Of a DNA stretch of 64,000 bases, positions 1 to 64,000 are shown one piece after another. The position numbers were made by a program, and so were the translations under genes. This DNA is from a virus. How positions within the stretch are numbered: position 1 is the stretch's first letter; every line of letters begins with the position of its first letter. The DNA lies in IMG/VR virus record IMGVR_UViG_3300028394_000038; one strand, given 5' to 3'. The notes below the pieces were generated by a model, which saw only the letters and a list, made by a program, of their open reading frames with translations, did not search any database and was not told the DNA's origin.

Positions 1-1
1 T

Positions 2-3000
2 AATCGTCGATTGGGCATTGACCGTAACAACGTTATTATCAGCGAAGGAACATTGGGTGCAGGATTCTTAGACAGAAACGGTATTCTAGAAATGAATGCC
101 AACCTAAGACTTGGCGGACATTACGTTGAGAACTTGGGAGAAATCACTTCTACTACTCCATTCAACTATGCTGTTACAAAACGATATGTTGATAACCAAC
201 AGATGTCAGATGCGTTTGTTGATGTTGATGGAAAGTTTAACAACGATATATTAATTTATAACGGTGATAGATCACCTCCGCTTACACCAGCATGGGTCAA
301 TGCCAAGAGCTCAAGCTATAACAGTCAAATTTATGTTGAGTTGATTGCGGATAAAGAAGTTGACATTCGTGTCAAGAGTGAAACTATTGTCAATAGTCAA
401 ATTAAAGAAGATGCTAATATATCACAGAATAAACTTGATATTAATGTTGCCAATGAGCAAAGAGATCAAGGTGTATTATTATCTGGCGTACAATTATCTA
501 GTGGATATGTAGTAGCAACATCAGATGCTCCTACAGGCAAGTCACCACATTGGTTAGTTAAACTATCTGTAAGTGGAACTCCTACTCTACTGTCAAGCAA
601 TATTTGGTACACAGTATCTGGCAATAGTAATTTAAACTACAATGGAAAATTCTTTTGTGTAAGTTCTAGTTTACGAGTTGGCGGCGCAAATGCCTATATA
701 ATATTAGAGTATCCTGAATATCCAGGAGTCTTTGGCGGAACTACCACTACAGTAACTCCGTGGGAAACAACAATTACTAGTCAGTTAAATCACGGGTTAG
801 TTGCCGGGGATAATGTTTTAATTACTGGGTCAATGGTAGCTTCAGTTAGTGTGGTGGCAAGTGGCCAAATTAATAGTCGTCGATTAATTTTAACTTCGCA
901 AAATAGCGGAGTTGGAACTGGACAACTAGTAACTGGAACTAATATTCCAGACAATACTTATGTAGCATCAGTTGATGGTTCATCTGTAACATTAACTGAA
1001 AAATTAATTGGTGTAGTAGATGCCGCAACAGTGACCTTTGCTAGTAACATTAATGGTAACTGGTTGGTTAAATCTGTCCCGGCTACTAATTCGTTTGTAA
1101 TATCTCTTGATACAAGACTATCGGGTGCATTTACATTAACTACTGCAAGAGCAACTAAGTTAGGACTATCGACATTTAATAAAAATCAGTTTGCTGTTAC
1201 TAATGGTTTTGTATCGTTAAAAACAAGTTTAACTGATGCAGTAACAGCCACAATTAATGCTAACAGTAATATTGTAACTATTTCAAATAGTGACATGGCT
1301 AAGATTGGTGTAGGGCATGTGATTACTATTAGATCCGGCGGCTCTAATGTAATTGTTCCAACAACTGCTCTAGCTAACCCAACAGGTATTGATAACGGTG
1401 TTCAACCACAACCAATGACTGTAACTGCCATTACTAGCGATACTACATTTACTGTGTCAGTAGCATTTGGCGGAACTGGATCTGCAGCCAGTGCAATTTT
1501 AAATATTATTTCAGGTGTGCCGCTATCAAGTGTACAACAAATAGAAACTGACAGGATCATTGGTAATCTAAGCGGAAGTAGAACTACTCCTAATACAGTA
1601 ACCACAGGACAAATTGTCAAAGCTGGTGATGGTATTAAGAACATACAGTTCAATGACGATCAATTAGCTGATGTAGCTGTACGTGGTATCATGAGTATTA
1701 TTACAAGAGATACTGAGTATCCACACAAGAATACATACGGTGTATGGAACGTAACTAAGACCGGTGCTGGTAATAGTGTTGTTCGTACAACTAACGAAGG
1801 TGCAATTGAAGCTACACAATACATTTTAGATAGTAAGAAAGCTATCGATACGTCAGGTGGTGCTAACATTGACTTCTTTACTCCTGGGCAAGCCAAGTTC
1901 TTAACAGCGTCCGGTAACAGTGGAGTTGCGGCACAACCAAATATTTCAGTTGGTACGTTTACAACTTCTATTAATACTACTGCAACTAGAAACGACAGCG
2001 GTCTTATTACTGTTAGAGATACTGCTAATATGTATATAGGACAAGAAATAGCAATAAGTGGAACACCATTTGGTGGACTTACTGTTGGAACATACTATAT
2101 TGTTTCTATAAACGGGCTTACAAATCAAATTACATTAAGCACTAGCGATACATTGTCTCCTGTATTTTCTGGAACAACAGGCGTTGCGCCAAGCGGTCAA
2201 GCTATGACTGTTGCTGGCACCACTATTAATCCAGGTGTACTAAATGGTCAAGTTTATGTGCCAAATTTAAAAGCATACGGTAATGTAATTTTTAATCCTA
2301 TTAATGCAAATATTAGTTTCCAACCACGATCAACTAACGGATCATCTGGTACTATTACCATGTATCCTGCTGTTAACGGTAGTATCAATAATATGTCTAT
2401 TGGTTCATCATCTGAATCAACTGGTAAATTTACTACAGTAGAAATTACCAGCACAACTGATGCTGTAAATTCTACAACTGGTCCGTTAAAGGTTGCAGGT
2501 GGTGCGTCTATTGCCAAGAAACTATTTGTTGGCGGAAACTTTGAAGTTACTGGTGATACACTATTAACTGGTAATTTAGTAGTTAAGGGTGTAACTACAA
2601 CTGTTAATTCAAATACAGTTAATATTGCTGACAAAAATATTATACTAGCCGGTGTAAGTACATCACCAAAAATTAGCGGCGATATTGATGCTAGTGGTAT
2701 TGTAACAAATATGCTTGCTGAAAATGCATTAGCAATTACTGGTCTAATTCCAGGAATGGTTATTACTAAAGATGGAACAACTGGACCAACTAATAATGCC
2801 GTGCTCGGTGGGTTTTTAAGTGTTGCTACTATTGCTGAAGTATTCAGTGCAACTAGTATACGAATTACATTATCAACAGGATCTATTACAGCAGGTAAGA
2901 TAATATTTACTGCGGCTGGTGGTAACGACACCACAGGTGATGGTGGTGGTATTACTGTTAAGGCAGCGGTTGATAAGACTCTAATCTGGGTTGCCGCAAC

Positions 3001-4882
3001 TAACAAGTGGACAACCAACGTTGGTATAGATGTACCAGATGTTACAGTAACTAACGGGTTTAGTGCAGATACAGTTAGTGTTAAAACATTAACTGCGAAA
3101 GACACAATAACATTAGGTGATAGTACTAATGAGTTTGGTAACACTGATAATATTACTACCAATGCATATTTTGTAGCAGGCAATCAATTAAAGACTGCTA
3201 AAACAACTGGCAATACATTGTCAGTATCAGCATACGATGTTGATGGATTGGCATATCAAGATTTGATTAAACTTACTGCGGGCAACACACCGTTTGTAAC
3301 TATTAAGTCAGATGGTCTTGGAACTTTAGACGGCATAGACATTGGTCAGACTAGTCATAAGCAAGGTAAGTTTACTATATTAGAAACCACCGATACTGCT
3401 ACATTTGGTGCCGCAGTTACTATGACTGCCGCTAACAAAAATGTAACATTTAGCCCAAGTGGTACTGGAACTGTTAAGTTAGAACCTGCTGCCGCATTAA
3501 GTTTAAAATCAACTACCGCTGCCGTAACTATTAGTTCCTATACTGCGGGTAATATGGATGGTATTATTATTGGTGCTAATACTGCTAAGGACGGTACATT
3601 TGTAAACTTAACAGCCACTACCGCAGTAACGTTTTCACGTAATGGCCAAGGTACAAGTACAACTGATGCAACACATACATTAAAAGTTACAGGTGGTGCA
3701 GGATTTAGTGGAAACGTATATGCGGCTAAATTCTACGGTGCTTTTGAAGTACCAGCAGGCTCAGGCACAATCAAAGGACAAATTGACGGTGCTGATAAAG
3801 TTTTAACTGTTACAGCGAGTGACGGAGTCGGTCCATACTACTTGACATTTGCTGATTCTAATAATGCCATTGCTACAAATGAAACTATCTATACTGATGG
3901 CTCATTAAGTTATAATGCAAGTTCTAATACACTAACCGCTGATAACTTTGCAGGTATTGCAACTAAAGCAACAAACTTGACAGGCGGAATATTAGGTTCA
4001 ATACATTATCAATCAGCAAATAATACATCAGCAATCCTAGCACCAAACGTAACTATAACTAACAAGTTTTTACGTTCAGTAGGTGATGGCGCGAGCGGTA
4101 CTGCACCATCTTGGATACAGCTTGCGTCTACTGATATTAGTGATTTTGGTACTGCTGTTAGTGGTTACATTGGTACTGGCACAGAGATAGCCGGTAATGC
4201 GGCAACTGCTAGTAAGTGGAAAACTGCTCGTACAATTTCATTCACCGGTGGAGCAACTGGTAGTGTATCAATCCAGGGCGATGCTAACGTTACTTGTCAG
4301 TTGACATTAGCGGCTGCGGCGGCTGATACAGTAAAAGTTACAGATGAAGCAACAGCAAGTACTGCTAGGTACATAACATTTACTAGCCAAGGTACTAGCG
4401 GGCAACAAGCCAACATCGGAATTGACGGTGACTTGTTCTACAAACCAAGTACAAACACATTAACTGCTAGTTATTTTGCAGGTATTGCTAGCTATGCCAA
4501 CTACGGTGACTTAGCAGAAAAATATCTAGCAGATGCAGACTACGAAGAAGGAACAGTTTTAGTATTTGGCGGAGATGAAGAAGTAACTCAAAGTACAGTC
4601 TTCAACGATCGTAGAGTAGCTGGTGTTATATCCTTAAAAGCTGCCTATACTATGAATGATAAATTAGAAGGCAATCATGTAGCAGTTGTTGCTCTACAAG
4701 GTCGTGTGCCAGTTAAAGTTATCGGTCGTGTACAAAAAGGTGACTTGCTAGTATCAAGCGGTAAGCCAGGATATGCGATTGTTAATAACGATCCACGTGT
4801 TGGCACAGTTATTGGTAAGTCGATAGCAGTAAAAACAACAGACGGCGAAGGCGTTGTCGAAGCTGTTGTAGGTAAACATTAA
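2..4882 (+). CDS. Large tail fibre/tail-associated protein, 5'-truncated by the window edge, with a C-terminal DLAE-type intramolecular chaperone-like domain
   Basis: Frame open from position 2; Thr/Gly/Ser/Val-rich beta-type sequence; GNAATASKWKTARTI fibre motif; C-terminal DLAEKY...VALQGRVPVKV domain. Confidence 0.75.
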   Translation, partial: NRRLGIDRNNVIISEGTLGAGFLDRNGILEMNANLRLGGHYVENLGEITSTTPFNYAVTKRYVDNQQMSDAFVDVDGKFNNDILIYNGDRSPPLTPAWVNAKSSSYNSQIYVELIADKEVDIRVKSETIVNSQIKEDANISQNKLDINVANEQRDQGVLLSGVQLSSGYVVATSDAPTGKSPHWLVKLSVSGTPTLLSSNIWYTVSGNSNLNYNGKFFCVSSSLRVGGANAYIILEYPEYPGVFGGTTTTVTPWETTITSQLNHGLVAGDNVLITGSMVASVSVVASGQINSRRLILTSQNSGVGTGQLVTGTNIPDNTYVASVDGSSVTLTEKLIGVVDAATVTFASNINGNWLVKSVPATNSFVISLDTRLSGAFTLTTARATKLGLSTFNKNQFAVTNGFVSLKTSLTDAVTATINANSNIVTISNSDMAKIGVGHVITIRSGGSNVIVPTTALANPTGIDNGVQPQPMTVTAITSDTTFTVSVAFGGTGSAASAILNIISGVPLSSVQQIETDRIIGNLSGSRTTPNTVTTGQIVKAGDGIKNIQFNDDQLADVAVRGIMSIITRDTEYPHKNTYGVWNVTKTGAGNSVVRTTNEGAIEATQYILDSKKAIDTSGGANIDFFTPGQAKFLTASGNSGVAAQPNISVGTFTTSINTTATRNDSGLITVRDTANMYIGQEIAISGTPFGGLTVGTYYIVSINGLTNQITLSTSDTLSPVFSGTTGVAPSGQAMTVAGTTINPGVLNGQVYVPNLKAYGNVIFNPINANISFQPRSTNGSSGTITMYPAVNGSINNMSIGSSSESTGKFTTVEITSTTDAVNSTTGPLKVAGGASIAKKLFVGGNFEVTGDTLLTGNLVVKGVTTTVNSNTVNIADKNIILAGVSTSPKISGDIDASGIVTNMLAENALAITGLIPGMVITKDGTTGPTNNAVLGGFLSVATIAEVFSATSIRITLSTGSITAGKIIFTAAGGNDTTGDGGGITVKAAVDKTLIWVAATNKWTTNVGIDVPDVTVTNGFSADTVSVKTLTAKDTITLGDSTNEFGNTDNITTNAYFVAGNQLKTAKTTGNTLSVSAYDVDGLAYQDLIKLTAGNTPFVTIKSDGLGTLDGIDIGQTSHKQGKFTILETTDTATFGAAVTMTAANKNVTFSPSGTGTVKLEPAAALSLKSTTAAVTISSYTAGNMDGIIIGANTAKDGTFVNLTATTAVTFSRNGQGTSTTDATHTLKVTGGAGFSGNVYAAKFYGAFEVPAGSGTIKGQIDGADKVLTVTASDGVGPYYLTFADSNNAIATNETIYTDGSLSYNASSNTLTADNFAGIATKATNLTGGILGSIHYQSANNTSAILAPNVTITNKFLRSVGDGASGTAPSWIQLASTDISDFGTAVSGYIGTGTEIAGNAATASKWKTARTISFTGGATGSVSIQGDANVTCQLTLAAAAADTVKVTDEATASTARYITFTSQGTSGQQANIGIDGDLFYKPSTNTLTASYFAGIASYANYGDLAEKYLADADYEEGTVLVFGGDEEVTQSTVFNDRRVAGVISLKAAYTMNDKLEGNHVAVVALQGRVPVKVIGRVQKGDLLVSSGKPGYAIVNNDPRVGTVIGKSIAVKTTDGEGVVEAVVGKH

Positions 4883-4893
4883 AGGAAACAACT

Positions 4894-5688
4894 ATGCCAG
4901 TTCCATTTGAAATTCGAGACAATCTTGTTAACGTTGGCGTAGTTGCCAACGACGGTACAGGTGACGATCTTAGAGATGCATTTTTAAAAATTAACGGAAA
5001 TTTCTTATACTTAGGTAATAGATTAGGAACAAATCCTAGCGGAGCTAACATAGGGCCACGAGGTGAATCAGTTTTTAAAGAAGTTGTAGATTTTCAATAT
5101 CGATTTAGAAAAATTGATGCTGATGGCAATCTGCATGTTAGACTTGTAGGCGATGTTATAACTTTAGAGTTTAAACCAAATAGCGCAGTTAATTTCCAAG
5201 GGCAGGCAATTACTAATGCTGGCGCTGTTACTGCTACTAGTTTCACTGGTAACCTAAGTGGTAATGTAACTGGTAATGTAACGGGCAACGCAGGTTCTGT
5301 AACAAACGGTGTTTACACCACCGGTGATCAAACAATTGGCGGAGTTAAAACATTTAACTCTAGAATAAACGCAAGTATTAACGGAAATGCACATACAGTA
5401 GATGACGGAGTTTACACCCAGGGAAATCAGAACATAGATGGTTTTAAAACTTTCCTCCAACCTATCTCAGGGCTATTATCCGGCAACGTAACCGGGCTAA
5501 TTAGAAGCCCTAACCAAACTGCTTACGTGGATGTGAGTAACCTAGAAAGACGAATAAATACATTTGACTATGGAGTTATCAATCCAGTGTTTATGGACCC
5601 TATAAGATATTATTTGTATGCTGTAGGGACAGATATGGGCACATTCAATAACCCTAGCGACTTTGGCATAGACGCTGGAACTATATAA
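4894..5688 (+). CDS. Baseplate/fibre-associated structural protein with T4 gp9/gp10-like N-terminus
   Basis: N-terminal VNVGVVANDGTGDDLRDAFLKINGNF resembles the gp9/gp10 DDGTGD motif; GNVT repeats. Confidence 0.6.
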   Translation: MPVPFEIRDNLVNVGVVANDGTGDDLRDAFLKINGNFLYLGNRLGTNPSGANIGPRGESVFKEVVDFQYRFRKIDADGNLHVRLVGDVITLEFKPNSAVNFQGQAITNAGAVTATSFTGNLSGNVTGNVTGNAGSVTNGVYTTGDQTIGGVKTFNSRINASINGNAHTVDDGVYTQGNQNIDGFKTFLQPISGLLSGNVTGLIRSPNQTAYVDVSNLERRINTFDYGVINPVFMDPIRYYLYAVGTDMGTFNNPSDFGIDAGTI

Positions 5689-5699
5689 CGGAGAATAAA

Positions 5700-7406
5700 A
5701 TGGCATTACAAATTAGACGCGGACCAACAGCAGACAGAACAACTAAGAGATTTGTCGAAGGTGAGTTGGTTTACGACACGCAAGAAAAAGCACTGTATGT
5801 TGGTGATAGCGCCGATGGTGGTGTTACTGGGACTTTAGGCGGAAAAGCGGCATCGTCTTATACTGACGAGCGAGCGGTTGACGCAGTAGGTGCGGCACTG
5901 GTTGCTGGTACCGGAAATGTTGTCTTTACCTATGGCACTACGCAAGATAATGCAAATAGAATAGATGCAACTGTTACATTAGATGGTATTGGTTTGTTGA
6001 ATGTTGTAGAAGATACAACACCACAACTAGGCGGTAACTTAGATTTAAATAGTCGCGATATTACAGGCACTGGAAATGTTAACATTACCGGAACAGTAAC
6101 TGCCACAGGGTTTACAGGACCATTAACTGGTAATGCCTCAACAGTTACTAACGGAATATATGCTGGACAGAAATTTTATGTTGGTACTACAGAGATTGAT
6201 ATACAAAGATCTAGTCTTGCCCAAACACTAACTGGCACAAGTATCGATGGTAATGCAGGTGGTAATGCGGCAACAGCAACCAAGCTAGCCGCTACTAAAA
6301 ACATTAACGGTGTAGCATTTGACGGCAGTGCAGACATTACAGTTATTACACAAGGAACTGGCGTAACTGTTAGCGGAAGTACTATTAGTATCGGTCAAGC
6401 AGTTGCTACAACTAGTAATGTTACATTCAATAATGTAACAGTTAGCGGTGATTTAACAGTTAATGGTGATACTACAACACTTAATACATCAACACTAACT
6501 GTTGAGGACATTAATATTAACATTGCTAAAAATGCTACAAGTAACGGTTTTGTCGACGGTGCCGGTATTACTATTGGTAATTATGCAAATAGTCCTTCGA
6601 TAACATATACAGCAACTGGCGATAAACTTGTTTTTAATAGACAAGTTGAAGCTACTAGTTTTGCTGGTAATGTGTCTGGTAGCGTAACTGGTAACGTAAC
6701 TGGTAACGTAACTGGTAACGTAACTAGTACAGGAGATAACGCATTTTCAACTGCAACTGTCAGTGGCGGAGATGCTAATAACTCTAGTTTAAAACTTGCA
6801 GGTTACAATCAACGTGGAGGTGTTGGATTTCATGGTTTCTTAGAAGTTAGAAACAACTATTCTTCTGCGGCAAATCCCAACAGATATTTCCGTTTAAATT
6901 CCGACGGTGTTTTAGAAATTATTAATAGCTCGTATGCCGTAACATTATTGGCATTAGACAATGACGGAAATATGGAAATCCACGGAACATTTAATTCTAC
7001 TGGTAACATTACTGCTCCGCAATTTAACGGAACAGTAGCAGGTAATGTTATTACTACTAGTATTAACACCCCAAGTCTTGGCACTACACTTACAATGACC
7101 CCTCAGGTAACATTTAGCAATTATGTTAACATTGACCAAGGTCTTTTAATATCCGGTGATTATGCATTATCAGTTTCAGGATATAAAGTTATTAGTCAAA
7201 ATACTCCAGGATACACAACTGCGGCTGATTTGAATAATACTAGAGCAACATTTAATGTTCCTGTACGCTTTGGCAGCTATACAACTGTACAAAGAAATGC
7301 ATTATCGGCTACCAACGGCGATGTGGTTTACTGTACAGATAGCGGCCCCGGTGGTATTGGACAGTTTTGTGGCTATGCAAACGGCGCTTGGGTATCACTA
7401 AGTTAA
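5700..7406 (+). CDS. Tail fibre protein with Mtd-N-like N-terminal domain
   Basis: MALQIRRG...EGELVYDT N-terminus; [20 protein letters not shown] fibre motif; GGAG SD. Confidence 0.65.
   Translation: MALQIRRGPTADRTTKRFVEGELVYDTQEKALYVGDSADGGVTGTLGGKAASSYTDERAVDAVGAALVAGTGNVVFTYGTTQDNANRIDATVTLDGIGLLNVVEDTTPQLGGNLDLNSRDITGTGNVNITGTVTATGFTGPLTGNASTVTNGIYAGQKFYVGTTEIDIQRSSLAQTLTGTSIDGNAGGNAATATKLAATKNINGVAFDGSADITVITQGTGVTVSGSTISIGQAVATTSNVTFNNVTVSGDLTVNGDTTTLNTSTLTVEDININIAKNATSNGFVDGAGITIGNYANSPSITYTATGDKLVFNRQVEATSFAGNVSGSVTGNVTGNVTGNVTSTGDNAFSTATVSGGDANNSSLKLAGYNQRGGVGFHGFLEVRNNYSSAANPNRYFRLNSDGVLEIINSSYAVTLLALDNDGNMEIHGTFNSTGNITAPQFNGTVAGNVITTSINTPSLGTTLTMTPQVTFSNYVNIDQGLLISGDYALSVSGYKVISQNTPGYTTAADLNNTRATFNVPVRFGSYTTVQRNALSATNGDVVYCTDSGPGGIGQFCGYANGAWVSLS
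6683..6725 (+). repeat. Coding 12-bp tandem repeat (CGTAACTGGTAA x ~3.5) encoding VTGN repeats
   Basis: Read directly in the sequence. Confidence 0.85.
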
Positions 7407-7408
7407 CA

Positions 7409-7415
7409 ATAAATA
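7409..7415 (+). promoter_or_regulatory. T4-late-like promoter motif ATAAATA
   Basis: Intergenic, ~20 nt before a structural gene start; same motif recurs at many intergenic positions. Confidence 0.6.
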
Positions 7416-7434
7416 CAGCATATAGGATAATAAT

Positions 7435-10400
7435 ATGCTGAATATTTGGAGCGTAAAATCTGGGCACTCACTTGGATCCCTACAAGAAGGTACGGTATTC
7501 AAGAATATCCACGGGGCAGACAATCGTATACCCCTACCACTAATCAACGGTGCTGATTTATCCAATTTAACTTTTAGTTTAATTTCTGGAAAACTACCCC
7601 AAGGACTTAGACTGATAGATCATTACATTTCAGGATCTCCATACGAAGTTGTTAGATCAACTGTTTCAACATTTGTTATTAGAGCAAGTAATTCAGTTAC
7701 TGGCGAAATATCGGACCGCACGTTATCAATTACAGTTGAAGGTGCAGATGCTCCAAAATGGGTTACTACGGAAGGTACATTGCCTGTAGGGGCAGTACCC
7801 TATAGAATAGCACGGATAGTAAGTGCATCAAGATATAATAATATTGTTACACTTACAACTGACAAAGCACACGACTTTGTTTTTGATAACGAGATCTCAG
7901 TAACTAGTTCATTAGCTGATATCAATAATAATAAAATAAAAATTATACGTCCAGGATTTTCTGGAGTTGAAACGCCCGACGAATACATTTATAGAATAGC
8001 ACACACTATAACATATAGAGATGTTGGTATTAACTTTGGTACTAGATCCGTTACAGGCACAGTCCAGTTATTAAAAGCGCCGCTGACTTTTGTGTTAGAC
8101 GGAACCTATATTGATTTTCAATTACTAGCCACTGACACTGATCTGCGAGCAGGGGACGAATTAGAATTCTTTATTGAAGATAACAGCGGACAACTTCCAC
8201 CGGGTCTAACATTAAATAGAAATGGACGCATTACTGGATTTATTGATCCTATTCTTGCTCTTGACATTACTGCCCGAGACGGAACATTTGACGTTAATAC
8301 GTTTGATGATTATCCGTATGATTTTGCTCCGTTGCCTAACATTGGTATTGCAGGATACGAACAAGTACTTACTCCTAAAAAATTAAATAGATTCTATGAA
8401 TTTATTGTTAGTGTAAGTGACGGCGAAACTATTACCAAACGTACATTTAAAATATATGTAGTTGGAGATGACTTCTTACGCACAGATAATACCATAATGA
8501 AAATTGGTGGCGGTGCTTATATTTCCTATACTTCCGACAGCACCTATCTACGTAGCCCAATTTGGTTAAGCGCGGCTAACCTAGGAACTAAACGTGCTAA
8601 TAATTATGTTACTGTTATACTAGATACATTTGATCCGAATCCAGCAATTGGGCCAGTTGATTATCGTTTAGAAAAATTTAACCCTGATGGTACTCCAAGC
8701 GAGTTGCCGGCAGGTCTAGCACTTGATCCTAGCAACAGCGAAATTTTTGGTTTTGTTCCTTACCAACCAGCTGTTACAATAAATTATAAATTTACAGTTA
8801 GTGCAACAAAGTACGATAAAGAAAATCTTGAACAAATTGAAGTTGAAATTGTCAATGCAGAATTAGCGCCAATTGGTCAAAATTATTTAAAAATTAACAA
8901 ATTACCAACAAGTGATCAACAATTGATCACTAATGACAACATACGAATTGGTGCTTATACTTACAAGATTAACTCTTACGAAGTGCTGTCTAATCAAGCA
9001 TATGACACTATTAAATTAGATAAGCCCCTAAAGAATGTAGTTATTAAAAGTTTTGTTATTGCCAATTCTTATTACAGAGTACTAAGTCAGCTGTATACAA
9101 CACGTACAAGTTCAAAAACTTTTACCATGCAGGTGCTTGGAGAGATTGACAGCGTTATTAGATTCTTAACTCCTGCTAACTTGGGATCAGTTAGAGCAAA
9201 CTTATCAAGTCAATTAGAAATACAAGCAGAAACTACAGTAATAGGTGCTGTACTAACTTATAGACAAGTTAGAGGAACATTACCTCCGGGTGTTGAGTTA
9301 CGTGCTAATGGCGAACTGATTGGGCGTGTTACACAATTTGGAAATATTGTCTACAGAAGTTTTTGGAAAAGCGGAAAGCAATATAAAATTAATGATGTTA
9401 TAAAATATCAAGATCAATTATATAAAGCTAACTTTGCACATACTAGTAGCACACCGTTTAATATATCTCATTGGGACAAATATACTTTTAGAAATAATAT
9501 CACAGGTCTCACAACATATGATAGCAGAACTACTAGCTTTGATGGTCGCACAGGAACGCAAGATCGATCTTATACATTTACTGTATTGGCCCAAGATCAA
9601 TTTAAATACAGTGCCATATCCGGAACGTTTACAGTATTTGTAGAAGACCCCGATGTGAAATTGTTTAGTAATGTTTATGTTAAACCGTTTCCTACATTAG
9701 CCAAACGAGCAAAGTTTTATACGTTTATTAACGACTTGGATATTTTTACTGAAAGTAAGATATATCGATCAAGTGATCCAAACTATGGTGTACAAAAAGA
9801 ATTAAAAATGTTGATATATGCTGGCATTGAAACTCTAGAAATTAAAAACTATGTGCCTGCACTAGCTATGAATACTAAACGTAAACGTTTTCGTATAGGT
9901 AGTCCAAAGAAGGCCATTGCAAGGAACCAGGGTTCAAACGATACAATATATGAAGTAATATATCTTGAAATTTTTGACGAGTACGAAATTGGAAAACTTA
10001 GTCCTGCTCAGGCAATAAAGTTATCATACGGCTCCCGTTCTAAAGTTCAAGTTAATCAAACTGACATAAATCCGGTTAACGGACTATTAAACTTATCTAA
10101 TAACAAAATACGCAATAAATTAAACGAAGATAGCATAGATAGATTTCGAGGTGCTGGAGATAATTTAAAAGCAGATACAACTGCGGTTAGGGCTAGTGGT
10201 AAAGATCTTGAATACATCTATCCTTCTAGCGTTAGTAATATTAGGCGCAATATAAAAACATTAATTGTTGGGGACAGTCCTAGACAAATTGATACAGAAA
10301 ATAGCTTTTTGCCGCCATGGATGGTTACTCCGCAGGACTCAAAAACTCCTGCGACAGGGTATATAAAGGCGGTGCCGTTATGCTATTGCAAACCCGGTGA

Positions 10401-10548
10401 AGCAGACTATATTTTACAAAATATAGCACACAGCGGATTTGATTTTACTAGTTTAGACTTTGAAATTGATAGATTTATTATCGATGCAGTTTCTGGAAAC
10501 AATGAAGACCAGTATTTGAAAATTCCTAATTACAAGTTTAACGTATGA
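7435..10548 (+). CDS. Large virion structural protein (probable baseplate wedge) with putative Ig-like repeats and a carbohydrate-binding-like module
   Basis: Repeated G.LP.GL.L...G.I.G motifs; WKSGKQYKINDVIKYQDQLYKA module. Confidence 0.6.
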   Translation: MLNIWSVKSGHSLGSLQEGTVFKNIHGADNRIPLPLINGADLSNLTFSLISGKLPQGLRLIDHYISGSPYEVVRSTVSTFVIRASNSVTGEISDRTLSITVEGADAPKWVTTEGTLPVGAVPYRIARIVSASRYNNIVTLTTDKAHDFVFDNEISVTSSLADINNNKIKIIRPGFSGVETPDEYIYRIAHTITYRDVGINFGTRSVTGTVQLLKAPLTFVLDGTYIDFQLLATDTDLRAGDELEFFIEDNSGQLPPGLTLNRNGRITGFIDPILALDITARDGTFDVNTFDDYPYDFAPLPNIGIAGYEQVLTPKKLNRFYEFIVSVSDGETITKRTFKIYVVGDDFLRTDNTIMKIGGGAYISYTSDSTYLRSPIWLSAANLGTKRANNYVTVILDTFDPNPAIGPVDYRLEKFNPDGTPSELPAGLALDPSNSEIFGFVPYQPAVTINYKFTVSATKYDKENLEQIEVEIVNAELAPIGQNYLKINKLPTSDQQLITNDNIRIGAYTYKINSYEVLSNQAYDTIKLDKPLKNVVIKSFVIANSYYRVLSQLYTTRTSSKTFTMQVLGEIDSVIRFLTPANLGSVRANLSSQLEIQAETTVIGAVLTYRQVRGTLPPGVELRANGELIGRVTQFGNIVYRSFWKSGKQYKINDVIKYQDQLYKANFAHTSSTPFNISHWDKYTFRNNITGLTTYDSRTTSFDGRTGTQDRSYTFTVLAQDQFKYSAISGTFTVFVEDPDVKLFSNVYVKPFPTLAKRAKFYTFINDLDIFTESKIYRSSDPNYGVQKELKMLIYAGIETLEIKNYVPALAMNTKRKRFRIGSPKKAIARNQGSNDTIYEVIYLEIFDEYEIGKLSPAQAIKLSYGSRSKVQVNQTDINPVNGLLNLSNNKIRNKLNEDSIDRFRGAGDNLKADTTAVRASGKDLEYIYPSSVSNIRRNIKTLIVGDSPRQIDTENSFLPPWMVTPQDSKTPATGYIKAVPLCYCKPGEADYILQNIAHSGFDFTSLDFEIDRFIIDAVSGNNEDQYLKIPNYKFNV

Positions 10549-10554
10549 TAAATA
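10548..10554 (+). promoter_or_regulatory. T4-late-like promoter motif ATAAATA
   Basis: Overlaps the upstream stop codon, ~22 nt before ATG 10576. Confidence 0.6.
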
Positions 10555-10575
10555 CTTAATCAAGGATACTATAAC

Positions 10576-11586
10576 ATGGCTACAATGAGAAATTTAGATA
10601 TTGACCAGGATTTTCCAGTTGCTGGGCAAGATAACGAAAGTCAAGGCTTTAGAGATAACTTTAGTGCAATTAAAGATTCTCTAACCTATCTTGACGAACA
10701 ACTTTTTAAAACTGGTGGACTAACTGAAACTACTGTAAAGTTAGGAGAAAGAAACGAATTTGATATCAATGCTAGTTTAGAAACTGTTAAATTATTAGGA
10801 ACTTCAGAAGCTACAGTTAAAAGCGGACAAGCAATTGTATTAACTAGTGGTCAAGAATTAAATTATTCAGCTGGTTCTTATCATTCTATTTTACTAACCT
10901 CTAGTACTAGTTTAGATGTTATTGGTTTTCCTATGCCAGACGGAACTGAGGATGGACGTTTTGCCAAGCTACGTCTCGACGCTACGTTAAGTACATTTAA
11001 TGTAACCACAGCAGGATCATTTGTTGTAGGTCATGTTTATACTATTTTTGCATTGGGCAACACTAATTTTACAGCAATTGGTGCTACTGCAAATACAGTG
11101 GGAATTACATTTAAAGCCACAGGAGTTGGCAGCGGAACTGGCACTGCCAAAGAAGCTAAAACATTAAGTTTTACAAACTCAGTAGCAGGCGGTACTATAA
11201 AGTACGAAGGTAACTGGCCAACAACATTATATGTTACTAGTGAAACAAATCCAGTAGTTGTTGAGTTTTGGTCTTATGACGGTGGCGAAGTAGTATATGC
11301 ACAGTATTTAGGACAATTTGGACAGACTGTTAGAGACACCGCAGTAGTCAATTTAACAGTAACAGGTACTAGTACATTAGGTGATGCAGTTACAGATAGA
11401 ATTATTTTTAACGGTATACCAAAACTACCATTAGTAGATGGTGTTACTCTCTCTGGGCTAACTCCAGAAGTGGGTATGATGATTTTTAATACTACTACTA
11501 AACGTGTGCAAGCATATGTTCCAGATACTGGTCTTGCTCAAGGTAATAATGCATCTAACACTGCTGGTTGGATTAATATAAGCTAA
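10576..11586 (+). CDS. Putative virion structural protein
   Basis: Late-type motif upstream, tail-module context, Thr/Gly-rich. Confidence 0.5.
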   Translation: MATMRNLDIDQDFPVAGQDNESQGFRDNFSAIKDSLTYLDEQLFKTGGLTETTVKLGERNEFDINASLETVKLLGTSEATVKSGQAIVLTSGQELNYSAGSYHSILLTSSTSLDVIGFPMPDGTEDGRFAKLRLDATLSTFNVTTAGSFVVGHVYTIFALGNTNFTAIGATANTVGITFKATGVGSGTGTAKEAKTLSFTNSVAGGTIKYEGNWPTTLYVTSETNPVVVEFWSYDGGEVVYAQYLGQFGQTVRDTAVVNLTVTGTSTLGDAVTDRIIFNGIPKLPLVDGVTLSGLTPEVGMMIFNTTTKRVQAYVPDTGLAQGNNASNTAGWINIS

Positions 11587-11819
11587 TGTTACATCCGCTA
11601 GCACCAGACTTGTCAAAGTTAAAAGATAACGAGCTTGAGAATAAACTTCAAGAGCTTAGTAAGCGTTATTTTCAAACTAGTAATTCTGGTATACAACAAC
11701 AACTGATAATGTTAATTGAAGGCTACAAAGAAGAATTGGCAAACCGCAGATCCAGAATGTGGCAAGAACAGTACCAAAAACGCGACACAGATCTTGACAG
11801 TTTAATAAAAGTCAGTTAA
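11586..11819 (+). CDS. Hypothetical small coiled-coil protein
   Basis: Stop/start overlap with the upstream gene. Confidence 0.6.
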   Translation: MLHPLAPDLSKLKDNELENKLQELSKRYFQTSNSGIQQQLIMLIEGYKEELANRRSRMWQEQYQKRDTDLDSLIKVS

Positions 11820-11822
11820 AAT
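11794..11822 (+). promoter_or_regulatory. sigma70-like promoter TTGACA-N17-TAAAAT
   Basis: Consensus match just upstream of ATG 11829. Confidence 0.5.
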
Positions 11823-11828
11823 AGCTGA

Positions 11829-12347
11829 ATGCATACTGACCTTTTAGGAATACCCATCTACTCTAAATCTGATATACTTGATATTATCTATCAAGGTAAA
11901 TTGGATATCTTAAATACAGTCCTAGTTGATCTTGAAGATGCTGAGATTAACAAATTTAATTCTGCCGCTAAAGAAGCCGGTATTGCAGAATTAAAACAAT
12001 ACTACCCACTAGATATTAATGTAAAAGAATTTGATCGATCTATGCAGGATAATTGGTTAATGCCCGATAGCTATAGAGAAATGGATATTGCCAAGTGGGT
12101 ATTAGATAAATGCACTACGCAGGATCAATTACAGCGTGTTGGTGCAGAACTGTTAGAATTTCAACGCAGAGATATGATGCCATTATTAAAATGGATGAAG
12201 TATTTTGTTGATACTTGCAGGACTAATCGTGTAGTTTGGGGTGTAGGTAGAGGTAGCTCTGTGGCTAGTTATGTGTTATACTTAATAGGCGTGCATCGCA
12301 TAGATAGTATGAAATATAATTTAGACTGGCAGGAATTTCTGAGATAA
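11829..12347 (+). CDS. Stand-alone fragment homologous to DNA polymerase III alpha (DnaE)
   Basis: GVGRGSSVASYVLYLIGVHRID matches the DnaE GPGRGSAAGSLVAY.LGIT.ID motif; only 172 aa. Confidence 0.7.
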   Translation: MHTDLLGIPIYSKSDILDIIYQGKLDILNTVLVDLEDAEINKFNSAAKEAGIAELKQYYPLDINVKEFDRSMQDNWLMPDSYREMDIAKWVLDKCTTQDQLQRVGAELLEFQRRDMMPLLKWMKYFVDTCRTNRVVWGVGRGSSVASYVLYLIGVHRIDSMKYNLDWQEFLR

Positions 12348-12374
12348 GTAATACTATAATAGGAGGCTAGTAAA

Positions 12375-12605
12375 ATGGCACAAAAACCGCAAGCAAAAAA
12401 AGTATACCGTACTGCAAACGGTCGCGTAGTAGATATGGATTTATTACGTCAAAAAAATGAATTAACTCCAGCAGTTGGTAATGTTCGTGTAAATGCACGT
12501 GGAGATGAACTAGGCGCAGGTGGACAAATTGTTCGCAGTCGTGAAGACATCCTAAAAGACTTTTATGCATCAGCCGAAGCTGAAGCAGCCAAACCAAAGG
12601 AATAA
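12375..12605 (+). CDS. Hypothetical protein
   Basis: Strong AGGAGG SD; ATAAGTA late-like variant at 12344-12350. Confidence 0.7.
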   Translation: MAQKPQAKKVYRTANGRVVDMDLLRQKNELTPAVGNVRVNARGDELGAGGQIVRSREDILKDFYASAEAEAAKPKE

Positions 12606-12607
12606 CA

Positions 12608-13006
12608 GTGAACGTCAACGCAGTAAAAGGTAAAATTATACCGCTAGGTAATAAAATATTTGTTCATAACATGAACTTTGGCGAGCAAGTGACTACCGGC
12701 GGTATTGTATTGATGAGTGATGATGCCAAGGATCACGGCATCCATGCTAGATGGGCGCAAGTCTGGGCAGTAGGTAAAGATCATAATGAAGAATTTAATG
12801 TCGGTGATTGGATTTTAATAGAACACGGTCGCTGGACTAGGGGCATTCCATACGAGTATGAAGATGGTACAGAAACTACTATTCGTATGGTAGAAAACAA
12901 ATCTATCATTATGTGGGATACTGAACAACCTAAAGATGCCATTATTGGTCATTTAGATGGCGGTGGCCCTCCCCCAACAGTTAGCCCAGATGAGTTTTTA
13001 AGATGA
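12608..13006 (+). CDS. groES: Co-chaperonin GroES-like protein
   Basis: IIPLGNKIFV...TTGGIVL...VWAVG...VGD pattern typical of Cpn10. Confidence 0.8.
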   Translation: MNVNAVKGKIIPLGNKIFVHNMNFGEQVTTGGIVLMSDDAKDHGIHARWAQVWAVGKDHNEEFNVGDWILIEHGRWTRGIPYEYEDGTETTIRMVENKSIIMWDTEQPKDAIIGHLDGGGPPPTVSPDEFLR

Positions 13007-13368
13007 CAAATCCATTCCGAGATCAAGAAAAGTTTATGAAAGCCTGTGATCAAACTACAGGTGGAGAATTTGACCAAGAACAATTTAAAATGTACCTCGG
13101 TCTTATTGACGAAGAATACAAAGAACTTAGGGTCGCAGTGGACAACAATGATCAATTGGAAACACTGGACGCATTAATTGATATTCTTGTTGTTACAATT
13201 GGTGCTATACATAGTATGGGTAGTGATGCTGAGGGTGCTTGGAAAGAAGTCATGAAAACAAACTTTGCTAAGATCGACTCCGAAACAGGAAAGGTTCGGA
13301 AACGTGAAGATGGTAAGGTATTGAAGCCGCTAGGTTGGACTCCTCCAGATTTAAAACCATTTGTATAA
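13003..13368 (+). CDS. MazG-like / all-alpha NTP pyrophosphohydrolase
   Basis: EEYKEL...DALIDI...N..K...REDGKVLKP motif. Confidence 0.75.
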   Translation: MTNPFRDQEKFMKACDQTTGGEFDQEQFKMYLGLIDEEYKELRVAVDNNDQLETLDALIDILVVTIGAIHSMGSDAEGAWKEVMKTNFAKIDSETGKVRKREDGKVLKPLGWTPPDLKPFV

Positions 13369-13371
13369 AAG

Positions 13372-13503
13372 ATGTATAGAGTAAAATATTACACATATGA
13401 AACATTACATTCCAGATATTTTGAAACACTACACGAAGCAGTGATGTTTTCTGTATACAGTGTTCGGAGTGGCAATGTTTACGGAATAGATTTGATCAAA
13501 TAG
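13372..13503 (+). CDS. Small hypothetical protein (43 aa, not in the ORF track)
   Basis: MYRVKYYTYE...IDLIK fills the gap before the terminator. Confidence 0.4.
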   Translation: MYRVKYYTYETLHSRYFETLHEAVMFSVYSVRSGNVYGIDLIK

Positions 13504-13511
13504 ATAACACC

Positions 13512-13536
13512 AAAGGGTCTTGACAGACCCTTTTTT
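13512..13536 (+). terminator. Intrinsic terminator whose loop region contains a -35 box
   Basis: AAAGGGTCT-tgac-AGACCCTTT followed by a T run. Confidence 0.7.
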
Positions 13537-13548
13537 AACCTCTATAAT
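13520..13548 (+). promoter_or_regulatory. sigma70 consensus promoter TTGACA-N17-TATAAT
   Basis: Perfect consensus. Confidence 0.8.
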
Positions 13549-13573
13549 AGCAGTATATGCCAGGAGGAAAAAT

Positions 13574-13729
13574 ATGAAATGTAATACTTGTAATCAGCAA
13601 TACAGCGTTACCTGTGATTGGAATCAAGGAAGATGTCCACATCATCCTCCAGCAATTAATATGTATAGTATGAGATTTTATAATCTCTTACAGTTTATCA
13701 AAAACATCTTTAAAGGAAAAACACCATGA
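13574..13729 (+). CDS. Small Cys-rich hypothetical protein (start revised to the ATG after AGGAGG)
   Basis: CxxC...C...CPHH; strong SD. Confidence 0.55.
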   Translation: MKCNTCNQQYSVTCDWNQGRCPHHPPAINMYSMRFYNLLQFIKNIFKGKTP

Positions 13730-13977
13730 CAGACAACGAACAAAATATAGAAATAATGAAAGACCTAAGAAATAGGTTAGACAGAGTACTTGATAATACT
13801 CCCGCAGAAACATCAACAGTTAAACATCCGGATGCAAGAAAACATTTTTATGTTAGCGTTGTTAAGAGTGCTGTACGTATTGGTGCCGCATCAGCTCTTA
13901 TTATGGGATCGTTTACACTAGCAGGCGCATTGTTTATTCTAGCAGAAATCTTAGGCATTGTTGAGGAAATAGTATGA
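13726..13977 (+). CDS. Hypothetical membrane protein
   Basis: Hydrophobic C-terminal hairpin; ATGA overlaps. Confidence 0.6.
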   Translation: MTDNEQNIEIMKDLRNRLDRVLDNTPAETSTVKHPDARKHFYVSVVKSAVRIGAASALIMGSFTLAGALFILAEILGIVEEIV

Positions 13978-14894
13978 AAGAGTTGTGGGTAGAAAAATAT
14001 CGTCCTAAAACTGTAGAAGGTTATGTTTTTAAAGACGACGCCCTAAAAGAGCAAATTGCTAAATGGATAAAGGACGGATCAATTCCGCATATCTTGTTAA
14101 GCGGTAATGCTGGTACTGGTAAAACAACATTAGCAAAGTTACTACTAAATGAAATTGGAGTACAAGATACAGACATCTTAGTTGCTAACGGAAGTAAAGA
14201 AGGTCGTAAGATTGAATGGGTTGACAAGCTGATTGGTTTTTGTCAAACAATGCCCTTTGGTGATTTTAAGGTTGTACTTATTGACGAAGCAGATTACATG
14301 AATAAAGAATCTGTACAGCCAGCACTACGCAACCTAATGGAAGACTATTCGAATAGCGTTCGCTTTATTTTTACCTGTAACTATCCACATAGGATTATTA
14401 CTCCTGTAAAGAGTCGTTGCCAAGAGATTAAGATTGAAAAAACAGACTTAACAGAGTTTACTGCCCGTGTTGCTACTATTTTAGTAGAAGAAAGCATTGA
14501 CTTTGATCTTGAAACATTAGATACTTTTGTACAAGGTACATATCCAGACTTGCGTAAGTGTATTAACAATGTACAAATGAACAGTACTAATGGTACATTA
14601 AAAGTTCCAGAAGTAGTTGACGGCGCAGGAGACTATCGTGTAGAGATGGTAGACTTGTTTAAGAAGGGCAAGATTAGCGAAGCACGTAAACTGTTATGCA
14701 GTCAAGCCCGTCCGGAAGAAATGGAAGAGATCTATCGTTGGATGTACGATAATATCGAATTGTTTGGTTCCGATGAAGAGAAACAAGATAGTGCAGTTCT
14801 TATTATCAAGCAAGGTCTTGTAGATAATGCATCAGTAGCAGATCAAGAGATTAATCTTGCGGCAACAATGATCAGGCTTGCGAGGTTGCAATGA
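13974..14894 (+). CDS. Sliding clamp loader subunit (RFC small subunit / T4 gp44-like AAA+)
   Basis: LWVEKYRP, Walker [13 protein letters not shown] Walker B, SRC motif. Confidence 0.92.
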
Positions 14895-15214
14895 CATATC
14901 TAGTAACAGAAAATTGTATTAAATGTAAACATACTGATTGTGTAAGTGTTTGTCCAGTTGACTGTTTTTATGAAGGACCAAATTTTCTAGTAATCGATCC
15001 CGACGAATGTATTGACTGTGGCGTTTGCGTTAGTGAATGTCCTGTAGATGCTATTGTTGCTGATAGTGATGCTACAGTCGATGTGCCATTTTGGTTAGAA
15101 ATTAATACTAGACTAAGTAAAAAATGGCCAGTAATTACAAAACAAAAATCTGCACTTCCTGATGCAGACAATTGGAAAGATGTTCCAAATAAAATAAAAC
15201 TATTAGAGGAATAA
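14891..15214 (+). CDS. fdxA: 7Fe ferredoxin (FdxA type)
   Basis: [18 protein letters not shown]...[12 protein letters not shown]. Confidence 0.9.
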
Positions 15215-15215
15215 C

Positions 15216-16034
15216 ATGACGCAACGTATTTTAATTATGGGATTGCCAGGTGCTGGTAAAACAACCTTAGCAGAAGCATTAAAAAATAAATTAGAAGATC
15301 GTATTACTAATGCAGAAATGGAACCAATATTTCCTAAGGTAACTTGGTTTAATGCAGATGATGTCCGCCGCAAGTATAATGATTGGGACTTCAGCAAAGA
15401 GGGAAGAATCCGTCAAAGTTTACGTATGTTTCAATTTAGTATAGAAGCAGGCACAGAATATGTTATTTGTGATTTTGTTGCTCCGCTAGTTGAAATGCGT
15501 AACAATTTTAAAGCAGACTGGACTATTTGGGTAGACACTATTCGAGAAAGTCGATATGCCGATACCAATGCGGCATTTGTTGAACCTGAACATTATGATT
15601 TTCGTATAACAGAGCAAGATGCAGAAAAATGGGCAGACTTTATTGCTGATCATATAGTTGACAATCGCAGACGCCCTGTATTTGATTGGAAGAAAGAAAC
15701 TGTGCAGATGCTAGGACGTTGGCAACCTTGGCACGATGGCCATCGTGCATTGTTTGAAAGATTGTTAGCTAAGACTGGCCAAGTTGTTATTCAAGTGCGT
15801 GATGTGCAAGGATGGCAAGGTAGTAATCCGTTTGAAGTGGCAAAGGTTAAAAGTTTTATTCGCCGTGATTTAGACCCGTTATATCAAGGTCAATATGAGA
15901 TACAGGTTGTACCTAATATTGTTCACATTGGTTGGGGTCGAGGTGTAGGCTATACTGCCGGTGAAGAAACATTCGATGACACTGTCACCGATATTTCAGC
16001 TACCAAAATACGTAAAGAACTAGGACTAAAGTAA
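15216..16034 (+). CDS. Fusion of an adenylylsulfate-kinase-like P-loop kinase and a HIGH-family nucleotidyltransferase
   Basis: GLPGAGKTT...ADDVRR...DFSKEGR; C-terminal GRWQPWHDGH...ISATKIR. Confidence 0.75.
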   Translation: MTQRILIMGLPGAGKTTLAEALKNKLEDRITNAEMEPIFPKVTWFNADDVRRKYNDWDFSKEGRIRQSLRMFQFSIEAGTEYVICDFVAPLVEMRNNFKADWTIWVDTIRESRYADTNAAFVEPEHYDFRITEQDAEKWADFIADHIVDNRRRPVFDWKKETVQMLGRWQPWHDGHRALFERLLAKTGQVVIQVRDVQGWQGSNPFEVAKVKSFIRRDLDPLYQGQYEIQVVPNIVHIGWGRGVGYTAGEETFDDTVTDISATKIRKELGLK

Positions 16035-16056
16035 AAAGGGCCGAGAGGCCCTTTTT
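16033..16056. terminator. Bidirectional intrinsic terminator between convergent genes
   Basis: AAAAAGGGCC-gaga-GGCCCTTTTT. Confidence 0.85.
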
Positions 16057-16812
16057 TTATTCGTCACCGTATAACGATAATACCTCCTTAACAGCTTCGT
16101 GACGTTCGATATCTTTCATACCAAACTGGCATACGCTCAATAAATCTAACTGCTTACCGTGTAATCGCTCACAGAAATCGATCAAGCCATTATCGTTTAA
16201 TCGATCAGCTTGACGCAAATCTCCAGTTACGACCATTTTAGAACCTTCACCCAGTCTCGTTAGCAACATCTTCATTTGATTTGGCGTAGCATTTTGCATT
16301 TCGTCTGCAATAATGTATGCGTTCTTGAAGGTGCGACCTCTCATATAAGCTAACGGGCTAATTTCAATCACTCCCTCACGGATCATGTTCTCGATATCCT
16401 TAGCGTAATAGTACTCTGCTAACACATCCATAATAGGGCGTGTCCATGGAGCCATTTTTTGCTCAAGGGTTCCGGGAAGGAAACCGTGATCTTCATCAAC
16501 AGAAACAGCAGGGCGTGTAACCACGATTTTATCTACCAACCCTTCTTTGAAGAGTTTGATACCGACTTGGCAAGCAATCAATGTTTTTCCTGTGCCAGCG
16601 GGGCCCAGTGCGAAAACTATGTTTTTCGATGGGTCTAATAGTTGTAGTAGATATTCTTCTTGATTTCGATTGCGTGGAACTACGTGAACGCTACGTTTTT
16701 TCTGTGGAAGATTTTGTGAAAGTGTGTGTTGAAAGGGTTGAAACTCAATCACGTTTGCACGTGGATCGTTAAATCCGTCGTTAAAACGCTTTTTGGCTCT
16801 TTTTGTCGTCAT
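16057..16812 (-). CDS. phoH: PhoH-family ATPase
   Basis: GPAGTGKT, GFLPG, YMRGRT, DEMQN, TGDLRQAD. Confidence 0.92.
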   Translation of the reverse strand: MTTKRAKKRFNDGFNDPRANVIEFQPFQHTLSQNLPQKKRSVHVVPRNRNQEEYLLQLLDPSKNIVFALGPAGTGKTLIACQVGIKLFKEGLVDKIVVTRPAVSVDEDHGFLPGTLEQKMAPWTRPIMDVLAEYYYAKDIENMIREGVIEISPLAYMRGRTFKNAYIIADEMQNATPNQMKMLLTRLGEGSKMVVTGDLRQADRLNDNGLIDFCERLHGKQLDLLSVCQFGMKDIERHEAVKEVLSLYGDE

Positions 16813-16942
16813 TAACTGCTCTCCTTTTGGGGCTGTAGGACGTCATTGTCACACTACTCTTTGTAGGACAACTGAGAGGTCCTACACTCATATTTAAGAC
16901 CTAATCAAAAAACAGAACTGATACTATATCAAAACGCTCAAG

Positions 16943-16949
16943 ATAAATA
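16943..16949 (+). promoter_or_regulatory. T4-late-like ATAAATA (a divergent TAAATA on the minus strand at 16891-16896 faces phoH)
   Basis: Intergenic motif. Confidence 0.55.
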
Positions 16950-16972
16950 CATTGACAAAGGATCATTTGAAC

Positions 16973-17536
16973 ATGGCAGATATTTTAGACATTATCGAGA
17001 ACATTAGTACTATCTACGAAAGTAATAGTAGCTTGGCTATTCTCAAAGACTACGAACGTGTATTTGACGAGTTAGATCTCTACGTGTTTGAAAACTGGCA
17101 GGACGGCGAACTTATATCAGGTCCGCAAGTAGAACGCCATTGGGTTACTTGTAGTTTTATGTGGCCGAAAGAAAAAATGCCTGATCCAGAAGCAGGCAAA
17201 CGATTATTAGAATACGGATGTTCTGTTAAATATAAAAAAGATTTTTTAGTTAAACCTAGAAAAATTAAAAAGCCTGACGATATTCGCCCAGGAAGCAAAA
17301 AAGGCAAACTTGACGAGCACCCGATATGGGTTGTTGAGGTTACTATGCCAAAGAAGTTGATGTTAGATATATTCCGTGGATACCACAATCAACTAATGGA
17401 TGACCTAGGTATTGATAAAAATATCACTGCTCCAGAGTTACAAGCGCCACCGGCAGGTGAAGCAGTACAAGCACAAGAAGCGCCAGTAGCACCAGGAACG
17501 GCGGCACCAGAGGGAACACCTAATGCAACTCAATGA
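16973..17536 (+). CDS. Hypothetical phage protein (start revised to ATG 16973)
   Basis: Long ORF after a late motif; Pro/Ala-rich tail. Confidence 0.7.
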   Translation: MADILDIIENISTIYESNSSLAILKDYERVFDELDLYVFENWQDGELISGPQVERHWVTCSFMWPKEKMPDPEAGKRLLEYGCSVKYKKDFLVKPRKIKKPDDIRPGSKKGKLDEHPIWVVEVTMPKKLMLDIFRGYHNQLMDDLGIDKNITAPELQAPPAGEAVQAQEAPVAPGTAAPEGTPNATQ

Positions 17537-18251
17537 AGATAGCTTACAAGCAGGCGACCTACGAGATCTAGTACATCATGTATTTGAAGTAGATAGCTAT
17601 CGCTCAAAAATGGGCAATGATAAAGATGTAGTAGTACTAAGTTTTACAGTAGAAAGCAAAGACCCAGCAGATGACCTAGTTAACTTTATTGAAAAAGGTT
17701 ATCAGTTTGTTTTAGATGCTGATGTAACACCTGGTGAACTAAGCAACGGCAAATACAAAGTATTTGTTGAGCTACAACGTGATAGTCATGTTGCTGAACA
17801 TATTAGTGACTTACTATATGGCGTTAAAAAACTTACAGGCTTAGAAGATTTTAAATTTCGTTACTACAAGAGTTTTGACAGTAAAGATGCTGTTAGAGAA
17901 ATGTTAGAGGAAGTTATTCCTAACGATCCTAACACTTACGAAGAAAGTATTAAAGAACATGCAATGGAAAGCTATGAGCATTTCTTTGCTAAAGGACGTT
18001 TAGAAAAAGTTGTAATGGAAGGCGATCTATTACGAGTTAAAAAGATCTATGCTGACCCACTACAGTTTAAAGTTATTAGAGCAGGAACACCGGCAGGTAT
18101 TTTAGAGTCAATTGAAGAAAAGATCAATGTCAACGAATGGGCAGAAGTTATCTTTTTGACTAAGTACTTTGGAGACTTTAATATTACCAAGTTTGGTAAC
18201 AAACTCATGTTCGAAGATAACGGACATGCAGTACTAATGGAGCGACTATAA
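17523..18251 (+). CDS. Hypothetical phage protein, possible head component
   Basis: Starts MQLNE (L-x-E); coupled to the upstream gene. Confidence 0.65.
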   Translation: MQLNEDSLQAGDLRDLVHHVFEVDSYRSKMGNDKDVVVLSFTVESKDPADDLVNFIEKGYQFVLDADVTPGELSNGKYKVFVELQRDSHVAEHISDLLYGVKKLTGLEDFKFRYYKSFDSKDAVREMLEEVIPNDPNTYEESIKEHAMESYEHFFAKGRLEKVVMEGDLLRVKKIYADPLQFKVIRAGTPAGILESIEEKINVNEWAEVIFLTKYFGDFNITKFGNKLMFEDNGHAVLMERL

Positions 18252-18880
18252 TGAGCGGATTTGAATTTAATTTTACACAAGCAAAGTTTGAAGAATGTAT
18301 AGGTAAGAACCCTTATGCTGATCATTGGTTTGAGGCATTATGTGAGATTCTTCCAGACTATGAAATTAACACAGTGCCACGTGTGGCAGCTTTCCTAGCA
18401 CAAACAGCACACGAGTCAGGCGGATATCGTGCTATTAAAGAAAACTTAAACTACAAAGCAGAAAGTCTGTGTCGTGTTTGGCCCCGACTATTTCCCAACA
18501 TAGATATTGCACGTCAGTATGCAATGCAACCAGAACGTATTGCAAATCGTGCGTACGGAAATCGTATGGGCAATGGTCCAGAAGAAAGCGGTGATGGTTG
18601 GAAATTTTGCGGACGTGGTCTTATTCAGTTGACTGGCAAAGATAACTATACTCGTTATGCACAGAGTTTAGAAATTAGCGTAGAAGAAGCCAGCGAACAT
18701 TTAACAACATTTGAAGGTTGTGTACAATCAGCCGCTTGGTTCTGGGAAGCTAACAATCTAAATCAATGGGCCGATGCAGGTGATATACTTACATTAACAA
18801 AACGCATCAACGGCGGTACTATTGGACTAGAGGATCGTATAAAGCATTATAATCATGCTATACACGTTCTACAAGGATAA
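18251..18880 (+). CDS. Endolysin, glycoside hydrolase family 19
   Basis: AAFLAQTAHES, GRGLIQLTGKDNY, INGG. Confidence 0.9.
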   Translation: MSGFEFNFTQAKFEECIGKNPYADHWFEALCEILPDYEINTVPRVAAFLAQTAHESGGYRAIKENLNYKAESLCRVWPRLFPNIDIARQYAMQPERIANRAYGNRMGNGPEESGDGWKFCGRGLIQLTGKDNYTRYAQSLEISVEEASEHLTTFEGCVQSAAWFWEANNLNQWADAGDILTLTKRINGGTIGLEDRIKHYNHAIHVLQG

Positions 18881-18883
18881 AAA

Positions 18884-19372
18884 ATGAGTCAACTTCAGTG
18901 GATGTTTAGCATCATCCCAGATGCAATACTGAACTGGGTATATTGGGCTATTATTGCCGTCGGTATTACAGGAATGTTTGCCGGATGGTTTGGTAAATTT
19001 ATTCCTATGTATGGCAAGTATGTAGGTATCTTAAAACCTGTTGGAATTGCGTTAGTAATATTAGGTGTTTGGTTACGCGGTGGATATGATGTAGAAATGG
19101 CTTGGCGATCTAAAGTTGCAGAAGCTGAAGCAAAAGTAGCCAAAGCAGAAGCCGCTAGCCAAGAAGTTAATATTAAACTAGAAGCTAAGATTAAAGAAAA
19201 ACAAAAAGTTCGTACAGAATACATTACCACAGTCAAAGAGCGTATTGTTAAAGAAACACAAGTTATAGATGCAGAGTGTAAAGTTGCTCCTGAAGCAATA
19301 AACATTTTAAATGATGCGGCTAAAAACTCTATAAAGAAAGGAACTGTTACTATTGAGGAGGTTAAGAAATGA
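18884..19372 (+). CDS. Probable inner-membrane spanin (Rz-like)
   Basis: N-terminal TM segments, then coiled coil and a late Cys; follows the endolysin. Confidence 0.6.
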   Translation: MSQLQWMFSIIPDAILNWVYWAIIAVGITGMFAGWFGKFIPMYGKYVGILKPVGIALVILGVWLRGGYDVEMAWRSKVAEAEAKVAKAEAASQEVNIKLEAKIKEKQKVRTEYITTVKERIVKETQVIDAECKVAPEAINILNDAAKNSIKKGTVTIEEVKK

Positions 19373-19629
19373 AACATCTTATCATAGTAGCTGTGTTACT
19401 AATTACAGGCTGTTCGAGTGTTCCAGTAGCTGTAAAGTTTCCAGATGTTCCTAGAGATATGTTAGAAACATGTCCAGATTTAAAACTAATACCAGAAACA
19501 ACTAAGTTAAGCGAAGTATTACCTACAGTTGTAGACAACTACGGACAGTATTATACCTGCAAAGACACAGTGGATAACTGGATTGATTGGTATAAATCCC
19601 AAAAGAAAATATTTGATAGTATCAAATAA
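19369..19629 (+). CDS. Probable outer-membrane lipoprotein spanin (Rz1-like)
   Basis: Lipobox LITGC, Pro-rich, two further Cys. Confidence 0.65.
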   Translation: MKHLIIVAVLLITGCSSVPVAVKFPDVPRDMLETCPDLKLIPETTKLSEVLPTVVDNYGQYYTCKDTVDNWIDWYKSQKKIFDSIK

Positions 19630-19632
19630 ATA
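19626..19632 (+). promoter_or_regulatory. T4-late-like ATAAATA
   Basis: Motif upstream of 19656. Confidence 0.55.
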
Positions 19633-19655
19633 CTAACATAATAGAAGGAGCGAAG

Positions 19656-20240
19656 ATGGCACTAATAGACAGCGTACTAAATTTAGTAAACAAGACACCT
19701 AAAGATCCGGATGCACCTAAGCCTCCGGTTGGATCACGTAGCGAGCGTGAAGCGAAGATCAAAGATAAAGCGGGTATGGTTATTAACATATTTGCACTAT
19801 GTCTAGCAGTCAACGCATGGTACGGCGGCAAGTTGTCTAGCACAGTATTAAACAATACTATCAAGGCTAACGACACCTACAGTTTTTATCAAGCAAAATC
19901 AATCAAGCAATCACTTGCAGAACAAAATCTATATGAAGCACAACACAATGGCGATAAAGCCCGTGCTGTTGAAATGGCTGCTAAGATTGAACGTTACGAA
20001 AACGAGCCTAAAGAAGGTAAAAAAGATCTTATGGCAAAAGCCAAAGCATTAGAAGCAGAACGTGACGATGCTAAAACACGTAGCCCATGGATTGGATATG
20101 CAAGCACAGCATACCAGTTGGCAATCGTATTATTGTCAGCAAGTATTCTTGCTGTTAGCATGCCGTTGTTCTGGGGTAGTTTTGTAGTAGCAGGATTAGG
20201 ATTAGTATTGAGTCTACAGGGCGCATTACTAATATTTTAA
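19656..20240 (+). CDS. Membrane protein, DUF4337-like
   Basis: TM, then YQAKSIK and a coiled coil, then two TMs. Confidence 0.6.
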   Translation: MALIDSVLNLVNKTPKDPDAPKPPVGSRSEREAKIKDKAGMVINIFALCLAVNAWYGGKLSSTVLNNTIKANDTYSFYQAKSIKQSLAEQNLYEAQHNGDKARAVEMAAKIERYENEPKEGKKDLMAKAKALEAERDDAKTRSPWIGYASTAYQLAIVLLSASILAVSMPLFWGSFVVAGLGLVLSLQGALLIF

Positions 20241-20256
20241 AATACAGGAGCAACAA

Positions 20257-20787
20257 ATGAGCGAAGAAGTTAAAAGCACAAGCGAATCAAAAAAAGAAGA
20301 TTGGATGAATTCAAAATGGCGTCCAATGATGGGTTGGATGTACATGTTAGTATGTACTATGGACATGATTGTATTCCCAATTCTGTGGAGTTTATTGCAG
20401 ACATTTACCCATACACAAATTACACAATGGAATCCATTGACCTTACAGGGTGCTGGACTATTCCATATCGCAATGGGTGCAGTATTAGGCATTGCGGCAT
20501 TTGGTCGTACACAAGAAAAATTAAACGGAGCAAACAATGGCGGAGCACAACTACCATCAAGCGGGTCTACAACACCTAGCGCACCTGCGTCAGGATTTGG
20601 TGCCCAGACAGGGGGCTTCGGTTCTCCAGCACCAACAAGTAGCTTTAGCGGAAGCGGGTTTGGAAGCACACCTCCAGCTCCAGCAACATCAAGTTTTACA
20701 CCCCCAGCAAGTTGGAGTACAACACCAGTAGCAACAACGGCCGGCGGCAAAAAGATTGTGCCTGACGAGCCACAACCAGCAATTTAA
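20257..20787 (+). CDS. Holin-like protein (GTA 3TM-holin-like) with low-complexity tail
   Basis: WRPMMGWMY...GAVLGIAAFGRTQEK. Confidence 0.6.
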   Translation: MSEEVKSTSESKKEDWMNSKWRPMMGWMYMLVCTMDMIVFPILWSLLQTFTHTQITQWNPLTLQGAGLFHIAMGAVLGIAAFGRTQEKLNGANNGGAQLPSSGSTTPSAPASGFGAQTGGFGSPAPTSSFSGSGFGSTPPAPATSSFTPPASWSTTPVATTAGGKKIVPDEPQPAI

Positions 20788-20798
20788 AGGAGCAGGAT

Positions 20799-20921
20799 AT
20801 GTTAGATACATTATTTTGGGTAGCACTAGGAGCATTTGTAGGATGGAATTTTCCACAGCCGTTTTGGGCAAAGATTATTCAAGAAAAAGTTCAAGCTATG
20901 TTAGCTAAGAAAGGAGTATAA
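20799..20921 (+). CDS. Small membrane protein (40 aa, not in the ORF track)
   Basis: AGGAG SD; MLDTLFWVALGAFVGWNFPQPFWAK... Confidence 0.6.
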   Translation: MLDTLFWVALGAFVGWNFPQPFWAKIIQEKVQAMLAKKGV

Positions 20922-20922
20922 A

Positions 20923-21150
20923 ATGAAAAAGTTTTTAATTGCATTAAACATTGTAATATGGTCTTTTGTAGGATATCAAGCTACTGCATACGCAGAAGCA
21001 GTGGTTAAAGAAGTTTGTACACCAAAAGTGGACAAAGCTGGCAAGCCAGTGAATGATAAGAAAACTGGTAAACAAGCTCAAGATTGTAAAAAAATCAAAA
21101 CTCATAAAAAAGTAGAAGGTGAAGCTGTTCCAGACGGCAAGAAGAAATAA
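20923..21150 (+). CDS. Small exported Lys-rich protein
   Basis: Signal-peptide-like N-terminus ending AYA; two Cys; AGGAG SD. Confidence 0.6.
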   Translation: MKKFLIALNIVIWSFVGYQATAYAEAVVKEVCTPKVDKAGKPVNDKKTGKQAQDCKKIKTHKKVEGEAVPDGKKK

Positions 21151-21155
21151 AAGTC

Positions 21156-21184
21156 TTGACATAAGTAAAAAGGTATAGTATAAT
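21156..21184 (+). promoter_or_regulatory. sigma70 consensus promoter TTGACA-N17-TATAAT
   Basis: Perfect consensus. Confidence 0.75.
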
Positions 21185-21202
21185 GTTTACTATACCTTTT
21201 TT
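21167..21202 (+). terminator. 14-bp inverted repeat / terminator overlapping the -10 box
   Basis: AAAAAGGTATAGTA-taatgtt-TACTATACCTTTTT. Confidence 0.65.
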
Positions 21203-21219
21203 CACCAATAAAATAAAAT

Positions 21220-22050
21220 ATGGACTATTATAATGTATTAGGTGTTCCTAGAGGTGCTAGCCCCGAGGACATTAAAAAAGCCTATAGAAAACTAGCCGCT
21301 GTACATCATCCAGATAGGGGTGGTGATACACAACAGTTTCAACAACTGCAAGAAGCATACGCAACACTCAGTGACGATCAAAAACGTGCCGAGTACGATA
21401 ACCCGCAACCACAATTTGGCGGGCCAGGTGGATTCCACTTTAATACCGGAAATATGAATGATATTTTTGGTAATATGTTTGGCGGACCGTTTGGCGGATT
21501 TCAGCAACGTGGAATGATGCGTAAAAATAAAAGTATCAATATCACTGTACAGATGACTCTTAAAGATATTCTGCATGGTAAAGATGTTATTGGTAGTATT
21601 CGATTACCTTCCGGTAGAGAACAAGCACTGCAACTTAAAATCCCTAGAGGGGTTGCAATGGGCGACAGTATTCGATTCCACGAGATGGGAGACGATACTC
21701 ATCCGCAACTGCAACGTGGAGACCTAATTGCTGTTATTCAAGAAATACCGCATCCACAGTTTGAACGTAGGTGTGCAGACCTGTACACCACTGCACCGAT
21801 ATCTGTGTTTGATACAATGCTTGGAACATCAATTAAGATTCAAACTGTAGAAGATTCAACATTGGATATCACCATACCGGCAGGTATCAATCCAGGTACT
21901 ACTATGTCATGTAATCAATACGGATTGCCACTTGGTATGCATGAACACCGACGCGGTAATTTGTATGTTAAAATTGATGTTGTTGTTCCAAAGTCAATAG
22001 ACTACGAAGATGCTGAAATATTAAGACATTTAAAATCCAAGTACGGTTGA
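21220..22050 (+). CDS. dnaJ: DnaJ-class co-chaperone (type II / CbpA-like, no Zn finger)
   Basis: J-domain with HPD, G/F-rich linker, C-terminal substrate domain. Confidence 0.88.
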   Translation: MDYYNVLGVPRGASPEDIKKAYRKLAAVHHPDRGGDTQQFQQLQEAYATLSDDQKRAEYDNPQPQFGGPGGFHFNTGNMNDIFGNMFGGPFGGFQQRGMMRKNKSINITVQMTLKDILHGKDVIGSIRLPSGREQALQLKIPRGVAMGDSIRFHEMGDDTHPQLQRGDLIAVIQEIPHPQFERRCADLYTTAPISVFDTMLGTSIKIQTVEDSTLDITIPAGINPGTTMSCNQYGLPLGMHEHRRGNLYVKIDVVVPKSIDYEDAEILRHLKSKYG

Positions 22051-22074
22051 CAATAATCTTAATTCGTGTATAAT
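22047..22074 (+). promoter_or_regulatory. sigma70-like promoter TTGACA-N16-TATAAT
   Basis: Consensus hexamers upstream of clpA. Confidence 0.6.
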
Positions 22075-22101
22075 TAACTCATCATAACCCAAGGAAACGT
22101 A

Positions 22102-24354
22102 ATGGTAGAACCAAGTGATCAATTACAACAAGTATTTGAAAAAGCAGTTGAAGACTGTAAAAAACTCTCGCACGAGTATGTAACGCTAGAACATTTAGTG
22201 TATGCTATGCTTTGCGAAGAAAAATTCTTTGAGCTATTAACAAATTTTGGTTCTGATACAACATATATCAAAACCAACCTAGAGCATTATTTGAAAACTA
22301 ATCTTGACGAGATTAAAATTGAAAATGCTCCAAGGGGATTTAAACCTAAAAAGACGCAGACAGTCGAGCGTGTGCTAAATCGTGCGTTTACACAGGTGTT
22401 GTTTAGCGGACGTCAAAGTATTGAACTTGTTGATGTGTTTTTAAGTATCCTTAGTGAAAAACGTAGCTACGCTGTTTATTATATTAATAAGGGCGGTATT
22501 GAGCGTGATAAATTTGCCGATTTTGTTAATAACGAACTCAACGAAGAAGAAGAAGATACTGTAGTAGATGCACAAAGCGAAAAAGCATTAAGAGCATTTA
22601 CCACTAACCTTAATGATCAAGTTAAGAAAGCAAAAGTTGATCCTGTAATTGGTCGAGTGGAAGAGCTTGAGCAAATTGCATTAGGACTAGGTCGTCGTAC
22701 TAAAAACAATGTATTATTAGTCGGAGACCCGGGCGTTGGTAAGACTGCTATCGCAGAGGGCCTTGCATTTAATATTATTCACGGTGCTGTTCCAGAATTC
22801 TTAAAAGAATACACCGTATTCAATTTAGATATTAGTGCTATGCTTGCCGGCAGTAAGTATCGTGGAGACTTTGAAGAACGTTTCAAACTAGTGCTTAAAG
22901 CTCTTGCCGGCAAAGGTAAGACTATTTTATTCATTGATGAAGCGCACATGATTAGTGGCGCAGGTGCCGGTGGTAGCAATAGTAGTAATGATCTTGCTAA
23001 CATGATGAAGCCAGCATTGAGTAAAGGCACTATCAAAGTTGTAGCTAGTACCACATGGGAAGAATATCGCAAGCACTTTGAAAAAGATCGCGCATTGATG
23101 CGTCGATTCCAACGTATCACCGTTGACGAGCCTACTCCAGAAGTGGCCATTGATATTCTTAAAGGTATTAAGAAGTATTACGAAAAGCACCACAATGCTA
23201 CTATTAGCGATGCGGCTGTTGAGTCAGCAGTTAAGTTAAGCGTTAAGTATCTGACTGATCGTAAGCTACCAGACAAGGCTATTGACTTGATCGATGTTGC
23301 ATGTTCACGCTTTAACATCAAACAAGTTGATAACAGAAGTGTTGATGTAGCTGAGATTCAATTTGAGCTTGCTAAGATGGCTAACTTACCTGAAGAAACT
23401 GTCAAAGAAAAAGAAAGTGAAAATCTTGTTCACCTTGAAAAGAATCTTAAAGGTGAAATTTACGGACAAGACGAAGCTATTACAGAAGTTGTTGACAAGA
23501 TTCTTGTTGCACAGGCTGGCTTGAAAGCAGAAAATAAACCTATTGGTAGTTTTGTGTTCATGGGCCCAACTGGTGTTGGTAAAACTGAAGCGGCCAAACA
23601 ATTGGCTAGACAATTGGGTATTCCAATGATCCGTTTTGATATGAGTGAATATCAAGAAAAACATTCTGTAAGCAAGTTAATTGGAAGCCCTCCAGGTTAT
23701 GTTGGCTTTGAAGAAAACGCAGGTCTACTGATTACTAAACTGCAAGAACAACCACATTGTGTATTATTGCTAGACGAGATTGAAAAGTCACACCCAGATG
23801 TGTCAACTATCTTATTACAGTTAATGGACAATGGTAAAGTTACAGGATCTAATGGTAAAGAAGCAGACTGCCGAAATGTAGTGCTTATTATGACCACTAA
23901 CTTAGGTGCCGCTGACGCAGATCGTAATGTTATTGGTTTTGGTAGTCAAGAAAACGACTACGAAGATAAAGAACTTAAGAAGTTCTTTGCTCCAGAGTTC
24001 CGTAATCGTTTAGATGGTATCATTACATTCAGCAAACTAAGCAAAGAAACAATGATTAAAATTGTTGGCAAGTTCCTAGTAGAACTCAAAGCTCAAGTTA
24101 ATGATAAAGGCATTAAAGTTACTATTAGCAACGAAGCTATCGACTACTTGGTAGAAAAAGGTTTTGACAGCAAGATGGGTGCTAGGCCATTACAGCGTGT
24201 TATTGACAAAGATGTTAAACGTCCGCTGTCACGCGAAATGTTATTTGGTGGATTAAAAGACGGCGGCACAGTTGAGATTGATGTTAATGACTCTGGTATT
24301 ATATTGAAAGTTAAAGAGAATGTATCAGAAGAAAACTACCAAACTATTCTTTAA
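22102..24354 (+). CDS. clpA: ATP-dependent Clp protease ATPase subunit ClpA
   Basis: Clp N domain, two AAA+ modules (GDPGVGKT, GPTGVGKT), IGF ClpP-docking loop, no ClpB middle domain. Confidence 0.92.
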   Translation: MVEPSDQLQQVFEKAVEDCKKLSHEYVTLEHLVYAMLCEEKFFELLTNFGSDTTYIKTNLEHYLKTNLDEIKIENAPRGFKPKKTQTVERVLNRAFTQVLFSGRQSIELVDVFLSILSEKRSYAVYYINKGGIERDKFADFVNNELNEEEEDTVVDAQSEKALRAFTTNLNDQVKKAKVDPVIGRVEELEQIALGLGRRTKNNVLLVGDPGVGKTAIAEGLAFNIIHGAVPEFLKEYTVFNLDISAMLAGSKYRGDFEERFKLVLKALAGKGKTILFIDEAHMISGAGAGGSNSSNDLANMMKPALSKGTIKVVASTTWEEYRKHFEKDRALMRRFQRITVDEPTPEVAIDILKGIKKYYEKHHNATISDAAVESAVKLSVKYLTDRKLPDKAIDLIDVACSRFNIKQVDNRSVDVAEIQFELAKMANLPEETVKEKESENLVHLEKNLKGEIYGQDEAITEVVDKILVAQAGLKAENKPIGSFVFMGPTGVGKTEAAKQLARQLGIPMIRFDMSEYQEKHSVSKLIGSPPGYVGFEENAGLLITKLQEQPHCVLLLDEIEKSHPDVSTILLQLMDNGKVTGSNGKEADCRNVVLIMTTNLGAADADRNVIGFGSQENDYEDKELKKFFAPEFRNRLDGIITFSKLSKETMIKIVGKFLVELKAQVNDKGIKVTISNEAIDYLVEKGFDSKMGARPLQRVIDKDVKRPLSREMLFGGLKDGGTVEIDVNDSGIILKVKENVSEENYQTIL

Positions 24355-24973
24355 CAGGTTTGTTTATAAGGTAGCAGTTCGTACTCCGTTGTCTACGCTG
24401 TTTAGAGGTAAAAATCTTCCAAACACTAGACAACAGATCGAAGTTCTAGCTGATCGATTTAGCAATAATCGAGTATCATCGACTAATATAACCAACGGGT
24501 GGCGAAGCAGACAACAAGCAACATCAACAGATGTGTTTGTTGGTCTATTGCTATTAGATCAATTAGAGTCGCTGAGTGATTTTACACTTAGGGTTGAAAA
24601 TAGTACATTAGGTTTGTACTCTAATGATTTAGATTTTATCTCAAAAATTACTAATATTGTTAATATTGATGTAGAAGAAATTGCCGTTCCTGAAACTGAC
24701 GAAGTTCGTGACTTCTTATTGTCAAATCCCAAAGCTATTATTCGTGGAGAGTACACTCATAAGTATAAAGTAACTATTACTGGCTTATGGGATTCTGCTG
24801 ATAATTTTAAAGAATGGGCCGTTAAACTGCCTAAGATTAAGACTACTAACAACAAATACAAGTACGGTGGGCACTTTTACGTAGCAGATGAAAAGACTTT
24901 AAGCCTTTGTCACATCTTTTTAGCTGATAAAATACGTAAAGTAGAGCAGTTAGTCACTACAACGGAAATTTAA
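24320..24973 (+). CDS. Hypothetical protein
   Basis: 217-aa ORF in operon context. Confidence 0.6.
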   Translation: MYQKKTTKLFFNRFVYKVAVRTPLSTLFRGKNLPNTRQQIEVLADRFSNNRVSSTNITNGWRSRQQATSTDVFVGLLLLDQLESLSDFTLRVENSTLGLYSNDLDFISKITNIVNIDVEEIAVPETDEVRDFLLSNPKAIIRGEYTHKYKVTITGLWDSADNFKEWAVKLPKIKTTNNKYKYGGHFYVADEKTLSLCHIFLADKIRKVEQLVTTTEI

Positions 24974-24990
24974 CCTAACTTCAAAATAGC

Positions 24991-24997
24991 ATAAATA
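24991..24997 (+). promoter_or_regulatory. T4-late-like ATAAATA heading the putative internal-protein cluster
   Basis: Intergenic motif. Confidence 0.6.
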
Positions 24998-25020
24998 CTC
25001 TATAATAAGGTATCTGTGCT

Positions 25021-25365
25021 ATGAGAATGGATGAAGTTGTAAACTCAGTATTAAATCTAGAAGAAATGGATCTGCCTGACGATCTACATTTCTTCATGCA
25101 TAACGATCACAATTTCTATCGTAAAGTGTTCTTTCCTATGATTAGCAAGGTTAAAGCACACATTAAAGCAGGTAATCGTTGTCACGATGGTGTTTTTCGT
25201 CCTGTAGTTGATCATGCCGCAGAAGCATACTGCAAAAAATTTAATATTCCCGATAACCATAAGTCAGTGTTTACTAACATTGACCGTGACGAACTAGCCC
25301 GTAAGATTTTTGGTCAAGAAAAGGATCGCATTGAGCAGGGCGACTATGATGGAGACGACCAATGA
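25021..25365 (+). CDS. Hypothetical protein, putative head-internal protein
   Basis: MRMDEV... N-terminus; first gene after the late motif. Confidence 0.6.
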   Translation: MRMDEVVNSVLNLEEMDLPDDLHFFMHNDHNFYRKVFFPMISKVKAHIKAGNRCHDGVFRPVVDHAAEAYCKKFNIPDNHKSVFTNIDRDELARKIFGQEKDRIEQGDYDGDDQ

Positions 25366-26123
25366 TTTTATTAGAAGGCGGAAATGTATTTGCTAATGCA
25401 ACTCCATTTGATCACAAAGATGTTCCTGCAATACTCAAAACAATTAACGGAGCACTAGCTGGCACAGGTATTACTGCTATCCCCGTTGGCTCTGCCGCAA
25501 CTCCTAAACCAGGTAAGACTAGTGGCGATATGGATGTTATTGTTGACGAACAGGCTGTATTAAACTACTTTAAAGTCAAAGATGCTAAAGCAGGTCGTAA
25601 AGCACTTAACGATTATATCAGCAGTAAAGGTTTAGAAACAGCACAAAGCGGTATTAACGTTCACGTAAATGTTCCAGTTGGCGGAGAATTTCATCAAGTA
25701 GATGTTATGGTATCAGCTAATGCTGAGAAAGTATCTAAGTTTCACACACATACTATTCCCGATAACAGTCCGTACAAGGGTGTCAACAAACAACTAATGA
25801 TGGCTATCCTTGCCAAACAGAAAAACTACATGTGGTCAGCATGGCAGGGATTGTTTAGTCGTACACCAGAAGGTAAGAAGGGCGACCTAGTTGCTGACAA
25901 CTTAGATGATGTAGCTAAACACCTATTTGGACCTAACGGTAGTGCTAAAGATTTAGGTAGCGTAGAAAGTATTCTTGCCGCATTACCAAAACAAGAAGCA
26001 GATGCATTACTAGCAAAAGCCAAAGAAGATGCCAACTGGAAAGAAGTACCAGTCCGTCAAGAAAGTTATCGTATTGGAACTAATGAATGGTTTCGCCACA
26101 TGTTGGATAAGGTACAGTTATGA
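25362..26123 (+). CDS. Pol-beta-superfamily nucleotidyltransferase-like protein
   Basis: VGS...SGDMDV and downstream QVDVM (GS, DxD, third Asp); starts MILLE. Confidence 0.65.
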   Translation: MILLEGGNVFANATPFDHKDVPAILKTINGALAGTGITAIPVGSAATPKPGKTSGDMDVIVDEQAVLNYFKVKDAKAGRKALNDYISSKGLETAQSGINVHVNVPVGGEFHQVDVMVSANAEKVSKFHTHTIPDNSPYKGVNKQLMMAILAKQKNYMWSAWQGLFSRTPEGKKGDLVADNLDDVAKHLFGPNGSAKDLGSVESILAALPKQEADALLAKAKEDANWKEVPVRQESYRIGTNEWFRHMLDKVQL

Positions 26124-27262
26124 GATTAAGACAACTGTTTAAAGAAGCAGAAGCACCTAAACAGTTAGGTCGAGCATTTAACCACCTAGAAGATCTAGTT
26201 TTCTTTCACGGTACTAAAGGCACACTTGAAGCACTAAGTCATATCAAAGATTTTGCTAGTCAAGAAGGAGCTAATAGTATTCGTATGAAGTGGGACGGTA
26301 ATCCACAAATATATTGGGGCCGTGCTGAGGCTAACGGTCCTTTAATACTTGCAGGACATAATGGTTGGAGCAAAGGTGCTGTAACAGATAGTCCAGAAGC
26401 AGTACAAGATTTTATTGCCAATAAGTCGGGAAGTCCAAAAACTCCCGAAGAGAAAGAAGCAAGAGATAAATTTGCCAGCGAGTTCGCTAGTCTGTATCCC
26501 CTGTTTGACAAAGCTACTCCACGAGACTTCGTGGGCTTTGTATATGCAGATGGTTTGTTCTTACAACAACCTCCAGCAGATAAAGAAGGCATATATAACT
26601 TTTGTCCCAATAATAAAAGTCAAACATGTTATCATGTGAGATCCAATAGCGGATTAGGTAAGCGTATTGCTAATGCACAAGTAATGGTAGTGGGACATGC
26701 GTTTTTTCCAGAGTTTGGTATGCCAGATGCTAGTCAAAAGCCTATCAGTGACTTCAGTCAGTTCAATAGTAATCCACAGTTAATTGTTCTTGGCCCAATA
26801 TACAACAGCAAGCCTGTTAAGATTGATACTACAGCAGTCGATGCCATTGAGCAGTTTGCACAGGCGCACGGTGGTCAAATGGATGGATTCCTACAAGGGC
26901 TTCCGGGACTAAGCGACCTAAAAAATATTATCTACACTTATGTAAATCAAACTGCCAAAGCAAAACAGTTAGACAGTCTAAGTCCAAAACATTTTACAGA
27001 TTGGTTAGCTGTATCAAAGACTAGTCCAGGCAAACAACAAAAGATTAATGATCTAGTTGCGGCAAACCCAACTGCACTAGCAACTATCTTTACACTGGTA
27101 AAAAGAATACAAGCAATGAAAGACGACATCATTGATCAAATCGAAGGCGAACAGGGTGAGATATGGGACACAAATGGCGAAGGTCGTGTTCGATATGCGG
27201 ATCAAAATAAACAGCTAGGTCACGTTAAACTTGTACCTCGCAAGCGTTGGACGCCGACCTAA
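26120..27262 (+). CDS. Ligase-like (KxDG) nucleotidyltransferase-fold protein
   Basis: HLED...MKWDG motif I-like, late GEGRV and VKLV motifs; starts MRLRQLFKE. Confidence 0.55.
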   Translation: MRLRQLFKEAEAPKQLGRAFNHLEDLVFFHGTKGTLEALSHIKDFASQEGANSIRMKWDGNPQIYWGRAEANGPLILAGHNGWSKGAVTDSPEAVQDFIANKSGSPKTPEEKEARDKFASEFASLYPLFDKATPRDFVGFVYADGLFLQQPPADKEGIYNFCPNNKSQTCYHVRSNSGLGKRIANAQVMVVGHAFFPEFGMPDASQKPISDFSQFNSNPQLIVLGPIYNSKPVKIDTTAVDAIEQFAQAHGGQMDGFLQGLPGLSDLKNIIYTYVNQTAKAKQLDSLSPKHFTDWLAVSKTSPGKQQKINDLVAANPTALATIFTLVKRIQAMKDDIIDQIEGEQGEIWDTNGEGRVRYADQNKQLGHVKLVPRKRWTPT

Positions 27263-27271
27263 GGACTTATT

Positions 27272-28303
27272 ATGAAACTAAGACAGATATTTGAAGGGCT
27301 AGGACAAGAAGTTGCCATTATATTTGGTCGCTTTAATCCTCCGCACAAGGGACATAGAGCCGCATGGGAACTTGCCGCTAAGAGTCCTGTTTGGTATGTA
27401 GGTACTAACGAAAGCACAGTAGGTCCAAAAGATCCATTGCCTTACGGCATTAAGGTAGAAGCAATGACTGCTATATGGCCAGAAGTTGAAGGACATATTA
27501 TTGCAGAAACATCATGGCTAACGCTAGCCAGTCTGGTCTATGAAAAACACGGTGATGTTACACTACTATGTCTAACTGATGAAGATTGGGTTACTAAAAC
27601 CATTGTACAGTATAATGGTAAAGAAGGCGCACACGGTTTCTATAATTTTAAAACTATTAAACAAAAACCAACACCACGTTTAAGTTCAGCTACAGCATTA
27701 CGTGATGCAGTTTCTAAAGGTGATCGTGAAGCGTTTGCCACTGCCGCTGGTGTAGATGCTGATACTCCTGTAGCTGGTAAACCGTTCTTTGATCTAGTAG
27801 CAGAATACCTGCTACCATACTCTAATGCACCTGTAAAGAAAGTAGCAAAGAAAAAAGTTGCGGCTCCTGTGGAAGGCGTAACAGAAGCCACCTTAGGAAC
27901 TGCATTAGAGTGGCCAGAAGTTGCAAACAAAGTTAACAGCGCAATGAGGGCTATGGGTTGGAAAGGTCAACGTAAAGGCGATGATGCGTTTATGTTCTCA
28001 ACTAAAGGTCAAGAAACTGACGATCAGTTTTATTTTGTTATCATAGAAAATGCAGGTAACAACATGTTTCATTATGCACTAGGTACAGTAGAAGACGGTG
28101 ATCCTCATATTGATGATGCTTATAAAGGTAATCTACCCAATACTGAAGCAAGTGTTAGTGAATTAATGAACGATATACGTGAAGGCTTTGGATTGCACGA
28201 AGATGCCGCAGGTGTAGGTATCATTACTAAACAGAATTCAACTGTGGATGTAAACAAAGGTACACCCCGTAAAAATCTCAAAGCATTTAGACTAGTAAAA
28301 TGA
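27272..28303 (+). CDS. HIGH-family cytidylyl/adenylyltransferase-like protein with C-terminal extra modules
   Basis: FGRFNPPHKGH, SATALR; starts MKLRQIFE. Confidence 0.75.
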   Translation: MKLRQIFEGLGQEVAIIFGRFNPPHKGHRAAWELAAKSPVWYVGTNESTVGPKDPLPYGIKVEAMTAIWPEVEGHIIAETSWLTLASLVYEKHGDVTLLCLTDEDWVTKTIVQYNGKEGAHGFYNFKTIKQKPTPRLSSATALRDAVSKGDREAFATAAGVDADTPVAGKPFFDLVAEYLLPYSNAPVKKVAKKKVAAPVEGVTEATLGTALEWPEVANKVNSAMRAMGWKGQRKGDDAFMFSTKGQETDDQFYFVIIENAGNNMFHYALGTVEDGDPHIDDAYKGNLPNTEASVSELMNDIREGFGLHEDAAGVGIITKQNSTVDVNKGTPRKNLKAFRLVK

Positions 28304-28587
28304 AACAATATAAGATAACAAGTCAAGATTTAAATCAGGATAGTCCTGATGATTGTTATCTTGCGCCCAATGATCCTGTACATGAACTAAAAATATTATC
28401 AGGTATGGGCGGACTAGGTGCAGAAGCTAGACTACACGAGTATCGTGCCAATCAAGGTAGTAACATAAGTGTTACTGGAGATAGCAAGGGCGAACTAATG
28501 AAGAAGCATAACATACAACCTGGAACTAAAGAATGGTTTAAGTTATGGTTTAGTCGTCCTTATCTTACCGGAGAACCTCCCGTATGA
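28300..28587 (+). CDS. Hypothetical protein
   Basis: C-terminal IQPGTKEWFKLWF resembles IGTNEWF at the end of the 25362 protein. Confidence 0.65.
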   Translation: MKQYKITSQDLNQDSPDDCYLAPNDPVHELKILSGMGGLGAEARLHEYRANQGSNISVTGDSKGELMKKHNIQPGTKEWFKLWFSRPYLTGEPPV

Positions 28588-28991
28588 CTTTACGTGAACT
28601 GTTTGAACATAAAAAAGGCATTCGTGCTAAAAAATATAACAAGAAACCTAAGAAGTTTATTGAACCAATCAAGCCAAAGAAAGCAGAAGCGCCCCATACA
28701 ACAGAAGACCTAGACGAAGGTTGGAAAACTAAAGTTGCAGGTGCCGCAATGGCAGCGGCAAATATGTTAGGAACACCGGCTCATGCTAACGATGTAGAAT
28801 ATAAACTTCCCGATATTGTTGCTCATATTACTATGACAGTAAATGGCAAGACGATTGAAAAAGAAATCAATCTAGGTACTGAATATCAAAGTCCGGCAGA
28901 AGCAGAAAAAGCTGTTGCTAAATGGTTAAAAGAAAAAGGTATTAAAAGTTATAGAATAGATTTACAACGTGCTAATACAAATAAAGATTAG
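28584..28991 (+). CDS. Putative head-internal protein
   Basis: MTLRELFE N-terminus, Lys-rich. Confidence 0.6.
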   Translation: MTLRELFEHKKGIRAKKYNKKPKKFIEPIKPKKAEAPHTTEDLDEGWKTKVAGAAMAAANMLGTPAHANDVEYKLPDIVAHITMTVNGKTIEKEINLGTEYQSPAEAEKAVAKWLKEKGIKSYRIDLQRANTNKD

Positions 28992-29025
28992 AAAAATATA
29001 TTAAATATTGCATGAGGAAAATATT

Positions 29026-29358
29026 ATGAAAATGCGCGAACTATTAGAAGCAAAAACTAAAAAAGCCGAAACACCCAAGCCACGTAACTTTGTAGCTAAA
29101 AATGCTATCAATACTGGCGCTGGCGCACATAAAGACAAAAAGAAAGCCGCAAAGCAAGGTGATGCTAAACACAAGAATAAAGACTATGAAATGGCTGAAT
29201 CTGCTAGTGCAGGTGCTACTAGTGCGGCTAACGTAGGAGTTGGGCCAGTATACCCTAACAAAACAGGTAAAACTAATAAGAATAAAGACGGTACAACAAA
29301 AAATGCATTAGATGTTAAGGGTACTAACTTACTTACTGGTGGCAGCTTAAAACGATAA
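29026..29358 (+). CDS. Putative head-internal protein, Lys-rich (start revised to ATG 29026)
   Basis: MKMRELLE; GAGG SD; TAAATA at 29002-29007. Confidence 0.65.
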   Translation: MKMRELLEAKTKKAETPKPRNFVAKNAINTGAGAHKDKKKAAKQGDAKHKNKDYEMAESASAGATSAANVGVGPVYPNKTGKTNKNKDGTTKNALDVKGTNLLTGGSLKR

Positions 29359-29361
29359 ATA
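29355..29361 (+). promoter_or_regulatory. T4-late-like ATAAATA
   Basis: Motif before 29385. Confidence 0.6.
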
Positions 29362-29384
29362 CATAAAGACAACGGAGTTACCTC

Positions 29385-30425
29385 ATGCAACCACAAGTAC
29401 AAATGCAAGGACCAGATGACGAAGGCGGAATGGCCCGTGCTGACCTATATAGAGCTGCCAAGCACTCTATGAAACTGTTTCAAATGATTCAGAATAACCA
29501 ACAGTTAGAAGGTTGGGTACAAGCAAAGATTACTAAAGCGGCAGATTACTTAGACAGTATCTACCACTATATGGAATATCAAGTAAAGTTTGGACAAGGC
29601 GCAGTTGCGTCAAGTGTTGATGACATTACTGGAGATATGGAAACTGCCGCTCGTGCCGCAGAAGAAGCCGATGACGAAAAAATGGAAATGGAAGAATCTA
29701 TGAACTACGAACAAAAACTACAGGCACTATTAGAAAGTGCTGTTAAGAAAGCCAAGAAAGATTATGATGGCGATGGCAAAGTTGAAACAAACAAAGATGA
29801 AGTTTGGGGATCACGTGCCAAGGCTGCGGCAAAAGCAGGCAAGCCATTCAAAGAAGGTTTCCCAACTGTCGATGATGCAAAGAAAAATGCACAGGGTACA
29901 GCAGGCATGAAGCCAGGCGAAAAGAAAAAGTCTAGCACTGGTGGTACTATTGAAAAGACCAAGACCGGTATCAAACATACTGCTGGTAAAAACTACAGTG
30001 GCAAAGGCGTTGCTGAAGCAAAGTTTGATCCGCTAAAGCACGTTAAGAATCCTACTCCAGGTGAGAAGAAAGCCGCTAAAGATGTCAAGCGTGGTAGCTA
30101 TGCAGATCGTGCGGCAATGTTAAAGTCAGCTGAAAAAGACGGACGTTTAAAAGAAGCTGATGGCAAATGCAATCACTCTGCTAAAGGTGAGAAGTGTCCA
30201 GTACACGGTCTAAAAGAATGTGGTAGTACAATGGCATACGAAGCGGCAAAGCCAAGCGCAGGCATGAGTAAAGGTGCTAAGTCAGCATTAGTTAAAAAAG
30301 CTAAGGCAGGCGGTGACGTTGGCAAACCAGGCAAGAGCTTTGACAAGGTAGCTAAAGCCGCAGGTGGTGGTGAGAAAGGTAAGAAGATTGCCGCTGCCGC
30401 TATGTGGAAAAACGCTGCCAAATAA
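29385..30425 (+). CDS. Putative head-internal/core protein with basic modules
   Basis: LEGWVQAKITKA N-domain; Lys/Ala/Gly-rich blocks separated by hydrophobic-x-E sites. Confidence 0.6.
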   Translation: MQPQVQMQGPDDEGGMARADLYRAAKHSMKLFQMIQNNQQLEGWVQAKITKAADYLDSIYHYMEYQVKFGQGAVASSVDDITGDMETAARAAEEADDEKMEMEESMNYEQKLQALLESAVKKAKKDYDGDGKVETNKDEVWGSRAKAAAKAGKPFKEGFPTVDDAKKNAQGTAGMKPGEKKKSSTGGTIEKTKTGIKHTAGKNYSGKGVAEAKFDPLKHVKNPTPGEKKAAKDVKRGSYADRAAMLKSAEKDGRLKEADGKCNHSAKGEKCPVHGLKECGSTMAYEAAKPSAGMSKGAKSALVKKAKAGGDVGKPGKSFDKVAKAAGGGEKGKKIAAAAMWKNAAK

Positions 30426-30437
30426 GGAATAGACAAA

Positions 30438-31292
30438 ATGGATATGAAGAAGATATTACAAGCCTTTGACGGGGCAACTACGAAGAAGCCTGTTCAAGGT
30501 GCTAATGATATGAAAAAATTTGTATCTATTATTCGAGAAAGCAGTAATCCATATACACCTACACAAGAATCTGTTATTACAAGTTTTGAAGAAGGTTCAG
30601 TAGGCGGTGATGCTAATGCGTTCTTATTGGCTGCTGATACTATCCAAGACGAAGTAATGGCACAGGTCAATAAGATTAAGATTAACGCAGACGAAGCTAG
30701 CCTACGTGACATGATGGATAAGTTTAATGCGTTCATGACTGCTTATCACAATGTTGGCAAAGGTATTCTACAACCAGACATGTTTAACGACAGCATGGGC
30801 GAAAGCACAGAAGAACAAGTTGATGAAGCTGGTGCATTCCGCAAACCTGGTAGTCCAACAGCATACGATAGAGATTATGCAAGTAGCGTAAGTGGTATGG
30901 GTAGAACTAATGGGCCAAAAGGGTATGACAGTGATGGCAATCCTCAAGGCGGCGGATATGATGAATATCCTAATGAGCCACGTGGTCAACGTTATCAAGC
31001 TCCGCAAGACAGACCTGTAATGACTGGCATGTTCTTTTATAATGTACAACCAGGTCAAGAAGAACTTGCCGCAAGTTTAGGTGTTAAGAAAACAAAAAGT
31101 GGTAAGTGGGCAAAGACCAAATATACTACTAGCGGTGATTCTTTTAAATTTCAAAAGGGCAGAGCTGATAAAGAGTTTGGCGTCGGCAAATGGTGGGCTC
31201 CTAAAACAGAAAGTGTTGAGCAAGGTGTGGCGGAAGGTCTAAGTTTTAAAGATTATTTTAATTTAACAGAAGCTAAAAAAGGTCTTGAATAA
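30438..31292 (+). CDS. Putative head-internal protein
   Basis: MDMKKIL/MKKFVSIIRES; several hydrophobic-x-E sites. Confidence 0.55.
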   Translation: MDMKKILQAFDGATTKKPVQGANDMKKFVSIIRESSNPYTPTQESVITSFEEGSVGGDANAFLLAADTIQDEVMAQVNKIKINADEASLRDMMDKFNAFMTAYHNVGKGILQPDMFNDSMGESTEEQVDEAGAFRKPGSPTAYDRDYASSVSGMGRTNGPKGYDSDGNPQGGGYDEYPNEPRGQRYQAPQDRPVMTGMFFYNVQPGQEELAASLGVKKTKSGKWAKTKYTTSGDSFKFQKGRADKEFGVGKWWAPKTESVEQGVAEGLSFKDYFNLTEAKKGLE

Positions 31293-31681
31293 TGAGATAC
31301 TTAGCTGTTGCACTAATATTGTGCTTAACTGGATGTGCTAGTATTAAGGAAATGATTCCTAGTTTTCAAGACGTTAATCAATCAGCTAAGATTATTGATG
31401 TGCGTCAAAGTGTAGCACAGTTAGATTGCAAACAACCACATGCACCGCAAGTTAAACAGATTAAAGATAACCTAGAATGGTTTGAACTATATAGTACTAG
31501 TAAAGGCGAAAGACAAAACGATGTATTGCGTTTGATTAAACCAATGCAAGAAACTGTAGATGATTTTTACAAACGTAGTACAAGTGAAAAGCAAGGTAGC
31601 GATACCTATTGCGAGATTAAGAAAAAGTTAATGACTACACAGGCCGAACGTGCGGCTAGTGTAGTACTAGGGAGATTCTAA
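31292..31681 (+). CDS. Lipoprotein
   Basis: Lipobox LTGC at residue 15. Confidence 0.7.
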   Translation: MRYLAVALILCLTGCASIKEMIPSFQDVNQSAKIIDVRQSVAQLDCKQPHAPQVKQIKDNLEWFELYSTSKGERQNDVLRLIKPMQETVDDFYKRSTSEKQGSDTYCEIKKKLMTTQAERAASVVLGRF

Positions 31682-31914
31682 TGAACGAACTTATGCAATG
31701 TATTAACTCAGGTAAAGGCTGGGCGGCTGAACGTGCTAATACAGCATATCAGATTGGACAGGCATTAGAATCTGGACAGATTGATCCAAGTGAAGCAAAA
31801 GAGTTATTAGAAGATTTGGTTAGAACAGATAGATTAGATGCAGAAGCAGACGATATGGCTCTTAAGGCCATGTTAGTCACAGGCATCTATGCAGTAATAC
31901 AGATATGTGGCTAA
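31681..31914 (+). CDS. Hypothetical protein
   Basis: Translationally coupled ORF. Confidence 0.6.
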   Translation: MNELMQCINSGKGWAAERANTAYQIGQALESGQIDPSEAKELLEDLVRTDRLDAEADDMALKAMLVTGIYAVIQICG

Positions 31915-31915
31915 T

Positions 31916-32350
31916 ATGGAACAGTTAATCAACGCATTAAAAATAGCATTTGCCAGTGAATATGCATTTGCATTAAAAGCACAAAACTTTCATTGGAACA
32001 CTGAAGGTCCAGACTTTTACGAGTTTCATTTGTTGTTTGAAACAATCTATGACGAAGTTTACGGAAGTATTGATGCATTTGCAGAAAATATTCGTAAAAG
32101 CGGTGCATACACTCCTGCTAGCTTATCTAGATTTAGTATGTTAACCACAGTGGAAGATGAGAATCAAGTTATTGATCCACGATCAATGACTGCTGAACTG
32201 TTAGCTGACAGTGATAAACTAGCACAGTTAATGGCAATGGTTTATAAAATGGCTGATGCCGCAGGCGAGTTTGGTCTATCTAACTTCTTAGCTGATCGTC
32301 AAGATGCACACCGCAAGCACAGCTGGTTCCTACGTTCTACATTAAAATGA
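31916..32350 (+). CDS. dps: Dps / ferritin-like protein
   Basis: NFHWN..GPDFYEFH..F...Y...ID..AE.IR; HRKHSWFL. Confidence 0.9.
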   Translation: MEQLINALKIAFASEYAFALKAQNFHWNTEGPDFYEFHLLFETIYDEVYGSIDAFAENIRKSGAYTPASLSRFSMLTTVEDENQVIDPRSMTAELLADSDKLAQLMAMVYKMADAAGEFGLSNFLADRQDAHRKHSWFLRSTLK

Positions 32351-32489
32351 GAGAAAATGAATATCCAGTCTATCCAGAAGATGATGGCACCGACCGTCCT
32401 CGCAACCCTTACAGCCCTGTATAATGGCCTAGCATTGTTTGGGTGCGGCCTAGCTGGTATTCCTTTGACTATTGGAGATTTACAAGATT

Positions 32490-33212
32490 ATGAGAGCAAG
32501 TGAATTTATAATCGAATCATGGAGTCAGAAATACAAAAAGAGTATTAACTGCTCGCATCCTAAAGGCTTTAGTCAACGTGCTCACTGTGCCGGCAGAAAG
32601 AAACACAACGAAAGTGTTGAAATGGAAATGGTCTGCCCTGATTGCAACATGTGTGAATCCCATGGCAATCTTAGTGAAATTAAAAAAGGTGCCAAAGACA
32701 GCAACGGCTTTACTAAATGTTGGTCCGGATATCATGCCGCAGGTACAAAGAAAGGTAAGAACGGTTCAGTACGTAACTGTGTAAAGAACGAAAGCACAGA
32801 GCTAGAAGAAGAGTTTGATCTTATTGAATCGATTATATCCAACCTAGCTTTACGTAATGGTGTTAACGAAGATGCTGTCTGGGAAGATTTAGAAACACTC
32901 ACAGACGATGAGCTATATGTGTTTGCTGTTACACAACCAGTTAATGAAGATTGGCAGAAAGTTAACAAACACGATAAGACTTCGGGCATGAGTCAAAAGG
33001 CTGTCAATGCCTATCGTAGAGAAAATCCAGGTAGCAAACTAAAAACTGCCGTAACGACTAAACCTAGTAAACTAAAAAGAGGTAGCAAAAGTGCCAAGCG
33101 TCGATCAAGTTATTGTTCTAGATCCGCTGGACAAAAACGTATGCATCATATAGATTGTTCAAAGACTCCAGATAAGGCAATCTGTGCGGCACGTCGTCGT
33201 TGGAACTGTTAA
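32490..33212 (+). CDS. Putative head-internal modular basic protein (start revised to ATG 32490)
   Basis: MRASEFIIE; Cys/Lys/Arg-rich modules. Confidence 0.65.
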   Translation: MRASEFIIESWSQKYKKSINCSHPKGFSQRAHCAGRKKHNESVEMEMVCPDCNMCESHGNLSEIKKGAKDSNGFTKCWSGYHAAGTKKGKNGSVRNCVKNESTELEEEFDLIESIISNLALRNGVNEDAVWEDLETLTDDELYVFAVTQPVNEDWQKVNKHDKTSGMSQKAVNAYRRENPGSKLKTAVTTKPSKLKRGSKSAKRRSSYCSRSAGQKRMHHIDCSKTPDKAICAARRRWNC

Positions 33213-33973
33213 TGCGAGCAAAAGAGTTCCAGCCAAAAAAACTAGTTATCTTTGATATAGATGACACGCTGGTTCATACACAAACTAAAGTCCACGTGGT
33301 CAAAGACGGACAGGTAACTAAAGAACTTAACAGTCATGAGTTTACACACTATAAACTACAACCGGGAGAACAGTTTGATTTTGAGAACTTTCGTAACGCA
33401 CATGACTTTTTCCACAAAAGTAAACCGATCATTCCAATGATGAATCAACTCAAGCAAGACATCGCTACTGGTAACAAAGTAGTAATGGTAACTGCTCGTG
33501 CTGACTTTGATGATAAAGAGCTATTCTTAGATACATTCCGCAAGTATGGTGTAGACATGGCAAAAGTTCATGTTTATCGTGCAGGCAATATGACTGGCAA
33601 GATTCAAACAGAAGAAAAGAAAAAAATTATTATACGTAACTTGTTAGACAAGGACATTTATACTAAAGCCATAATGTATGATGATGCTGTTCCTAACTTA
33701 GAATCATTTGTAGAACTTAAGAAAGAATATCCAAAGACCAAGTTCTATGCCTGGCATGTTAGCTTAGAGGGCAAAGCAAGCGAATATCAACGTACCGATG
33801 AAAATTTTGCTGATGGAAAGCACCCAGAAGATAAAGGTGATGCTAAACGTCACGGCATTAACACTAAAGCATCAGTAAGCAGTTTACGTAAAACTGCTAA
33901 ACAAGGTGGCCGTAAAGGTCAACTAGCACACTGGTTAGCAAATATGAAAGCAGGGCGAGCAAAGAAACATTAA
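33212..33973 (+). CDS. HAD-superfamily phosphatase (PNKP-phosphatase-like) with a basic C-terminal module
   Basis: FDIDDTL, VTAR, K, YDD motifs; starts MRAKEF. Confidence 0.75.
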   Translation: MRAKEFQPKKLVIFDIDDTLVHTQTKVHVVKDGQVTKELNSHEFTHYKLQPGEQFDFENFRNAHDFFHKSKPIIPMMNQLKQDIATGNKVVMVTARADFDDKELFLDTFRKYGVDMAKVHVYRAGNMTGKIQTEEKKKIIIRNLLDKDIYTKAIMYDDAVPNLESFVELKKEYPKTKFYAWHVSLEGKASEYQRTDENFADGKHPEDKGDAKRHGINTKASVSSLRKTAKQGGRKGQLAHWLANMKAGRAKKH

Positions 33974-33975
33974 AG

Positions 33976-34083
33976 AACACACTACCTTAGGACCAGTACT
34001 CGTTACTGACTCAAGTGTGCGCCGGCTGCTGGCGCAGGACGGCCCGATTCGCTACCGGGAATCCTGAAAGTGAGCATTTTTTT
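33976..34083 (+). ncRNA. Candidate structured non-coding RNA
   Basis: GC-rich intergenic segment with abutting stems, a possible pseudoknot and a terminal U run. Confidence 0.5.
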
Positions 34084-34098
34084 ACGGCTAAATATTAG

Positions 34099-34797
34099 AT
34101 GATTATATTATATACGCTAATAGTAACACATATCACAATTGTCTGCGTTACCCTGTTCCTACATAGAGGGCAAGCGCATAAGGGATTTGTTTTTAATCCT
34201 GTACTAGAACACTTTATGCGCTTCTGGTTATGGCTAACAACCGGAATGGTTACTAAGCAGTGGGTAGCTATACATCGAAAACATCACAGATTTAGTGACG
34301 AACCCGGTGATCCTCATAGTCCGCATGTATATGGTATATGGCATGTATTATTTAAAGGTGCAGGATTGTATCATTCTGCAAGTAAAGACGCTGAAATGAT
34401 CCAACAATACGGTGTAGGCACACCCGATGATTGGATTGAACGCAACGTGTACACCCAACACAGTCGCCTGGGCATTCTCCTAATGTTAGTTATAAACTTA
34501 TTGTTATTTGGGCCGTTAGGCCTTATAGTGTGGGGTGTACAAATGATATGGATACCATTCTGGGCCGCTGGTGTTATCAATGGAGTCGGACATTGGGTTG
34601 GGTATCGTAACGGCGAAACAAAGGATCAAAGCCGCAATATTAGCCCTTGGGGTATTATTATCGGCGGTGAAGAGCTACATAATAATCATCACCTTAATCC
34701 AGCTAATCCTAAACTAAGCAGAAGTTGGTTTGAGTTTGACATGGGTTGGATGTGGTTTACCATATTTAAAACGCTTAGACTAGCTAAACTTAGATAA
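34099..34797 (+). CDS. Membrane fatty-acid (delta-9 acyl-CoA type) desaturase
   Basis: His boxes HRGQAH, HRKHH, HNNHH; TAAATA at 34089-34094. Confidence 0.9.
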   Translation: MIILYTLIVTHITIVCVTLFLHRGQAHKGFVFNPVLEHFMRFWLWLTTGMVTKQWVAIHRKHHRFSDEPGDPHSPHVYGIWHVLFKGAGLYHSASKDAEMIQQYGVGTPDDWIERNVYTQHSRLGILLMLVINLLLFGPLGLIVWGVQMIWIPFWAAGVINGVGHWVGYRNGETKDQSRNISPWGIIIGGEELHNNHHLNPANPKLSRSWFEFDMGWMWFTIFKTLRLAKLR

Positions 34798-34800
34798 ATA
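34794..34800 (+). promoter_or_regulatory. T4-late-like ATAAATA (likely leaderless transcript)
   Basis: 5 nt before ATG 34806, no SD. Confidence 0.55.
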
Positions 34801-34805
34801 TTACT

Positions 34806-35189
34806 ATGAGAGCAAAAGAATTTATTATTGAACAAGGCCACGGTGGGACAAAGAAGATTGATCCTACACATAAAGCCGCGATAAGAAATGTTATGACATT
34901 TCCTAGTATGAATCAAAGTACAGGAAGTGCCTACTTAGGTTGGCGCATGGGTATTGCTCTTGCAGGCGCACCTGATTATCCTACCAAGATGGAAGCAGAT
35001 AACTGGATTGGTGGTGATCCTTTACTATCACCGTATACTAAAGAAGAAATGGATATGGTCAAAGCTGCCGCTAAGGCTGTAGGCGGAGGTGTTCCAGAAA
35101 ACTGGACTGGTAAACGTAGTGAAGAACTTCCTGGTACACATAAAACAAGTCCAGTAGCTAAACCAAAAAGAAACAAATACGGCGTATGA
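34806..35189 (+). CDS. Putative head-internal protein
   Basis: MRAKEFIIE. Confidence 0.65.
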   Translation: MRAKEFIIEQGHGGTKKIDPTHKAAIRNVMTFPSMNQSTGSAYLGWRMGIALAGAPDYPTKMEADNWIGGDPLLSPYTKEEMDMVKAAAKAVGGGVPENWTGKRSEELPGTHKTSPVAKPKRNKYGV

Positions 35190-35500
35190 AAATAAACGAA
35201 CTATTAACAGAAGCACCTATTGACTTTGATCCTAGTGAGCCAATGAATCCCTTAGTACATAGTCATCAAGGCGCTAATCCAGGCAAGCTACAATATCGTA
35301 TGCTACGTGCGGCAGGTCAGTTAAAGGATCTTGCTAAAAGAGCAGAACACGCTAGTCCATTAGAATGGGAAACGATTTCTAAAAACTTTTCAGAACTAGC
35401 AATGAACGTTGAACAGATTAGACATGGTCTAGAAGAACTGGCCGCGCAACGTAAAAAAGGTGGCGTCCGTTCAAGAGGCATTGATCCAAACATTGGATAA
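35186..35500 (+). CDS. Putative head-internal protein
   Basis: MKINELLTEA. Confidence 0.65.
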   Translation: MKINELLTEAPIDFDPSEPMNPLVHSHQGANPGKLQYRMLRAAGQLKDLAKRAEHASPLEWETISKNFSELAMNVEQIRHGLEELAAQRKKGGVRSRGIDPNIG

Positions 35501-35507
35501 AATATAG

Positions 35508-35536
35508 TTGACACTGTCAACGCAAGGCTATATAAT
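35508..35536 (+). promoter_or_regulatory. sigma70 consensus promoter; the -35 lies in the palindrome GTTGACAcTGTCAAC
   Basis: TTGACA-N17-TATAAT. Confidence 0.8.
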
Positions 35537-35558
35537 AAGGCATTACTAAGGAGAAGTT

Positions 35559-35819
35559 ATGGGCGCACGTACCTATGGACCAGAAGAAAAGGCCAAGCTA
35601 GAAAGACTTATCAACGAAGGCGTTCAAATCAAATATGAAATGGAAAGCCTGTCAGAAGGACTCAAAGAAACTGTTAAAGCAGTTGCCGAAGAGTTAGAAA
35701 TCAAACCCGCACTAATTAATAAAGCTATTTCCATTGCACATAAAGGTAACTGGAATGACGTATTCAGCGACTTTGACGATCTTGAAACTTTGATCGTAAC
35801 TGTAGGCAAGGATAAATGA
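35559..35819 (+). CDS. Small dsDNA-binding protein (T4 DsbA / GapR-like)
   Basis: 86 aa, helical coiled-coil pattern LKETVKAVAEELEIKP, next to the polymerase. Confidence 0.5.
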   Translation: MGARTYGPEEKAKLERLINEGVQIKYEMESLSEGLKETVKAVAEELEIKPALINKAISIAHKGNWNDVFSDFDDLETLIVTVGKDK

Positions 35820-36109
35820 TTGCTACAATATTTGCTCCAACTCTACAATGGATTAGAGATGATTGGTCTAGTCATCCTCTACGTTTTTGCGTTGAGTTGC
35901 TCGCTTGGGCTATTAGTATTGGTTGCAGTATTACTATGGCGCTCACAGTCCCTACTCCACCGCTTATTATTCTTTATCCTATTTGGATCACTGGCTGTGC
36001 CATGTATGCTTGGGCTAGTTGGACTAGGAAATCTTTTGGTATGTTGGCTAACTATATACTGTTGACCACTATTGATAGTATAGGCTTGATTAGGATGCTA
36101 AGTAATTAA
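35816..36109 (+). CDS. Small 3-TM membrane protein
   Basis: Three hydrophobic segments. Confidence 0.6.
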   Translation: MIATIFAPTLQWIRDDWSSHPLRFCVELLAWAISIGCSITMALTVPTPPLIILYPIWITGCAMYAWASWTRKSFGMLANYILLTTIDSIGLIRMLSN

Positions 36110-36120
36110 GAGAAAGGTTT

Positions 36121-36167
36121 AGTCAGCCATAAATGACTGCATTGGTATTTGTCAGCCCTAAATGACA
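36121..36167 (+). promoter_or_regulatory. Twin 5-bp-stem/8-nt-loop hairpins before the DNA polymerase SD (putative translational operator)
   Basis: AGTCA-gccataaa-TGACT and TGTCA-gccctaaa-TGACA, then TAAGGAG. Confidence 0.55.
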
Positions 36168-36178
36168 TAAGGAGAAAT

Positions 36179-38848
36179 ATGAGTTATGTAGATGCTCTCT
36201 TTGACAGAGAGAACGACACTATTAAAGTCGTCGAAAGAAACAATAAAGGCGAACGGGTCTATAAAGAGCACCCTGTACGCTACACATTTTACTACCCGGA
36301 TCAACGAGGCAAGTTTACTAGCATTTATGGTGATCCACTTACTAAGGTAGTATGCAAGAACACTAAAGACTTCCGGAAAGAAGTTTCTATTGCTTCAAAT
36401 AAAGAATTGTACGAAAGTGATATTAATCCAATCTTTGTACACTTATCTGAAAATTATCTAAATCAAGATGCGCCTAAATTAAATATCTGCTTCTTCGACA
36501 TTGAGGTAGACTTTGATCCAGAACGTGGCTACAGCACTCCAGAAGATGCGTTCATGCCAATCACTGCGATTACTGTTTACCTAAAATGGATGAAGAAGTT
36601 AATTACACTAGCAATGCCTCCTAAAGGCATGAAGATGGAAGATGCTGTTAAACTAGTGTCTGATATTCCGGATACACATTTGTTTGACAATGAAGGTGAT
36701 ATGTTAGAAACATTCTTGGACTTAATCCAAGACGCTGACATTATCAGTGGTTGGAACAGCGAAGGCTATGACGTTCCGTATACTGTTAATCGTGTTACTC
36801 GTGTATTAAGCAAAGAAGATACCAAACGCTTCTGTCTATGGGGACAGTTACCCAAGAAACGTGAATATGAAAAATATGGGAAGCAGGCTGTTACATATGA
36901 CTTTCACGGTCGTGTACATTTAGATAGTCTTGAACTATATCGCAAATATACATATGAAGAACGCCATACATATCGATTAGATGCTATTGGTGAAATGGAA
37001 GTAGGAGAAAACAAAACTGTCTACGAAGGTACCCTTGATCAGTTGTACAACAATGACTTTCACAAATTTATTATCTATAACAGACAAGATACACTACTGT
37101 TAAACAAACTAGATGATAAACTAAAATTTATTGATCTTGCCAACACACTAGCACACGAGTGTACTGTATTGCTACAGACCACAATGGGTGCTGTTGCTGT
37201 TACTGAACAGGCTATTATTAATGAATGTCATCGTAGAGGATTCCAAGTTCCTAATAGACAAAAGCGTGACGAAGATGCTGACAACAGCGCCGCAGGTGCG
37301 TATGTTGCTTATCCCAAAGAAGGTATTCACGAATGGATTGGTTCTTTAGATATTAACAGTCTTTATCCGTCAGCCATTCGTGCGCTTAACATGGGTCCAG
37401 AGACTATTGTTGGACAGTTACGTCAAACTGAAACTGATAACTTTATCCACGAACAAATGACACTTAAGAAAAAGTCATTTGCCGCAAGTTGGGAAGGTAT
37501 GTTTGGATCATTAGAATATCAATATGTTATGGAACAACGTATTGATAAAACTATTACCATTGATTGGGAAGATGGTAATAACACCGAACACTCTGCCGCC
37601 GAAGTCTACAAGTTAATCTTTGACAGTAATCAACCATGGATGATTAGTGCTAACGGCACTATCTTTACCTATGAAAAAGAAGGTATTATTCCGGGACTGT
37701 TAAAGCGTTGGTATGCTGAACGTAAAGAAATGCAGGCCAAACTTAAAGATTGTATCAAAGCAGAAAACAAAGTCGAAGAAGAATATTGGGATAAAAGACA
37801 GTTAGTTAAGAAGATTAACCTAAATAGTCTGTACGGTGCTATCCTTAACGCTGGTTGTAGATTCTTTGACAAGCGTATTGGACAGTCAACTACCCTAACA
37901 GGACGACAAATTGTTAAACATATGGCTGGTAAGGTGAACGAGATTATTACAGGCGATTTTGATTATCGTGGTAAAGCTATTATCTACGGTGATACTGACT
38001 CCTGTTATTTCTCTGGATATACAACGCTAAAGAAAGACATTGACTCCGGTGCTATCCCTTGGACTAAAGAAAACGTTATTGCATTGTATGACCAAGTCGG
38101 CAACGAAGTTAATAAAACATTCCCCAGCTTTATGGAAGATGCGTTTCATTGTCCGCATAGTCGCGGAGAAGTTATTAAAGCCGGTCGAGAAATTGTTGCT
38201 ATTAAAGGCTTATTCATTACTAAGAAGCGTTATGCTGTTCTTTACTTTGATAAAGAAGGCAAGCGTACAGATATAGATGGCAAGCCTGGTAAGATTAAGG
38301 CTATGGGTTTAGATTTAAAACGCAGTGATACCCCTGAATTTATTCAGAATTTCTTGAGTGATATTTTAGAACGTGTGTTAACTGCTGGCTCAGAGGATGA
38401 AGTTTTAGAACACATTACCCGATTCCGCAGTGAGTTTAAAGCTAGGCCAGGATGGGAGAAGGGCAGTCCTAAACGTGCTAACAACATTACGGACTATCAG
38501 GCTAAAGAAGCAAAAGCAGGTAAAGCCAATATGCCCGGACATGTTCGAGCAAGTATCAATTGGAATACACTACGCCGTATGAATGGAGACAAGTATTCTA
38601 TGCAGATTACAGACGGACAAAAAGTCATTGTTTGTAAACTAAAGCCAAATCCAATTGGCTTCACTTCGGTTGCATATCCAGTAGACGAATTACGTTTGCC
38701 TAAATGGTTTATGGAATTACCGTTTGACGACGCAGAAATGGAACAGACTATTATTGACAACAAACTAGAAAACTTAATTGGAGTTTTAGGTTGGGACATT
38801 AAGAGTACGGAAGAAAAAAACACTTTTAATCAACTCTTTGAGTTTTAA
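36179..38848 (+). CDS. Family B DNA polymerase (T4 gp43-like; start revised to ATG 36179)
   Basis: Exonuclease FDIE and YD motifs; DINSLYP; K..LNSLYG; YGDTDS; KKRY. Confidence 0.95.
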   Translation: MSYVDALFDRENDTIKVVERNNKGERVYKEHPVRYTFYYPDQRGKFTSIYGDPLTKVVCKNTKDFRKEVSIASNKELYESDINPIFVHLSENYLNQDAPKLNICFFDIEVDFDPERGYSTPEDAFMPITAITVYLKWMKKLITLAMPPKGMKMEDAVKLVSDIPDTHLFDNEGDMLETFLDLIQDADIISGWNSEGYDVPYTVNRVTRVLSKEDTKRFCLWGQLPKKREYEKYGKQAVTYDFHGRVHLDSLELYRKYTYEERHTYRLDAIGEMEVGENKTVYEGTLDQLYNNDFHKFIIYNRQDTLLLNKLDDKLKFIDLANTLAHECTVLLQTTMGAVAVTEQAIINECHRRGFQVPNRQKRDEDADNSAAGAYVAYPKEGIHEWIGSLDINSLYPSAIRALNMGPETIVGQLRQTETDNFIHEQMTLKKKSFAASWEGMFGSLEYQYVMEQRIDKTITIDWEDGNNTEHSAAEVYKLIFDSNQPWMISANGTIFTYEKEGIIPGLLKRWYAERKEMQAKLKDCIKAENKVEEEYWDKRQLVKKINLNSLYGAILNAGCRFFDKRIGQSTTLTGRQIVKHMAGKVNEIITGDFDYRGKAIIYGDTDSCYFSGYTTLKKDIDSGAIPWTKENVIALYDQVGNEVNKTFPSFMEDAFHCPHSRGEVIKAGREIVAIKGLFITKKRYAVLYFDKEGKRTDIDGKPGKIKAMGLDLKRSDTPEFIQNFLSDILERVLTAGSEDEVLEHITRFRSEFKARPGWEKGSPKRANNITDYQAKEAKAGKANMPGHVRASINWNTLRRMNGDKYSMQITDGQKVIVCKLKPNPIGFTSVAYPVDELRLPKWFMELPFDDAEMEQTIIDNKLENLIGVLGWDIKSTEEKNTFNQLFEF

Positions 38849-38852
38849 AAGG

Positions 38853-38881
38853 TTGACAATACATATTAATCAATATACAAT
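38853..38881 (+). promoter_or_regulatory. sigma70-like promoter TTGACA-N17-TACAAT
   Basis: Consensus match before the clamp and modification genes. Confidence 0.7.
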
Positions 38882-38899
38882 ACAACTAAGGAGAATTTT

Positions 38900-39634
38900 A
38901 TGATTAAGGACATTTTAACAGACATCGTAGCACATACACACAGCTTGGGTTTTTTACCTTTGGTAAAAATTACAGGTGACAAGGCTACCACAACAATTGA
39001 GTCAATGGCTGAGGATCGTTCAGTTATTGTAACTGCTAGTGCTCATAAGGCAGTTGACGAATTTGAAGGCACATTTGGTATGCCAAACTTAGACAAGTTG
39101 AATCTTCACTTGAAGAACCCAGAGTATAAAGAAAATGCAAAAATTGATGTTTCTACCGCAGAACGCAACGGTGCTACTATTCCTGTTGGTTTGCATTTTG
39201 AAAATCAAACAGGCGACTTCCAGAACGACTATCGCTTTATGAATGCAGATATCATTAACGAAAAGTTAAAGACTGTCAAGTTTAAAGGTGCAAGCTGGGA
39301 CGTAAGTTTTGAGCCAACTGTTACTGCTATTCAGCGTTTGAAATTGCAAGCGGCTGTACACACTGACGAAACTGTTTTCCAAGTGCGTACAGACAATGGT
39401 AACTTGGTATTCTTCTTCGGCGATGCAAGTACACATGCAGGTTCGTTTGTGTTCCAAGCAAATGTTAGCGGCAAGTTAAAGCATACATGGGCATGGCCTG
39501 TACAACAAGTTATTAGCATCCTAAATCTTTCTGGCAATATTACTATGAAAATTAGTGATGCAGGTGCTATGCAGATCACTGTTGATTCTGGTGTTACAGA
39601 ATATAACTACATCCTTCCAGCGCAGAGCAAGTAA
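38900..39634 (+). CDS. DNA polymerase sliding clamp (gp45-like)
   Basis: 244 aa beta/alpha protein right after the polymerase, ending YILPA; the polymerase ends in an LFEF clamp-binding-like peptide. Confidence 0.7.
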   Translation: MIKDILTDIVAHTHSLGFLPLVKITGDKATTTIESMAEDRSVIVTASAHKAVDEFEGTFGMPNLDKLNLHLKNPEYKENAKIDVSTAERNGATIPVGLHFENQTGDFQNDYRFMNADIINEKLKTVKFKGASWDVSFEPTVTAIQRLKLQAAVHTDETVFQVRTDNGNLVFFFGDASTHAGSFVFQANVSGKLKHTWAWPVQQVISILNLSGNITMKISDAGAMQITVDSGVTEYNYILPAQSK

Positions 39635-39636
39635 TT

Positions 39637-39990
39637 ATGAATAGCGTACAGATAATATCAGCATGTTTAGCGTTCTTGGTACTGTGTGGTGCTGTATATC
39701 GGCACATAGGATTTGACAAGATGAAAGAATGTTACGGCATGTGGTTGAAAAAAGAATACTGGACTGATTATAATACTGTAGAGTTTGCCAGTTGGGCGGC
39801 CAAGGCCTGTATCATTATTCCCGGCCTAATCTTTGGTATTAGCATTTGGTGGTTATATTTCTTCACATTAGCAACAAGCCTAACACTTATATGGGCCAGT
39901 GAAAAGAAACTGTTACCCACACTAGTAGGATTTAACACCATATGGGCTTGGATCAGCTGTATGGTATTGGCGCAACATTTACTTAAATGA
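39637..39990 (+). CDS. Small multi-TM membrane protein
   Basis: 3-4 hydrophobic segments; coupled to the Tgt-like gene. Confidence 0.6.
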   Translation: MNSVQIISACLAFLVLCGAVYRHIGFDKMKECYGMWLKKEYWTDYNTVEFASWAAKACIIIPGLIFGISIWWLYFFTLATSLTLIWASEKKLLPTLVGFNTIWAWISCMVLAQHLLK

Positions 39991-41519
39991 ATAAAAATCT
40001 AACAGCAACGCAAAGCGATTACGCATATTTCTTGCCAGCTACGTCAGGATTCTATAGTACATTCATAGGCAAACAACGCTATGGAAACTATGTAGATCCT
40101 GCACGTATTCCTCCAAGTCTTGCTAATGGTGTGGAAAGCCTTAACTATCTTAATCCAGACAAGGGTCAGTTTTACTTTGATCACTGTTTGTATTCAGCAG
40201 GTCATGCTAACTTAGACCTTAATAAACCAGACGAAACTGAAGACATGTTCCGTAATCGTGATCGTAATACCAGTTGGGTATTAGGTGACTCGGGTGGATT
40301 CCAGATCGGTAAAGGTGTTTGGCCTGCTGATTGGAAAGATCCTAACTGTCCTAAAGCCGCATTGAAGCGTAAACAAGTTTTAACTTGGATGGATAGTCTA
40401 ATGGACTATGGCATGGGTCTTGACATTCCTGCGTGGGTCGCTCGTAGCCCGGCAGGACGTGCGGCTACTGGTATTAGTACATATAACGAAGCAGTACAAG
40501 GTACGTTTATTAATAATGAATATTTTATTAACAATCGTAATGGCAACTGTAAGTTTTTAAATGTTCTTCAAGGCGAGAACCATGCTGATGCCGAAGGTTG
40601 GTATCAGCATATGAAGAAATACAGTGACCCAACAATCTATGGCGACCGTGCATTTAACGGTTGGGGTATGGGTGGACAGAATATGTGTGATATCCACTTA
40701 GTACTTAAACGTCTAGTAGCACTACGTTTTGATGGGTTGTTAGAAAAAGGCCATCAAGACTGGATGCACTTTTTAGGTACTAGTAAGTTAGAGTGGGCTG
40801 TTCTATTAACAGACATTCAACGTGCTGTACGTAAACATCATAATAGTCAGTTTACTATTAGCTTTGACTGTGCAAGTCCATTCTTAGCAACTGCTAATGG
40901 GCAGATTTATATTAACACCGAAACAGACGATCGTACTAAATGGGTCTATCGTATGCAAGCATCAGCTGATGATAAAAAGTATGCTACTGATACCAGATTA
41001 TTTAAAGATGCTGTACTACAAGACAAGATATTTGAAAAATTTGAATCAAGTCCAATCATTGATCAAATGCAAATGAAAGATATTTGTATCTATAAGCCAG
41101 GCGACCTAAATAAGAATGGTAAAGAAGGTCGTACTAGTTGGGATAGTTTTAGCTATGCACTAATGATGGGACATAATGTTTGGATGCATATCAATGCGGT
41201 ACAGGAAGCCAATCGACAATATGATTTGGGCAAATTGCCATCCATGTTAGTTGACGAACGCTTTGATAGAGTGTATTATAAGGACATAGTAGAAGCAATA
41301 TTTTCAACCAGTGATAGAGGCATTGCCGATGCTGTTGTAGAAGAATACAGCAGATACTGGATGAGTATTATTGGTACTAGAGGCGCAACAGGTAAAAAGA
41401 CTGTAAATGCACAAACACATGCAGACATACATTTTGAAATCGAAGCTAACCTAGAACCAGAAAAGAAAGCCAAAGTTGAACCTAAAGAAATTATACTTAA
41501 CCCGAGTTTATTTGAATGA
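39987..41519 (+). CDS. Tgt/DpdA-like 7-deazaguanine transglycosylase
   Basis: GDSGGFQ, LDIP, VLQG, HFLG, SFDCAS motifs of the TGT fold; 510 aa; no obvious CxCxxC Zn motif. Confidence 0.8.
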   Translation: MNKNLTATQSDYAYFLPATSGFYSTFIGKQRYGNYVDPARIPPSLANGVESLNYLNPDKGQFYFDHCLYSAGHANLDLNKPDETEDMFRNRDRNTSWVLGDSGGFQIGKGVWPADWKDPNCPKAALKRKQVLTWMDSLMDYGMGLDIPAWVARSPAGRAATGISTYNEAVQGTFINNEYFINNRNGNCKFLNVLQGENHADAEGWYQHMKKYSDPTIYGDRAFNGWGMGGQNMCDIHLVLKRLVALRFDGLLEKGHQDWMHFLGTSKLEWAVLLTDIQRAVRKHHNSQFTISFDCASPFLATANGQIYINTETDDRTKWVYRMQASADDKKYATDTRLFKDAVLQDKIFEKFESSPIIDQMQMKDICIYKPGDLNKNGKEGRTSWDSFSYALMMGHNVWMHINAVQEANRQYDLGKLPSMLVDERFDRVYYKDIVEAIFSTSDRGIADAVVEEYSRYWMSIIGTRGATGKKTVNAQTHADIHFEIEANLEPEKKAKVEPKEIILNPSLFE

Positions 41520-42064
41520 AACGTGATTATACAGATGGCGTAAGTGAAGCAGTAAACTTCTTCATTGGTAATGAAGTAGAACATACTCCTGCGTTTGGTA
41601 TGCGTACCTTGTTTGTTACCGGTATTCATAACGAGCAAGTGATTGAACATTTGCTTGGAGATGAAAACTGTTTACTTGATACTAGTAAGCATATTAAACA
41701 TATTTTCTTTGGTGCTAATCATAGTTTTAATCCGCAATGGAATGACTATGAAGGTTGGAAATCGTGGGAAGAAATGATTACCTATTTCTTAGATCGAGAC
41801 TATCTATGCTCATTAGATATCCCATTAAGTGCAGTAGAAGAGTTTCACGATGGTGGGTTAAATGATTATGCAAACTTTATTCCACAAATTAGAGTTCCAA
41901 TTCCTTATATTAAATTATGGAATTATAATACAATGCTTAAAATTGATGACAAAGATTTTAAAGCAACTAATCCCGGCGTGTGGTCTCATAGCCTACACGA
42001 TCTCCAAGACCGTAAGAAGTTCACCCCGTGGGCAGATTACAAAAATGACACTATCTTAAAATGA
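41516..42064 (+). CDS. Hypothetical protein in the deazaguanine operon
   Basis: ATGA-coupled between the Tgt-like gene and queD. Confidence 0.7.
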   Translation: MKRDYTDGVSEAVNFFIGNEVEHTPAFGMRTLFVTGIHNEQVIEHLLGDENCLLDTSKHIKHIFFGANHSFNPQWNDYEGWKSWEEMITYFLDRDYLCSLDIPLSAVEEFHDGGLNDYANFIPQIRVPIPYIKLWNYNTMLKIDDKDFKATNPGVWSHSLHDLQDRKKFTPWADYKNDTILK

Positions 42065-42456
42065 TTATTAGACAAGACCAAAGACCAAATAAAATGATCT
42101 GGGTTACCTTACGCAAGGAAGGTATCCACTGCTACCCAGCGGCGGCAACAGATCCAAACTTAGCTACAGGAGATGAATATGATGTATCGTTCCTTGCTAA
42201 TCCTCACCGCCACATCTTTCATTTCAGGGTGTGGATCAGTGTGCAACATAATGACAGGGACATCGAGTTCATCCAGTTCAAACGATGGCTCGAGTCGCTG
42301 TATAATGGTCAAGGTTCCGTTCTAAGCCTTGACTACAAGAGTTGTGAGATGATGTCAGACGATTTGTATAACATCATCGCACTAAAGTATCCAGATCGTG
42401 AGATCTGGATTGAGGTCTCCGAAGACGGAGAAAATGGTTCATTCATCAAATATTAA
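42061..42456 (+). CDS. queD: 6-carboxytetrahydropterin synthase (QueD-like, T-fold)
   Basis: H...HRHIFH, RDIEF, SCE, EVSEDGEN. Confidence 0.75.
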   Translation: MIIRQDQRPNKMIWVTLRKEGIHCYPAAATDPNLATGDEYDVSFLANPHRHIFHFRVWISVQHNDRDIEFIQFKRWLESLYNGQGSVLSLDYKSCEMMSDDLYNIIALKYPDREIWIEVSEDGENGSFIKY

Positions 42457-42471
42457 TTTAAGGAAATAAAG

Positions 42472-42702
42472 ATGAAAAAAGAAGTCGTTCAGATTTTTGA
42501 CGATCTAGAGGCCCTGCATGATTTTTGCAGGTTAAATATGGCTCCTTTTAACGAGGCAGACCTTTATAACAGAGGTTCAAAAGTTTGGAGAGATTACGAA
42601 TACAGTAAGCGTCCACGCAACTATGAACGCAAAGAGTATCAAGGCAATAAGCCACGCAATAATAACGGTGGCTATAATAACTACCGCAACGGTCGTCAGT
42701 AA
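42472..42702 (+). CDS. Hypothetical protein
   Basis: SD AAGGA; Asn/Arg-rich tail. Confidence 0.65.
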   Translation: MKKEVVQIFDDLEALHDFCRLNMAPFNEADLYNRGSKVWRDYEYSKRPRNYERKEYQGNKPRNNNGGYNNYRNGRQ

Positions 42703-43769
42703 TGGCAACTGTTTACCTAGTAGATCTTGAGCCTGTAGAAACTCGCTACACGGCTCAATGGAAGACTCACCTTCCTGCTATCTTACAAAAGAGAGGACAT
42801 GATGTCACGATTATATCTGGCCCTAGCAATATTCCTAGCGCCACTACTCCTGGTGCATTTCTTAATTTTGGGGGTACTAATATCTATAAGGCAGACCAAG
42901 TTGCACAACTTGGAAGACTTTTTTGTGCAGGATCCATCAAGGTCGGCGATCATTTTATTTTTACTGACGCTTGGCATCCAGGCATTATTAATCTAAAGTA
43001 CATGAGTGAGTTGTTACAGATTCCTGTAACTATTCATGCACTATGGCATGCCGGTAGTTATGATCCTCAGGACTTCTTAGGAAGGCTTATTGGTGATAAG
43101 CCTTGGGTTAGGCATGCGGAGTTTAGTTTTTTCAGTGCAATCGATCACAATTACTTTGCTACACAGTTCCATATAGATTTGTTTTGTAAAACATTTTTAG
43201 AAGATACTCCAAAACAAGAATGTATAGCAAACGGAAATATTGTACGTACAGGATGGCCTATGGAATATATGGAAGATACGTTAACTATGTATAAGAACAT
43301 GCCTAAACGTGATCTTATACTGTTCCCTCATCGTATAGCGCCAGAGAAACAGGTTGAAATTTTCCGTGATTTAAAACATTGGCTACCTCAATATGAGTTT
43401 GTAGTATGTCAGGACCAACAGCTAACAAAAAATGAATACCATAACTTGTTAGGAGAGGCTAAATTAGTTTTTAGTGCTAATTTACAAGAAACACTTGGTA
43501 TTAGTTGTTACGAAGGTGCAGTAGTAGATGCTATACCGTTAGTCCCTGATAGATTGAGCTATACAGAAATGTATTACGACACATTTAAGTACCCGAGCGA
43601 GTGGACTGAAAGTTGGGACAAGTACGAAGAAAATCGAATGAATCTTTGTCATAAGATAATCCAATACATGACCAATTATACACAGTTTATTCCTACTGTA
43701 AAAAAACAAGCAAGAGACTTACACGATCAATTCTTTAGCGCAAATGGATTACTCAACAACATCAAATAA
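42702..43769 (+). CDS. GT-B (GT1/GT4-like) glycosyltransferase
   Basis: HRIAPEKQ, ETLGISCYEG (E-x7-E), LVPDRLSY.E. Confidence 0.75.
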   Translation: MATVYLVDLEPVETRYTAQWKTHLPAILQKRGHDVTIISGPSNIPSATTPGAFLNFGGTNIYKADQVAQLGRLFCAGSIKVGDHFIFTDAWHPGIINLKYMSELLQIPVTIHALWHAGSYDPQDFLGRLIGDKPWVRHAEFSFFSAIDHNYFATQFHIDLFCKTFLEDTPKQECIANGNIVRTGWPMEYMEDTLTMYKNMPKRDLILFPHRIAPEKQVEIFRDLKHWLPQYEFVVCQDQQLTKNEYHNLLGEAKLVFSANLQETLGISCYEGAVVDAIPLVPDRLSYTEMYYDTFKYPSEWTESWDKYEENRMNLCHKIIQYMTNYTQFIPTVKKQARDLHDQFFSANGLLNNIK

Positions 43770-44166
43770 CGTAGGCATTATTGCCCAAGAAGTACTTGAT
43801 ACTATTACTATCGATACTAGCTCATGGAATATGAGCTCCGGTACTGGTTCTAGCTATTATTATACTGCCGGTGCAGGAGTTGGCGGCAGTTCTGATACTA
43901 TTACTATCAGTAATGGCGGAACCGGTATCAGTAACTATACAATTGGCGGAGGTCTTACGTCGTCTGGTACTGTTAGTATTGGAACTATAACCGGAGTCGG
44001 TACAGGATATAATTGGGGCATAACGGAAGAATTTGTAAATTGTTTGCCGGACTTTAATAGAGTACAGGCCATGTGTGAACAATATCCCGGATTAAAGATT
44101 GCCTACGAAAAATTTGTAACAACATATAAGTTAGTGAAAGATGATTATGATAGTCCAAAAGATTAA
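43744..44166 (+). CDS. Gly/Ser/Thr-rich hypothetical protein
   Basis: Low-complexity N-part, helical C-terminus. Confidence 0.6.
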   Translation: MDYSTTSNNVGIIAQEVLDTITIDTSSWNMSSGTGSSYYYTAGAGVGGSSDTITISNGGTGISNYTIGGGLTSSGTVSIGTITGVGTGYNWGITEEFVNCLPDFNRVQAMCEQYPGLKIAYEKFVTTYKLVKDDYDSPKD

Positions 44167-44620
44167 AAACAAATTCTTTTCCTTTTTAGAAAAACATGAT
44201 CGTAAACGTATCATTATGGATCGTCAATGTAACGAGCCGTTGTTAACTCGTTACTATCTGTTCTTGAAAGATCGCAAGCGTTTTCCGTTTAATGCGTTCT
44301 TACACAAATTTCACAAAGGTGATCCTGGAGATGTACATGATCATCCTTGGCCTTACTTTACTTTAATTTTAGCAGGCGGCTATTACGAATGGGTGCCTAA
44401 ATTTGCTAACGGGATTATGATTGGCGAAATTCGTATGTGGCGAGGCCCTGGTCATTTTAGATTTTGTAGTTCTACTAGCTATCATCGAATTGAATTAAAA
44501 GAAGGTATTACGCCTTGGACCTTGTTTATGCCTGGTCCGCAAAGACGAGAATGGGGATTTCTTGTCAATAATAAATGGATACACACCGATGAGTACCTTG
44601 AAACAAACAAGCAACATTAA
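44141..44620 (+). CDS. Cupin-fold protein
   Basis: HDHPW...GGYYE...HRIEL. Confidence 0.65.
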   Translation: MIMIVQKIKNKFFSFLEKHDRKRIIMDRQCNEPLLTRYYLFLKDRKRFPFNAFLHKFHKGDPGDVHDHPWPYFTLILAGGYYEWVPKFANGIMIGEIRMWRGPGHFRFCSSTSYHRIELKEGITPWTLFMPGPQRREWGFLVNNKWIHTDEYLETNKQH

Positions 44621-45032
44621 AAACGGATTGGTTGGAAGTACTGTAACCATTGCTCCTGGTTACGGAGCAGTACCTCCACAACTGAGCGGGCATGTTTATA
44701 CAACTACTTCTTCAGGTACATCTGGACAGTTTTTAACGTCCTCTGGCAGTAATGGAACTACTTGGACCACTGGCACTAGCACTATCAATGCCAATCCTGC
44801 AATAACTGTTAAACAAACCAATCCGCCAGAATTAGAAGTCAAAGGCAGGATGGTTATTAATGGTATAGACTTAGAAGAACGGTTGAATACAATCGAAAAA
44901 GTCTTGCAAATTCCCGAACGAGATGTTAAACTAGAAAAGAAGCACCCAAAGCTAAAGAAACTGTATGATGAATACATACACGCATTGGGTAAGTATAGAA
45001 CATTTGATGCACTTAAAGGAGATAACGAATGA
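44589..45032 (+). CDS. Gly/Ser/Thr-rich hypothetical protein
   Basis: Low-complexity N-part, coiled C-terminus; start approximate. Confidence 0.55.
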   Translation: MSTLKQTSNIKNGLVGSTVTIAPGYGAVPPQLSGHVYTTTSSGTSGQFLTSSGSNGTTWTTGTSTINANPAITVKQTNPPELEVKGRMVINGIDLEERLNTIEKVLQIPERDVKLEKKHPKLKKLYDEYIHALGKYRTFDALKGDNE

Positions 45033-45262
45033 AAACCTTACACGAATCAGTAGCACATACCTACAAAGAAATGACCATTAAAGAAAATCCTGGATTTAGG
45101 ATTCGTTTAGAAAAACACGAAGTAATTAATCCTAAAGGTTTGTTTAGCCTTGATATTATTCAAGAAAGTCTTAAAGACGGTGAAGTACAAGATACTGCTA
45201 CTTACAATTTCTTTATGACTAAAGATGAATTGCAAAATCTTGCACAGGGTTTAACTGCATGA
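45029..45262 (+). CDS. Hypothetical protein
   Basis: AAGGAG SD, coupled ORF. Confidence 0.65.
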   Translation: MKTLHESVAHTYKEMTIKENPGFRIRLEKHEVINPKGLFSLDIIQESLKDGEVQDTATYNFFMTKDELQNLAQGLTA

Positions 45263-45768
45263 AAAAAATATACTACAGTTGGAAAGACGTCGAAGGTGCT
45301 TGTTTAGATATTGCTAGACAAGTAATTTCTAGCCAATGGCGGCCTGACTATATTGTAGGCATTACTCGCGGTGGTGCAATCCCCGCAGTAATGTTAAGTC
45401 AGTTTTTTAATATTCCCATGCGTCCATTACAAGTGTCTTTAAGAGACGGTGGAGATTGTGTTAGCGATTTAGGTATGGCCGAAGATGCATTTGGTCATGA
45501 TGAAGATCCTAAAAATATCCTTATTGTAGATGACATTAATGATCAAGGAAGTACAATTGCTTGGATTAAGAAAGACTGGCCGAGTGGCTGTTTTCCTGAT
45601 CATAACCAATGGACAAAGACATGGGGACATAATGTTCGATTTGCTACTTTAACAAACAATATGGCTAGTAAAGAAACTGTTGACTATAGTGTTTGGGAAG
45701 TTAACAAAGCAGAAGAAGATTGTTGGTTAGTTTATCCGTGGGAAGAATTTTGGCGCAATGACAACTGA
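45259..45768 (+). CDS. Type I phosphoribosyltransferase (purine/xanthine-guanine PRTase-like)
   Basis: GITRGG, ILIVDDINDQGST PRPP loop, WLVYPWE. Confidence 0.85.
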   Translation: MKKIYYSWKDVEGACLDIARQVISSQWRPDYIVGITRGGAIPAVMLSQFFNIPMRPLQVSLRDGGDCVSDLGMAEDAFGHDEDPKNILIVDDINDQGSTIAWIKKDWPSGCFPDHNQWTKTWGHNVRFATLTNNMASKETVDYSVWEVNKAEEDCWLVYPWEEFWRNDN

Positions 45769-46132
45769 TATTGAAAGGGCACTTGATGAAAAACGAGCAC
45801 CGTGGACAGGTATTGAATACCGAACCAAAGATTATTGGGTCTTCCGAGATGCCTACCCAGTTACGGAAGGACATCTGTTATTTGTGCCTACCAAAGAAGA
45901 CTGGGACCATCTCTGGGACTGTTACAAAGCCGCATACAAGTTCGGTTACATGGGAGTCGACTCGGGTAGGTGGGACGCTTTTAATGTCGGACAAAACGTT
46001 GGCGAGGCTGCTGGACAAACAGTAATGTATCCACACGTACATATGATACCTAGACGTACAGGCGATATGAAAGATCCGCGTGGCGGAGTTAGGCATGTTA
46101 TTCCAGAAAAAGGAAATTACAAAAATGAGTAA
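45758..46132 (+). CDS. HIT-family nucleotide hydrolase
   Basis: DAYPVTEGHLL, AGQTV, HVHMIPR. Confidence 0.88.
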   Translation: MTTDIERALDEKRAPWTGIEYRTKDYWVFRDAYPVTEGHLLFVPTKEDWDHLWDCYKAAYKFGYMGVDSGRWDAFNVGQNVGEAAGQTVMYPHVHMIPRRTGDMKDPRGGVRHVIPEKGNYKNE

Positions 46133-46304
46133 GTGTACTTGCGGCCGTACTATTAACGACCCTTGGTGTGATGGTAGTCACACATTAACCGAAGAACAGT
46201 ATAAAGAACGCTGTAGAGAAATCGAACTTGAGGAATACAAACGTCAAGCTCAAGAATTATGGAACGATTCATGCACTAGCATTAGGTCTAATGATGCCAA
46301 GTGA
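46125..46304 (+). CDS. CDGSH [2Fe-2S] domain protein
   Basis: CTCGRT..PWCDGSH. Confidence 0.8.
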   Translation: MSKCTCGRTINDPWCDGSHTLTEEQYKERCREIELEEYKRQAQELWNDSCTSIRSNDAK

Positions 46305-46497
46305 GTGCGATGTGCGTATCGACTGGGATAACCAAAATGGATTCTGGTGGAATGAAACTTGTGCATTAGTATTATCAGTTTTTGGGTTACCTGGAAATAG
46401 ATACGAGTCTCATCCAGACTCAGACTATATGCTGTTTAAATTTAAATCAAAAAAGGATGCAGAATTATGCCGCATACTGTTAAGCGAACGATTCTAA
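46291..46497 (+). CDS. Hypothetical protein
   Basis: Coupled ORF; start approximate. Confidence 0.5.
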   Translation: MMPSECDVRIDWDNQNGFWWNETCALVLSVFGLPGNRYESHPDSDYMLFKFKSKKDAELCRILLSERF

Positions 46498-46670
46498 TAA
46501 CTATAGCAATCGGTGTATATGTTGCTGTAATGTTTTTAGTATTTCCAATGATAATGTCAAAAAAAGGTGATGTTATTAAGATTGACTGCACGTGGAGTGA
46601 GATAAGTCCAGACTTTAGTCCAGAAATAAAACAAGCGTGTCGTAAAGCTCGTATAGCAAATCCCACATGA
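46467..46670 (+). CDS. Small membrane-anchored protein
   Basis: TM, then C...EISPDF...C. Confidence 0.5.
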   Translation: MPHTVKRTILITIAIGVYVAVMFLVFPMIMSKKGDVIKIDCTWSEISPDFSPEIKQACRKARIANPT

Positions 46671-46969
46671 TAAAATTTAATCTCAGCTTACTAAATCCTT
46701 TCAAACACGAAAACTTTATTGGTTTATATAATTGGAGTGGTAAGATTACCAAAAATAAATCTTGGGAAGTAGAGTTATACTACTATGCCTACGAATGGTT
46801 TATTTTTAACATAGATCTATCTTGGATTGGTCGAGATCATGCTGGTCCAAATTTTGAAGTTGGTGTATTTGGCTACAATTTAAGTGGCAATATATACGAC
46901 AATAGACATTGGGATTATAAAAATAAATGTTGGGAAACACTTGACAACGACCTAAATAAAGTAGTATAA
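46667..46969 (+). CDS. Hypothetical protein
   Basis: ATGA-coupled, aromatic-rich. Confidence 0.55.
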   Translation: MIKFNLSLLNPFKHENFIGLYNWSGKITKNKSWEVELYYYAYEWFIFNIDLSWIGRDHAGPNFEVGVFGYNLSGNIYDNRHWDYKNKCWETLDNDLNKVV

Positions 46970-46970
46970 T
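46941..46970 (+). promoter_or_regulatory. sigma70 promoter TTGACA-N18-TATAAT with a TAAATA late motif in the spacer
   Basis: Upstream of folE. Confidence 0.65.
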
Positions 46971-47010
46971 AACACAAAGACATCCACGTCATTAACTCGG
47001 AGAATTAAAA

Positions 47011-47781
47011 TTGACAACATTTACAACAGAAGATTTACAAAATGTCATTGCTGGCGCAGAACAGCAGGGCGATGACGACAAAAACTATAAAGAAGCATAC
47101 TTAGGCGACTACCTTCGTTTTAAAATGAAACGTGAAGGAAAACGCTTTTGGGCTGGTGACAACATCAGCGAGTATGTTACTGAAGCTGACAAAGAACAGT
47201 TAATTAACGATGCCGCTGAAGCATTTGAAACTGTGTTAGATAGATTGCTAATTGATCGTGAAACAGATCCCAATAGCAAAGGTACAGCTAGACGATTAGC
47301 TAAAATGTATTTTAACGAAGTAATGGCAGGACGTTATGAACCAGCACCGGATGCAACAGCTTTTCCAAACGACAGTAAAGATAGGTATGAAGGCATGTTG
47401 GTGGTTAGGAGTGAGCTTCGTAGCATGTGTAGCCATCATCACCAGCCTGTTAGTGGTGTTGCCTACATCGGGATCATCGCCGCCCAAAAACTCATTGGAT
47501 TGTCCAAGTATACACGTATTGCCCAATGGTGTAGTCGTAGAGGAACCCTACAGGAAGAATTGTGTAATGACATAGCAAGAGAAATACAAAAGGCAACAGG
47601 ATCAGAAAACGTAGCAGTCTACGTTCAAGCAGTTCATGGGTGCTGTGAAAATCGCGGCATTATGGCACACTCTAGTCTAACACAGACTACAGTTTTAAAA
47701 GGTGCATTTAACACCGATGGCAACACAAAGAAAGAGTTTTTTGATAACATTAAACTTCAACAAGAATTTGCACCACGATGA
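47011..47781 (+). CDS. folE: GTP cyclohydrolase I
   Basis: SMCSHH, GLSK..R, LQE, HGCC..RG; TTG start after GGAG. Confidence 0.92.
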   Translation: MTTFTTEDLQNVIAGAEQQGDDDKNYKEAYLGDYLRFKMKREGKRFWAGDNISEYVTEADKEQLINDAAEAFETVLDRLLIDRETDPNSKGTARRLAKMYFNEVMAGRYEPAPDATAFPNDSKDRYEGMLVVRSELRSMCSHHHQPVSGVAYIGIIAAQKLIGLSKYTRIAQWCSRRGTLQEELCNDIAREIQKATGSENVAVYVQAVHGCCENRGIMAHSSLTQTTVLKGAFNTDGNTKKEFFDNIKLQQEFAPR

Positions 47782-48449
47782 CCTACTGTTTAATACCAAT
47801 GACTCTTCCCGAGATTAATAATCTTTTAGGGGCTAATTTTGTAAATACATTTCAAACTGAGATGGATTTGATTATTGCTCCTTTAAGAAAATATATTGCA
47901 AAAGGATATCCATTAGCACTAGGTAAAGAACAATGGGAGTATGTGGTTTCTGAATCTATTCCTAATGCAGAATGGTGTGGTGCAGGAAAAAGCATTATCG
48001 ATGTTAAGATTGGTAGCATAGGTATAGATGTCAAGGGCGTTAGTAAAGAAGAAACATCAACGTCGACTACCGAAGCTAGTATGTTCCAATCATTTAAAGA
48101 AGAAACAAAATTATATTTCAATAAAAAAGATACTGAAAGTATTTGGAATTTATTTGTCGATGGGTGGCTTTCCAAAGTTAAATCTGTAGATGAATATTAT
48201 CTTATTGGTATTGTTAGAGAAAAAGAAACGCTTAACTGCTCACTGTGTGCATTTAAGGTTGCTGACACTAATCTATTATACGAGGACGATCTTTGTAAGT
48301 TCACAAAAAAGTCTATGAAAGTATCAGGATTAGCAGATTCTGCATTTATTGAAACAAGAGTTTACAGTAGCAAAACTAGATTAGAAATTAAATTTAAAAG
48401 CAAAGTTTGGCAAGACCCTAACTATGCTTTACCAATTTACAAATTTTAA
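47778..48449 (+). CDS. Putative PD-(D/E)xK restriction-endonuclease-like protein
   Basis: E..WE...IIDV-x7-IDVK pattern; AT-rich. Confidence 0.45.
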   Translation: MTYCLIPMTLPEINNLLGANFVNTFQTEMDLIIAPLRKYIAKGYPLALGKEQWEYVVSESIPNAEWCGAGKSIIDVKIGSIGIDVKGVSKEETSTSTTEASMFQSFKEETKLYFNKKDTESIWNLFVDGWLSKVKSVDEYYLIGIVREKETLNCSLCAFKVADTNLLYEDDLCKFTKKSMKVSGLADSAFIETRVYSSKTRLEIKFKSKVWQDPNYALPIYKF

Positions 48450-48459
48450 GGAGACCCAA

Positions 48460-48651
48460 ATGTCACAACTAAGCAAACTAGCAAAAGTAAATGAAAATAT
48501 CAGCATCAATCGTTACGACAACGGTTGGATGGTTGAAATCGGTGGACGAGATAAAAAAGAAGATTGGAAAACTACCAAGACGCTTTGCAATTCAGAAGAA
48601 GAAGTACTTGCTCTAGTTAAAGAGTGGAATACATTACCTTTAGACGTTTAA
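48460..48651 (+). CDS. Hypothetical protein (start revised)
   Basis: AAGGAG SD. Confidence 0.65.
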   Translation: MSQLSKLAKVNENISINRYDNGWMVEIGGRDKKEDWKTTKTLCNSEEEVLALVKEWNTLPLDV

Positions 48652-48661
48652 GGAGAATATT

Positions 48662-49360
48662 ATGTTTGGATCAAACTATACAGAAAACGGTTTTATTAAC
48701 TATCGTTCTGCTGGAGAAATCAATCAAGCCATGGGTCGTGTTTACGGTTACATGGGTCTTGCCACATTGGTAAGTATGCTGGTCAGTTTCTTTGTGGGGA
48801 CCAATCCAGAGTTAGTGCAGTTTTTCTTTACAGGTGCAATGCATTGGGTGGTAATGTTTGCGCCGTTGATTGCAGTATTTGGAATTGGCTACGCACTTAA
48901 CAACGATCCGCCAAAAGAAACTGCTATACTATTATTAGCAGGCTTTGCGGCTATCATGGGCTTGAGCTTTGCTGTAATATTTGCGGTCTATACTATGAGC
49001 AGTATTTTTAGTGCCTTCATGGGTGCTAGTGTTCTGTTTGGAACAATGAGCTTCTACGGATACTTTACTAAAAAGAATTTAGATAGTTTAGGCAAGTTTA
49101 TGTTTGTTGGATTGATTGCCATCATTATTGCCAGCGTTATCAATATCTTTATTGGTAGTAGTGTAATGCAGATGGTCATTTCAGCATTAGCCATTGTGAT
49201 CTTCATGGGACTAACTGCTTACGACACCCAACAGATTCGTGAAATGGTTAGCGTTGATTCTAGCCCTGCCGTAGAAGTAATAGGTGCTCTAACTCTGTAC
49301 TTAGACTTTATCAATATCTTCTTGAGCTTGCTACAGTTGTTTGGCGATAAAAAGGATTAA
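48662..49360 (+). CDS. Bax inhibitor-1 / YccA family membrane protein
   Basis: 7 TM; AYDTQ; ALTLYLDFINIF. Confidence 0.9.
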   Translation: MFGSNYTENGFINYRSAGEINQAMGRVYGYMGLATLVSMLVSFFVGTNPELVQFFFTGAMHWVVMFAPLIAVFGIGYALNNDPPKETAILLLAGFAAIMGLSFAVIFAVYTMSSIFSAFMGASVLFGTMSFYGYFTKKNLDSLGKFMFVGLIAIIIASVINIFIGSSVMQMVISALAIVIFMGLTAYDTQQIREMVSVDSSPAVEVIGALTLYLDFINIFLSLLQLFGDKKD

Positions 49361-49362
49361 TA

Positions 49363-49860
49363 ATGTCAGTATATCTAATTAAACCACTTGAAAAGAAAAG
49401 CGTAGTTTACCACGTAGAAATGTTTCGTGAAAATGCGGACGGTTCTACTAGTTGGTTTAACTTAGACGAAACATGGCGATGGGGTCAAGGATTTATTGAA
49501 TCAGATATGGATTGTAACCTTCCGTATAAAGATAGTGACCTTGCCTACTGTGATCCTAATGCAGGATGGGGTGCTGAACTAGACGATAGCTGTGCTTGCT
49601 GGTTTGAATTTAGCGATGATATTACTGAAGAAGAACAGGAAGCTATCAAAGAAGCATACTATGAAGGCGGTGCGGCTTGGTTGTTTGACGGCGAACATGA
49701 TTGGCAAGAAGAGGATTCAGCTATTCATGTGTTAGCACCTTTCCAAGTTAGTCTTGTTGAAGATGACGGTACTATTATCGAAGAAAATGTAGTATTAAAG
49801 GATCGTCCAAATCCTAATACAAGTTGGCCGTTTAGTCCAGAATTTCCTAAGGAAGAATAA
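49363..49860 (+). CDS. Acidic hypothetical protein
   Basis: Asp/Glu/Trp-rich 165-aa ORF. Confidence 0.65.
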   Translation: MSVYLIKPLEKKSVVYHVEMFRENADGSTSWFNLDETWRWGQGFIESDMDCNLPYKDSDLAYCDPNAGWGAELDDSCACWFEFSDDITEEEQEAIKEAYYEGGAAWLFDGEHDWQEEDSAIHVLAPFQVSLVEDDGTIIEENVVLKDRPNPNTSWPFSPEFPKEE

Positions 49861-49861
49861 A

Positions 49862-50077
49862 ATGAATTCAGTAGATATGGCAAATAATCTTATTCATCGA
49901 GCAAAGAACTTACAAGAGTTTGTTGTTGAAACCGATGTTCCGGAAGATTTTAGATTTAATGGCGTAATACCATTTGACATGCAGATTAAAGATAGTATAA
50001 TAAGTGCTAAAGTAATAGCACTTGACTTTGATGAAGCTGTTACACAACTTGATAACTTTTTAGAAAGCTGTAAATGA
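49862..50077 (+). CDS. Hypothetical protein
   Basis: Operon context. Confidence 0.6.
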   Translation: MNSVDMANNLIHRAKNLQEFVVETDVPEDFRFNGVIPFDMQIKDSIISAKVIALDFDEAVTQLDNFLESCK

Positions 50078-50247
50078 ATCCGCAACACCTATATACAATA
50101 CGCTGGACACAACCCTATGCTACTTATCAGATGCGCCCGTATCTTCGCCAACTTCGTAATGACTATGAAGTTCAGATTGAAGATAAATTGGCTCGTGGTC
50201 AGTTCGATGATGCAAAAGCAGTCTTAGAAAGAATTATGAAATTATGA
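50074..50247 (+). CDS. Small hypothetical protein (57 aa, not in the ORF track)
   Basis: ATGA overlaps at both ends fill the gap exactly. Confidence 0.6.
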   Translation: MNPQHLYTIRWTQPYATYQMRPYLRQLRNDYEVQIEDKLARGQFDDAKAVLERIMKL

Positions 50248-50534
50248 ACTGGTTGAAACTCAAATTCCGAGATTGGATAAACAGCGCACAAGATATACAT
50301 GAAACATCTACACGATCAAGTCGATTAATTAGTAGTGCTGAAGAAAAGACTATTAATGATGATCCTGTATTAAATTTCAAAGTTTATTCAGCAGTAGGTG
50401 GTAAGGTTGTAGAGTTTAGACGTTATGATCGTAAAAGTGATCGCAATGATAGCACCACTTACATTATTACTAATGATCAAGACTTTGGCGATCGCATTGC
50501 AAAAATTGCAACTATGGAAAATTTAAAAGCATGA
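50244..50534 (+). CDS. Hypothetical protein
   Basis: Coupled ORF. Confidence 0.65.
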   Translation: MNWLKLKFRDWINSAQDIHETSTRSSRLISSAEEKTINDDPVLNFKVYSAVGGKVVEFRRYDRKSDRNDSTTYIITNDQDFGDRIAKIATMENLKA

Positions 50535-50872
50535 AGATAGAAATTCCAGCAGAAGGTATTATGAAAACAGGCGATTGGGGAGATAGTAAAGTCTACCGAA
50601 TCGCCTGTAATTGTCACGATGAATCCCACAATCACAATGTATGGATAGAAGCAGACGACCATGATATTGTTGTAAACATTTATACTACAGGCAAAACTAA
50701 CTGGTGGAGTAAAACACGATGGTATCATATTTGGACATTACTAACCAAAGGTTATATCGATACCGAATCTAGTGTGCATTTAACCAAACAACAAGCTCTT
50801 AACTATGCAAATGTGTTACAATTGGCAATTAGTGATGTAGAAGAATTTAGGAAGAACAATGTCAAAAATTAA
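50531..50872 (+). CDS. Hypothetical protein
   Basis: CxC...H motif; coupled ORF. Confidence 0.6.
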   Translation: MKIEIPAEGIMKTGDWGDSKVYRIACNCHDESHNHNVWIEADDHDIVVNIYTTGKTNWWSKTRWYHIWTLLTKGYIDTESSVHLTKQQALNYANVLQLAISDVEEFRKNNVKN

Positions 50873-51716
50873 AATTGCAGAATTATTTTATAGCGTACAA
50901 GGTGAAGGACGGTACATGGGTGTTCCGTCTGTGTTTCTACGCACATTTGGTTGTAACTTTAAGTGTGCTGGCTTTGGTATGCCACGTGGTGAAGAAAGCC
51001 ATGAAGCAACAGACCTTGCGGCTACACATACAATGATTAAAGCATTTGAAAAATATGAAGACTTGCCTTTGGTTAGTACAGGCTGTGATTCGTATGCTAG
51101 TTGGCATCCAGACTTTAAAGATCTAAGTCCAATGCTTGAAAGTAATGCTATTGTAAATCGAATTATGGAAATACTGCCGCACAAACGTTGGGAAGAAGAA
51201 CATCTTGTCATCACAGGTGGCGAACCTTTATTGGGTTGGCAACGTGCTTATCCAGAATTGTTAGAACACGCTAGTATGGGTAGACTTAAAGAAATTACAT
51301 TTGAAACAAATGGTACTCAGCCGTTAACTGATGAATTTAGATCATATTTGCACAACTGGCGTAAGGCAAATACAGATCGAGAGATTACCTTTAGTGTAAG
51401 TGCTAAACTTCCTTGTAGCGGAGAATCATGGGATGAAGCTATTCAACCACAGATTGTTTGCGAGTACGAATGGTTTGGTACTGCATATTTAAAGTTTGTT
51501 ATTGCTACAGAACAAGACTTTGCCGATGCTGAGTGTGCTATTGCGGCTTATCGTAAACAGGGATTTAAAGGGCATGTATACTTAATGCCAGTAGGCGGCG
51601 TTGAAAGTGTCTATGCAATGAACAATAAGAATGTAGCATTACTGGCAATGAAAAATGGTTTGCGTTATAGTGATCGTTTGCAAGTACCGTTATTTAAAAA
51701 TGAATGGGGAACCTAA
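50859..51716 (+). CDS. queE: 7-carboxy-7-deazaguanine synthase (radical SAM)
   Basis: ELFYSVQGEG, FLRTFGCNFKC...CDS, ITGGEP, ETNG. Confidence 0.9.
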   Translation: MSKIKIAELFYSVQGEGRYMGVPSVFLRTFGCNFKCAGFGMPRGEESHEATDLAATHTMIKAFEKYEDLPLVSTGCDSYASWHPDFKDLSPMLESNAIVNRIMEILPHKRWEEEHLVITGGEPLLGWQRAYPELLEHASMGRLKEITFETNGTQPLTDEFRSYLHNWRKANTDREITFSVSAKLPCSGESWDEAIQPQIVCEYEWFGTAYLKFVIATEQDFADAECAIAAYRKQGFKGHVYLMPVGGVESVYAMNNKNVALLAMKNGLRYSDRLQVPLFKNEWGT

Positions 51717-52168
51717 TGAATAAATGGATTGAAAAATTATTTGGCATTGATAAAATTAAAGCCAGAACAGAAGCCGCATTAAAACAAGCAGAAGAATCTA
51801 TTCAAGTAGCCAATAAAGCCGCAACTGCCGCTGAGGCCGCGCAAAAAGCAGAAGAACTAGCCAAATTAGATCCAAAGGCTCGTGCTACTGCCAAAGGTGA
51901 GCCATATGTAGCAGTACTTGATACTAAAGTAAATCCGGACAATGTACGTAATGGCTTTTTTGAGCTTGACTGGAATGACCTTTTTGTGTTACAATTGAAA
52001 CAAGCTGGATACGGATTTGACGGTGATGCCGACGAAGAGATTGTAGATCGTTGGTTTAGAGGATTATGCAAAGACGTGGCTAGCGAAGAAGGTATTGATA
52101 TGACTGACCGAGGTGCGGGTTATATTAATGTTCGTAAGTTAACCGAAGGTAAAAGCGAAGTTTCATGA
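51716..52168 (+). CDS. Hypothetical protein
   Basis: Coupled ORF; FFELDWN. Confidence 0.65.
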   Translation: MNKWIEKLFGIDKIKARTEAALKQAEESIQVANKAATAAEAAQKAEELAKLDPKARATAKGEPYVAVLDTKVNPDNVRNGFFELDWNDLFVLQLKQAGYGFDGDADEEIVDRWFRGLCKDVASEEGIDMTDRGAGYINVRKLTEGKSEVS

Positions 52169-53172
52169 CATATATTTTAGTAGATACTGCTAACACATTC
52201 TTCCGTGCCCGTCACGTCATTAAAGGTGACGCTGATATTAAGTTGGGCATGGCATTCCATATTACACTTAACAGTATCCGCAAGGCTTGGCAAGACTTTG
52301 GAGGCACACATGTAGTCTTCTGTCTCGAAGGTAGATCATGGCGCAAAGACTATTACACTCCTTACAAGGCGCAACGTGCGGCGGCTCGTGCGGCAAAGAC
52401 TGTAAAAGAGCAAGAAGAAGAAACCCTGTTCTGGGAATCATTTGATGCATTTAAAGATTTCGTTACAGAAAAGACTAACTGTACAGTATTACAGAATCAG
52501 CAGTTAGAAGCAGATGATTTGATTGCAGGTTTTATTCAAAGTCATCCCAATGACGATCACGTGATTATTTCGACAGATACAGATTTCGTGCAACTCATTG
52601 CTCCGAATGTTAAGCAGTATAACGGAGTAATGGAACATACTATTACACACGAAGGTATCTTTGATAAAAAGGGCAAGCGTGTTATTGATAATAAAACTAA
52701 AGAAGCTAAAGTAGTTCCAGACCCACAATGGCTGTTATTTGAAAAATGTATTCGCGGTGATACTAGCGATAACGTGTTTAGTGCATATCCTAAGGTACGT
52801 AAGAATAAACTAGAAGAAGCATTTAAGGATAGAGCTAATAAAGGATTCGCGTGGAACAATCTCATGTTGCAACGTTGGGTTGACCATAATGGTGCCGAAC
52901 ATCGTGTGCTAGAAGATTATGAACGCAATCGTAAGTTAATTGATCTTACACAACAACCTGCAGATATTCGCAATATTATAACAGAAACTATCATTGGTGG
53001 CATTAAGCCAAAGGAAGTTACACAAGTTGGAATTAGACTATTAAAGTTTGCACAACTTTATGATTTACAAAAAATCTCCGATCAAGCATCTAGTTATGCT
53101 GATCCTTTAAACGCTAAGTATCCTGCGGCTAGCTATACTTGGCAAGTTCTAAATAAGAAGGAAGTACAATGA
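52165..53172 (+). CDS. 5'-3' exonuclease / T4 RNase H-like
   Basis: LVD..N, WRK..Y..YK..R, EADD, STDTD, GD.SDN. Confidence 0.88.
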   Translation: MTYILVDTANTFFRARHVIKGDADIKLGMAFHITLNSIRKAWQDFGGTHVVFCLEGRSWRKDYYTPYKAQRAAARAAKTVKEQEEETLFWESFDAFKDFVTEKTNCTVLQNQQLEADDLIAGFIQSHPNDDHVIISTDTDFVQLIAPNVKQYNGVMEHTITHEGIFDKKGKRVIDNKTKEAKVVPDPQWLLFEKCIRGDTSDNVFSAYPKVRKNKLEEAFKDRANKGFAWNNLMLQRWVDHNGAEHRVLEDYERNRKLIDLTQQPADIRNIITETIIGGIKPKEVTQVGIRLLKFAQLYDLQKISDQASSYADPLNAKYPAASYTWQVLNKKEVQ

Positions 53173-53645
53173 CCGAAATCCATGCAAAGCCTGTAGTAGA
53201 CGGAAAATTTTGGATTGTTGAACAAGACGAAAATAAAGTAGGTGTTCTAAAACTTACTGAACAGAAAAAATTTGTCTTTAGTTCAAAAGATACTATTACA
53301 GTATTTGATAATAAGAAAAAATTATTTGAAGCGTTTGGATCAAATTTCTTTGTAGCTAAAAAGAAAAACGAAGAAGTTGAATCATTAGATAGAGAAGTAC
53401 ACGGATATCCAACTAGCGGCGCACCATATAATCCCATGTATGATGTAAAGAAACACTTACCACTTTTTACTAAAAGTAATAAATCAAAATCGGTTTATTG
53501 TGCAGGCTACTATATTATTAAATTTGATAAAGGTTGGGTAAAGAGTTTTTGTCCTAAACTTATTACTGTTGAACGCTATCAATATGAAGGTCCATTTAAA
53601 ACTGAAATGGAAATGAAACATAGGTTAAACAATGCAAACAGATAA
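53169..53645 (+). CDS. Hypothetical protein
   Basis: Coupled ORF. Confidence 0.7.
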   Translation: MTEIHAKPVVDGKFWIVEQDENKVGVLKLTEQKKFVFSSKDTITVFDNKKKLFEAFGSNFFVAKKKNEEVESLDREVHGYPTSGAPYNPMYDVKKHLPLFTKSNKSKSVYCAGYYIIKFDKGWVKSFCPKLITVERYQYEGPFKTEMEMKHRLNNANR

Positions 53646-53874
53646 GATTAATACAACTGTATTGACACAGTTTATGAATCAAATTAAGGCCGCTGATACT
53701 AGTAATCAGCGAGAAATTAGATTAGACATTGCTACTGCTAAAAACATACATCACACACTAGCATTAGTAATGACTAGATTAGCAGGCAACTATGAAGGTT
53801 TAATGCAGTCGCAGGCTAAGGAAGAACCAGTAATCACTGTTCAAATGGACGGTGGAGTATGGACGGAAAAGTAA
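53632..53874 (+). CDS. Hypothetical protein
   Basis: Coupled ORF. Confidence 0.6.
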   Translation: MQTDKINTTVLTQFMNQIKAADTSNQREIRLDIATAKNIHHTLALVMTRLAGNYEGLMQSQAKEEPVITVQMDGGVWTEK

Positions 53875-53884
53875 TGTAAATGCG

Positions 53885-53891
53885 ATAAATA
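53885..53891 (+). promoter_or_regulatory. T4-late-like ATAAATA
   Basis: Intergenic motif. Confidence 0.55.
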
Positions 53892-53919
53892 TATACGTAG
53901 TTATCTGGAGATAGTATAT

Positions 53920-54204
53920 ATGAGTCGACCTAAACCAAATGTAGTACTTGAAAGCGTTAATAAAAAAACGTATAAGAGTGATCAAATCCTAGAAGCGGAA
54001 GCTATTTGGGCTGTTTTCTATCTAGGAAAACCTTTCAACTTAAAAAGTCAAAACAGCCTAAGTGGTTATCCAGGTAGCAAGTATAAGAAAGTCAGTTTTT
54101 CAAATCCTGGCCACGCACATAATCTTGCTAAAAAATTAAACACTTTATTCAATAGCAAAGACTTTGCTGTTTATAAACTAACAACTGGTGAAGAAATAAA
54201 GTGA
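53920..54204 (+). CDS. Hypothetical basic protein
   Basis: GGAG SD. Confidence 0.7.
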   Translation: MSRPKPNVVLESVNKKTYKSDQILEAEAIWAVFYLGKPFNLKSQNSLSGYPGSKYKKVSFSNPGHAHNLAKKLNTLFNSKDFAVYKLTTGEEIK

Positions 54205-54596
54205 ACAGAAAAACCTACACTAAAATATTCTTAAAATCAGCAGGCGTTGCTGTTACAGAAGAAAATATTAGTGTCAGTATGCGAGTGTGGTGGCAAAACA
54301 ACAGAACCAAAAGCGAAGGTGGTCTGCGTCTAACCGAAAAAGGTTTGGATTTTTTAAGAACTACTTTGGATTTGGCTGTTTACGAAGTTCCGTTTCCAAC
54401 CGGATTCGATTTAAAACCACAAGTGATTATATTTTTGGATAGATTTATAGACTGTCCATATTTCTTAACAGATCGCTCAATAACTGTACTTTCGGAAAGA
54501 AAGTGTTTTGAGTTATACCTTTTTAACGGTGATGTCCAAAAATACGGAATTACCAAAGCCATGCGTAGCAAAAAAGCCACAGAAGAAAATAATTAA
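54201..54596 (+). CDS. Hypothetical protein
   Basis: GTGA-coupled. Confidence 0.65.
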   Translation: MNRKTYTKIFLKSAGVAVTEENISVSMRVWWQNNRTKSEGGLRLTEKGLDFLRTTLDLAVYEVPFPTGFDLKPQVIIFLDRFIDCPYFLTDRSITVLSERKCFELYLFNGDVQKYGITKAMRSKKATEENN

Positions 54597-54604
54597 AAAA
54601 GTTC

Positions 54605-54633
54605 TTGACTTTTCTAGCGTTCTGCGTTATAAT
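54605..54633 (+). promoter_or_regulatory. sigma70-like promoter TTGACT-N17-TATAAT
   Basis: Consensus match with an upstream A tract. Confidence 0.75.
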
Positions 54634-54685
54634 ACTAATACTGCGAAACAAAAGCAGAACTATTTTTTAACAGACAGGAGCTAGT

Positions 54686-55780
54686 ATGGCAAAAGCAGAA
54701 GTTATCAATCGTCAAGTGAGCCCGAACGGTGCAAAGAACGCTATTCGTAAGGCATTTAAGAAACAGCGTCCATTGTTCCTCTGGGGTCCCCCGGGCATTG
54801 GTAAGTCTGATGTCATTCATCAGTTAGGCGCAGAAATGGATGCTCATGTTATTGACATTCGTTTGAGTCTTTGGGAACCTACCGATATTAAAGGTATTCC
54901 TTACTTTGACAGCAACTCAGGTACTATGGTTTGGGGTAGCCCAAGCGAACTGCCTACAAAAGAGTTTGCTTCTAAATTCCCCCACGTTATTTTGTTCCTA
55001 GACGAAATGAACTCTGCGGCTCCTAGTGTACAAGCGGCGGCTTATCAGTTGATTTTGAATCGTCGTGTTGGACAATATCATTTGCCAGATAACGTTCTTA
55101 TTGTTGCGGCTGGTAACCGTGAAGCAGATAAGGGTGTTACTTACCGTATGCCTGCTCCGTTGGCTAACCGTTTTGTTCACTTGGAAATGCGTGTAGATTT
55201 TGATGACTGGTCACAATGGGCTACTGTAAACAAAGTACATCCAGATGTGGTTGGTTACTGCACCTTTGCTAAGAAAGACCTGTACGACTTTGATCCAAAG
55301 TCTAGCTCACGTGCCTTTGCTACTCCACGTAGCTGGTCCTTTGTTAGCGAGTTGTTGGAAGATGATGACACTAGCAACGACACATTGACTGATTTGATTG
55401 CGGGTGCAGTTGGAGAAGGATTGGCTATTAAGTTTATGGCTCACCGTAAGATCAGCTCTAAACTGCCTAAACCAGAAGACATCCTTACAGGCAAGGTTAA
55501 GAAAATGGAAACTAAAGAAATTAGTGCCATGTATTCTTTAACTGTATCATTGTGCTATGAGCTCAAAGATGCGGCTGACAAGAATGATAAGAAGTTTAAC
55601 GACAAGGTTAACTACTTCTTCCAATTTATGATGGATAATTTTGAAACAGAATTGGTTGTTATGGGTACCAAACTTGCATTGACACAATATCAATTGCCGT
55701 TGGATCCAGACGAGATTGCATGTTTTGATGACTTCCATACTAAGTTTGGCAAGTATATTGCGGCTGCTCAAACCAAATAA
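54686..55780 (+). CDS. MoxR/dynein-related AAA+ ATPase
   Basis: GPPGIGKS, LFLDE, AAGN, PLANRF, TPRSW. Confidence 0.88.
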   Translation: MAKAEVINRQVSPNGAKNAIRKAFKKQRPLFLWGPPGIGKSDVIHQLGAEMDAHVIDIRLSLWEPTDIKGIPYFDSNSGTMVWGSPSELPTKEFASKFPHVILFLDEMNSAAPSVQAAAYQLILNRRVGQYHLPDNVLIVAAGNREADKGVTYRMPAPLANRFVHLEMRVDFDDWSQWATVNKVHPDVVGYCTFAKKDLYDFDPKSSSRAFATPRSWSFVSELLEDDDTSNDTLTDLIAGAVGEGLAIKFMAHRKISSKLPKPEDILTGKVKKMETKEISAMYSLTVSLCYELKDAADKNDKKFNDKVNYFFQFMMDNFETELVVMGTKLALTQYQLPLDPDEIACFDDFHTKFGKYIAAAQTK

Positions 55781-55787
55781 GCAGAAA

Positions 55788-55815
55788 ATAAAAGGTGTAG
55801 AAATACACCTTTTAT
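55788..55815 (+). terminator. Hairpin / terminator
   Basis: ATAAAAGGTGTA-gaaa-TACACCTTTTAT. Confidence 0.7.
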
Positions 55816-55816
55816 C

Positions 55817-55845
55817 TTGACTTTTATACAGAATGACTGTATAAT
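55817..55845 (+). promoter_or_regulatory. sigma70-like promoter TTGACT-N17-TATAAT
   Basis: Directly after the hairpin; the -10 overlaps the IR ACTGTATA-N7-TATACAGT. Confidence 0.75.
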
Positions 55846-55876
55846 ACATATATACAGTAAACATTTAGGAGCAAAA

Positions 55877-57055
55877 ATGGCACATAGTACCGATCCAGTA
55901 ATTGATAAAATTGTAGTAGCACGAGTAGGACTGCTATTACGTCATCCGTTTTTTGGCAATATGGCAACTCGAATGAAGCTCATTGATGCGTCAGATTGGT
56001 TACCAACTGCCGCTACCGATTTCCGTAACTTCTACTTTAACCGTGAGTTTTTTGAGAAAATGACTCCTCGTCAAGTTGAGTTTGTAGTAGCACACGAAAT
56101 CTTGCATTGTGTATTTGATCACATGATGCGTAACGAAGGCAGAGAAAAACAAATTTGGAACATTGCCGCTGACTATTGTGTTAACGGTATCCTAAAGCGT
56201 GACCGCATTGGTGATGATCCTCCTGTTAAGTTCTTCTATGATCGCAAGTACGACAACTGGTCAGCTGAACAAGTCTACGACGAAATCTATAACAAGTATG
56301 ATGAAGAACAACTTAACCAGTTAGGTCAAATGTTGGATCATCATATGGATCCAGAAGGCGGTAAAGATGGACAGCCACAGTACTCTAAAGAAGAACTGAA
56401 AAAGATCCGTGACGAAATTAAAGAAGCAATGATCCAAAGTGCTAATGCCGCAGGTGCAGGTAATGTGCCAGGCGAGATTGCACGTATGATTAAAGACATG
56501 ACTGAGCCTAAAATGGATTGGCGTGAAATGTTGCGTATGAACATTCAAAGTCTTGTTAAAAATGACTTCAGCTTTAGCCGTCCTAACCGCAAAGGTCAAA
56601 TGACAGGTGCTGTATTGCCAGGTTGCAATTTTGACACTAGCATTGACGTATGCGTAGCACTTGACATGTCAGGTTCTATTAGCGATGAAATGGGTGCGGA
56701 TTTCTTAGGTGAAGTCAAAGGCATTATGCAAGAGTTCAAAGATTTTAACATTAAGATTTGGTGTTTTGACACTAAGGTCTATAATGAGCAAGACTATGAC
56801 TCTTACAACGGCGATGAGATTGACGAATACGAAATCATGGGCGGTGGCGGTACAGAATTTGACTGTAACTGGGACTACATGAAGGAACATGATATTCGTC
56901 CTAAGAAGTTTATTATGTTTACAGACGGTTATCCTTGGAGTTCATGGGGTGACGAAGATTACTGTGATACAATCTTTGTTATACACGGTAACGACACTAT
57001 TGTTCCGCCGTTTGGTAGCTATGCATACTACGATATGGAAACTTCAACAGCCTAA
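55877..57055 (+). CDS. Metallopeptidase-like (HExxH) + VWA domain protein (DUF2201-like), MoxR partner; start revised
   Basis: HEILH; MIDAS DMSGS, GGGT, TDG. Confidence 0.85.
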   Translation: MAHSTDPVIDKIVVARVGLLLRHPFFGNMATRMKLIDASDWLPTAATDFRNFYFNREFFEKMTPRQVEFVVAHEILHCVFDHMMRNEGREKQIWNIAADYCVNGILKRDRIGDDPPVKFFYDRKYDNWSAEQVYDEIYNKYDEEQLNQLGQMLDHHMDPEGGKDGQPQYSKEELKKIRDEIKEAMIQSANAAGAGNVPGEIARMIKDMTEPKMDWREMLRMNIQSLVKNDFSFSRPNRKGQMTGAVLPGCNFDTSIDVCVALDMSGSISDEMGADFLGEVKGIMQEFKDFNIKIWCFDTKVYNEQDYDSYNGDEIDEYEIMGGGGTEFDCNWDYMKEHDIRPKKFIMFTDGYPWSSWGDEDYCDTIFVIHGNDTIVPPFGSYAYYDMETSTA

Positions 57056-57339
57056 TGTTATCTTTAGATAAGATCAATCCACTTAATGTATTAGGTTGTA
57101 GGGAGGTTGGTGAGCCACCTCCCCATTTCCATTATCTTCAATTAAACCTTAAATATAATATCGTAGCATCTGTTAAACAATGGATATACGAAAATCTGCA
57201 CAGCAGATTCTATCTAGGCGAGTGCCTACAGCTTACTGATAATCAATTTACTATACAAATTAAAATTGGATTTGAAGAGCCAAAAGAGGCCAGTTTCTTT
57301 TTGCTTGCGTGTCCACTTTTAAAGTATACAAATCATTAA
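57055..57339 (+). CDS. Hypothetical protein
   Basis: Coupled ORF. Confidence 0.6.
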   Translation: MLSLDKINPLNVLGCREVGEPPPHFHYLQLNLKYNIVASVKQWIYENLHSRFYLGECLQLTDNQFTIQIKIGFEEPKEASFFLLACPLLKYTNH

Positions 57340-57379
57340 AGTGATATATAATAGTACTTACAACCAAAGGAGTAAAAAC

Positions 57380-57610
57380 ATGACTGAAACAACTACACAA
57401 CCAGAAGCACAAACTACACCAGAAGCACCAGCATCTGTAGATTTAACTGTACAAGACCTAGCCGGACTACGTTCAGTAATCGATGTAGCAAGTTCACGTG
57501 GCGCATTTAAAGCCGCTGAAATGGAAGCTGTTGGAAAAATCTTCAACAAGCTAAATGCATTCTTGGACCAAGTAGCTAAACAACAGCCTGCACCAGCAGA
57601 AGGACAATAA
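57380..57610 (+). CDS. Hypothetical protein (start revised)
   Basis: AGGAG SD; IDVASSRGAF. Confidence 0.7.
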   Translation: MTETTTQPEAQTTPEAPASVDLTVQDLAGLRSVIDVASSRGAFKAAEMEAVGKIFNKLNAFLDQVAKQQPAPAEGQ

Positions 57611-57614
57611 TCTA

Positions 57615-58229
57615 ATGGCCGATATCAAACACATTGGAAGGTTCAAGTCAAACGGACGTAAATGTCTGATTGCCTATAGAACACTGCCCGGTGAGAGTGA
57701 TTCTGCATTGGTTATCCAAACTGAAAACTTAACTGATGAAAACCACGACTCACTAATGAAGTTAGTTGAGTCACAGGGTGCTCAATCAAGTTATGAATTT
57801 GCAGAAGTCCTAGCACGAACAAGGTTCCAGGACGGTAGTATTATGCTGTCTAACTTACACGTTAATAAAAAATTACTTAAAGTAAAGACTAGCGATATTG
57901 AAGTAATTCCAAATATGAAAGCTGTTATTAGTTTAGATCAACTAAACCAATTAATTGCTGAACAAAAGGGAATTAGTGTCAATGATCTAGCATTAGGTAA
58001 TCAAACATCTATACAAGATGTTGCTAAAGTAAATGATCTAACAGTTGAAGAAGAAACTGTTCCACAAAAAGCATTTGAAACTAAACAATTAGATCAACCA
58101 CTTACTGATACAGACCTTGCAAAGAAATATCGTTCTGATGCAGATCGCCTTAGTAAGGAAGCGGCTCAACTTCGTAGGATGGCCGAAGAGCTAGTTCCAA
58201 CAAAGAAGAAAGCTGCCGTTGACGAGTGA
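57615..58229 (+). CDS. Hypothetical protein
   Basis: 204-aa ORF, coiled-coil C-terminus. Confidence 0.7.
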   Translation: MADIKHIGRFKSNGRKCLIAYRTLPGESDSALVIQTENLTDENHDSLMKLVESQGAQSSYEFAEVLARTRFQDGSIMLSNLHVNKKLLKVKTSDIEVIPNMKAVISLDQLNQLIAEQKGISVNDLALGNQTSIQDVAKVNDLTVEEETVPQKAFETKQLDQPLTDTDLAKKYRSDADRLSKEAAQLRRMAEELVPTKKKAAVDE

Positions 58230-58546
58230 CAAAAAAGTCTTTGCCTAAAGACGTAGTCGAGTCGTGGCCAGAGATTTTTAGTGATATAGATGTTCGTGCA
58301 ATACCGTTAGAGTATCTTGATTCCATACGAATCATTTTTGAAAACGGTAAAGTCTGGGACATAGACATTGCCAAATACGCTAAACACTCCGGCGAAGAAG
58401 ACTTAGAAGGTCATCTTAAAGAACTACTCAGCAACTACGAAGAGTCTATACAACATATAGACTTTCGTTTAGACGTCGCTAAAGTTAAAAAAGATGTAAT
58501 AAAACAAACTAAGAGTTTTCTTAAAAAACCAAAAAGAGAAAAATGA
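58226..58546 (+). CDS. Hypothetical protein
   Basis: GTGA-coupled. Confidence 0.65.
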   Translation: MTKKSLPKDVVESWPEIFSDIDVRAIPLEYLDSIRIIFENGKVWDIDIAKYAKHSGEEDLEGHLKELLSNYEESIQHIDFRLDVAKVKKDVIKQTKSFLKKPKREK

Positions 58547-59079
58547 TAGCAGGAATGTTTGCAGTAGATAGTGTCGGAGGAATGGGCTGGAAAGGTTCTA
58601 TGCCTTGGCCTAATAACCCCGACGATATGAAATGGTTTAAAGCCACTACACAAAATCAAATTGTTGTCATGGGTAGAAAAACTTGGGATAGTCCCGATAT
58701 GCCAAGTCCGCTACCCGGTAGACATAACGTAGTGTTTACCAATAACTTTTTTGATCAAGACGATATTGAACAAATACGTGGCGATGTTTGCGAAGCATTG
58801 GTAAGTTTAAAAAGCCATAATAAAAGAAAAAATGTTTTTATTATTGGTGGTCCTAATTTGCTCATGCAAAGTAGACCAGTTTTAGAACGTGTTTATCTTA
58901 CTCGAATATCAGGTGGTTATTTAAACGATACTACTATCGATATAGTAGACTTCTTAGACGGAATGGTATTACACCAAACTGTTAACCTTGGATCTTGTAT
59001 AGTAGAAGAATATCATAATGAAGCAATATCATCAAGCGTTAAAGCATATACTAACAAACGGAAAAAACAAGACCGATAG
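58543..59079 (+). CDS. folA: Dihydrofolate reductase
   Basis: MPW...DMKWFK, VMGRKTW, LPGR.N, IIGG. Confidence 0.9.
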
Positions 59080-59917
59080 AACGGGGGTAGGAACCCGTAG
59101 CGTATTTGGTTATCAAATGCGTTTTAATCTGCAAGAAGGTTTTCCAGCTACAACTACTAAGAAGCTCGCCTGGCGAGCGGTTGTAAGCGAACTCCTCTGG
59201 TTCTTAGAGGGTAGTAGCGATGAACGCCGGCTTGCGGAAATCCTACATGGTACTCGAGATCCTTCTAAGAAAACAATATGGACTGCCAATGCTGAAGCAG
59301 ACTATTGGAAACCTAAGGCAAGATTTGAAGGAGACTTAGGCCGGGTATATGGCGTACAATGGCGCGATTGGATATCTCATACACCCGAAGGTGATCCCGA
59401 CATTGATGATGAATACGGCAAAACATATTTTGACCCTATATACAAACACATTGATCAAATAGAAAAACTTATTGAAGGTTTAAAACAAGATCCTGATGGG
59501 CGTAGACATATTCTTAGTGCATGGAATGTAGGTGAGTTAGATCAAATGGCATTGCCGCCGTGTCACGTTATGGCACAGTTTGATGTTACAGATGGTCATT
59601 TAAGCTGTCAACTGTATCAACGTAGCTGTGACATGTTTTTAGGAGTGCCTTTTAATATTGCCAGTTATAGTTTACTAGTTCATATCATTGCTCGCGAGTG
59701 CGGTTTTAAGGTTGGAGATTTTGTTTGGACTGGCGGTGATTGCCATATCTATAATAATCACTTTGATGCTGTAAAAGAACAGCTGGCTAGAGAGCCTAAA
59801 GCATTGCCTATACTAGTGTTTACAGAAGGCAAAAAAATCGCCGACTATAACATCGACGATTTTGTATTACAAAACTATAATCCTGATCCAGCCATTAAAG
59901 CTGAAATGGCTGTTTAA
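59018..59917 (+). CDS. thyA: Thymidylate synthase
   Basis: DRTGVGT, ELLWFL, RRHI, LPPCH, YQRSCD, PFNIASY. Confidence 0.95.
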
Positions 59918-62900
59918 CGTATAAACGCTTCTATTACTTTGACTCCGGTATCATCACTAGATTCTAAAGCAATAGCAAATACATCATTGGCATGGGGTAC
60001 AGCGGCTACAGCACAACCGTCATTGGCTGCTACTAGTCGTTGGCCTTTACGTACAGAACCAATTACCTTAACAGGAACTCTTCCTTTTAGTGCAACTGCC
60101 ACACCACCTTCTAGATCTTTATTCATTAGATAAGCAGGTTTATCGCTAACTACACCAATTGCTAAATCACCGTATCTACTAGCAGTAACTTCTTTTTCAC
60201 CGCCAATAGTTAATACTGTTCCAACTTCATAATCAGCATCTGGTAGATATTTTTCTGCCAAGTCAGCAAAGTATGCTTCGGTTGACACACCAATAAATTT
60301 GTCTGCTGTAATCCAGTTAGCACTAAAGTCGCCGCTACTGTTTCTAGCTACTAGTGTGCTGGCAACGTTACTTGTACTAGCGTTAACGCTAATTTTAACG
60401 TTATCGCCAGGTCCTGGCGAATATGCTGCCAATCCTTCATTTAATGATATATAATTTCCAGCAGTTAATTGCCCAACATAATTTAAACCAGATAAATTAG
60501 AACCGCTTAATTGGAAATCATCAGCAAACGCGGCTGAAATAGTAATAGCACCGCTACCATCAAAATTAGCTGTACCTTTTAAAATGCCGCCTAATGCTAT
60601 GGCTCTAGCTTGTTGTAGTTTATCAGCAGTTGCCGCTTTACCTGTAAAGTAAGCACTAGTACCACTACCAGTTCCCTGACTTAAAACTACTGTACCGTTT
60701 GGTGATAATACATCGCCGTTTAATCGAGCAATTACAGTACCATATCCGTTAGTACTATCGCCAAGCGTAAGTTTATTTTGGTTAGTATCATATGAGAATG
60801 TTGTTTGGTCTGCATAGATACTTCTTGGTTGACTTCCTGTACCAGGTAACCCGCCTGTAACAAATACAGGATAGAATGTACCAATATCTGTTGGTTTATC
60901 AGCAACTAAAATTTGAGATGAATTACCTACACTAATTTGTGCTAAATTTTTCCATTCTGGAACTGTTCCTGTACTAGATAATACATACCCTACTGAACCA
61001 ATTGAAAGATAATTAGTAGTATTTCCAGCTGTTTGATAAGGTATATCTCCTAATGCACCGTCGGATAAATTTTTAGCCTTAGTAGCTGTTGCCGCATTAC
61101 CGCCGATGCCGTTACCGTTGTCTGTTGCTACAATAGTTAATGAGCCAGCGCCGACGACTGTTTGGCTTGAAAACCCAATTGTTAATGTATTCTGTCCCAA
61201 TGCAGGAGCATCAGGTGTAATAGCTGTAATCACTACATTACCAGTAATTGCCGTACCAGTTACTTTAGCACCCACTCTCCAATCAGCTAGCCCTTGGAAA
61301 GTCCAAGGTGCTAACGAAGTTCCTGAACCAGTAAATGAATCAACAAGAACTGTTATAGTTAATGCAATGTAATCAACGGCTGTAATTTTTCCAGACATTG
61401 TTATAGTGTCGCCGCTTTGGGTTTTAGTTATTTTAACCCTATCATTGACTTGCCATCCTGGTACTTTTTGTACTGTGAATGTTTTAGACCCAGTGCCAAC
61501 TGTAGTTTGTGTTACCGAGACAAGATCGTCGTATCCGTTTCCTGTAGGAACACTACCTGGATTAGCAAATGTATTAACATTTGATACAATAATAGTAGTA
61601 GAAGTTGCGGCGCCACTTGTTCCAACTAATGTAGCATTGCTGTTAGTAAGAGCAATTGGTACTGCTGTTGGTGCAATATTGATGTTCCATGTGGAATTAG
61701 CTGTTGCACCAACTCCATCTGTGCGCGGTACCTTAAGGTTAGATCTTGCTTGTGTATCTGTACTAGCGTTTGTGCCACCGGCAGCAATTCCTAGAATGCC
61801 GCCAACACCAAACTTAGCATCAACATATGATTTAGGTACAGCCTGTTGATCAGTAGTAACTGTTCCAGTTAATGTAACTGTTGCATATGTTGGATCTGTT
61901 GGTTTTCCAACTATATCAGTATACTCAATATTAATATTGCCGCTACCGTCAAATGGTTTTCCGTTAATATTTCGAGGAGTTTTTAATACTGTAGCTGTAG
62001 ACGCATTACCGGCAAATGTGTCTGCTGAAATTGTACTAGTTCCGTCATTGTTTCTTTTACGTGCTACTAGTGTATCTCCACTATTAGTTGCCATAAAACT
62101 AGCTTGAAGATATGATGTGCCAACTTTTAGTGAATTAGCCTGTGTTGCTGTTCCATCAAAAGTTGTAGCATATACAGTAGCCCATTTAGCACTAGTGCTA
62201 CCCAAGTTAAATGCAGAACTTGTTGCATCCGGTCTAATACCGTATTGGTCAATTATTAATGGAAATACTGGAGTTGTATTTTGTTTAACCGAGAATGTAA
62301 TGCGCTGGCCGCCAAGTCTAGCTGAAATTTGTGGTTGGTTAGCAATAACTTCAATTTTTAAATCGTCGTTTGCTCCTAAAGTAAGACCTTCATCAACGCT
62401 AATTTTTACTTGGTAAGGCAATGTTAATAAATTGTTTACTGGACTTAGGTATTCAGATGGAAGTTTGCCGCCAAAACGCAATGCATTTGATACTGTTCCC
62501 CAAACTTTATATGTTCCGCCGCCGTTAGATCCGCTTATGCCAACTGCGTCAACGTTAGGAAATGTAATTCCTCGTTTGATTTGTTTAGAAGAAGGATCTG
62601 TAAAACCTGTAATAGTACTATCTGGATCAGCAATGTTTAATACAAATTCGTCTTCAGATATGATAAAATTAACTGCACCATTAACTGTTGCGGCAATAAT
62701 TCCGTGCGGTGTTCCGCTAGCATCAACAACGTTGCGACTGACCATTTGTGTGATGCCTGTACCAGCATTTTGCGGGCCAACTGTTAACCAGTCTGCTGTC
62801 ACTCCACCAATTCTAACTTTTAACTGATCTTTATTTGAATCAAACCACAAGTCTCCCGGGGTAGGAAACGGTGGTTCTGTTGCGCTATATTCTGCACCTG

Positions 62901-63180
62901 TTAGGGTTTTCCACACTTTTGCACCAGTAGAAGTATCACCAGTATGTACTTTTATTTTTTTGTTAGTTGTATCGTACCATAGTTGTCCAGAAATAGCATT
63001 TGGTGGTGGAATTTGTCTTGCAAAATTTTCCAATAAATGCACAAATGTTTCGTTCTGAATTTCTCCGTAGCCGGCATAATTTTTACCGACTAACTGAATG
63101 TCAAGAGTTTGATCAACTGTACCATCTTGTACAGTTGTTATTACTGTTGCATTATTCCATCTGTTTATTGTATATGACAT
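59914..63180 (-). CDS. Tail fibre/structural protein with a C-terminal DLAE-type chaperone-like domain
   Basis: N-terminal [11 protein letters not shown]...LLENF; fibre motifs; DLAEKY...[11 protein letters not shown]. Confidence 0.75.
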
Positions 63181-63209
63181 CTAGTAGCCCCTAAAACTAA
63201 CGTTATTAT

Positions 63210-63216
63210 TATTTAT
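63210..63216 (-). promoter_or_regulatory. T4-late-like ATAAATA (minus strand)
   Basis: Intergenic, ~30 nt before ATG 63180. Confidence 0.6.
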
Positions 63217-63230
63217 CGCTCTTTGTGCTT

Positions 63231-64000
63231 TTAAATTAATGCAAAAAGTTTCCAATTTGTGCTGTTGCCTGAAGGATTTGTTTGTCCTGCGGCCACACTT
63301 ACAATACAAATCCATTCTTTATAATCAAAAATTACAAGATCATTTACAGAATATGCTGTAGCATTATCCCAATTGCCCGCTGGAACATAATCAGTAATAT
63401 ATTCCCATGCTAGACTATTATCTGGTTGTTCTACGACCACAAATCTTTTATAAAATCTAGTAGTTACAATGCCAGCTGACGGTGCTGGAATAACTTGTGT
63501 TTCTATAATATCTTCTACTACTGACCAGTTATCATAGCTACCCTCGCCTTTGTTAACTGTGTTTTTACTAAATGCAATAGTTTCAGTGCCAGTTAATTCA
63601 GTACCTGTTTGTACCGGTTTATATTGTATAGGATTAACTACTATTGCTAAATGAGTTGCATGAATTTTAGCAATAGTTCCAACAATAGCAATACCTTGAG
63701 GATTATTAACTCCGTCATAGATAGAAGCAGTATATGTTAAAATTTCAACTATTTTTGCATTTGCCGCCTCAGTTCCTATTTGTGTTGTTATATCAAAATC
63801 ACTAATGTCTAGTGATAGTGAAATTGGGCGAATACTAACACGTTCGTCAACATATTTTTTATTGGCTGCATCTGTTAAATTACTAGTAACATAATTTAAG
63901 TTGGCTAAATTTGTAAGTGTTTTACCGTTAACGTTTATAACACTAGTAGCCGAAGATAATATTAATTCAGTTGTCCTACTAGTAATAATATTGCCAGTAA
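63231..64000 (-). CDS. C-terminal part of a structural/tail protein running off the window, ending in a chitin-binding-like module
   Basis: Frame stays open upstream of the track's GTG as far as I translated it; WDNATAYSVNDLV...W module. Confidence 0.6.
   Translation of the reverse strand, partial: TGNIITSRTTELILSSATSVINVNGKTLTNLANLNYVTSNLTDAANKKYVDERVSIRPISLSLDISDFDITTQIGTEAANAKIVEILTYTASIYDGVNNPQGIAIVGTIAKIHATHLAIVVNPIQYKPVQTGTELTGTETIAFSKNTVNKGEGSYDNWSVVEDIIETQVIPAPSAGIVTTRFYKRFVVVEQPDNSLAWEYITDYVPAGNWDNATAYSVNDLVIFDYKEWICIVSVAAGQTNPSGNSTNWKLFALI

Follow-up and report, generated by a model that had tools for sequence, protein, structure and literature searches.

The locus examined here, from an uncultured giant phage of freshwater, raises the question of why a run of neighbouring genes, whose products are otherwise dissimilar, should open with nearly the same few residues, and what such a shared beginning might do for the phage. 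In the window, which denotes the whole 64-kb stretch of viral DNA analysed, an N-terminal peptide of 8-9 residues with the pattern M-[KRT]-h-x-[EQ]-h-h-(x)-E heads seven neighbouring genes (Table 1), and it ends in IIE, FKE, IFE, LFE, LLE or LTE, the P3 residue being hydrophobic and P1 a Glu in every case. With a probability of roughly 0.7, this peptide is the version of the T4 capsid-targeting sequence used by this phage lineage. Judged from gene sequences and the T4 analogy, enzymes and small modules are probably loaded into the head in advance and delivered together with the DNA, since the tag closely matches the T4 head-loading label that is later cut off.

Table 1. Genes and promoter-like elements of the tagged block and its borders (gene names in the text are start positions)
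Feature	Position	Strand	Remarks
ATAAATA late-promoter-like motif	24991..24997	+	24 nt ahead of gene 25021 start
Untagged 253-aa protein	25362..26123	+	pol-beta-type nucleotidyltransferase-like motif, by eye
Tagged (MRLRQLFKE) DUF6267 protein	26120..27262	+	Pfam DUF6267
Tagged (MKLRQIFE) HxGH nucleotidyltransferase	27272..28303	+	weak CTP_transf_like and TIGR00125 hits
Tagged (MTLRELFE) 135-aa protein	28584..28991	+	Lys-rich stretch, Gly/Ala-rich hydrophobic segment, small C-terminal domain
Tagged (MKMRELLE) 110-aa basic protein	29026..29358	+	weak DUF7230 / phrog_1359 hits
ATAAATA late-promoter-like motif	29355..29361	+	ahead of gene 29385
Two untagged genes, 346 and 284 aa	29385..31292	+	modules with internal GVAE junctions
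Tagged (MRASEFIIE) 240-aa chain of small basic Cys-containing modules	32490..33212	+	ends in Pfam DUF6321
HAD phosphatase-like protein, truncated tag (MRAKEF)	33212..33973	+	weak hit, PHROG annotated polynucleotide kinase
ATAAATA late-promoter-like motif	34794..34800	+	5 nt ahead of gene 34806 ATG
Tagged (MRAKEFIIE) 127-aa protein, large uncharacterised family	34806..35189	+	583 homologues
Tagged (MKINELLTE) 104-aa protein	35186..35500	+	tag nearly identical to T4 gp24 propeptide MAKINELLRE
Sigma-70-type promoter, perfect (12/12)	35508..35536	+	ends block; heads dsbA-like and DNA polymerase genes

The core M[KRT]xx[EQ][FLI][FLIK] was found exactly seven times in the six frames of the window and nowhere else in it, and all seven matches, from 26120 to 35186, lie 3-10 codons past a stop and head open reading frames of 104-380 aa. 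The enrichment at gene starts on which the original prediction turned was borne out by a scoring matrix trained on the tags of related contigs, with the window excluded: scores of 10-21 bits were reached by 7 of 87 gene starts and by none of 382 internal Met positions, and the next-best gene start scored at most 3.5 bits. The seven genes fall within 15 consecutive genes (permutation p = 2.5e-5), and the bodies behind the tags bear no relationship to one another, as had been proposed. That prediction had counted about ten tagged proteins, which is reduced here to seven and one remnant at 33212. MRMDE at 25021 scores -2.0, and the N-terminus LLEGGNVF of 25362, listed as MILLE, is a conserved part of the nucleotidyltransferase-like domain that is internal in longer fused homologues; as this domain is fused ahead of DUF6267 in many relatives, the N-terminus is part of the domain, and neither of these two weaker matches is a tag. 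The MRAKEF start of 33212 survives as a truncated tag, not as a full example, for it scores -0.5 and has no h-x-Glu end.

Beyond the window, enrichment was gauged on a syntenic relative of 167 kb and another of 356 kb, and among 80 related contigs 203 of 220 pattern matches stood at ORF starts, forming at least nine sequence clusters. Within the tag the second codon positions are the most conserved and the third the least, which demonstrates that selection acts at the level of the peptide; the hydrophobic and Glu positions are retained despite synonymous and first-base changes in codons that are A/T-rich (AAA, AGA, GAA, ATT). Tag-like cores inside proteins are rare (about 0.04 per 100 aa), and the scaffold protein shows no excess of them. 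Megablast of the gene block against cultured phages returned no match, and an exact 44-mer gave no hit in IMG/VR.

The closest counterparts of the tag were found in T4. When all 6,848 Met positions of T4 (NC_000866) were scanned with the matrix, gp24 ranked 1st, Alt 4th and IPIII/IPII 12th-13th, so the tags are, as far as sequence can tell, recognisably the same kind of peptide as the gp21-cut leaders of these four proteins. The T4 capsid-targeting sequence MKTYQEFIAE of IPII and IPIII and the leaders of gp24 and Alt are removed by gp21, as outlined in the literature (Mullaney & Black 1996; PMC9026906, PMC5694885). Like these leaders, the window peptide is short, sits at the N-terminus of unrelated proteins and carries a hydrophobic P3 and a final Glu at P1; its variants match KINELLxE of gp24 and EFIxE of IPII/III closely, and enzyme cargo has a precedent in Alt. 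It differs in having 8-9 residues instead of ten and in lacking the aromatic residue of T4 position 4, and the window phage differs further in gathering seven tagged genes in one putatively late 9-kb block, in its predicted ligase-like and HxGH cargo, and in the recurrence of sites of the same kind at internal module junctions. The prohead protease that the original prediction called for was located in relatives: three large related contigs, among them the syntenic contig of 167 kb, encode a gp21-type Peptidase_S77, and in both relatives examined its gene adjoins the portal, scaffold and capsid genes. The window itself contains no head module. The capsid N-terminus of these two relatives carries a T4-like h-x-Glu site, L-S-E or L-L-E, in the place of the T4 L-T-E.

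A published virion proteome of the cultured T4-like cyanophage S-CREM2 (PMC10665884 Table 3) served as a proxy. A T4-type tag pattern fits five gene starts of S-CREM2, and each of the five products occurs in that proteome: a SAM hydrolase, a kinase, a cytidylyltransferase and a pair of proteins without known function (PMC10665884 Table 3). Tags of this type thus coincide with non-structural virion proteins. Two proteins of the purified virions, ORF154 (the cytidylyltransferase) and ORF137 (a DUF6321 protein), are homologous to window genes 27272 and 32490, the latter with 75% identity over 96 aa (PMC10665884). As the pattern was drawn up after the virion proteins had been viewed, it is a test in respect of its specificity only. 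The S-CREM2 enzymes of the virion carry a T4-type leader like those of the window phage, but in another dialect (M-K-x-F-x-x-F-L-x-E) and from dispersed genes, and the freshwater matrix did not recognise the S-CREM2 tags, so that the proteome backs the principle, not this dialect. The wording 'internal' or 'capsid targeting sequence' was not found in the text of PMC10665884. In the T4-like phages S-WAM2, S-H9-1 and 121Q the same enzymes occur without a tag, which indicates that packaging is not needed for their work. The capsid-targeting reading put forward originally agrees with all computational tests that could be applied and is supported at the level of sequence by T4-like leaders, an S77 protease in relatives, a portable tag and virion homologues in S-CREM2.

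Among the candidate cargo is the product of 26120. It contains the motif I Lys (KxDG), motif IV (EG) and motif V (Lys) of the ATP-dependent RNA/DNA ligase/capping-enzyme superfamily, and among 67 diverse DUF6267 homologues K57, D59, G60, G355 and K370 are invariant, W58 and E354 being at least 90% conserved. Its AlphaFold2 model (mean pLDDT 94.4) found RNA ligases as its top structural matches (5cot, Z 7.4; T4 Rnl2, Z 6.9 and 6.7), and in the VIA-wide structure search ligases or capping enzymes filled over 20 of the first 40 rows, with a best Z of only 7.4. Foldseek with the DUF6267 model gave nothing significant, and PDB sequence searches with 26120 and 27272 gave nothing useful. Motifs and model together point to a ligase-like covalent nucleotidyltransferase of the RNA/DNA type. 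Residues 1-19, which include the tag, are unstructured in the model, DUF6267 bodies are 70-98% identical while their tags differ, and many family members have none; the tag is an unstructured add-on, carried by some members of a conserved enzyme family and missing from others. The stop of 25362 overlaps the start of 26120, and Pfam and NCBIfam gave no hit on the 25362 product.

The 27272 enzyme also has a homologue annotated as 'NMNAT protein' in S-SCSM2R. The homologue of 28584 in contig L004 bears a different C-terminal domain with a GH19-lysozyme-like motif (assigned by eye), and this version resembles a membrane-released endolysin more than head cargo, because its Gly/Ala-rich hydrophobic segment is followed by a lysozyme-like domain. 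The 29026 product may bear some likeness to the ribosome-rescue factor ArfA. Nearly all 583 homologues of 34806 are tagged; no homologue of this protein was found in cultured phages, and its AlphaFold2 model was poor (pLDDT 48.8). Untagged genes for Dps, a desaturase and a lipoprotein are situated in the same block.

How such proteins are put together emerged from a comparison of relatives. Six protein families show domains that were inserted, swapped or fused, and in each the boundary lies exactly behind an h-x-Glu site, by virtue of which these proteins look like protease-cut strings of exchangeable modules. The 27272 protein runs from the HxGH domain through a GVTE junction and a hypervariable cassette to a conserved 30-aa tail; in other contigs the 34806 body follows the HxGH enzyme in one fused protein, where VAE, VSE or LSE stands instead of the tag. 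The tag and module of 29026 head a single polyprotein in L036, L062 and L073 that also holds a 29385 module and, in L036, a 30438 module. The modules of 29385..31292 form parts of tagged polyproteins in other contigs, and relatives of these two genes show insertions and deletions bounded by x-x-Glu. The tag of the 32490 homologue in L004 is joined straight to the DUF6321 part, and the first module of 32490 is inserted in 16 of 120 DUF6267 proteins. The 33212 tag looks like one truncated by domain fusion; this protein has a conserved basic tail after TDE, and its relatives combine a full tag and different cassettes with this same tail. Gene and cassette content differs among close relatives, which supports the earlier notion of an 'interchangeable' cargo set. 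A bolder proposal, which we advance only tentatively and regard as doubtful, is that these phages keep a recombining library of small effector modules as polyproteins, each module bounded by a prohead-protease site, so that one N-terminal address would carry the whole chain, to be cut apart in the head. The hypervariable cassette of 27272, placed between a conserved enzyme and a conserved tail, would be an example of this arrangement.

The block is also marked by promoter-like sequences. Of the (A)TAAATA motifs listed in the original prediction, those at 24991, 29355 and 34794 are full ATAAATA, and those at 29002 and 34089 are only TAAATA. In the window the full motif is rarer than expected, with 10 sites where 27.9 would be expected. 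Nine of the ten sit on the coding strand, and almost every site is found 5-35 nt upstream of a start codon, the start codons of tail-fibre-like genes included; T4's own TATAAATA was absent from the window. The dsbA-like gene that follows the block matches Pfam Phage_DsbA, and the DNA polymerase is 47-52% identical to those of Atu_ph07 and Phosso; the phage is, by its polymerase, a distant, giant member of the T4 superfamily. Directly upstream of the block lie genes for a J-domain (DnaJ-like) protein (21220-22050) and a 750-aa Clp-type (ClpA/ClpB-like) ATPase (22102-24354), both assigned by eye.

In the proposed mechanism, the tagged genes would be transcribed late from ATAAATA promoters, the tag would dock each protein into the prohead core during assembly, and a gp21-type (Peptidase_S77) prohead protease would cut behind the tag-final Glu (hydrophobic-x-Glu). 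The protease would also act on comparable sites within the proteins, typically V-[AST]-E followed by a small residue, whereby multi-module proteins would be released inside the head as separate pieces that would exit with the DNA at infection. We infer docking, packaging, cleavage and injection from the genes and from T4, on whose example delivery into the host is modelled and in which tagged internal proteins and Alt are injected (PMC9026906, PMC5694885). The cargo set, in which an RNA-ligase-like enzyme and an HxGH nucleotidyltransferase occur beside small basic Cys modules and several unknown domains, may act in early take-over or counter-defence.

Loading and cleavage in the prohead might also serve the head itself, if the proteins were core or scaffold-like parts or DNA-condensing peptides that remain in the head or are degraded there. 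Many modules are indeed small, basic and of low complexity, like the T4 internal peptides, and in two relatives the portal and protease genes have as neighbours a tagged low-complexity protein (361-399 aa) and a small one that begins MILRELF. This account is nevertheless improbable, considering that some tagged bodies are well-folded, highly conserved enzymes with no obvious capsid job, that a SAM hydrolase and a kinase are among the tagged S-CREM2 virion proteins, and that the T4 counterparts are injected (PMC9026906, PMC5694885). Alternatively, the peptide could be a docking or recognition tag for another machine, such as the phage's Clp-like ATPase, its DnaJ-like protein or a membrane route, to which the upstream position of both genes, the Gly/Ala-rich hydrophobic segments of some tagged proteins and the lysozyme-like domain added in one relative would conform. 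Such a role does not predict the h-x-Glu rule at internal junctions, the tagged genes are scattered in the 356-kb relative, and the matrix built from these tags picks T4 head proteins cut by the protease; T4 is not known to possess such a Clp-like ATPase, and we hold this reading to be quite improbable.

It is very unlikely that the shared start is a by-product without targeting, be it an amphipathic N-terminal helix, an A-rich, translation-friendly start or a piece copied by recombination. The A/T-rich codons agree with such an origin, as does recombination within or next to the tag, which clearly occurs in 33212 and its relatives. Against it stand the absence of the tag from the window's 80 other gene starts and from nearly all those of T4 and S-CREM2, the preservation of its hydrophobic and Glu positions through synonymous and first-base changes, and the aligned members of the 583-member 34806 family, in which M1 and E9 are at least 90% conserved while the residues that follow the tag vary.

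The capsid-targeting reading also places the block among other systems of head cargo. The polymorphic internal-protein loci of T-even phages, as sketched in the literature, encode differing basic proteins with leaders like the capsid-targeting sequence (Repoila et al. 1994; PMC9026906); the window likewise has a variable leader-bearing gene set between close relatives with conserved flanks, but here the variation often lies within a protein, where one cassette replaces another between an enzyme domain and a tail that are both conserved. In phiKZ-like giant phages such as SPN3US a related protease cleaves many head-internal ejection or inner-body proteins behind a Glu, in some of them more than once, and the propeptides are thought to target the prohead (PMC5694885). 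Unlike the T4-sized, T4-like window leader, those propeptides mostly exceed 100 residues and show the motif A/S/G-x-E, and the phages are not close relatives.

The position of module junctions after Glu suggests how such cargo diversifies. If the polyprotein library exists, the protease site would be both a processing signal and a joint for module shuffling, and injected cargo would be diversified by a system of a kind not described for T4. Provided that the tag acts as its T4 counterpart does, a simple rule on sequence would predict the head-carried proteins of uncultured giant phages and would account for the enzymes in cyanophage virion proteomes; the toolkit for the 'first minutes of infection', which in the window comprises, besides a ligase-like enzyme and a nucleotidyltransferase, many small modules of unknown kind, could thereby be read from metagenomes.

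The related peptide noted at the start of many consecutive genes was recovered in the window as a tag of eight or nine residues, M-[KRT]-h-x-[EQ]-h-h-(x)-E (h, hydrophobic), on the genes starting at 26120, 27272, 28584, 29026, 32490, 34806 and 35186. Translation of the entire 64 kb in six frames gave seven matches to the core pattern M[KRT]xx[EQ][FLI][FLIK], each lying 3-10 codons past a stop and heading an ORF of 104-380 aa, from 26120 to 35186. A position matrix, termed the freshwater matrix and trained on the tags of 80 related IMG/VR loci with the window excluded, scored the seven genes at 10-21 bits, while the next best gene start of the window reached at most 3.5, and none of the 382 internal Met positions of window genes reached 9 bits. 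The tagged genes fall inside 15 consecutive genes of 87 (permutation p = 2.5e-5), and no similarity was found among their products past the tag. Both the shared N-terminus on otherwise unrelated proteins and its enrichment (7 of 87 gene starts, 0 of 382 internal Met positions) were thus borne out, while three of the examples originally listed fell away: 33212 has MRAKEF only, devoid of the closing h-x-Glu (-0.5 bits), 25021 scores -2.0, and the LLEGGNVF start of 25362 belongs to a conserved domain inside longer fused homologues.

As an N-terminal label, the tag is both conserved and portable. Across the 80 related loci (1.08 Mb), a looser pattern gave 220 matches, 203 of them at ORF starts and spread over at least nine sequence clusters, and in a 356-kb relative the tag occupies 10 of 417 gene starts versus 1 of 1,911 internal Met positions. 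The 127-aa protein of gene 34806 has 583 homologues, and of the 120 listed, nearly all open with a tag variant; when 50 family members were aligned, M1 and E9 reached a conservation of at least 90%, with residues 10-17 variable. The DUF6267 enzyme (26120) retains 70-98% identity across 120 relatives, with a leader that differs in sequence and length, and its AlphaFold2 model (mean pLDDT 94.4) leaves residues 1-19 unstructured. A strong tag (matrix score of 8 bits or more) was detected in 28 of 150 distant DUF6267 representatives, and many others start straight at the conserved body. Among 72 distinct tag DNAs, information is highest at second codon positions and lowest at third ones, which points to a constraint acting on the peptide.

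The leaders of T4 (NC_000866) comprise MAKINELLRE in gp24, MKTYQEFIAE in IPII/IPIII, MLKEQLIAE in gp22 and MNEPQLLIE in gp21, and the tag of 35186 (MKINELLTE) differs from that of gp24 by one missing and one substituted residue. When the freshwater matrix was applied to T4 (6,848 Met positions, six frames), gp24 ranked 1st, Alt 4th and IPIII/IPII 12th-13th. The 2nd and 8th places were taken by gp2 (MAIFQIINE; 76885, minus strand) and the 54-aa ORF 61.1 (MKTFKEFIKE; 19130, minus strand); gp2 is the DNA-end protector carried in the head. In the T4 leader, targeting depends on residues 4 and 7 and cutting on residues 8 and 10, and leaders on unrelated proteins have been regarded as the route of T4-like phages to varied cargo (PMC9026906; PMC5694885).

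The prohead protease gene, which the original prediction proposed to locate, was found in relatives: a Peptidase_S77 gene is present in three large related contigs, including a 167-kb one syntenic with the window and the 356-kb one, rated 96% complete. Two of these contigs were examined and display the T4 gene order of portal, small core protein, acidic protein, protease, scaffold and capsid protein. By eye, the N-terminus of the capsid protein can be aligned to the propeptide of T4 gp23, showing L-S-E or L-L-E versus L-T-E in T4. The small core protein starts with MILRELF, a weak form of the tag, and close to the portal gene there is a tagged protein of 361-399 aa with low complexity.

The virion proteome of the cyanophage S-CREM2 includes 52 proteins (PMC10665884, Table 3). 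A T4-type pattern, [MV][KQRN]x[FLYI]xx[FLI][LFIMV]xE, was written after the S-CREM2 N-termini had been seen, so that only its specificity is a test; it has six matches in six frames of the 175-kb genome, five of which are annotated gene starts, and all five encode virion proteins (PMC10665884), namely ORF6 (SAM hydrolase), ORF13, ORF14 (kinase), ORF136 and ORF154 (cytidylyltransferase). ORF154 is homologous to gene 27272 (E = 3e-8), and DUF6321 is common to the virion protein ORF137 and gene 32490 (75% identity over 96 aa). The freshwater matrix did not detect the tag dialect of S-CREM2. The row of upstream protein, DUF6267 and cytidylyltransferase is found again in cyanophages and in Melnitz, a cultured methylophage (Methylophilales) whose enzyme set is tagged; its gene for the homologous enzyme starts with MKKFSEIIE, in the 9-residue dialect. 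The cytidylyltransferase homologue is also tagged in S-CREM2 and S-SCSM2R; in S-WAM2 and S-H9-1 both it and DUF6267 are devoid of the tag, as is the cytidylyltransferase of 121Q.

Borders between modules lie just behind a Glu, a result that extends past the original prediction. A 35-aa basic Cys module, ending in V-N-E, is inserted exactly between the tag Glu and the mature start in 16 of 120 DUF6267 proteins. Gene 32490 bears this module behind its tag as well; its DUF6321 part starts past V-N-E and, in the related locus L004, stands directly behind a tag ending in I-N-E. Six relatives share a near-identical HxGH enzyme (27272 family) as far as G-V-T-E (or LDE, IDE, VEE, MTE), past which an unrelated cassette of varying length precedes a conserved 30-aa tail. 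The basic tail of 33212 starts past T-D-E, and in relatives it is placed behind a tag ending in I-F-E or another cassette ending in I-S-E. Cassettes of about 50-80 aa, absent from the window copy, are inserted in the 30438 family past V-A-E or G-T-E and end in A-K-E or Y-S-E, and a 29385 segment between V-A-E and L-K-E is missing from one relative. Fusions of the HxGH enzyme with a following 127-aa body are present in nine loci, and the eight junctions inspected carry V-A-E, V-S-E or L-S-E at the place of the tag, the fusion in locus L033 excepted. Modules of 29026, 29385 and 30438 constitute one tagged polyprotein in L036, and modules of the former two genes are joined in L062 and L073. The motif G-[VIL]-x-E-[AGSF] occurs three times in the 3,018 residues of the block versus once in the other 17,427, although these numbers are small. 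Such Glu-bounded junctions, whose alignment is ambiguous at one or two joints, are the pattern that would be left by a protease cutting modules apart.

Two small modules were observed besides. The tail of gene 27272, for which no family match was found, is conserved behind the hypervariable cassette in all relatives, and in the 356-kb relative it forms a separate module, with the enzyme on one side and a 127-aa-type domain on the other. Gene 32490 and different proteins of L004, L062, L073 and Melnitz L136, from freshwater and marine phages, share a mini-module of about 30 aa that contains two Cys and has a basic centre of the GTKK type (CW.GY...GTKK...NCV); in most copies a Glu stands within a few residues downstream.

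In DUF6267, the KxDG motif and a separate Lys are invariant, and the Glu of the EG motif is at least 90% conserved. Structure comparison placed RNA ligases on top (nick-sealing ligase of Naegleria, Z 7.4; T4 Rnl2, Z 6.9 and 6.7), followed by REL1, Trl1, DNA ligases and capping enzymes; because the Z values are middling, an RNA-ligase-like fold is probable rather than certain. Genes 25362 and 26120 (25362-27262) overlap by 4 nt, and in many distant relatives a single fused protein of 580-1,100 aa combines their homologues, so the nucleotidyltransferase-like protein (25362) and the ligase-like enzyme probably act together. Gene 27272 possesses the HxGH motif of cytidylyl/adenylyltransferases, and the remaining tagged proteins belong to uncharacterised families (DUF7230/phrog_1359, DUF6321, 127-aa and 104-aa), the structure model of the 127-aa protein being poor.

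The window derives from a giant, uncultured myophage belonging to the T4 superfamily. Its DNA polymerase, with a dsbA-like gene upstream, shares 47-52% identity with the polymerases of the phages Atu_ph07 (Agrobacterium) and Phosso (Sinorhizobium) and about 43% with those of the 121Q group; no DNA-level match to the block was found among cultured phages. The heptamer ATAAATA is depleted about three-fold (10 sites versus 27.9 expected), 9 of the 10 occur on the coding strand, and almost every site lies 5-35 nt upstream of a start codon, those of tail-fibre-like genes included. Such a placement is consistent with a T4-like late promoter, and the lineage probably uses the motif as its late promoter; T4's own TATAAATA does not occur in the window. 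Of the five promoter motifs originally noted, those at 24991, 29355 and 34794 are full heptamers and the other two are not. At 34794-34808 the motif stops just 5 nt ahead of the ATG of gene 34806, with no Shine-Dalgarno sequence visible, which may mean a leaderless transcript or a motif that serves the gene after it. Untagged genes of the late block include a lipoprotein-like ORF (by eye, with the lipobox LTGC) and the genes for a protein of the Dps/ferritin kind (Pfam E = 1e-20) and a membrane protein resembling fatty-acid desaturases (E = 8e-15).

Coordinates of features in and around the tagged late block
Feature	Position	Strand	Remark
ATAAATA sites	7409, 10548, 16943, 19626, 53885	+	each 5-35 nt before a start codon; several of the six sites in this and the next row precede tail-fibre-like genes
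ATAAATA site	63216	-	5-35 nt before a start codon
J-domain (DnaJ-like) protein and 750-aa ClpA/ClpB-like AAA+ protein	21220-24354		directly upstream of the block; by eye
Tail of gene 27272	28210-28303		~30 aa, AAGVGIITKQN...
Untagged genes	31292-32350, 34099-34797		within the block
Mini-module	32700-32800		in gene 32490
Perfect sigma-70-type promoter	35508-35536		closes the block, heads replication genes
DNA polymerase gene	36149-38848

We read the tag as the version, in this lineage, of the T4 capsid-targeting sequence on probable head cargo. It might instead address the Clp-like ATPase and J-protein encoded upstream, which leaves the cross-recognition of T4 leaders and the junction rule unexplained, while a compositional or translational by-product accounts for neither the specificity of the tag nor its codon pattern. 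Of the alternatives, the strongest one left is that loading and cutting do take place, yet the proteins serve within the head and not in the host. A 28584 homologue (L004:2634-3473) has retained the tag together with the Lys-rich stretch and the hydrophobic segment rich in Gly/Ala, and bears a C-terminal domain unlike that of 28584, with a GH19-lysozyme-like motif (by eye). Since the hydrophobic segment precedes the lysozyme-like domain, this protein looks like a membrane-released endolysin, which counts against simple cargo.

Both the T4 capsid-targeting system and the variability of internal-protein loci among T-even phages are already known, and no description of such tags in cyanophages or giant freshwater phages was found in the open-access literature. 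The most original part of the reading as head cargo is the set of exchangeable modules bounded by putative protease sites.

Follow-up and report, generated by a model that had tools for sequence, protein, structure and literature searches.

What three adjacent genes for nucleotidyl-transfer enzymes of different folds do together in a phage, and whether their products travel in the virus head, is the question raised by a stretch of 64,000 nucleotides (hereafter the window) of IMG/VR record IMGVR_UViG_3300028394_000038. Its source is an uncultured giant T4-related phage, a freshwater (lake) jumbo phage of roughly 360 kb. Three same-strand ORFs follow each other on the plus strand: NT1 (25362-26123, 253 aa), NT2 (26120-27262, 380 aa) and NT3 (27272-28303, 343 aa), with an overlap of 4 nt between NT1 and NT2 and a gap of 9 nt between NT2 and NT3. 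A preliminary description of this DNA had reported these back-to-back ORFs with their GS/DMD/D, KWDG and FGRFNPPHKGH motifs, and had read them as a Pol-beta-type NTase, a ligase-type KxDG protein and a HIGH NTase, all carrying a targeting peptide. The motifs are present and conserved in homologue alignments, and the three fold classes hold in families, conserved residues, models and structure searches; the targeting peptide proved to be absent from NT1. Our leading reading, which we put a little below an even chance, is that the trio forms a conserved late module that fills and seals broken nucleic acid, probably together with a small upstream gene (up1), and that is partly carried in the head.

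Folds and conserved residues of the three proteins

NT1 is predicted, from its palm and thumb, to be a minimal family-X-polymerase-like nucleotidyltransferase. Its motif residues are G43 S44, D56, D58 and D114, and alignment of 58 homologues, down to 25% identity, showed G43, D56, D58, Q112 and D114 to be invariant. The AF2 model (pLDDT 94.6) returned Pol lambda and Pol beta as top Foldseek matches (E 5e-8), and VIA-align ranks 1-8 were all occupied by family X polymerases, with 159-181 residues aligned. Alignment with Pol beta gave Z 11.9 (rmsd 3.2, 172 aligned) and with ASFV Pol X (chain 5hr9) Z 10.7, covering 162 of 176 residues. RNA uridylyltransferases came next (Z about 9, only about 100 aligned), and CD-NTases ranked lower (Z 6.6-8.3, about 100 residues aligned). 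The Pol-beta-type fold is thereby borne out, while the generic tRNA or CD-NTase type named earlier gives way, by fold, to family X DNA polymerases. As these best matches extend over palm and thumb, the favoured reading shifts to fill-and-seal repair. In sequence, the NT1 profile found its best PDB match in Tailor, an RNA uridylyltransferase (E 0.0013), with only the NTase core covered, and none of the polymerase models of Pfam, PHROG and NCBIfam matched. NT1 has neither the 8-kDa nor the fingers domain, through which cellular Pol X enzymes bind gapped DNA.

NT2 matches PF19782, DUF6267 (E 1.1e-15, 58.4 bits against a cut-off of 27), and is a ligase/capping-superfamily-like putative adenylyltransferase. 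Its KWDG motif corresponds to K57 W58 D59 G60, and 30 sequences share invariant E24, D25, K57, D59, G60, P62, G67, P163, K334, E354, G355, V357 and K370. The model has a pLDDT of 91, with a disordered leader (residues 1-16, below 50) outside the fold. Structure prediction and fold search, which gave a clear family X match for NT1, yielded a modest ligase likeness for NT2: the top VIA-align matches were Naegleria RNA ligase (5cot, Z 6.9, 184 aligned) and REL1 (1xdn, Z 6.8, 191 aligned), followed by T4 Rnl2 (Z 6.3) and then many DNA ligases, all NT2 values (maximum 6.9) lying within the tool's "common" range and differences of about 1 between ligases counting as ties. About 30 of the best 50 structure rows were ligases, capping enzyme or the related cap-binding fold (manual count). 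Foldseek gave no match at E <= 0.001. No ligase came up in profile searches, hhalign comparisons with T4 Rnl2 and with the DNA ligase of the phage itself were not significant, and DUF6267 is not picked up by PF09414. In the model, a helical region of about 100 residues separates the EG motif from the strand that ends at H193, and the secondary structure suggests that an OB domain is missing; Rnl2/REL1/Rnl5-type ligases also seem to lack one. Taken at model level, NT2 appears to belong, as a divergent protein, to the lysine-nucleotidyl ligase superfamily, with only modest likeness to nick-sealing RNA or DNA ligases. Because four of five related records, both close relatives among them, encode a canonical ATP-dependent DNA ligase (PF01068), NT2 is not the replicative ligase.

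By its sequence, NT3 is assigned to the HIGH-motif nucleotidyltransferases of the phage "cytidyltransferase" family (phrog_3041, E 4.4e-13) and is weakly NMNAT-like. Its N-terminal part (27272-27850) comprises the leader MKLRQIFE and the HIGH-motif NTase domain, and its C-terminal part (27851-28303) a lysine-rich linker, a replaceable middle and a conserved tail. Across 23 homologues, all residues of FGRFNPPHKGH but K26, the entire second motif T134-R144 and the leader residues M1, L3, F7 and E8 are invariant; the middle region is unalignable, and the tail AAGVGIITKQN..DVNKG..K.LKAF, which occurs once in the window, is nearly invariant in at least 90% of them. Pfam CTP_transf_like scored 17.9 bits (below its cut-off of 21), the NCBIfam NMNAT model E 0.041 (under the curated cut-off) and the NT3 profile matched NadR in the PDB at E 0.03 over the HIGH region only, while Atlas neighbours were viral CTP_transf_like clusters (score 0.97). 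Because NT3 falls below the Pfam and NMNAT cut-offs, because its family is widespread without NT1 or NT2 (for example in 121Q-like jumbo phages and many cyanophages) and because another NMNAT-like domain lies at 15216-16034 of the window, a link through NAD+ to the ligase step is a guess.

Gene linkage and domain fusions

Linkage was assessed in 80 IMG/VR loci holding NT2, many of them near-duplicates. NT1 lay within 1.6 kb of NT2 in 58 of the 74 loci with upstream flank, and NT3 beside NT2 in 45 of the 68 with downstream flank. Synteny in related phages, proposed as a check in the preliminary description, was recovered throughout, since NT1 and/or NT3 flanked NT2 at all 62 loci with both flanks (both neighbours 27, NT1 only 21, NT3 only 14, neither 0). 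The upstream gene up1 (25021-25365, plus strand, 114 aa) also travels with NT2: of 16 NT1-less loci whose upstream flank is long enough, 14 have an up1 homologue that ends less than 60 nt upstream of NT2. Pfam and PHROG gave no match for up1, and Atlas placed it in unnamed viral clusters only.

Multi-domain fusions point the same way. Of 44 long NT1 homologues that were scanned, 24 also carry DUF6267, in both domain orders, and three-domain proteins are arranged either as HIGH-NT1-DUF6267 (P0423, P0502, P0509, P0477) or as NT1-DUF6267-HIGH (P0501, P0506). P0477 (HIGH, DUF2608/HAD, NT1, DUF6267) and P0506 (NT5C) join HAD-type domains to the trio. Gene order and fusions together indicate that NT1, NT2 and NT3 are functionally linked, and because other phages fuse these domains into one protein, the trio is probably one fill-and-seal kit.

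Proposed fill-and-seal repair and possible RNA repair

In the scheme that we favour, NT1, with its palm and thumb, would add nucleotides to the 3' end within a gap, NT2 would seal the resulting nick via K57-AMP, and NT3 would make a small nucleotide-linked molecule, at a guess NAD+ or another adenylyl donor or cofactor for the ligase step. The target would most likely be the phage's own incoming DNA. A denV-type glycosylase was not found in five related records, so that a complete base-excision route is not visible there.

The closest known systems combine a family X polymerase with a ligase. ASFV packages Pol X, ligase and AP endonuclease and, by one view, repairs viral DNA before replication, according to the available text of PMC12172490. 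Like NT1, ASFV Pol X (O174L) has palm and thumb only, and it works with the viral ligase (NP419L) as NT1 is accompanied by the ligase-like NT2. In contrast, no sequence family common to the phage proteins and the ASFV enzymes could be detected; a DUF6267 protein, which has its helical region and matches none of the canonical ligase families in Pfam, takes the place of the ligase; and the third partner is a HIGH transferase, with no AP endonuclease (E296R in ASFV) tied to the module. In Phaeocystis globosa virus 16T, PgVPolX is a fusion of Pol X and an NAD+-dependent ligase that fills and seals BER intermediates (available part of PMC5537341). Polymerase-ligase joining of this kind is predicted in the 24 of 44 scanned NT1 homologues with DUF6267, the two being separate genes in the window; in PgVPolX the Pol-beta-like core is complete and has lyase activity, and the ligase is of the LigA type, whereas the phage combines a minimal polymerase with another ligase-like family.

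An RNA repair or RNA editing-like unit is possible but, in our estimate, rather unlikely. NT1 would then be a terminal or template-guided RNA NTase, NT2 an Rnl2/REL1-type nick sealer and an HAD enzyme the healer of ends, together restoring tRNAs or mRNAs cut by host RNase defences, like T4 Pnkp with Rnl1 or the trypanosome uridylyltransferase and REL pair. Indeed, the three best non-helical structural neighbours of NT2 are RNA ligases of the Rnl2/REL1/Rnl5 type (T4 Rnl2, T. brucei REL1, Naegleria NgrRnl; 5cot and 1xdn as above, 2hvq and 1s68 at Z 6.3; 166-191 residues aligned over Z 6.3-6.9), which have the KxDG lysine motif in common with it; against this, the ligase Z differences are ties, and NT2 lacks significant sequence or profile similarity to these enzymes and has the long helical region between H193 and the EG motif. 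The match of the NT1 profile to Tailor and the uridylyltransferases at Z about 9 also favour RNA, but over the whole of NT1 family X DNA polymerases outscore RNA transferases, with about 70 more residues aligned, thumb included. The DNA ligase already present in four of five related records is a further point for RNA, as is the absence of recognised RNA ligase families from these records (PF09414 in 0/5; PF09511 in 0/5, its controls being blank as well). End healing could be provided by HAD phosphatase domains such as those that P0477 and P0506 combine with the trio; in the window, the leader-bearing HAD-type phosphatase at 33212-33973 (plus strand; MRAKEF..., DxDxT, HAD matches) is a candidate partner of the trio for this step. 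No polynucleotide 5'-kinase is tied to the module, and packaging in a DNA-filled head would, as a matter of argument, better suit an early DNA task.

Late context, leader peptides and possible head packaging

The fill-and-seal reading places the trio in a late unit. The motif CATAAATA, with the core ATAAATA, lies at 24990-24997 on the plus strand, 24 nt upstream of the gene that opens the operon, and its likeness to the T4 consensus makes it a putative T4-type late promoter. It has one copy in the window against 6.2 expected, and ATAAATA itself is depleted (10 observed, 27.9 +- 5.6 expected). Of the 10 sites, 7 have a same-strand start codon 20-30 nt past their end, among them the ATAAATA at 24991-24997, whose end lies 24 nt ahead of the ATG at 25021; the next site is at 29355.

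NT2 (MRLRQLFKE), NT3 (MKLRQIFEG) and up1 (MRMDEVV, leader-like) carry N-terminal leaders of the form M-K/R-x-x-E/Q-hydrophobic, often followed by L/I-x-E, and NT1 starts with MILLEGGN. With a loose regex, the leader was detected in 45/46 NT2, 27/31 NT3 and 22/22 upstream 114-aa proteins but in 0/29 NT1 among distinct N-termini of the 80 loci, and the claim of a targeting peptide on all three thus fails for NT1. A strict pattern, searched in six frames of the 64 kb, hit the exact starts of four ORFs (26120, 27272, 28584 and 29026) and nothing else; the loose one occurred in 11 of 19 ORFs at 25.0-35.6 kb versus 9 of 70 outside (Fisher p 1.4e-4). The window leaders resemble the processed N-termini of IPII/IPIII, gp24 and Alt in the T4 record. 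Like the T4 capsid-targeting sequences (IPI-III, gp24, Alt), they span about 8-10 N-terminal residues with the same pattern and L/I-x-E end (compare MRAKEFIIE, MKINELLTE and MKLRQIFE), and in both phages they head varied non-structural proteins and go with a gp21-type protease, for the window phage in a relative. The cargo differs, comprising small basic inhibitors and an ADP-ribosyltransferase in T4 and, by prediction, nucleic-acid enzymes in the window. In T4, residues 4 and 7 direct targeting and residues 8 and 10 processing (review PMC9026906, available part). A Peptidase_S77 prohead protease (E 1.4e-27) was found not in the window but in a close relative (95-97% protein identity over the locus), within a head cluster that keeps the T4 order and whose small first gene, at the gp67 position, starts with MILRELF. 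The leaders would load NT2, NT3 and up1 into the prohead core, a gp21-type protease would cut at the L/I-x-E in which most of them end, and the packaged enzymes would be ready upon injection; NT1, without leader here, may be made only in the cell.

Proteomic reports on cyanophages bear on NT3. In S-SZBM1 a 362-aa cytidylyltransferase was found in the virion proteome by 2 peptides (PMC9146016, available text), and the genome record shows that its gene starts with MRFRQFIIEA, contains FGRFNPPH and directly follows a DUF6267 gene without leader, a neighbour not named in the available text of that paper. NMNAT-like proteins were also reported in S-SCSM1, S-CBWM1 and S-CREM2 virions, in papers whose available parts propose a role in NAD+ and caution against carry-over contamination in CsCl preparations (PMC9602691, PMC10665884). 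NT3 and these proteins are members of one HIGH family; NT3 has 30% identity to the S-SZBM1 homologue (tblastn, E 5e-8) and shares with it FGRFNPPH, the kind of leader and the position directly after DUF6267. Unlike the window phage, the four cyanophages lack NT1, and a canonical ATP-dependent DNA ligase was present in 0/2; the available parts of the virion papers make no mention of a DUF6267 neighbour or polymerase partner. Taken together, leaders, the relative's protease, the late motif and this proteome make it plausible, by analogy, that NT2 and NT3 are carried inside the head; the earlier notion of pre-packaged enzymes may not extend to the leaderless NT1.

It is possible, though we consider it improbable to a similar degree as RNA repair, that the trio are ordinary cytoplasmic late enzymes and that the N-terminal motif is a translation-initiation or folding feature or another assembly tag. 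NT1, the most frequent fusion partner of NT2, has the leader on 0 of 29 distinct N-termini, the S-SZBM1 detection rests on two peptides under a contamination warning in the available texts, and 129 of 400 plus-strand ORFs nearby fit the loose pattern, so that the motif is common and not enzyme-specific. However, only 5 of 100 spurious minus-strand ORFs show it, and it sits at exact N-termini, in NT2 outside the fold, is kept across homologues with bodies only about 25-30% identical, closely resembles the processed T4 N-termini, is followed by L/I-x-E in 7 of 9 window leaders (manual count) and also heads the gp67-position gene of the relative. Counter-defence or nucleotide metabolism, with NT3 restoring NAD+ and NT1 and NT2 making, modifying or destroying signalling nucleotides or nucleotidylating a protein target, is very unlikely: the weak NMNAT likeness of NT3, the published NAD+ proposal, the CD-NTases among lower NT1 matches and a Tad3 (Thoeris inhibitor) domain on the long NT1 homologue P0491 speak for it, but the three proteins had 0 matches to PADLOC models, CD-NTases rank under all family X polymerases, the KxDG ligase-fold partner so often fused to NT1 has no known nucleotide-signalling role, and the Tad3 fusion is 1 in 44.

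Within the trio's late unit, two further small lysine-rich genes on the plus strand (28584-29358) bear leaders, MTLRELFEH at 28584-28991 and MKMRELLEA at 29026-29358. Neither matched a Pfam or PHROG family, and by analogy they may be counterparts of the T4 internal proteins.

Linkage and fusion of three nucleotidyltransferase-like genes

Three open reading frames follow one another on the plus strand: NT1, a Pol-beta-type nucleotidyltransferase (25362-26123, 253 aa), NT2, a ligase-type KWDG protein of the DUF6267 family (26120-27262, 380 aa), and NT3, a HIGH-motif nucleotidyltransferase (27272-28303, 343 aa). NT1 runs 4 nt into NT2, and 9 nt separate NT2 from NT3. A blastn search of 50,697 phage records returned no DNA-level relatives of the region; at the protein level, metagenomes held 764, 1175, and 1369 homologues of NT1, NT2, and NT3, respectively (E ≤ 0.001).

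We scored gene linkage in 80 IMG/VR loci containing NT2, many of them near-duplicates. NT1 lay within 1.6 kb of NT2 in 58 of the 74 loci with enough upstream DNA, and NT3 stood beside NT2 in 45 of the 68 with enough downstream DNA. Among the 62 loci with both flanks, 27 had NT1 as well as NT3 beside NT2, 21 had NT1 alone, 14 had NT3 alone, and every locus had at least one of the two. DUF6267 was fused to NT1, in both orders, in 24 of 44 long NT1 homologues scanned, and triple fusions were found as HIGH-NT1-DUF6267 (P0423, P0502, P0509, P0477) and as NT1-DUF6267-HIGH (P0501, P0506), with HAD-type phosphatase domains additionally present in P0477 and P0506. Gene order and fusion thus bear out the co-occurrence in relatives that the preliminary description had made a condition of its reading: NT1 and/or NT3 accompanied NT2 in 62/62 two-flank loci, the domains recur in two- and three-domain chains, and the comparisons indicate that the trio belongs together. 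Judging from its position, up1, a small 114-aa gene upstream of NT1 (25021-25365, plus strand), is a fourth companion, its homologue abutting NT2 in 14 of 16 loci without NT1; an Atlas look-up of up1 gave only unnamed viral clusters with scores below 0.8. In the cultured cyanophages S-WAM2 and S-SZBM1, a "cytidyltransferase" gene immediately follows the DUF6267 gene. One further NT1 homologue (P0491, 1002 aa) carries Tad3 (Thoeris inhibitor) and DUF5661 domains, and several other NT1 relatives are very long, multi-domain, and polyprotein-like in appearance (up to 1308 aa). PADLOC gave no match for the trio.

The window has a G+C content of about 35-42% and densely placed genes, including those for a family B DNA polymerase, a clamp loader, PhoH, thymidylate synthase, DHFR, ClpA/B-like and DnaJ chaperones, and tail-fibre-like proteins; by gene content it belongs to a large phage. 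Contigs with trio homologues reach 365-383 kb. The contig of a close relative, with 95-97% protein identity over the locus, measures 167.5 kb and is rated 46% complete, which implies a genome near 360 kb. Sequencing runs containing the DNA were labelled freshwater, lake, or river metagenome. Contigs from three metatranscriptome runs mapped onto portions of the trio, two pieces being near-identical (27203-27402 and 26767-27030, 2 differences each); because such libraries can hold DNA and the contigs show no transcript ends, we did not count these matches as proof of expression.

Predicted folds and activities of the three proteins

A search of 1.84 billion representatives returned 287 relatives of NT1. 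Across 58 homologues, down to 25% identity, G43, D56, D58, Q112, and D114 were invariant and S44 was present in at least 90%, a pattern that is, at the sequence level, the Pol-beta nucleotidyltransferase signature of a G-S loop and three metal-binding carboxylates. The AlphaFold model of NT1 (pLDDT 94.6, pTM 0.85) shows the palm plus thumb fold of family X DNA polymerases, and Foldseek placed human Pol lambda and Pol beta at the top (E 5e-8, about 205 columns). VIA-align, which is independent of Foldseek, filled ranks 1-8 with family X members (Z 10.5-11.9, rmsd 3.1-4.0, 159-181 residues aligned, model residues ~10-202), among them the Pol beta palm-thumb (Z 11.9, rmsd 3.2, 172 aligned), Pol lambda (Z 10.9), TdT (Z 10.8), and ASFV Pol X (Z 10.7, 162 of its 176 residues aligned). 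RNA uridylyltransferases and CD-NTases ranked below family X, at Z ≤ 9 and with only ~100 residues aligned. Because family X holds these top ranks and the other folds align over so much shorter a stretch, NT1 is best described from its model as a minimal Pol-X-like enzyme, of palm and thumb only and with a predicted activity. It begins at the palm, matching from Pol beta residue 142, and lacks the 8-kDa (lyase) and fingers helix-hairpin-helix domains, as does ASFV Pol X. Sequence families gave no match to NT1 in Pfam, PHROG, or NCBIfam, and no polymerase sequence model; a direct sequence search of the PDB returned nothing for NT1 or NT2. The only near-significant match of an NT1 profile to PDB sequences was the uridylyltransferase Tailor (E 0.0013, core region only). 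A relationship of NT1 to S-WAM2 gp086 was rejected (hhalign of the NT1 profile, probability 3).

NT2 exceeded the 27-bit cut-off of DUF6267 (PF19782) with 58.4 bits (E 1.1e-15), and cyanophage members of the family reach E 9e-109 and 3.7e-130. No paper on DUF6267 turned up in a full-text search. In 30 sequences including distant fused forms, E24, D25, K57, D59, G60, P62, G67, P163, K334, E354, G355, V357, and K370 were invariant. These comprise the KxDG of motif I, whose K57, D59, and G60 were likewise invariant, with W58 in at least 90%, in the 30 sequences and in a separate set of 12. The conserved D144/L146, E354-G355-x-V357, and K370-L-V-x-R374 stand in the order expected for ligase motifs; by eye, we would assign KWDG to motif I, the surroundings of D144 to III, EG to IV, and K-L-V-x-R to V. 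Between H193 and E354 lie about 150 residues. The NT2 model (pLDDT 91, except for residues 1-16, which lie outside the fold) gave no Foldseek match at E ≤ 0.001, with ligases recurrent among the weak rows. The best VIA-align matches were Naegleria RNA ligase (Z 6.9, 184 aligned), REL1 (Z 6.8, 191 aligned), and T4 Rnl2 (Z 6.3), followed by T7, T4, LigIV, LigI, LigIII, Chlorella virus, LigD, and ASFV ligases and vaccinia capping enzyme. By manual count, about 30 of 50 rows belonged to the ligase superfamily, at Z 4.4-6.9, a range that the tool calls common.

Sequence methods placed NT2 in no ligase family: Pfam matched DUF6267 only, PF09414 and PF01068 searches of related records did not pick up the DUF6267 gene, and an NT2 profile against PDB sequences gave no ligase and one irrelevant row (GldL, E 0.11). 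Aligning DUF6267 profiles with T4 Rnl2 by hhalign gave non-significant probabilities of 0.04 and 0.72%, and the alignment with the relative's canonical DNA ligase, also not significant (probability 0.11), set KWDG on the ligase KLDG. We take NT2 to be a putative divergent enzyme of the ligase superfamily; membership is demonstrated for the DUF6267 family only. The idea that DUF6267 serves as the replicative DNA ligase of this lineage was rejected, since 4 of 5 related records have a canonical ATP-dependent DNA ligase (PF01068). The two DUF6267-bearing cyanophages S-SZBM1 and S-WAM2 gave no PF01068 match (0/2), and a replicative role there is possible. The five related records, mostly fragments, had no match to NAD+-ligase PF01653, denV PF03013, or RNA ligase PF09414 (each 0/5); RNA ligase PF09511 was also 0/5 in these mostly fragmentary records, and its control likewise gave no match anywhere.

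For NT3, H25, G27, H28, S138, S139, T141, and R144 were invariant in 23 sequences; these residues belong to the HIGH motif and to a second, (S/T)-rich ...R motif that we take to be a signature of the same family (PF01467). NT3 matched phrog_3041 (E 4.4e-13), scored 17.9 bits against PF01467 (CTP_transf_like), below the cut-off of 21, and had as Atlas neighbours viral PF01467 clusters, with PF01467 in 46-69% of members. These similarities place residues 1-190 in the phage "cytidyltransferase" family, as a predicted HIGH-motif nucleotidyltransferase. NMNAT-specific models did not reach their cut-off (NF002243, E 0.041, 13.5 bits vs 127), an NT3 profile met NadR 1lw7 among PDB sequences at E 0.03 in the HIGH region only, and a direct PDB sequence search gave chance-level rows only. 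Relatives of the HIGH domain are spread over 120 records of cultured phages, including T4-like cyanophages and jumbo phages of the 121Q/GAP32 type, and are mostly unaccompanied by NT1 or NT2. C-terminally, NT3 continues with a lysine-rich linker, a middle part exchanged among relatives, and a nearly invariant tail (28205-28300, plus strand); the cassette-like middle region is replaced by unrelated sequence between relatives, and the tail motif occurs once in the window. A second HIGH transferase is encoded at 15216-16034 (plus strand, 272 aa), with an N-terminal P-loop kinase (APS-kinase/KTI12-like, residues 5-100) and a C-terminal NMNAT-like HIGH domain (162-233) that matched an archaeal NMNAT model at E 5.9e-5, below the model's cut-off; its product is possibly a NadR-like salvage enzyme with reversed domain order.

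Leader peptides and late gene context

NT2 and NT3 begin with MRLRQLFKE and MKLRQIFEG, which resemble a T4-like leader (M-K/R-x-x-E/Q-hydrophobic, often then L/I-x-E), a candidate capsid-targeting sequence. Leader-like N-termini were also seen at 28584, 29026, 32490, 33212 (HAD phosphatase), 34806, and 35186, and a weaker one at 25021. In six frames of the window, a strict leader pattern matched four times, each at an exact ORF start and nowhere else, and a loose pattern was found in 11 of 19 ORFs within 25.0-35.6 kb compared with 9 of 70 outside (p 1.4e-4). Counting distinct N-termini across related loci with the loose pattern, the leader was present in 22/22 for up1, 45/46 for NT2, and 27/31 for NT3, three of the four NT3 exceptions still resembling the leader apart from an N or K at a single position. 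The claim that all three enzymes carry the targeting peptide failed for NT1, in which the leader was found in 0 of 29; some distant NT1 homologues do start leader-like. Seven of nine window leaders finish in L/I-x-E, an ending that NT2 (with L at P4, not P3) and NT3 (I-F-E) share with T4-like leaders and that NT1 lacks. N-termini of T4 IPII/IPIII, gp24, and an Alt-derived ORF in the T4 record look like the window leaders. For the T4 IPIII leader, a T4 review describes residues 4 and 7 as serving targeting and residues 8 and 10 processing (PMC9026906).

A Peptidase_S77 prohead protease (E 1.4e-27) is encoded on the close relative's 167.5-kb contig and was not found in the window. The relative's head cluster is ordered as T4 genes 67-68-21-22-23, and its first small gene starts MILRELF. 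At least nine genes with T4-like leaders form a block at 25021-35500 (plus strand), which includes two small lysine-rich proteins (28584-28991, 29026-29358), a DUF6321 protein whose true start is probably 32490, the HAD phosphatase (33212-33973), and the genes at 34806 and 35186. Because of their leaders, the products of this block are candidates for packaging in the head. The small basic protein at 29026-29358 (plus strand) contains SASAGATSAANVG, which is much like SATAGATSAGNVA (comparison with L081, 3195-3446); the latter sequence sits just past a probable L-S-E cleavage site, close to where the major capsid protein of the relative starts.

The heptamer ATAAATA is depleted in the window (10 sites vs 27.9 ± 5.6 expected), at 5554, 7409, 10548, 16943, 19626, 24991, 29355, 34794, 53885, and 63210 (the last on the minus strand). 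Seven of the ten end 20-30 nt upstream of a same-strand start codon and several precede tail-fibre-like genes, which is where the core of a late promoter would be expected. The exact T4 late consensus TATAAATA had no site in the window (8.0 ± 2.8 expected); this phage seems to use the shorter ATAAATA instead. Because one ATAAATA precedes 25021 and the next precedes 29385, the genes from up1 to 29358 look like one late unit.

Virion proteomes of cyanophages lend indirect support to packaging. A 362-aa cytidylyltransferase, a homologue of NT3, was among 30 proteins reported from S-SZBM1 virions, with 2 peptides (PMC9146016); in the S-SZBM1 genome record, this protein carries a leader and the HIGH motif of NT3 and follows a leaderless DUF6267 gene. 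The DUF6267 neighbour is unnamed in the main text of that paper, whose supplementary tables may bear on the point (PMC9146016). NMNAT-like proteins were likewise reported in S-SCSM1, S-CBWM1, and S-CREM2 virions, with the authors' warning of contamination (PMC9602691, PMC10665884).

Candidate functions of the trio and accessory genes

The best-supported reading of the trio is a fill-and-seal unit, in which NT1 would add nucleotides at a 3' end and NT2 would seal. Two systems provide precedents: PgVPolX, which joins a Pol X to an NAD+-dependent ligase and acts in base excision repair (PMC5537341), and ASFV, which packages its own Pol X, ligase, and AP endonuclease (PMC12172490). The fusions and PgVPolX prompt the guess that NT3 might supply a ligase cofactor such as NAD+, the weakest link of the scheme. 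Alternatively, the trio may be directed at RNA, as the nearest folds of NT2 are RNA ligases, the nearest sequence match of NT1 is a uridylyltransferase, and related phages show no recognised RNA ligase family.

Extending the fill-and-seal reading, T4-related giant phages of lakes and seas would inject a repair kit along with their DNA, consisting of a minimal polymerase X, a DUF6267 branch of ligases, and a HIGH transferase feeding the ligase cofactor (e.g. NAD+ from NMN), which would mend genomes before expression; we consider this full scheme unlikely. If true, the kit would comprise enzyme families previously unrecognised in phages and would repair genomes damaged by sunlight or nicked by nucleases ahead of any gene being read, with DUF6267 as a new cofactor-coupled class of nucleic-acid ligase. 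If the fill-and-seal reading holds, DUF6267 would gain a function and the puzzling "cytidyltransferase" of cyanophage virions a reason, and NT1 would be the first family-X-type polymerase in bacteriophages; in the available part of a 2022 review of phage polymerases, ASFV is the sole entry under viral family X (PMC8775771). Given the abundance of the trio families in metagenomes, the module would then be relevant to the survival of aquatic phages in the face of DNA damage or host nucleases. Polymerases and ligases this small and self-contained are also attractive as practical tools, and the leader-bearing block supplies testable candidates for proteins that a jumbo phage may bring into its host.

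Several further plus-strand genes were observed in the window. Chaperones are encoded at 12608-13006 (Cpn10-like), 21220-22050 (full DnaJ, with J and C-terminal domains), and 22102-24354 (a 750-aa ClpA/ClpB-type double AAA+ protein), the latter two directly upstream of the late operon, a synteny kept in many relatives. GTP cyclohydrolase I (E 2.7e-39) and a nearby radical-SAM protein (47011-47781 and 50859-51716) may belong to a 7-deazaguanine pathway that modifies DNA or tRNA. Unusual auxiliary genes at 31907-32350, 34099-34797, 48662-49360, and 54686-57055 encode a ferritin/Dps-like protein, a fatty-acid desaturase, a Bax-inhibitor-1 membrane protein, and a MoxR-type AAA ATPase adjoining a DUF2201 metallopeptidase/VWA protein. 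A 172-aa ORF at 11829-12347 matches nothing beyond part of the NTPase domain of DNA polymerase III alpha (E 1.4e-9) and could represent a gene fragment or a split gene.
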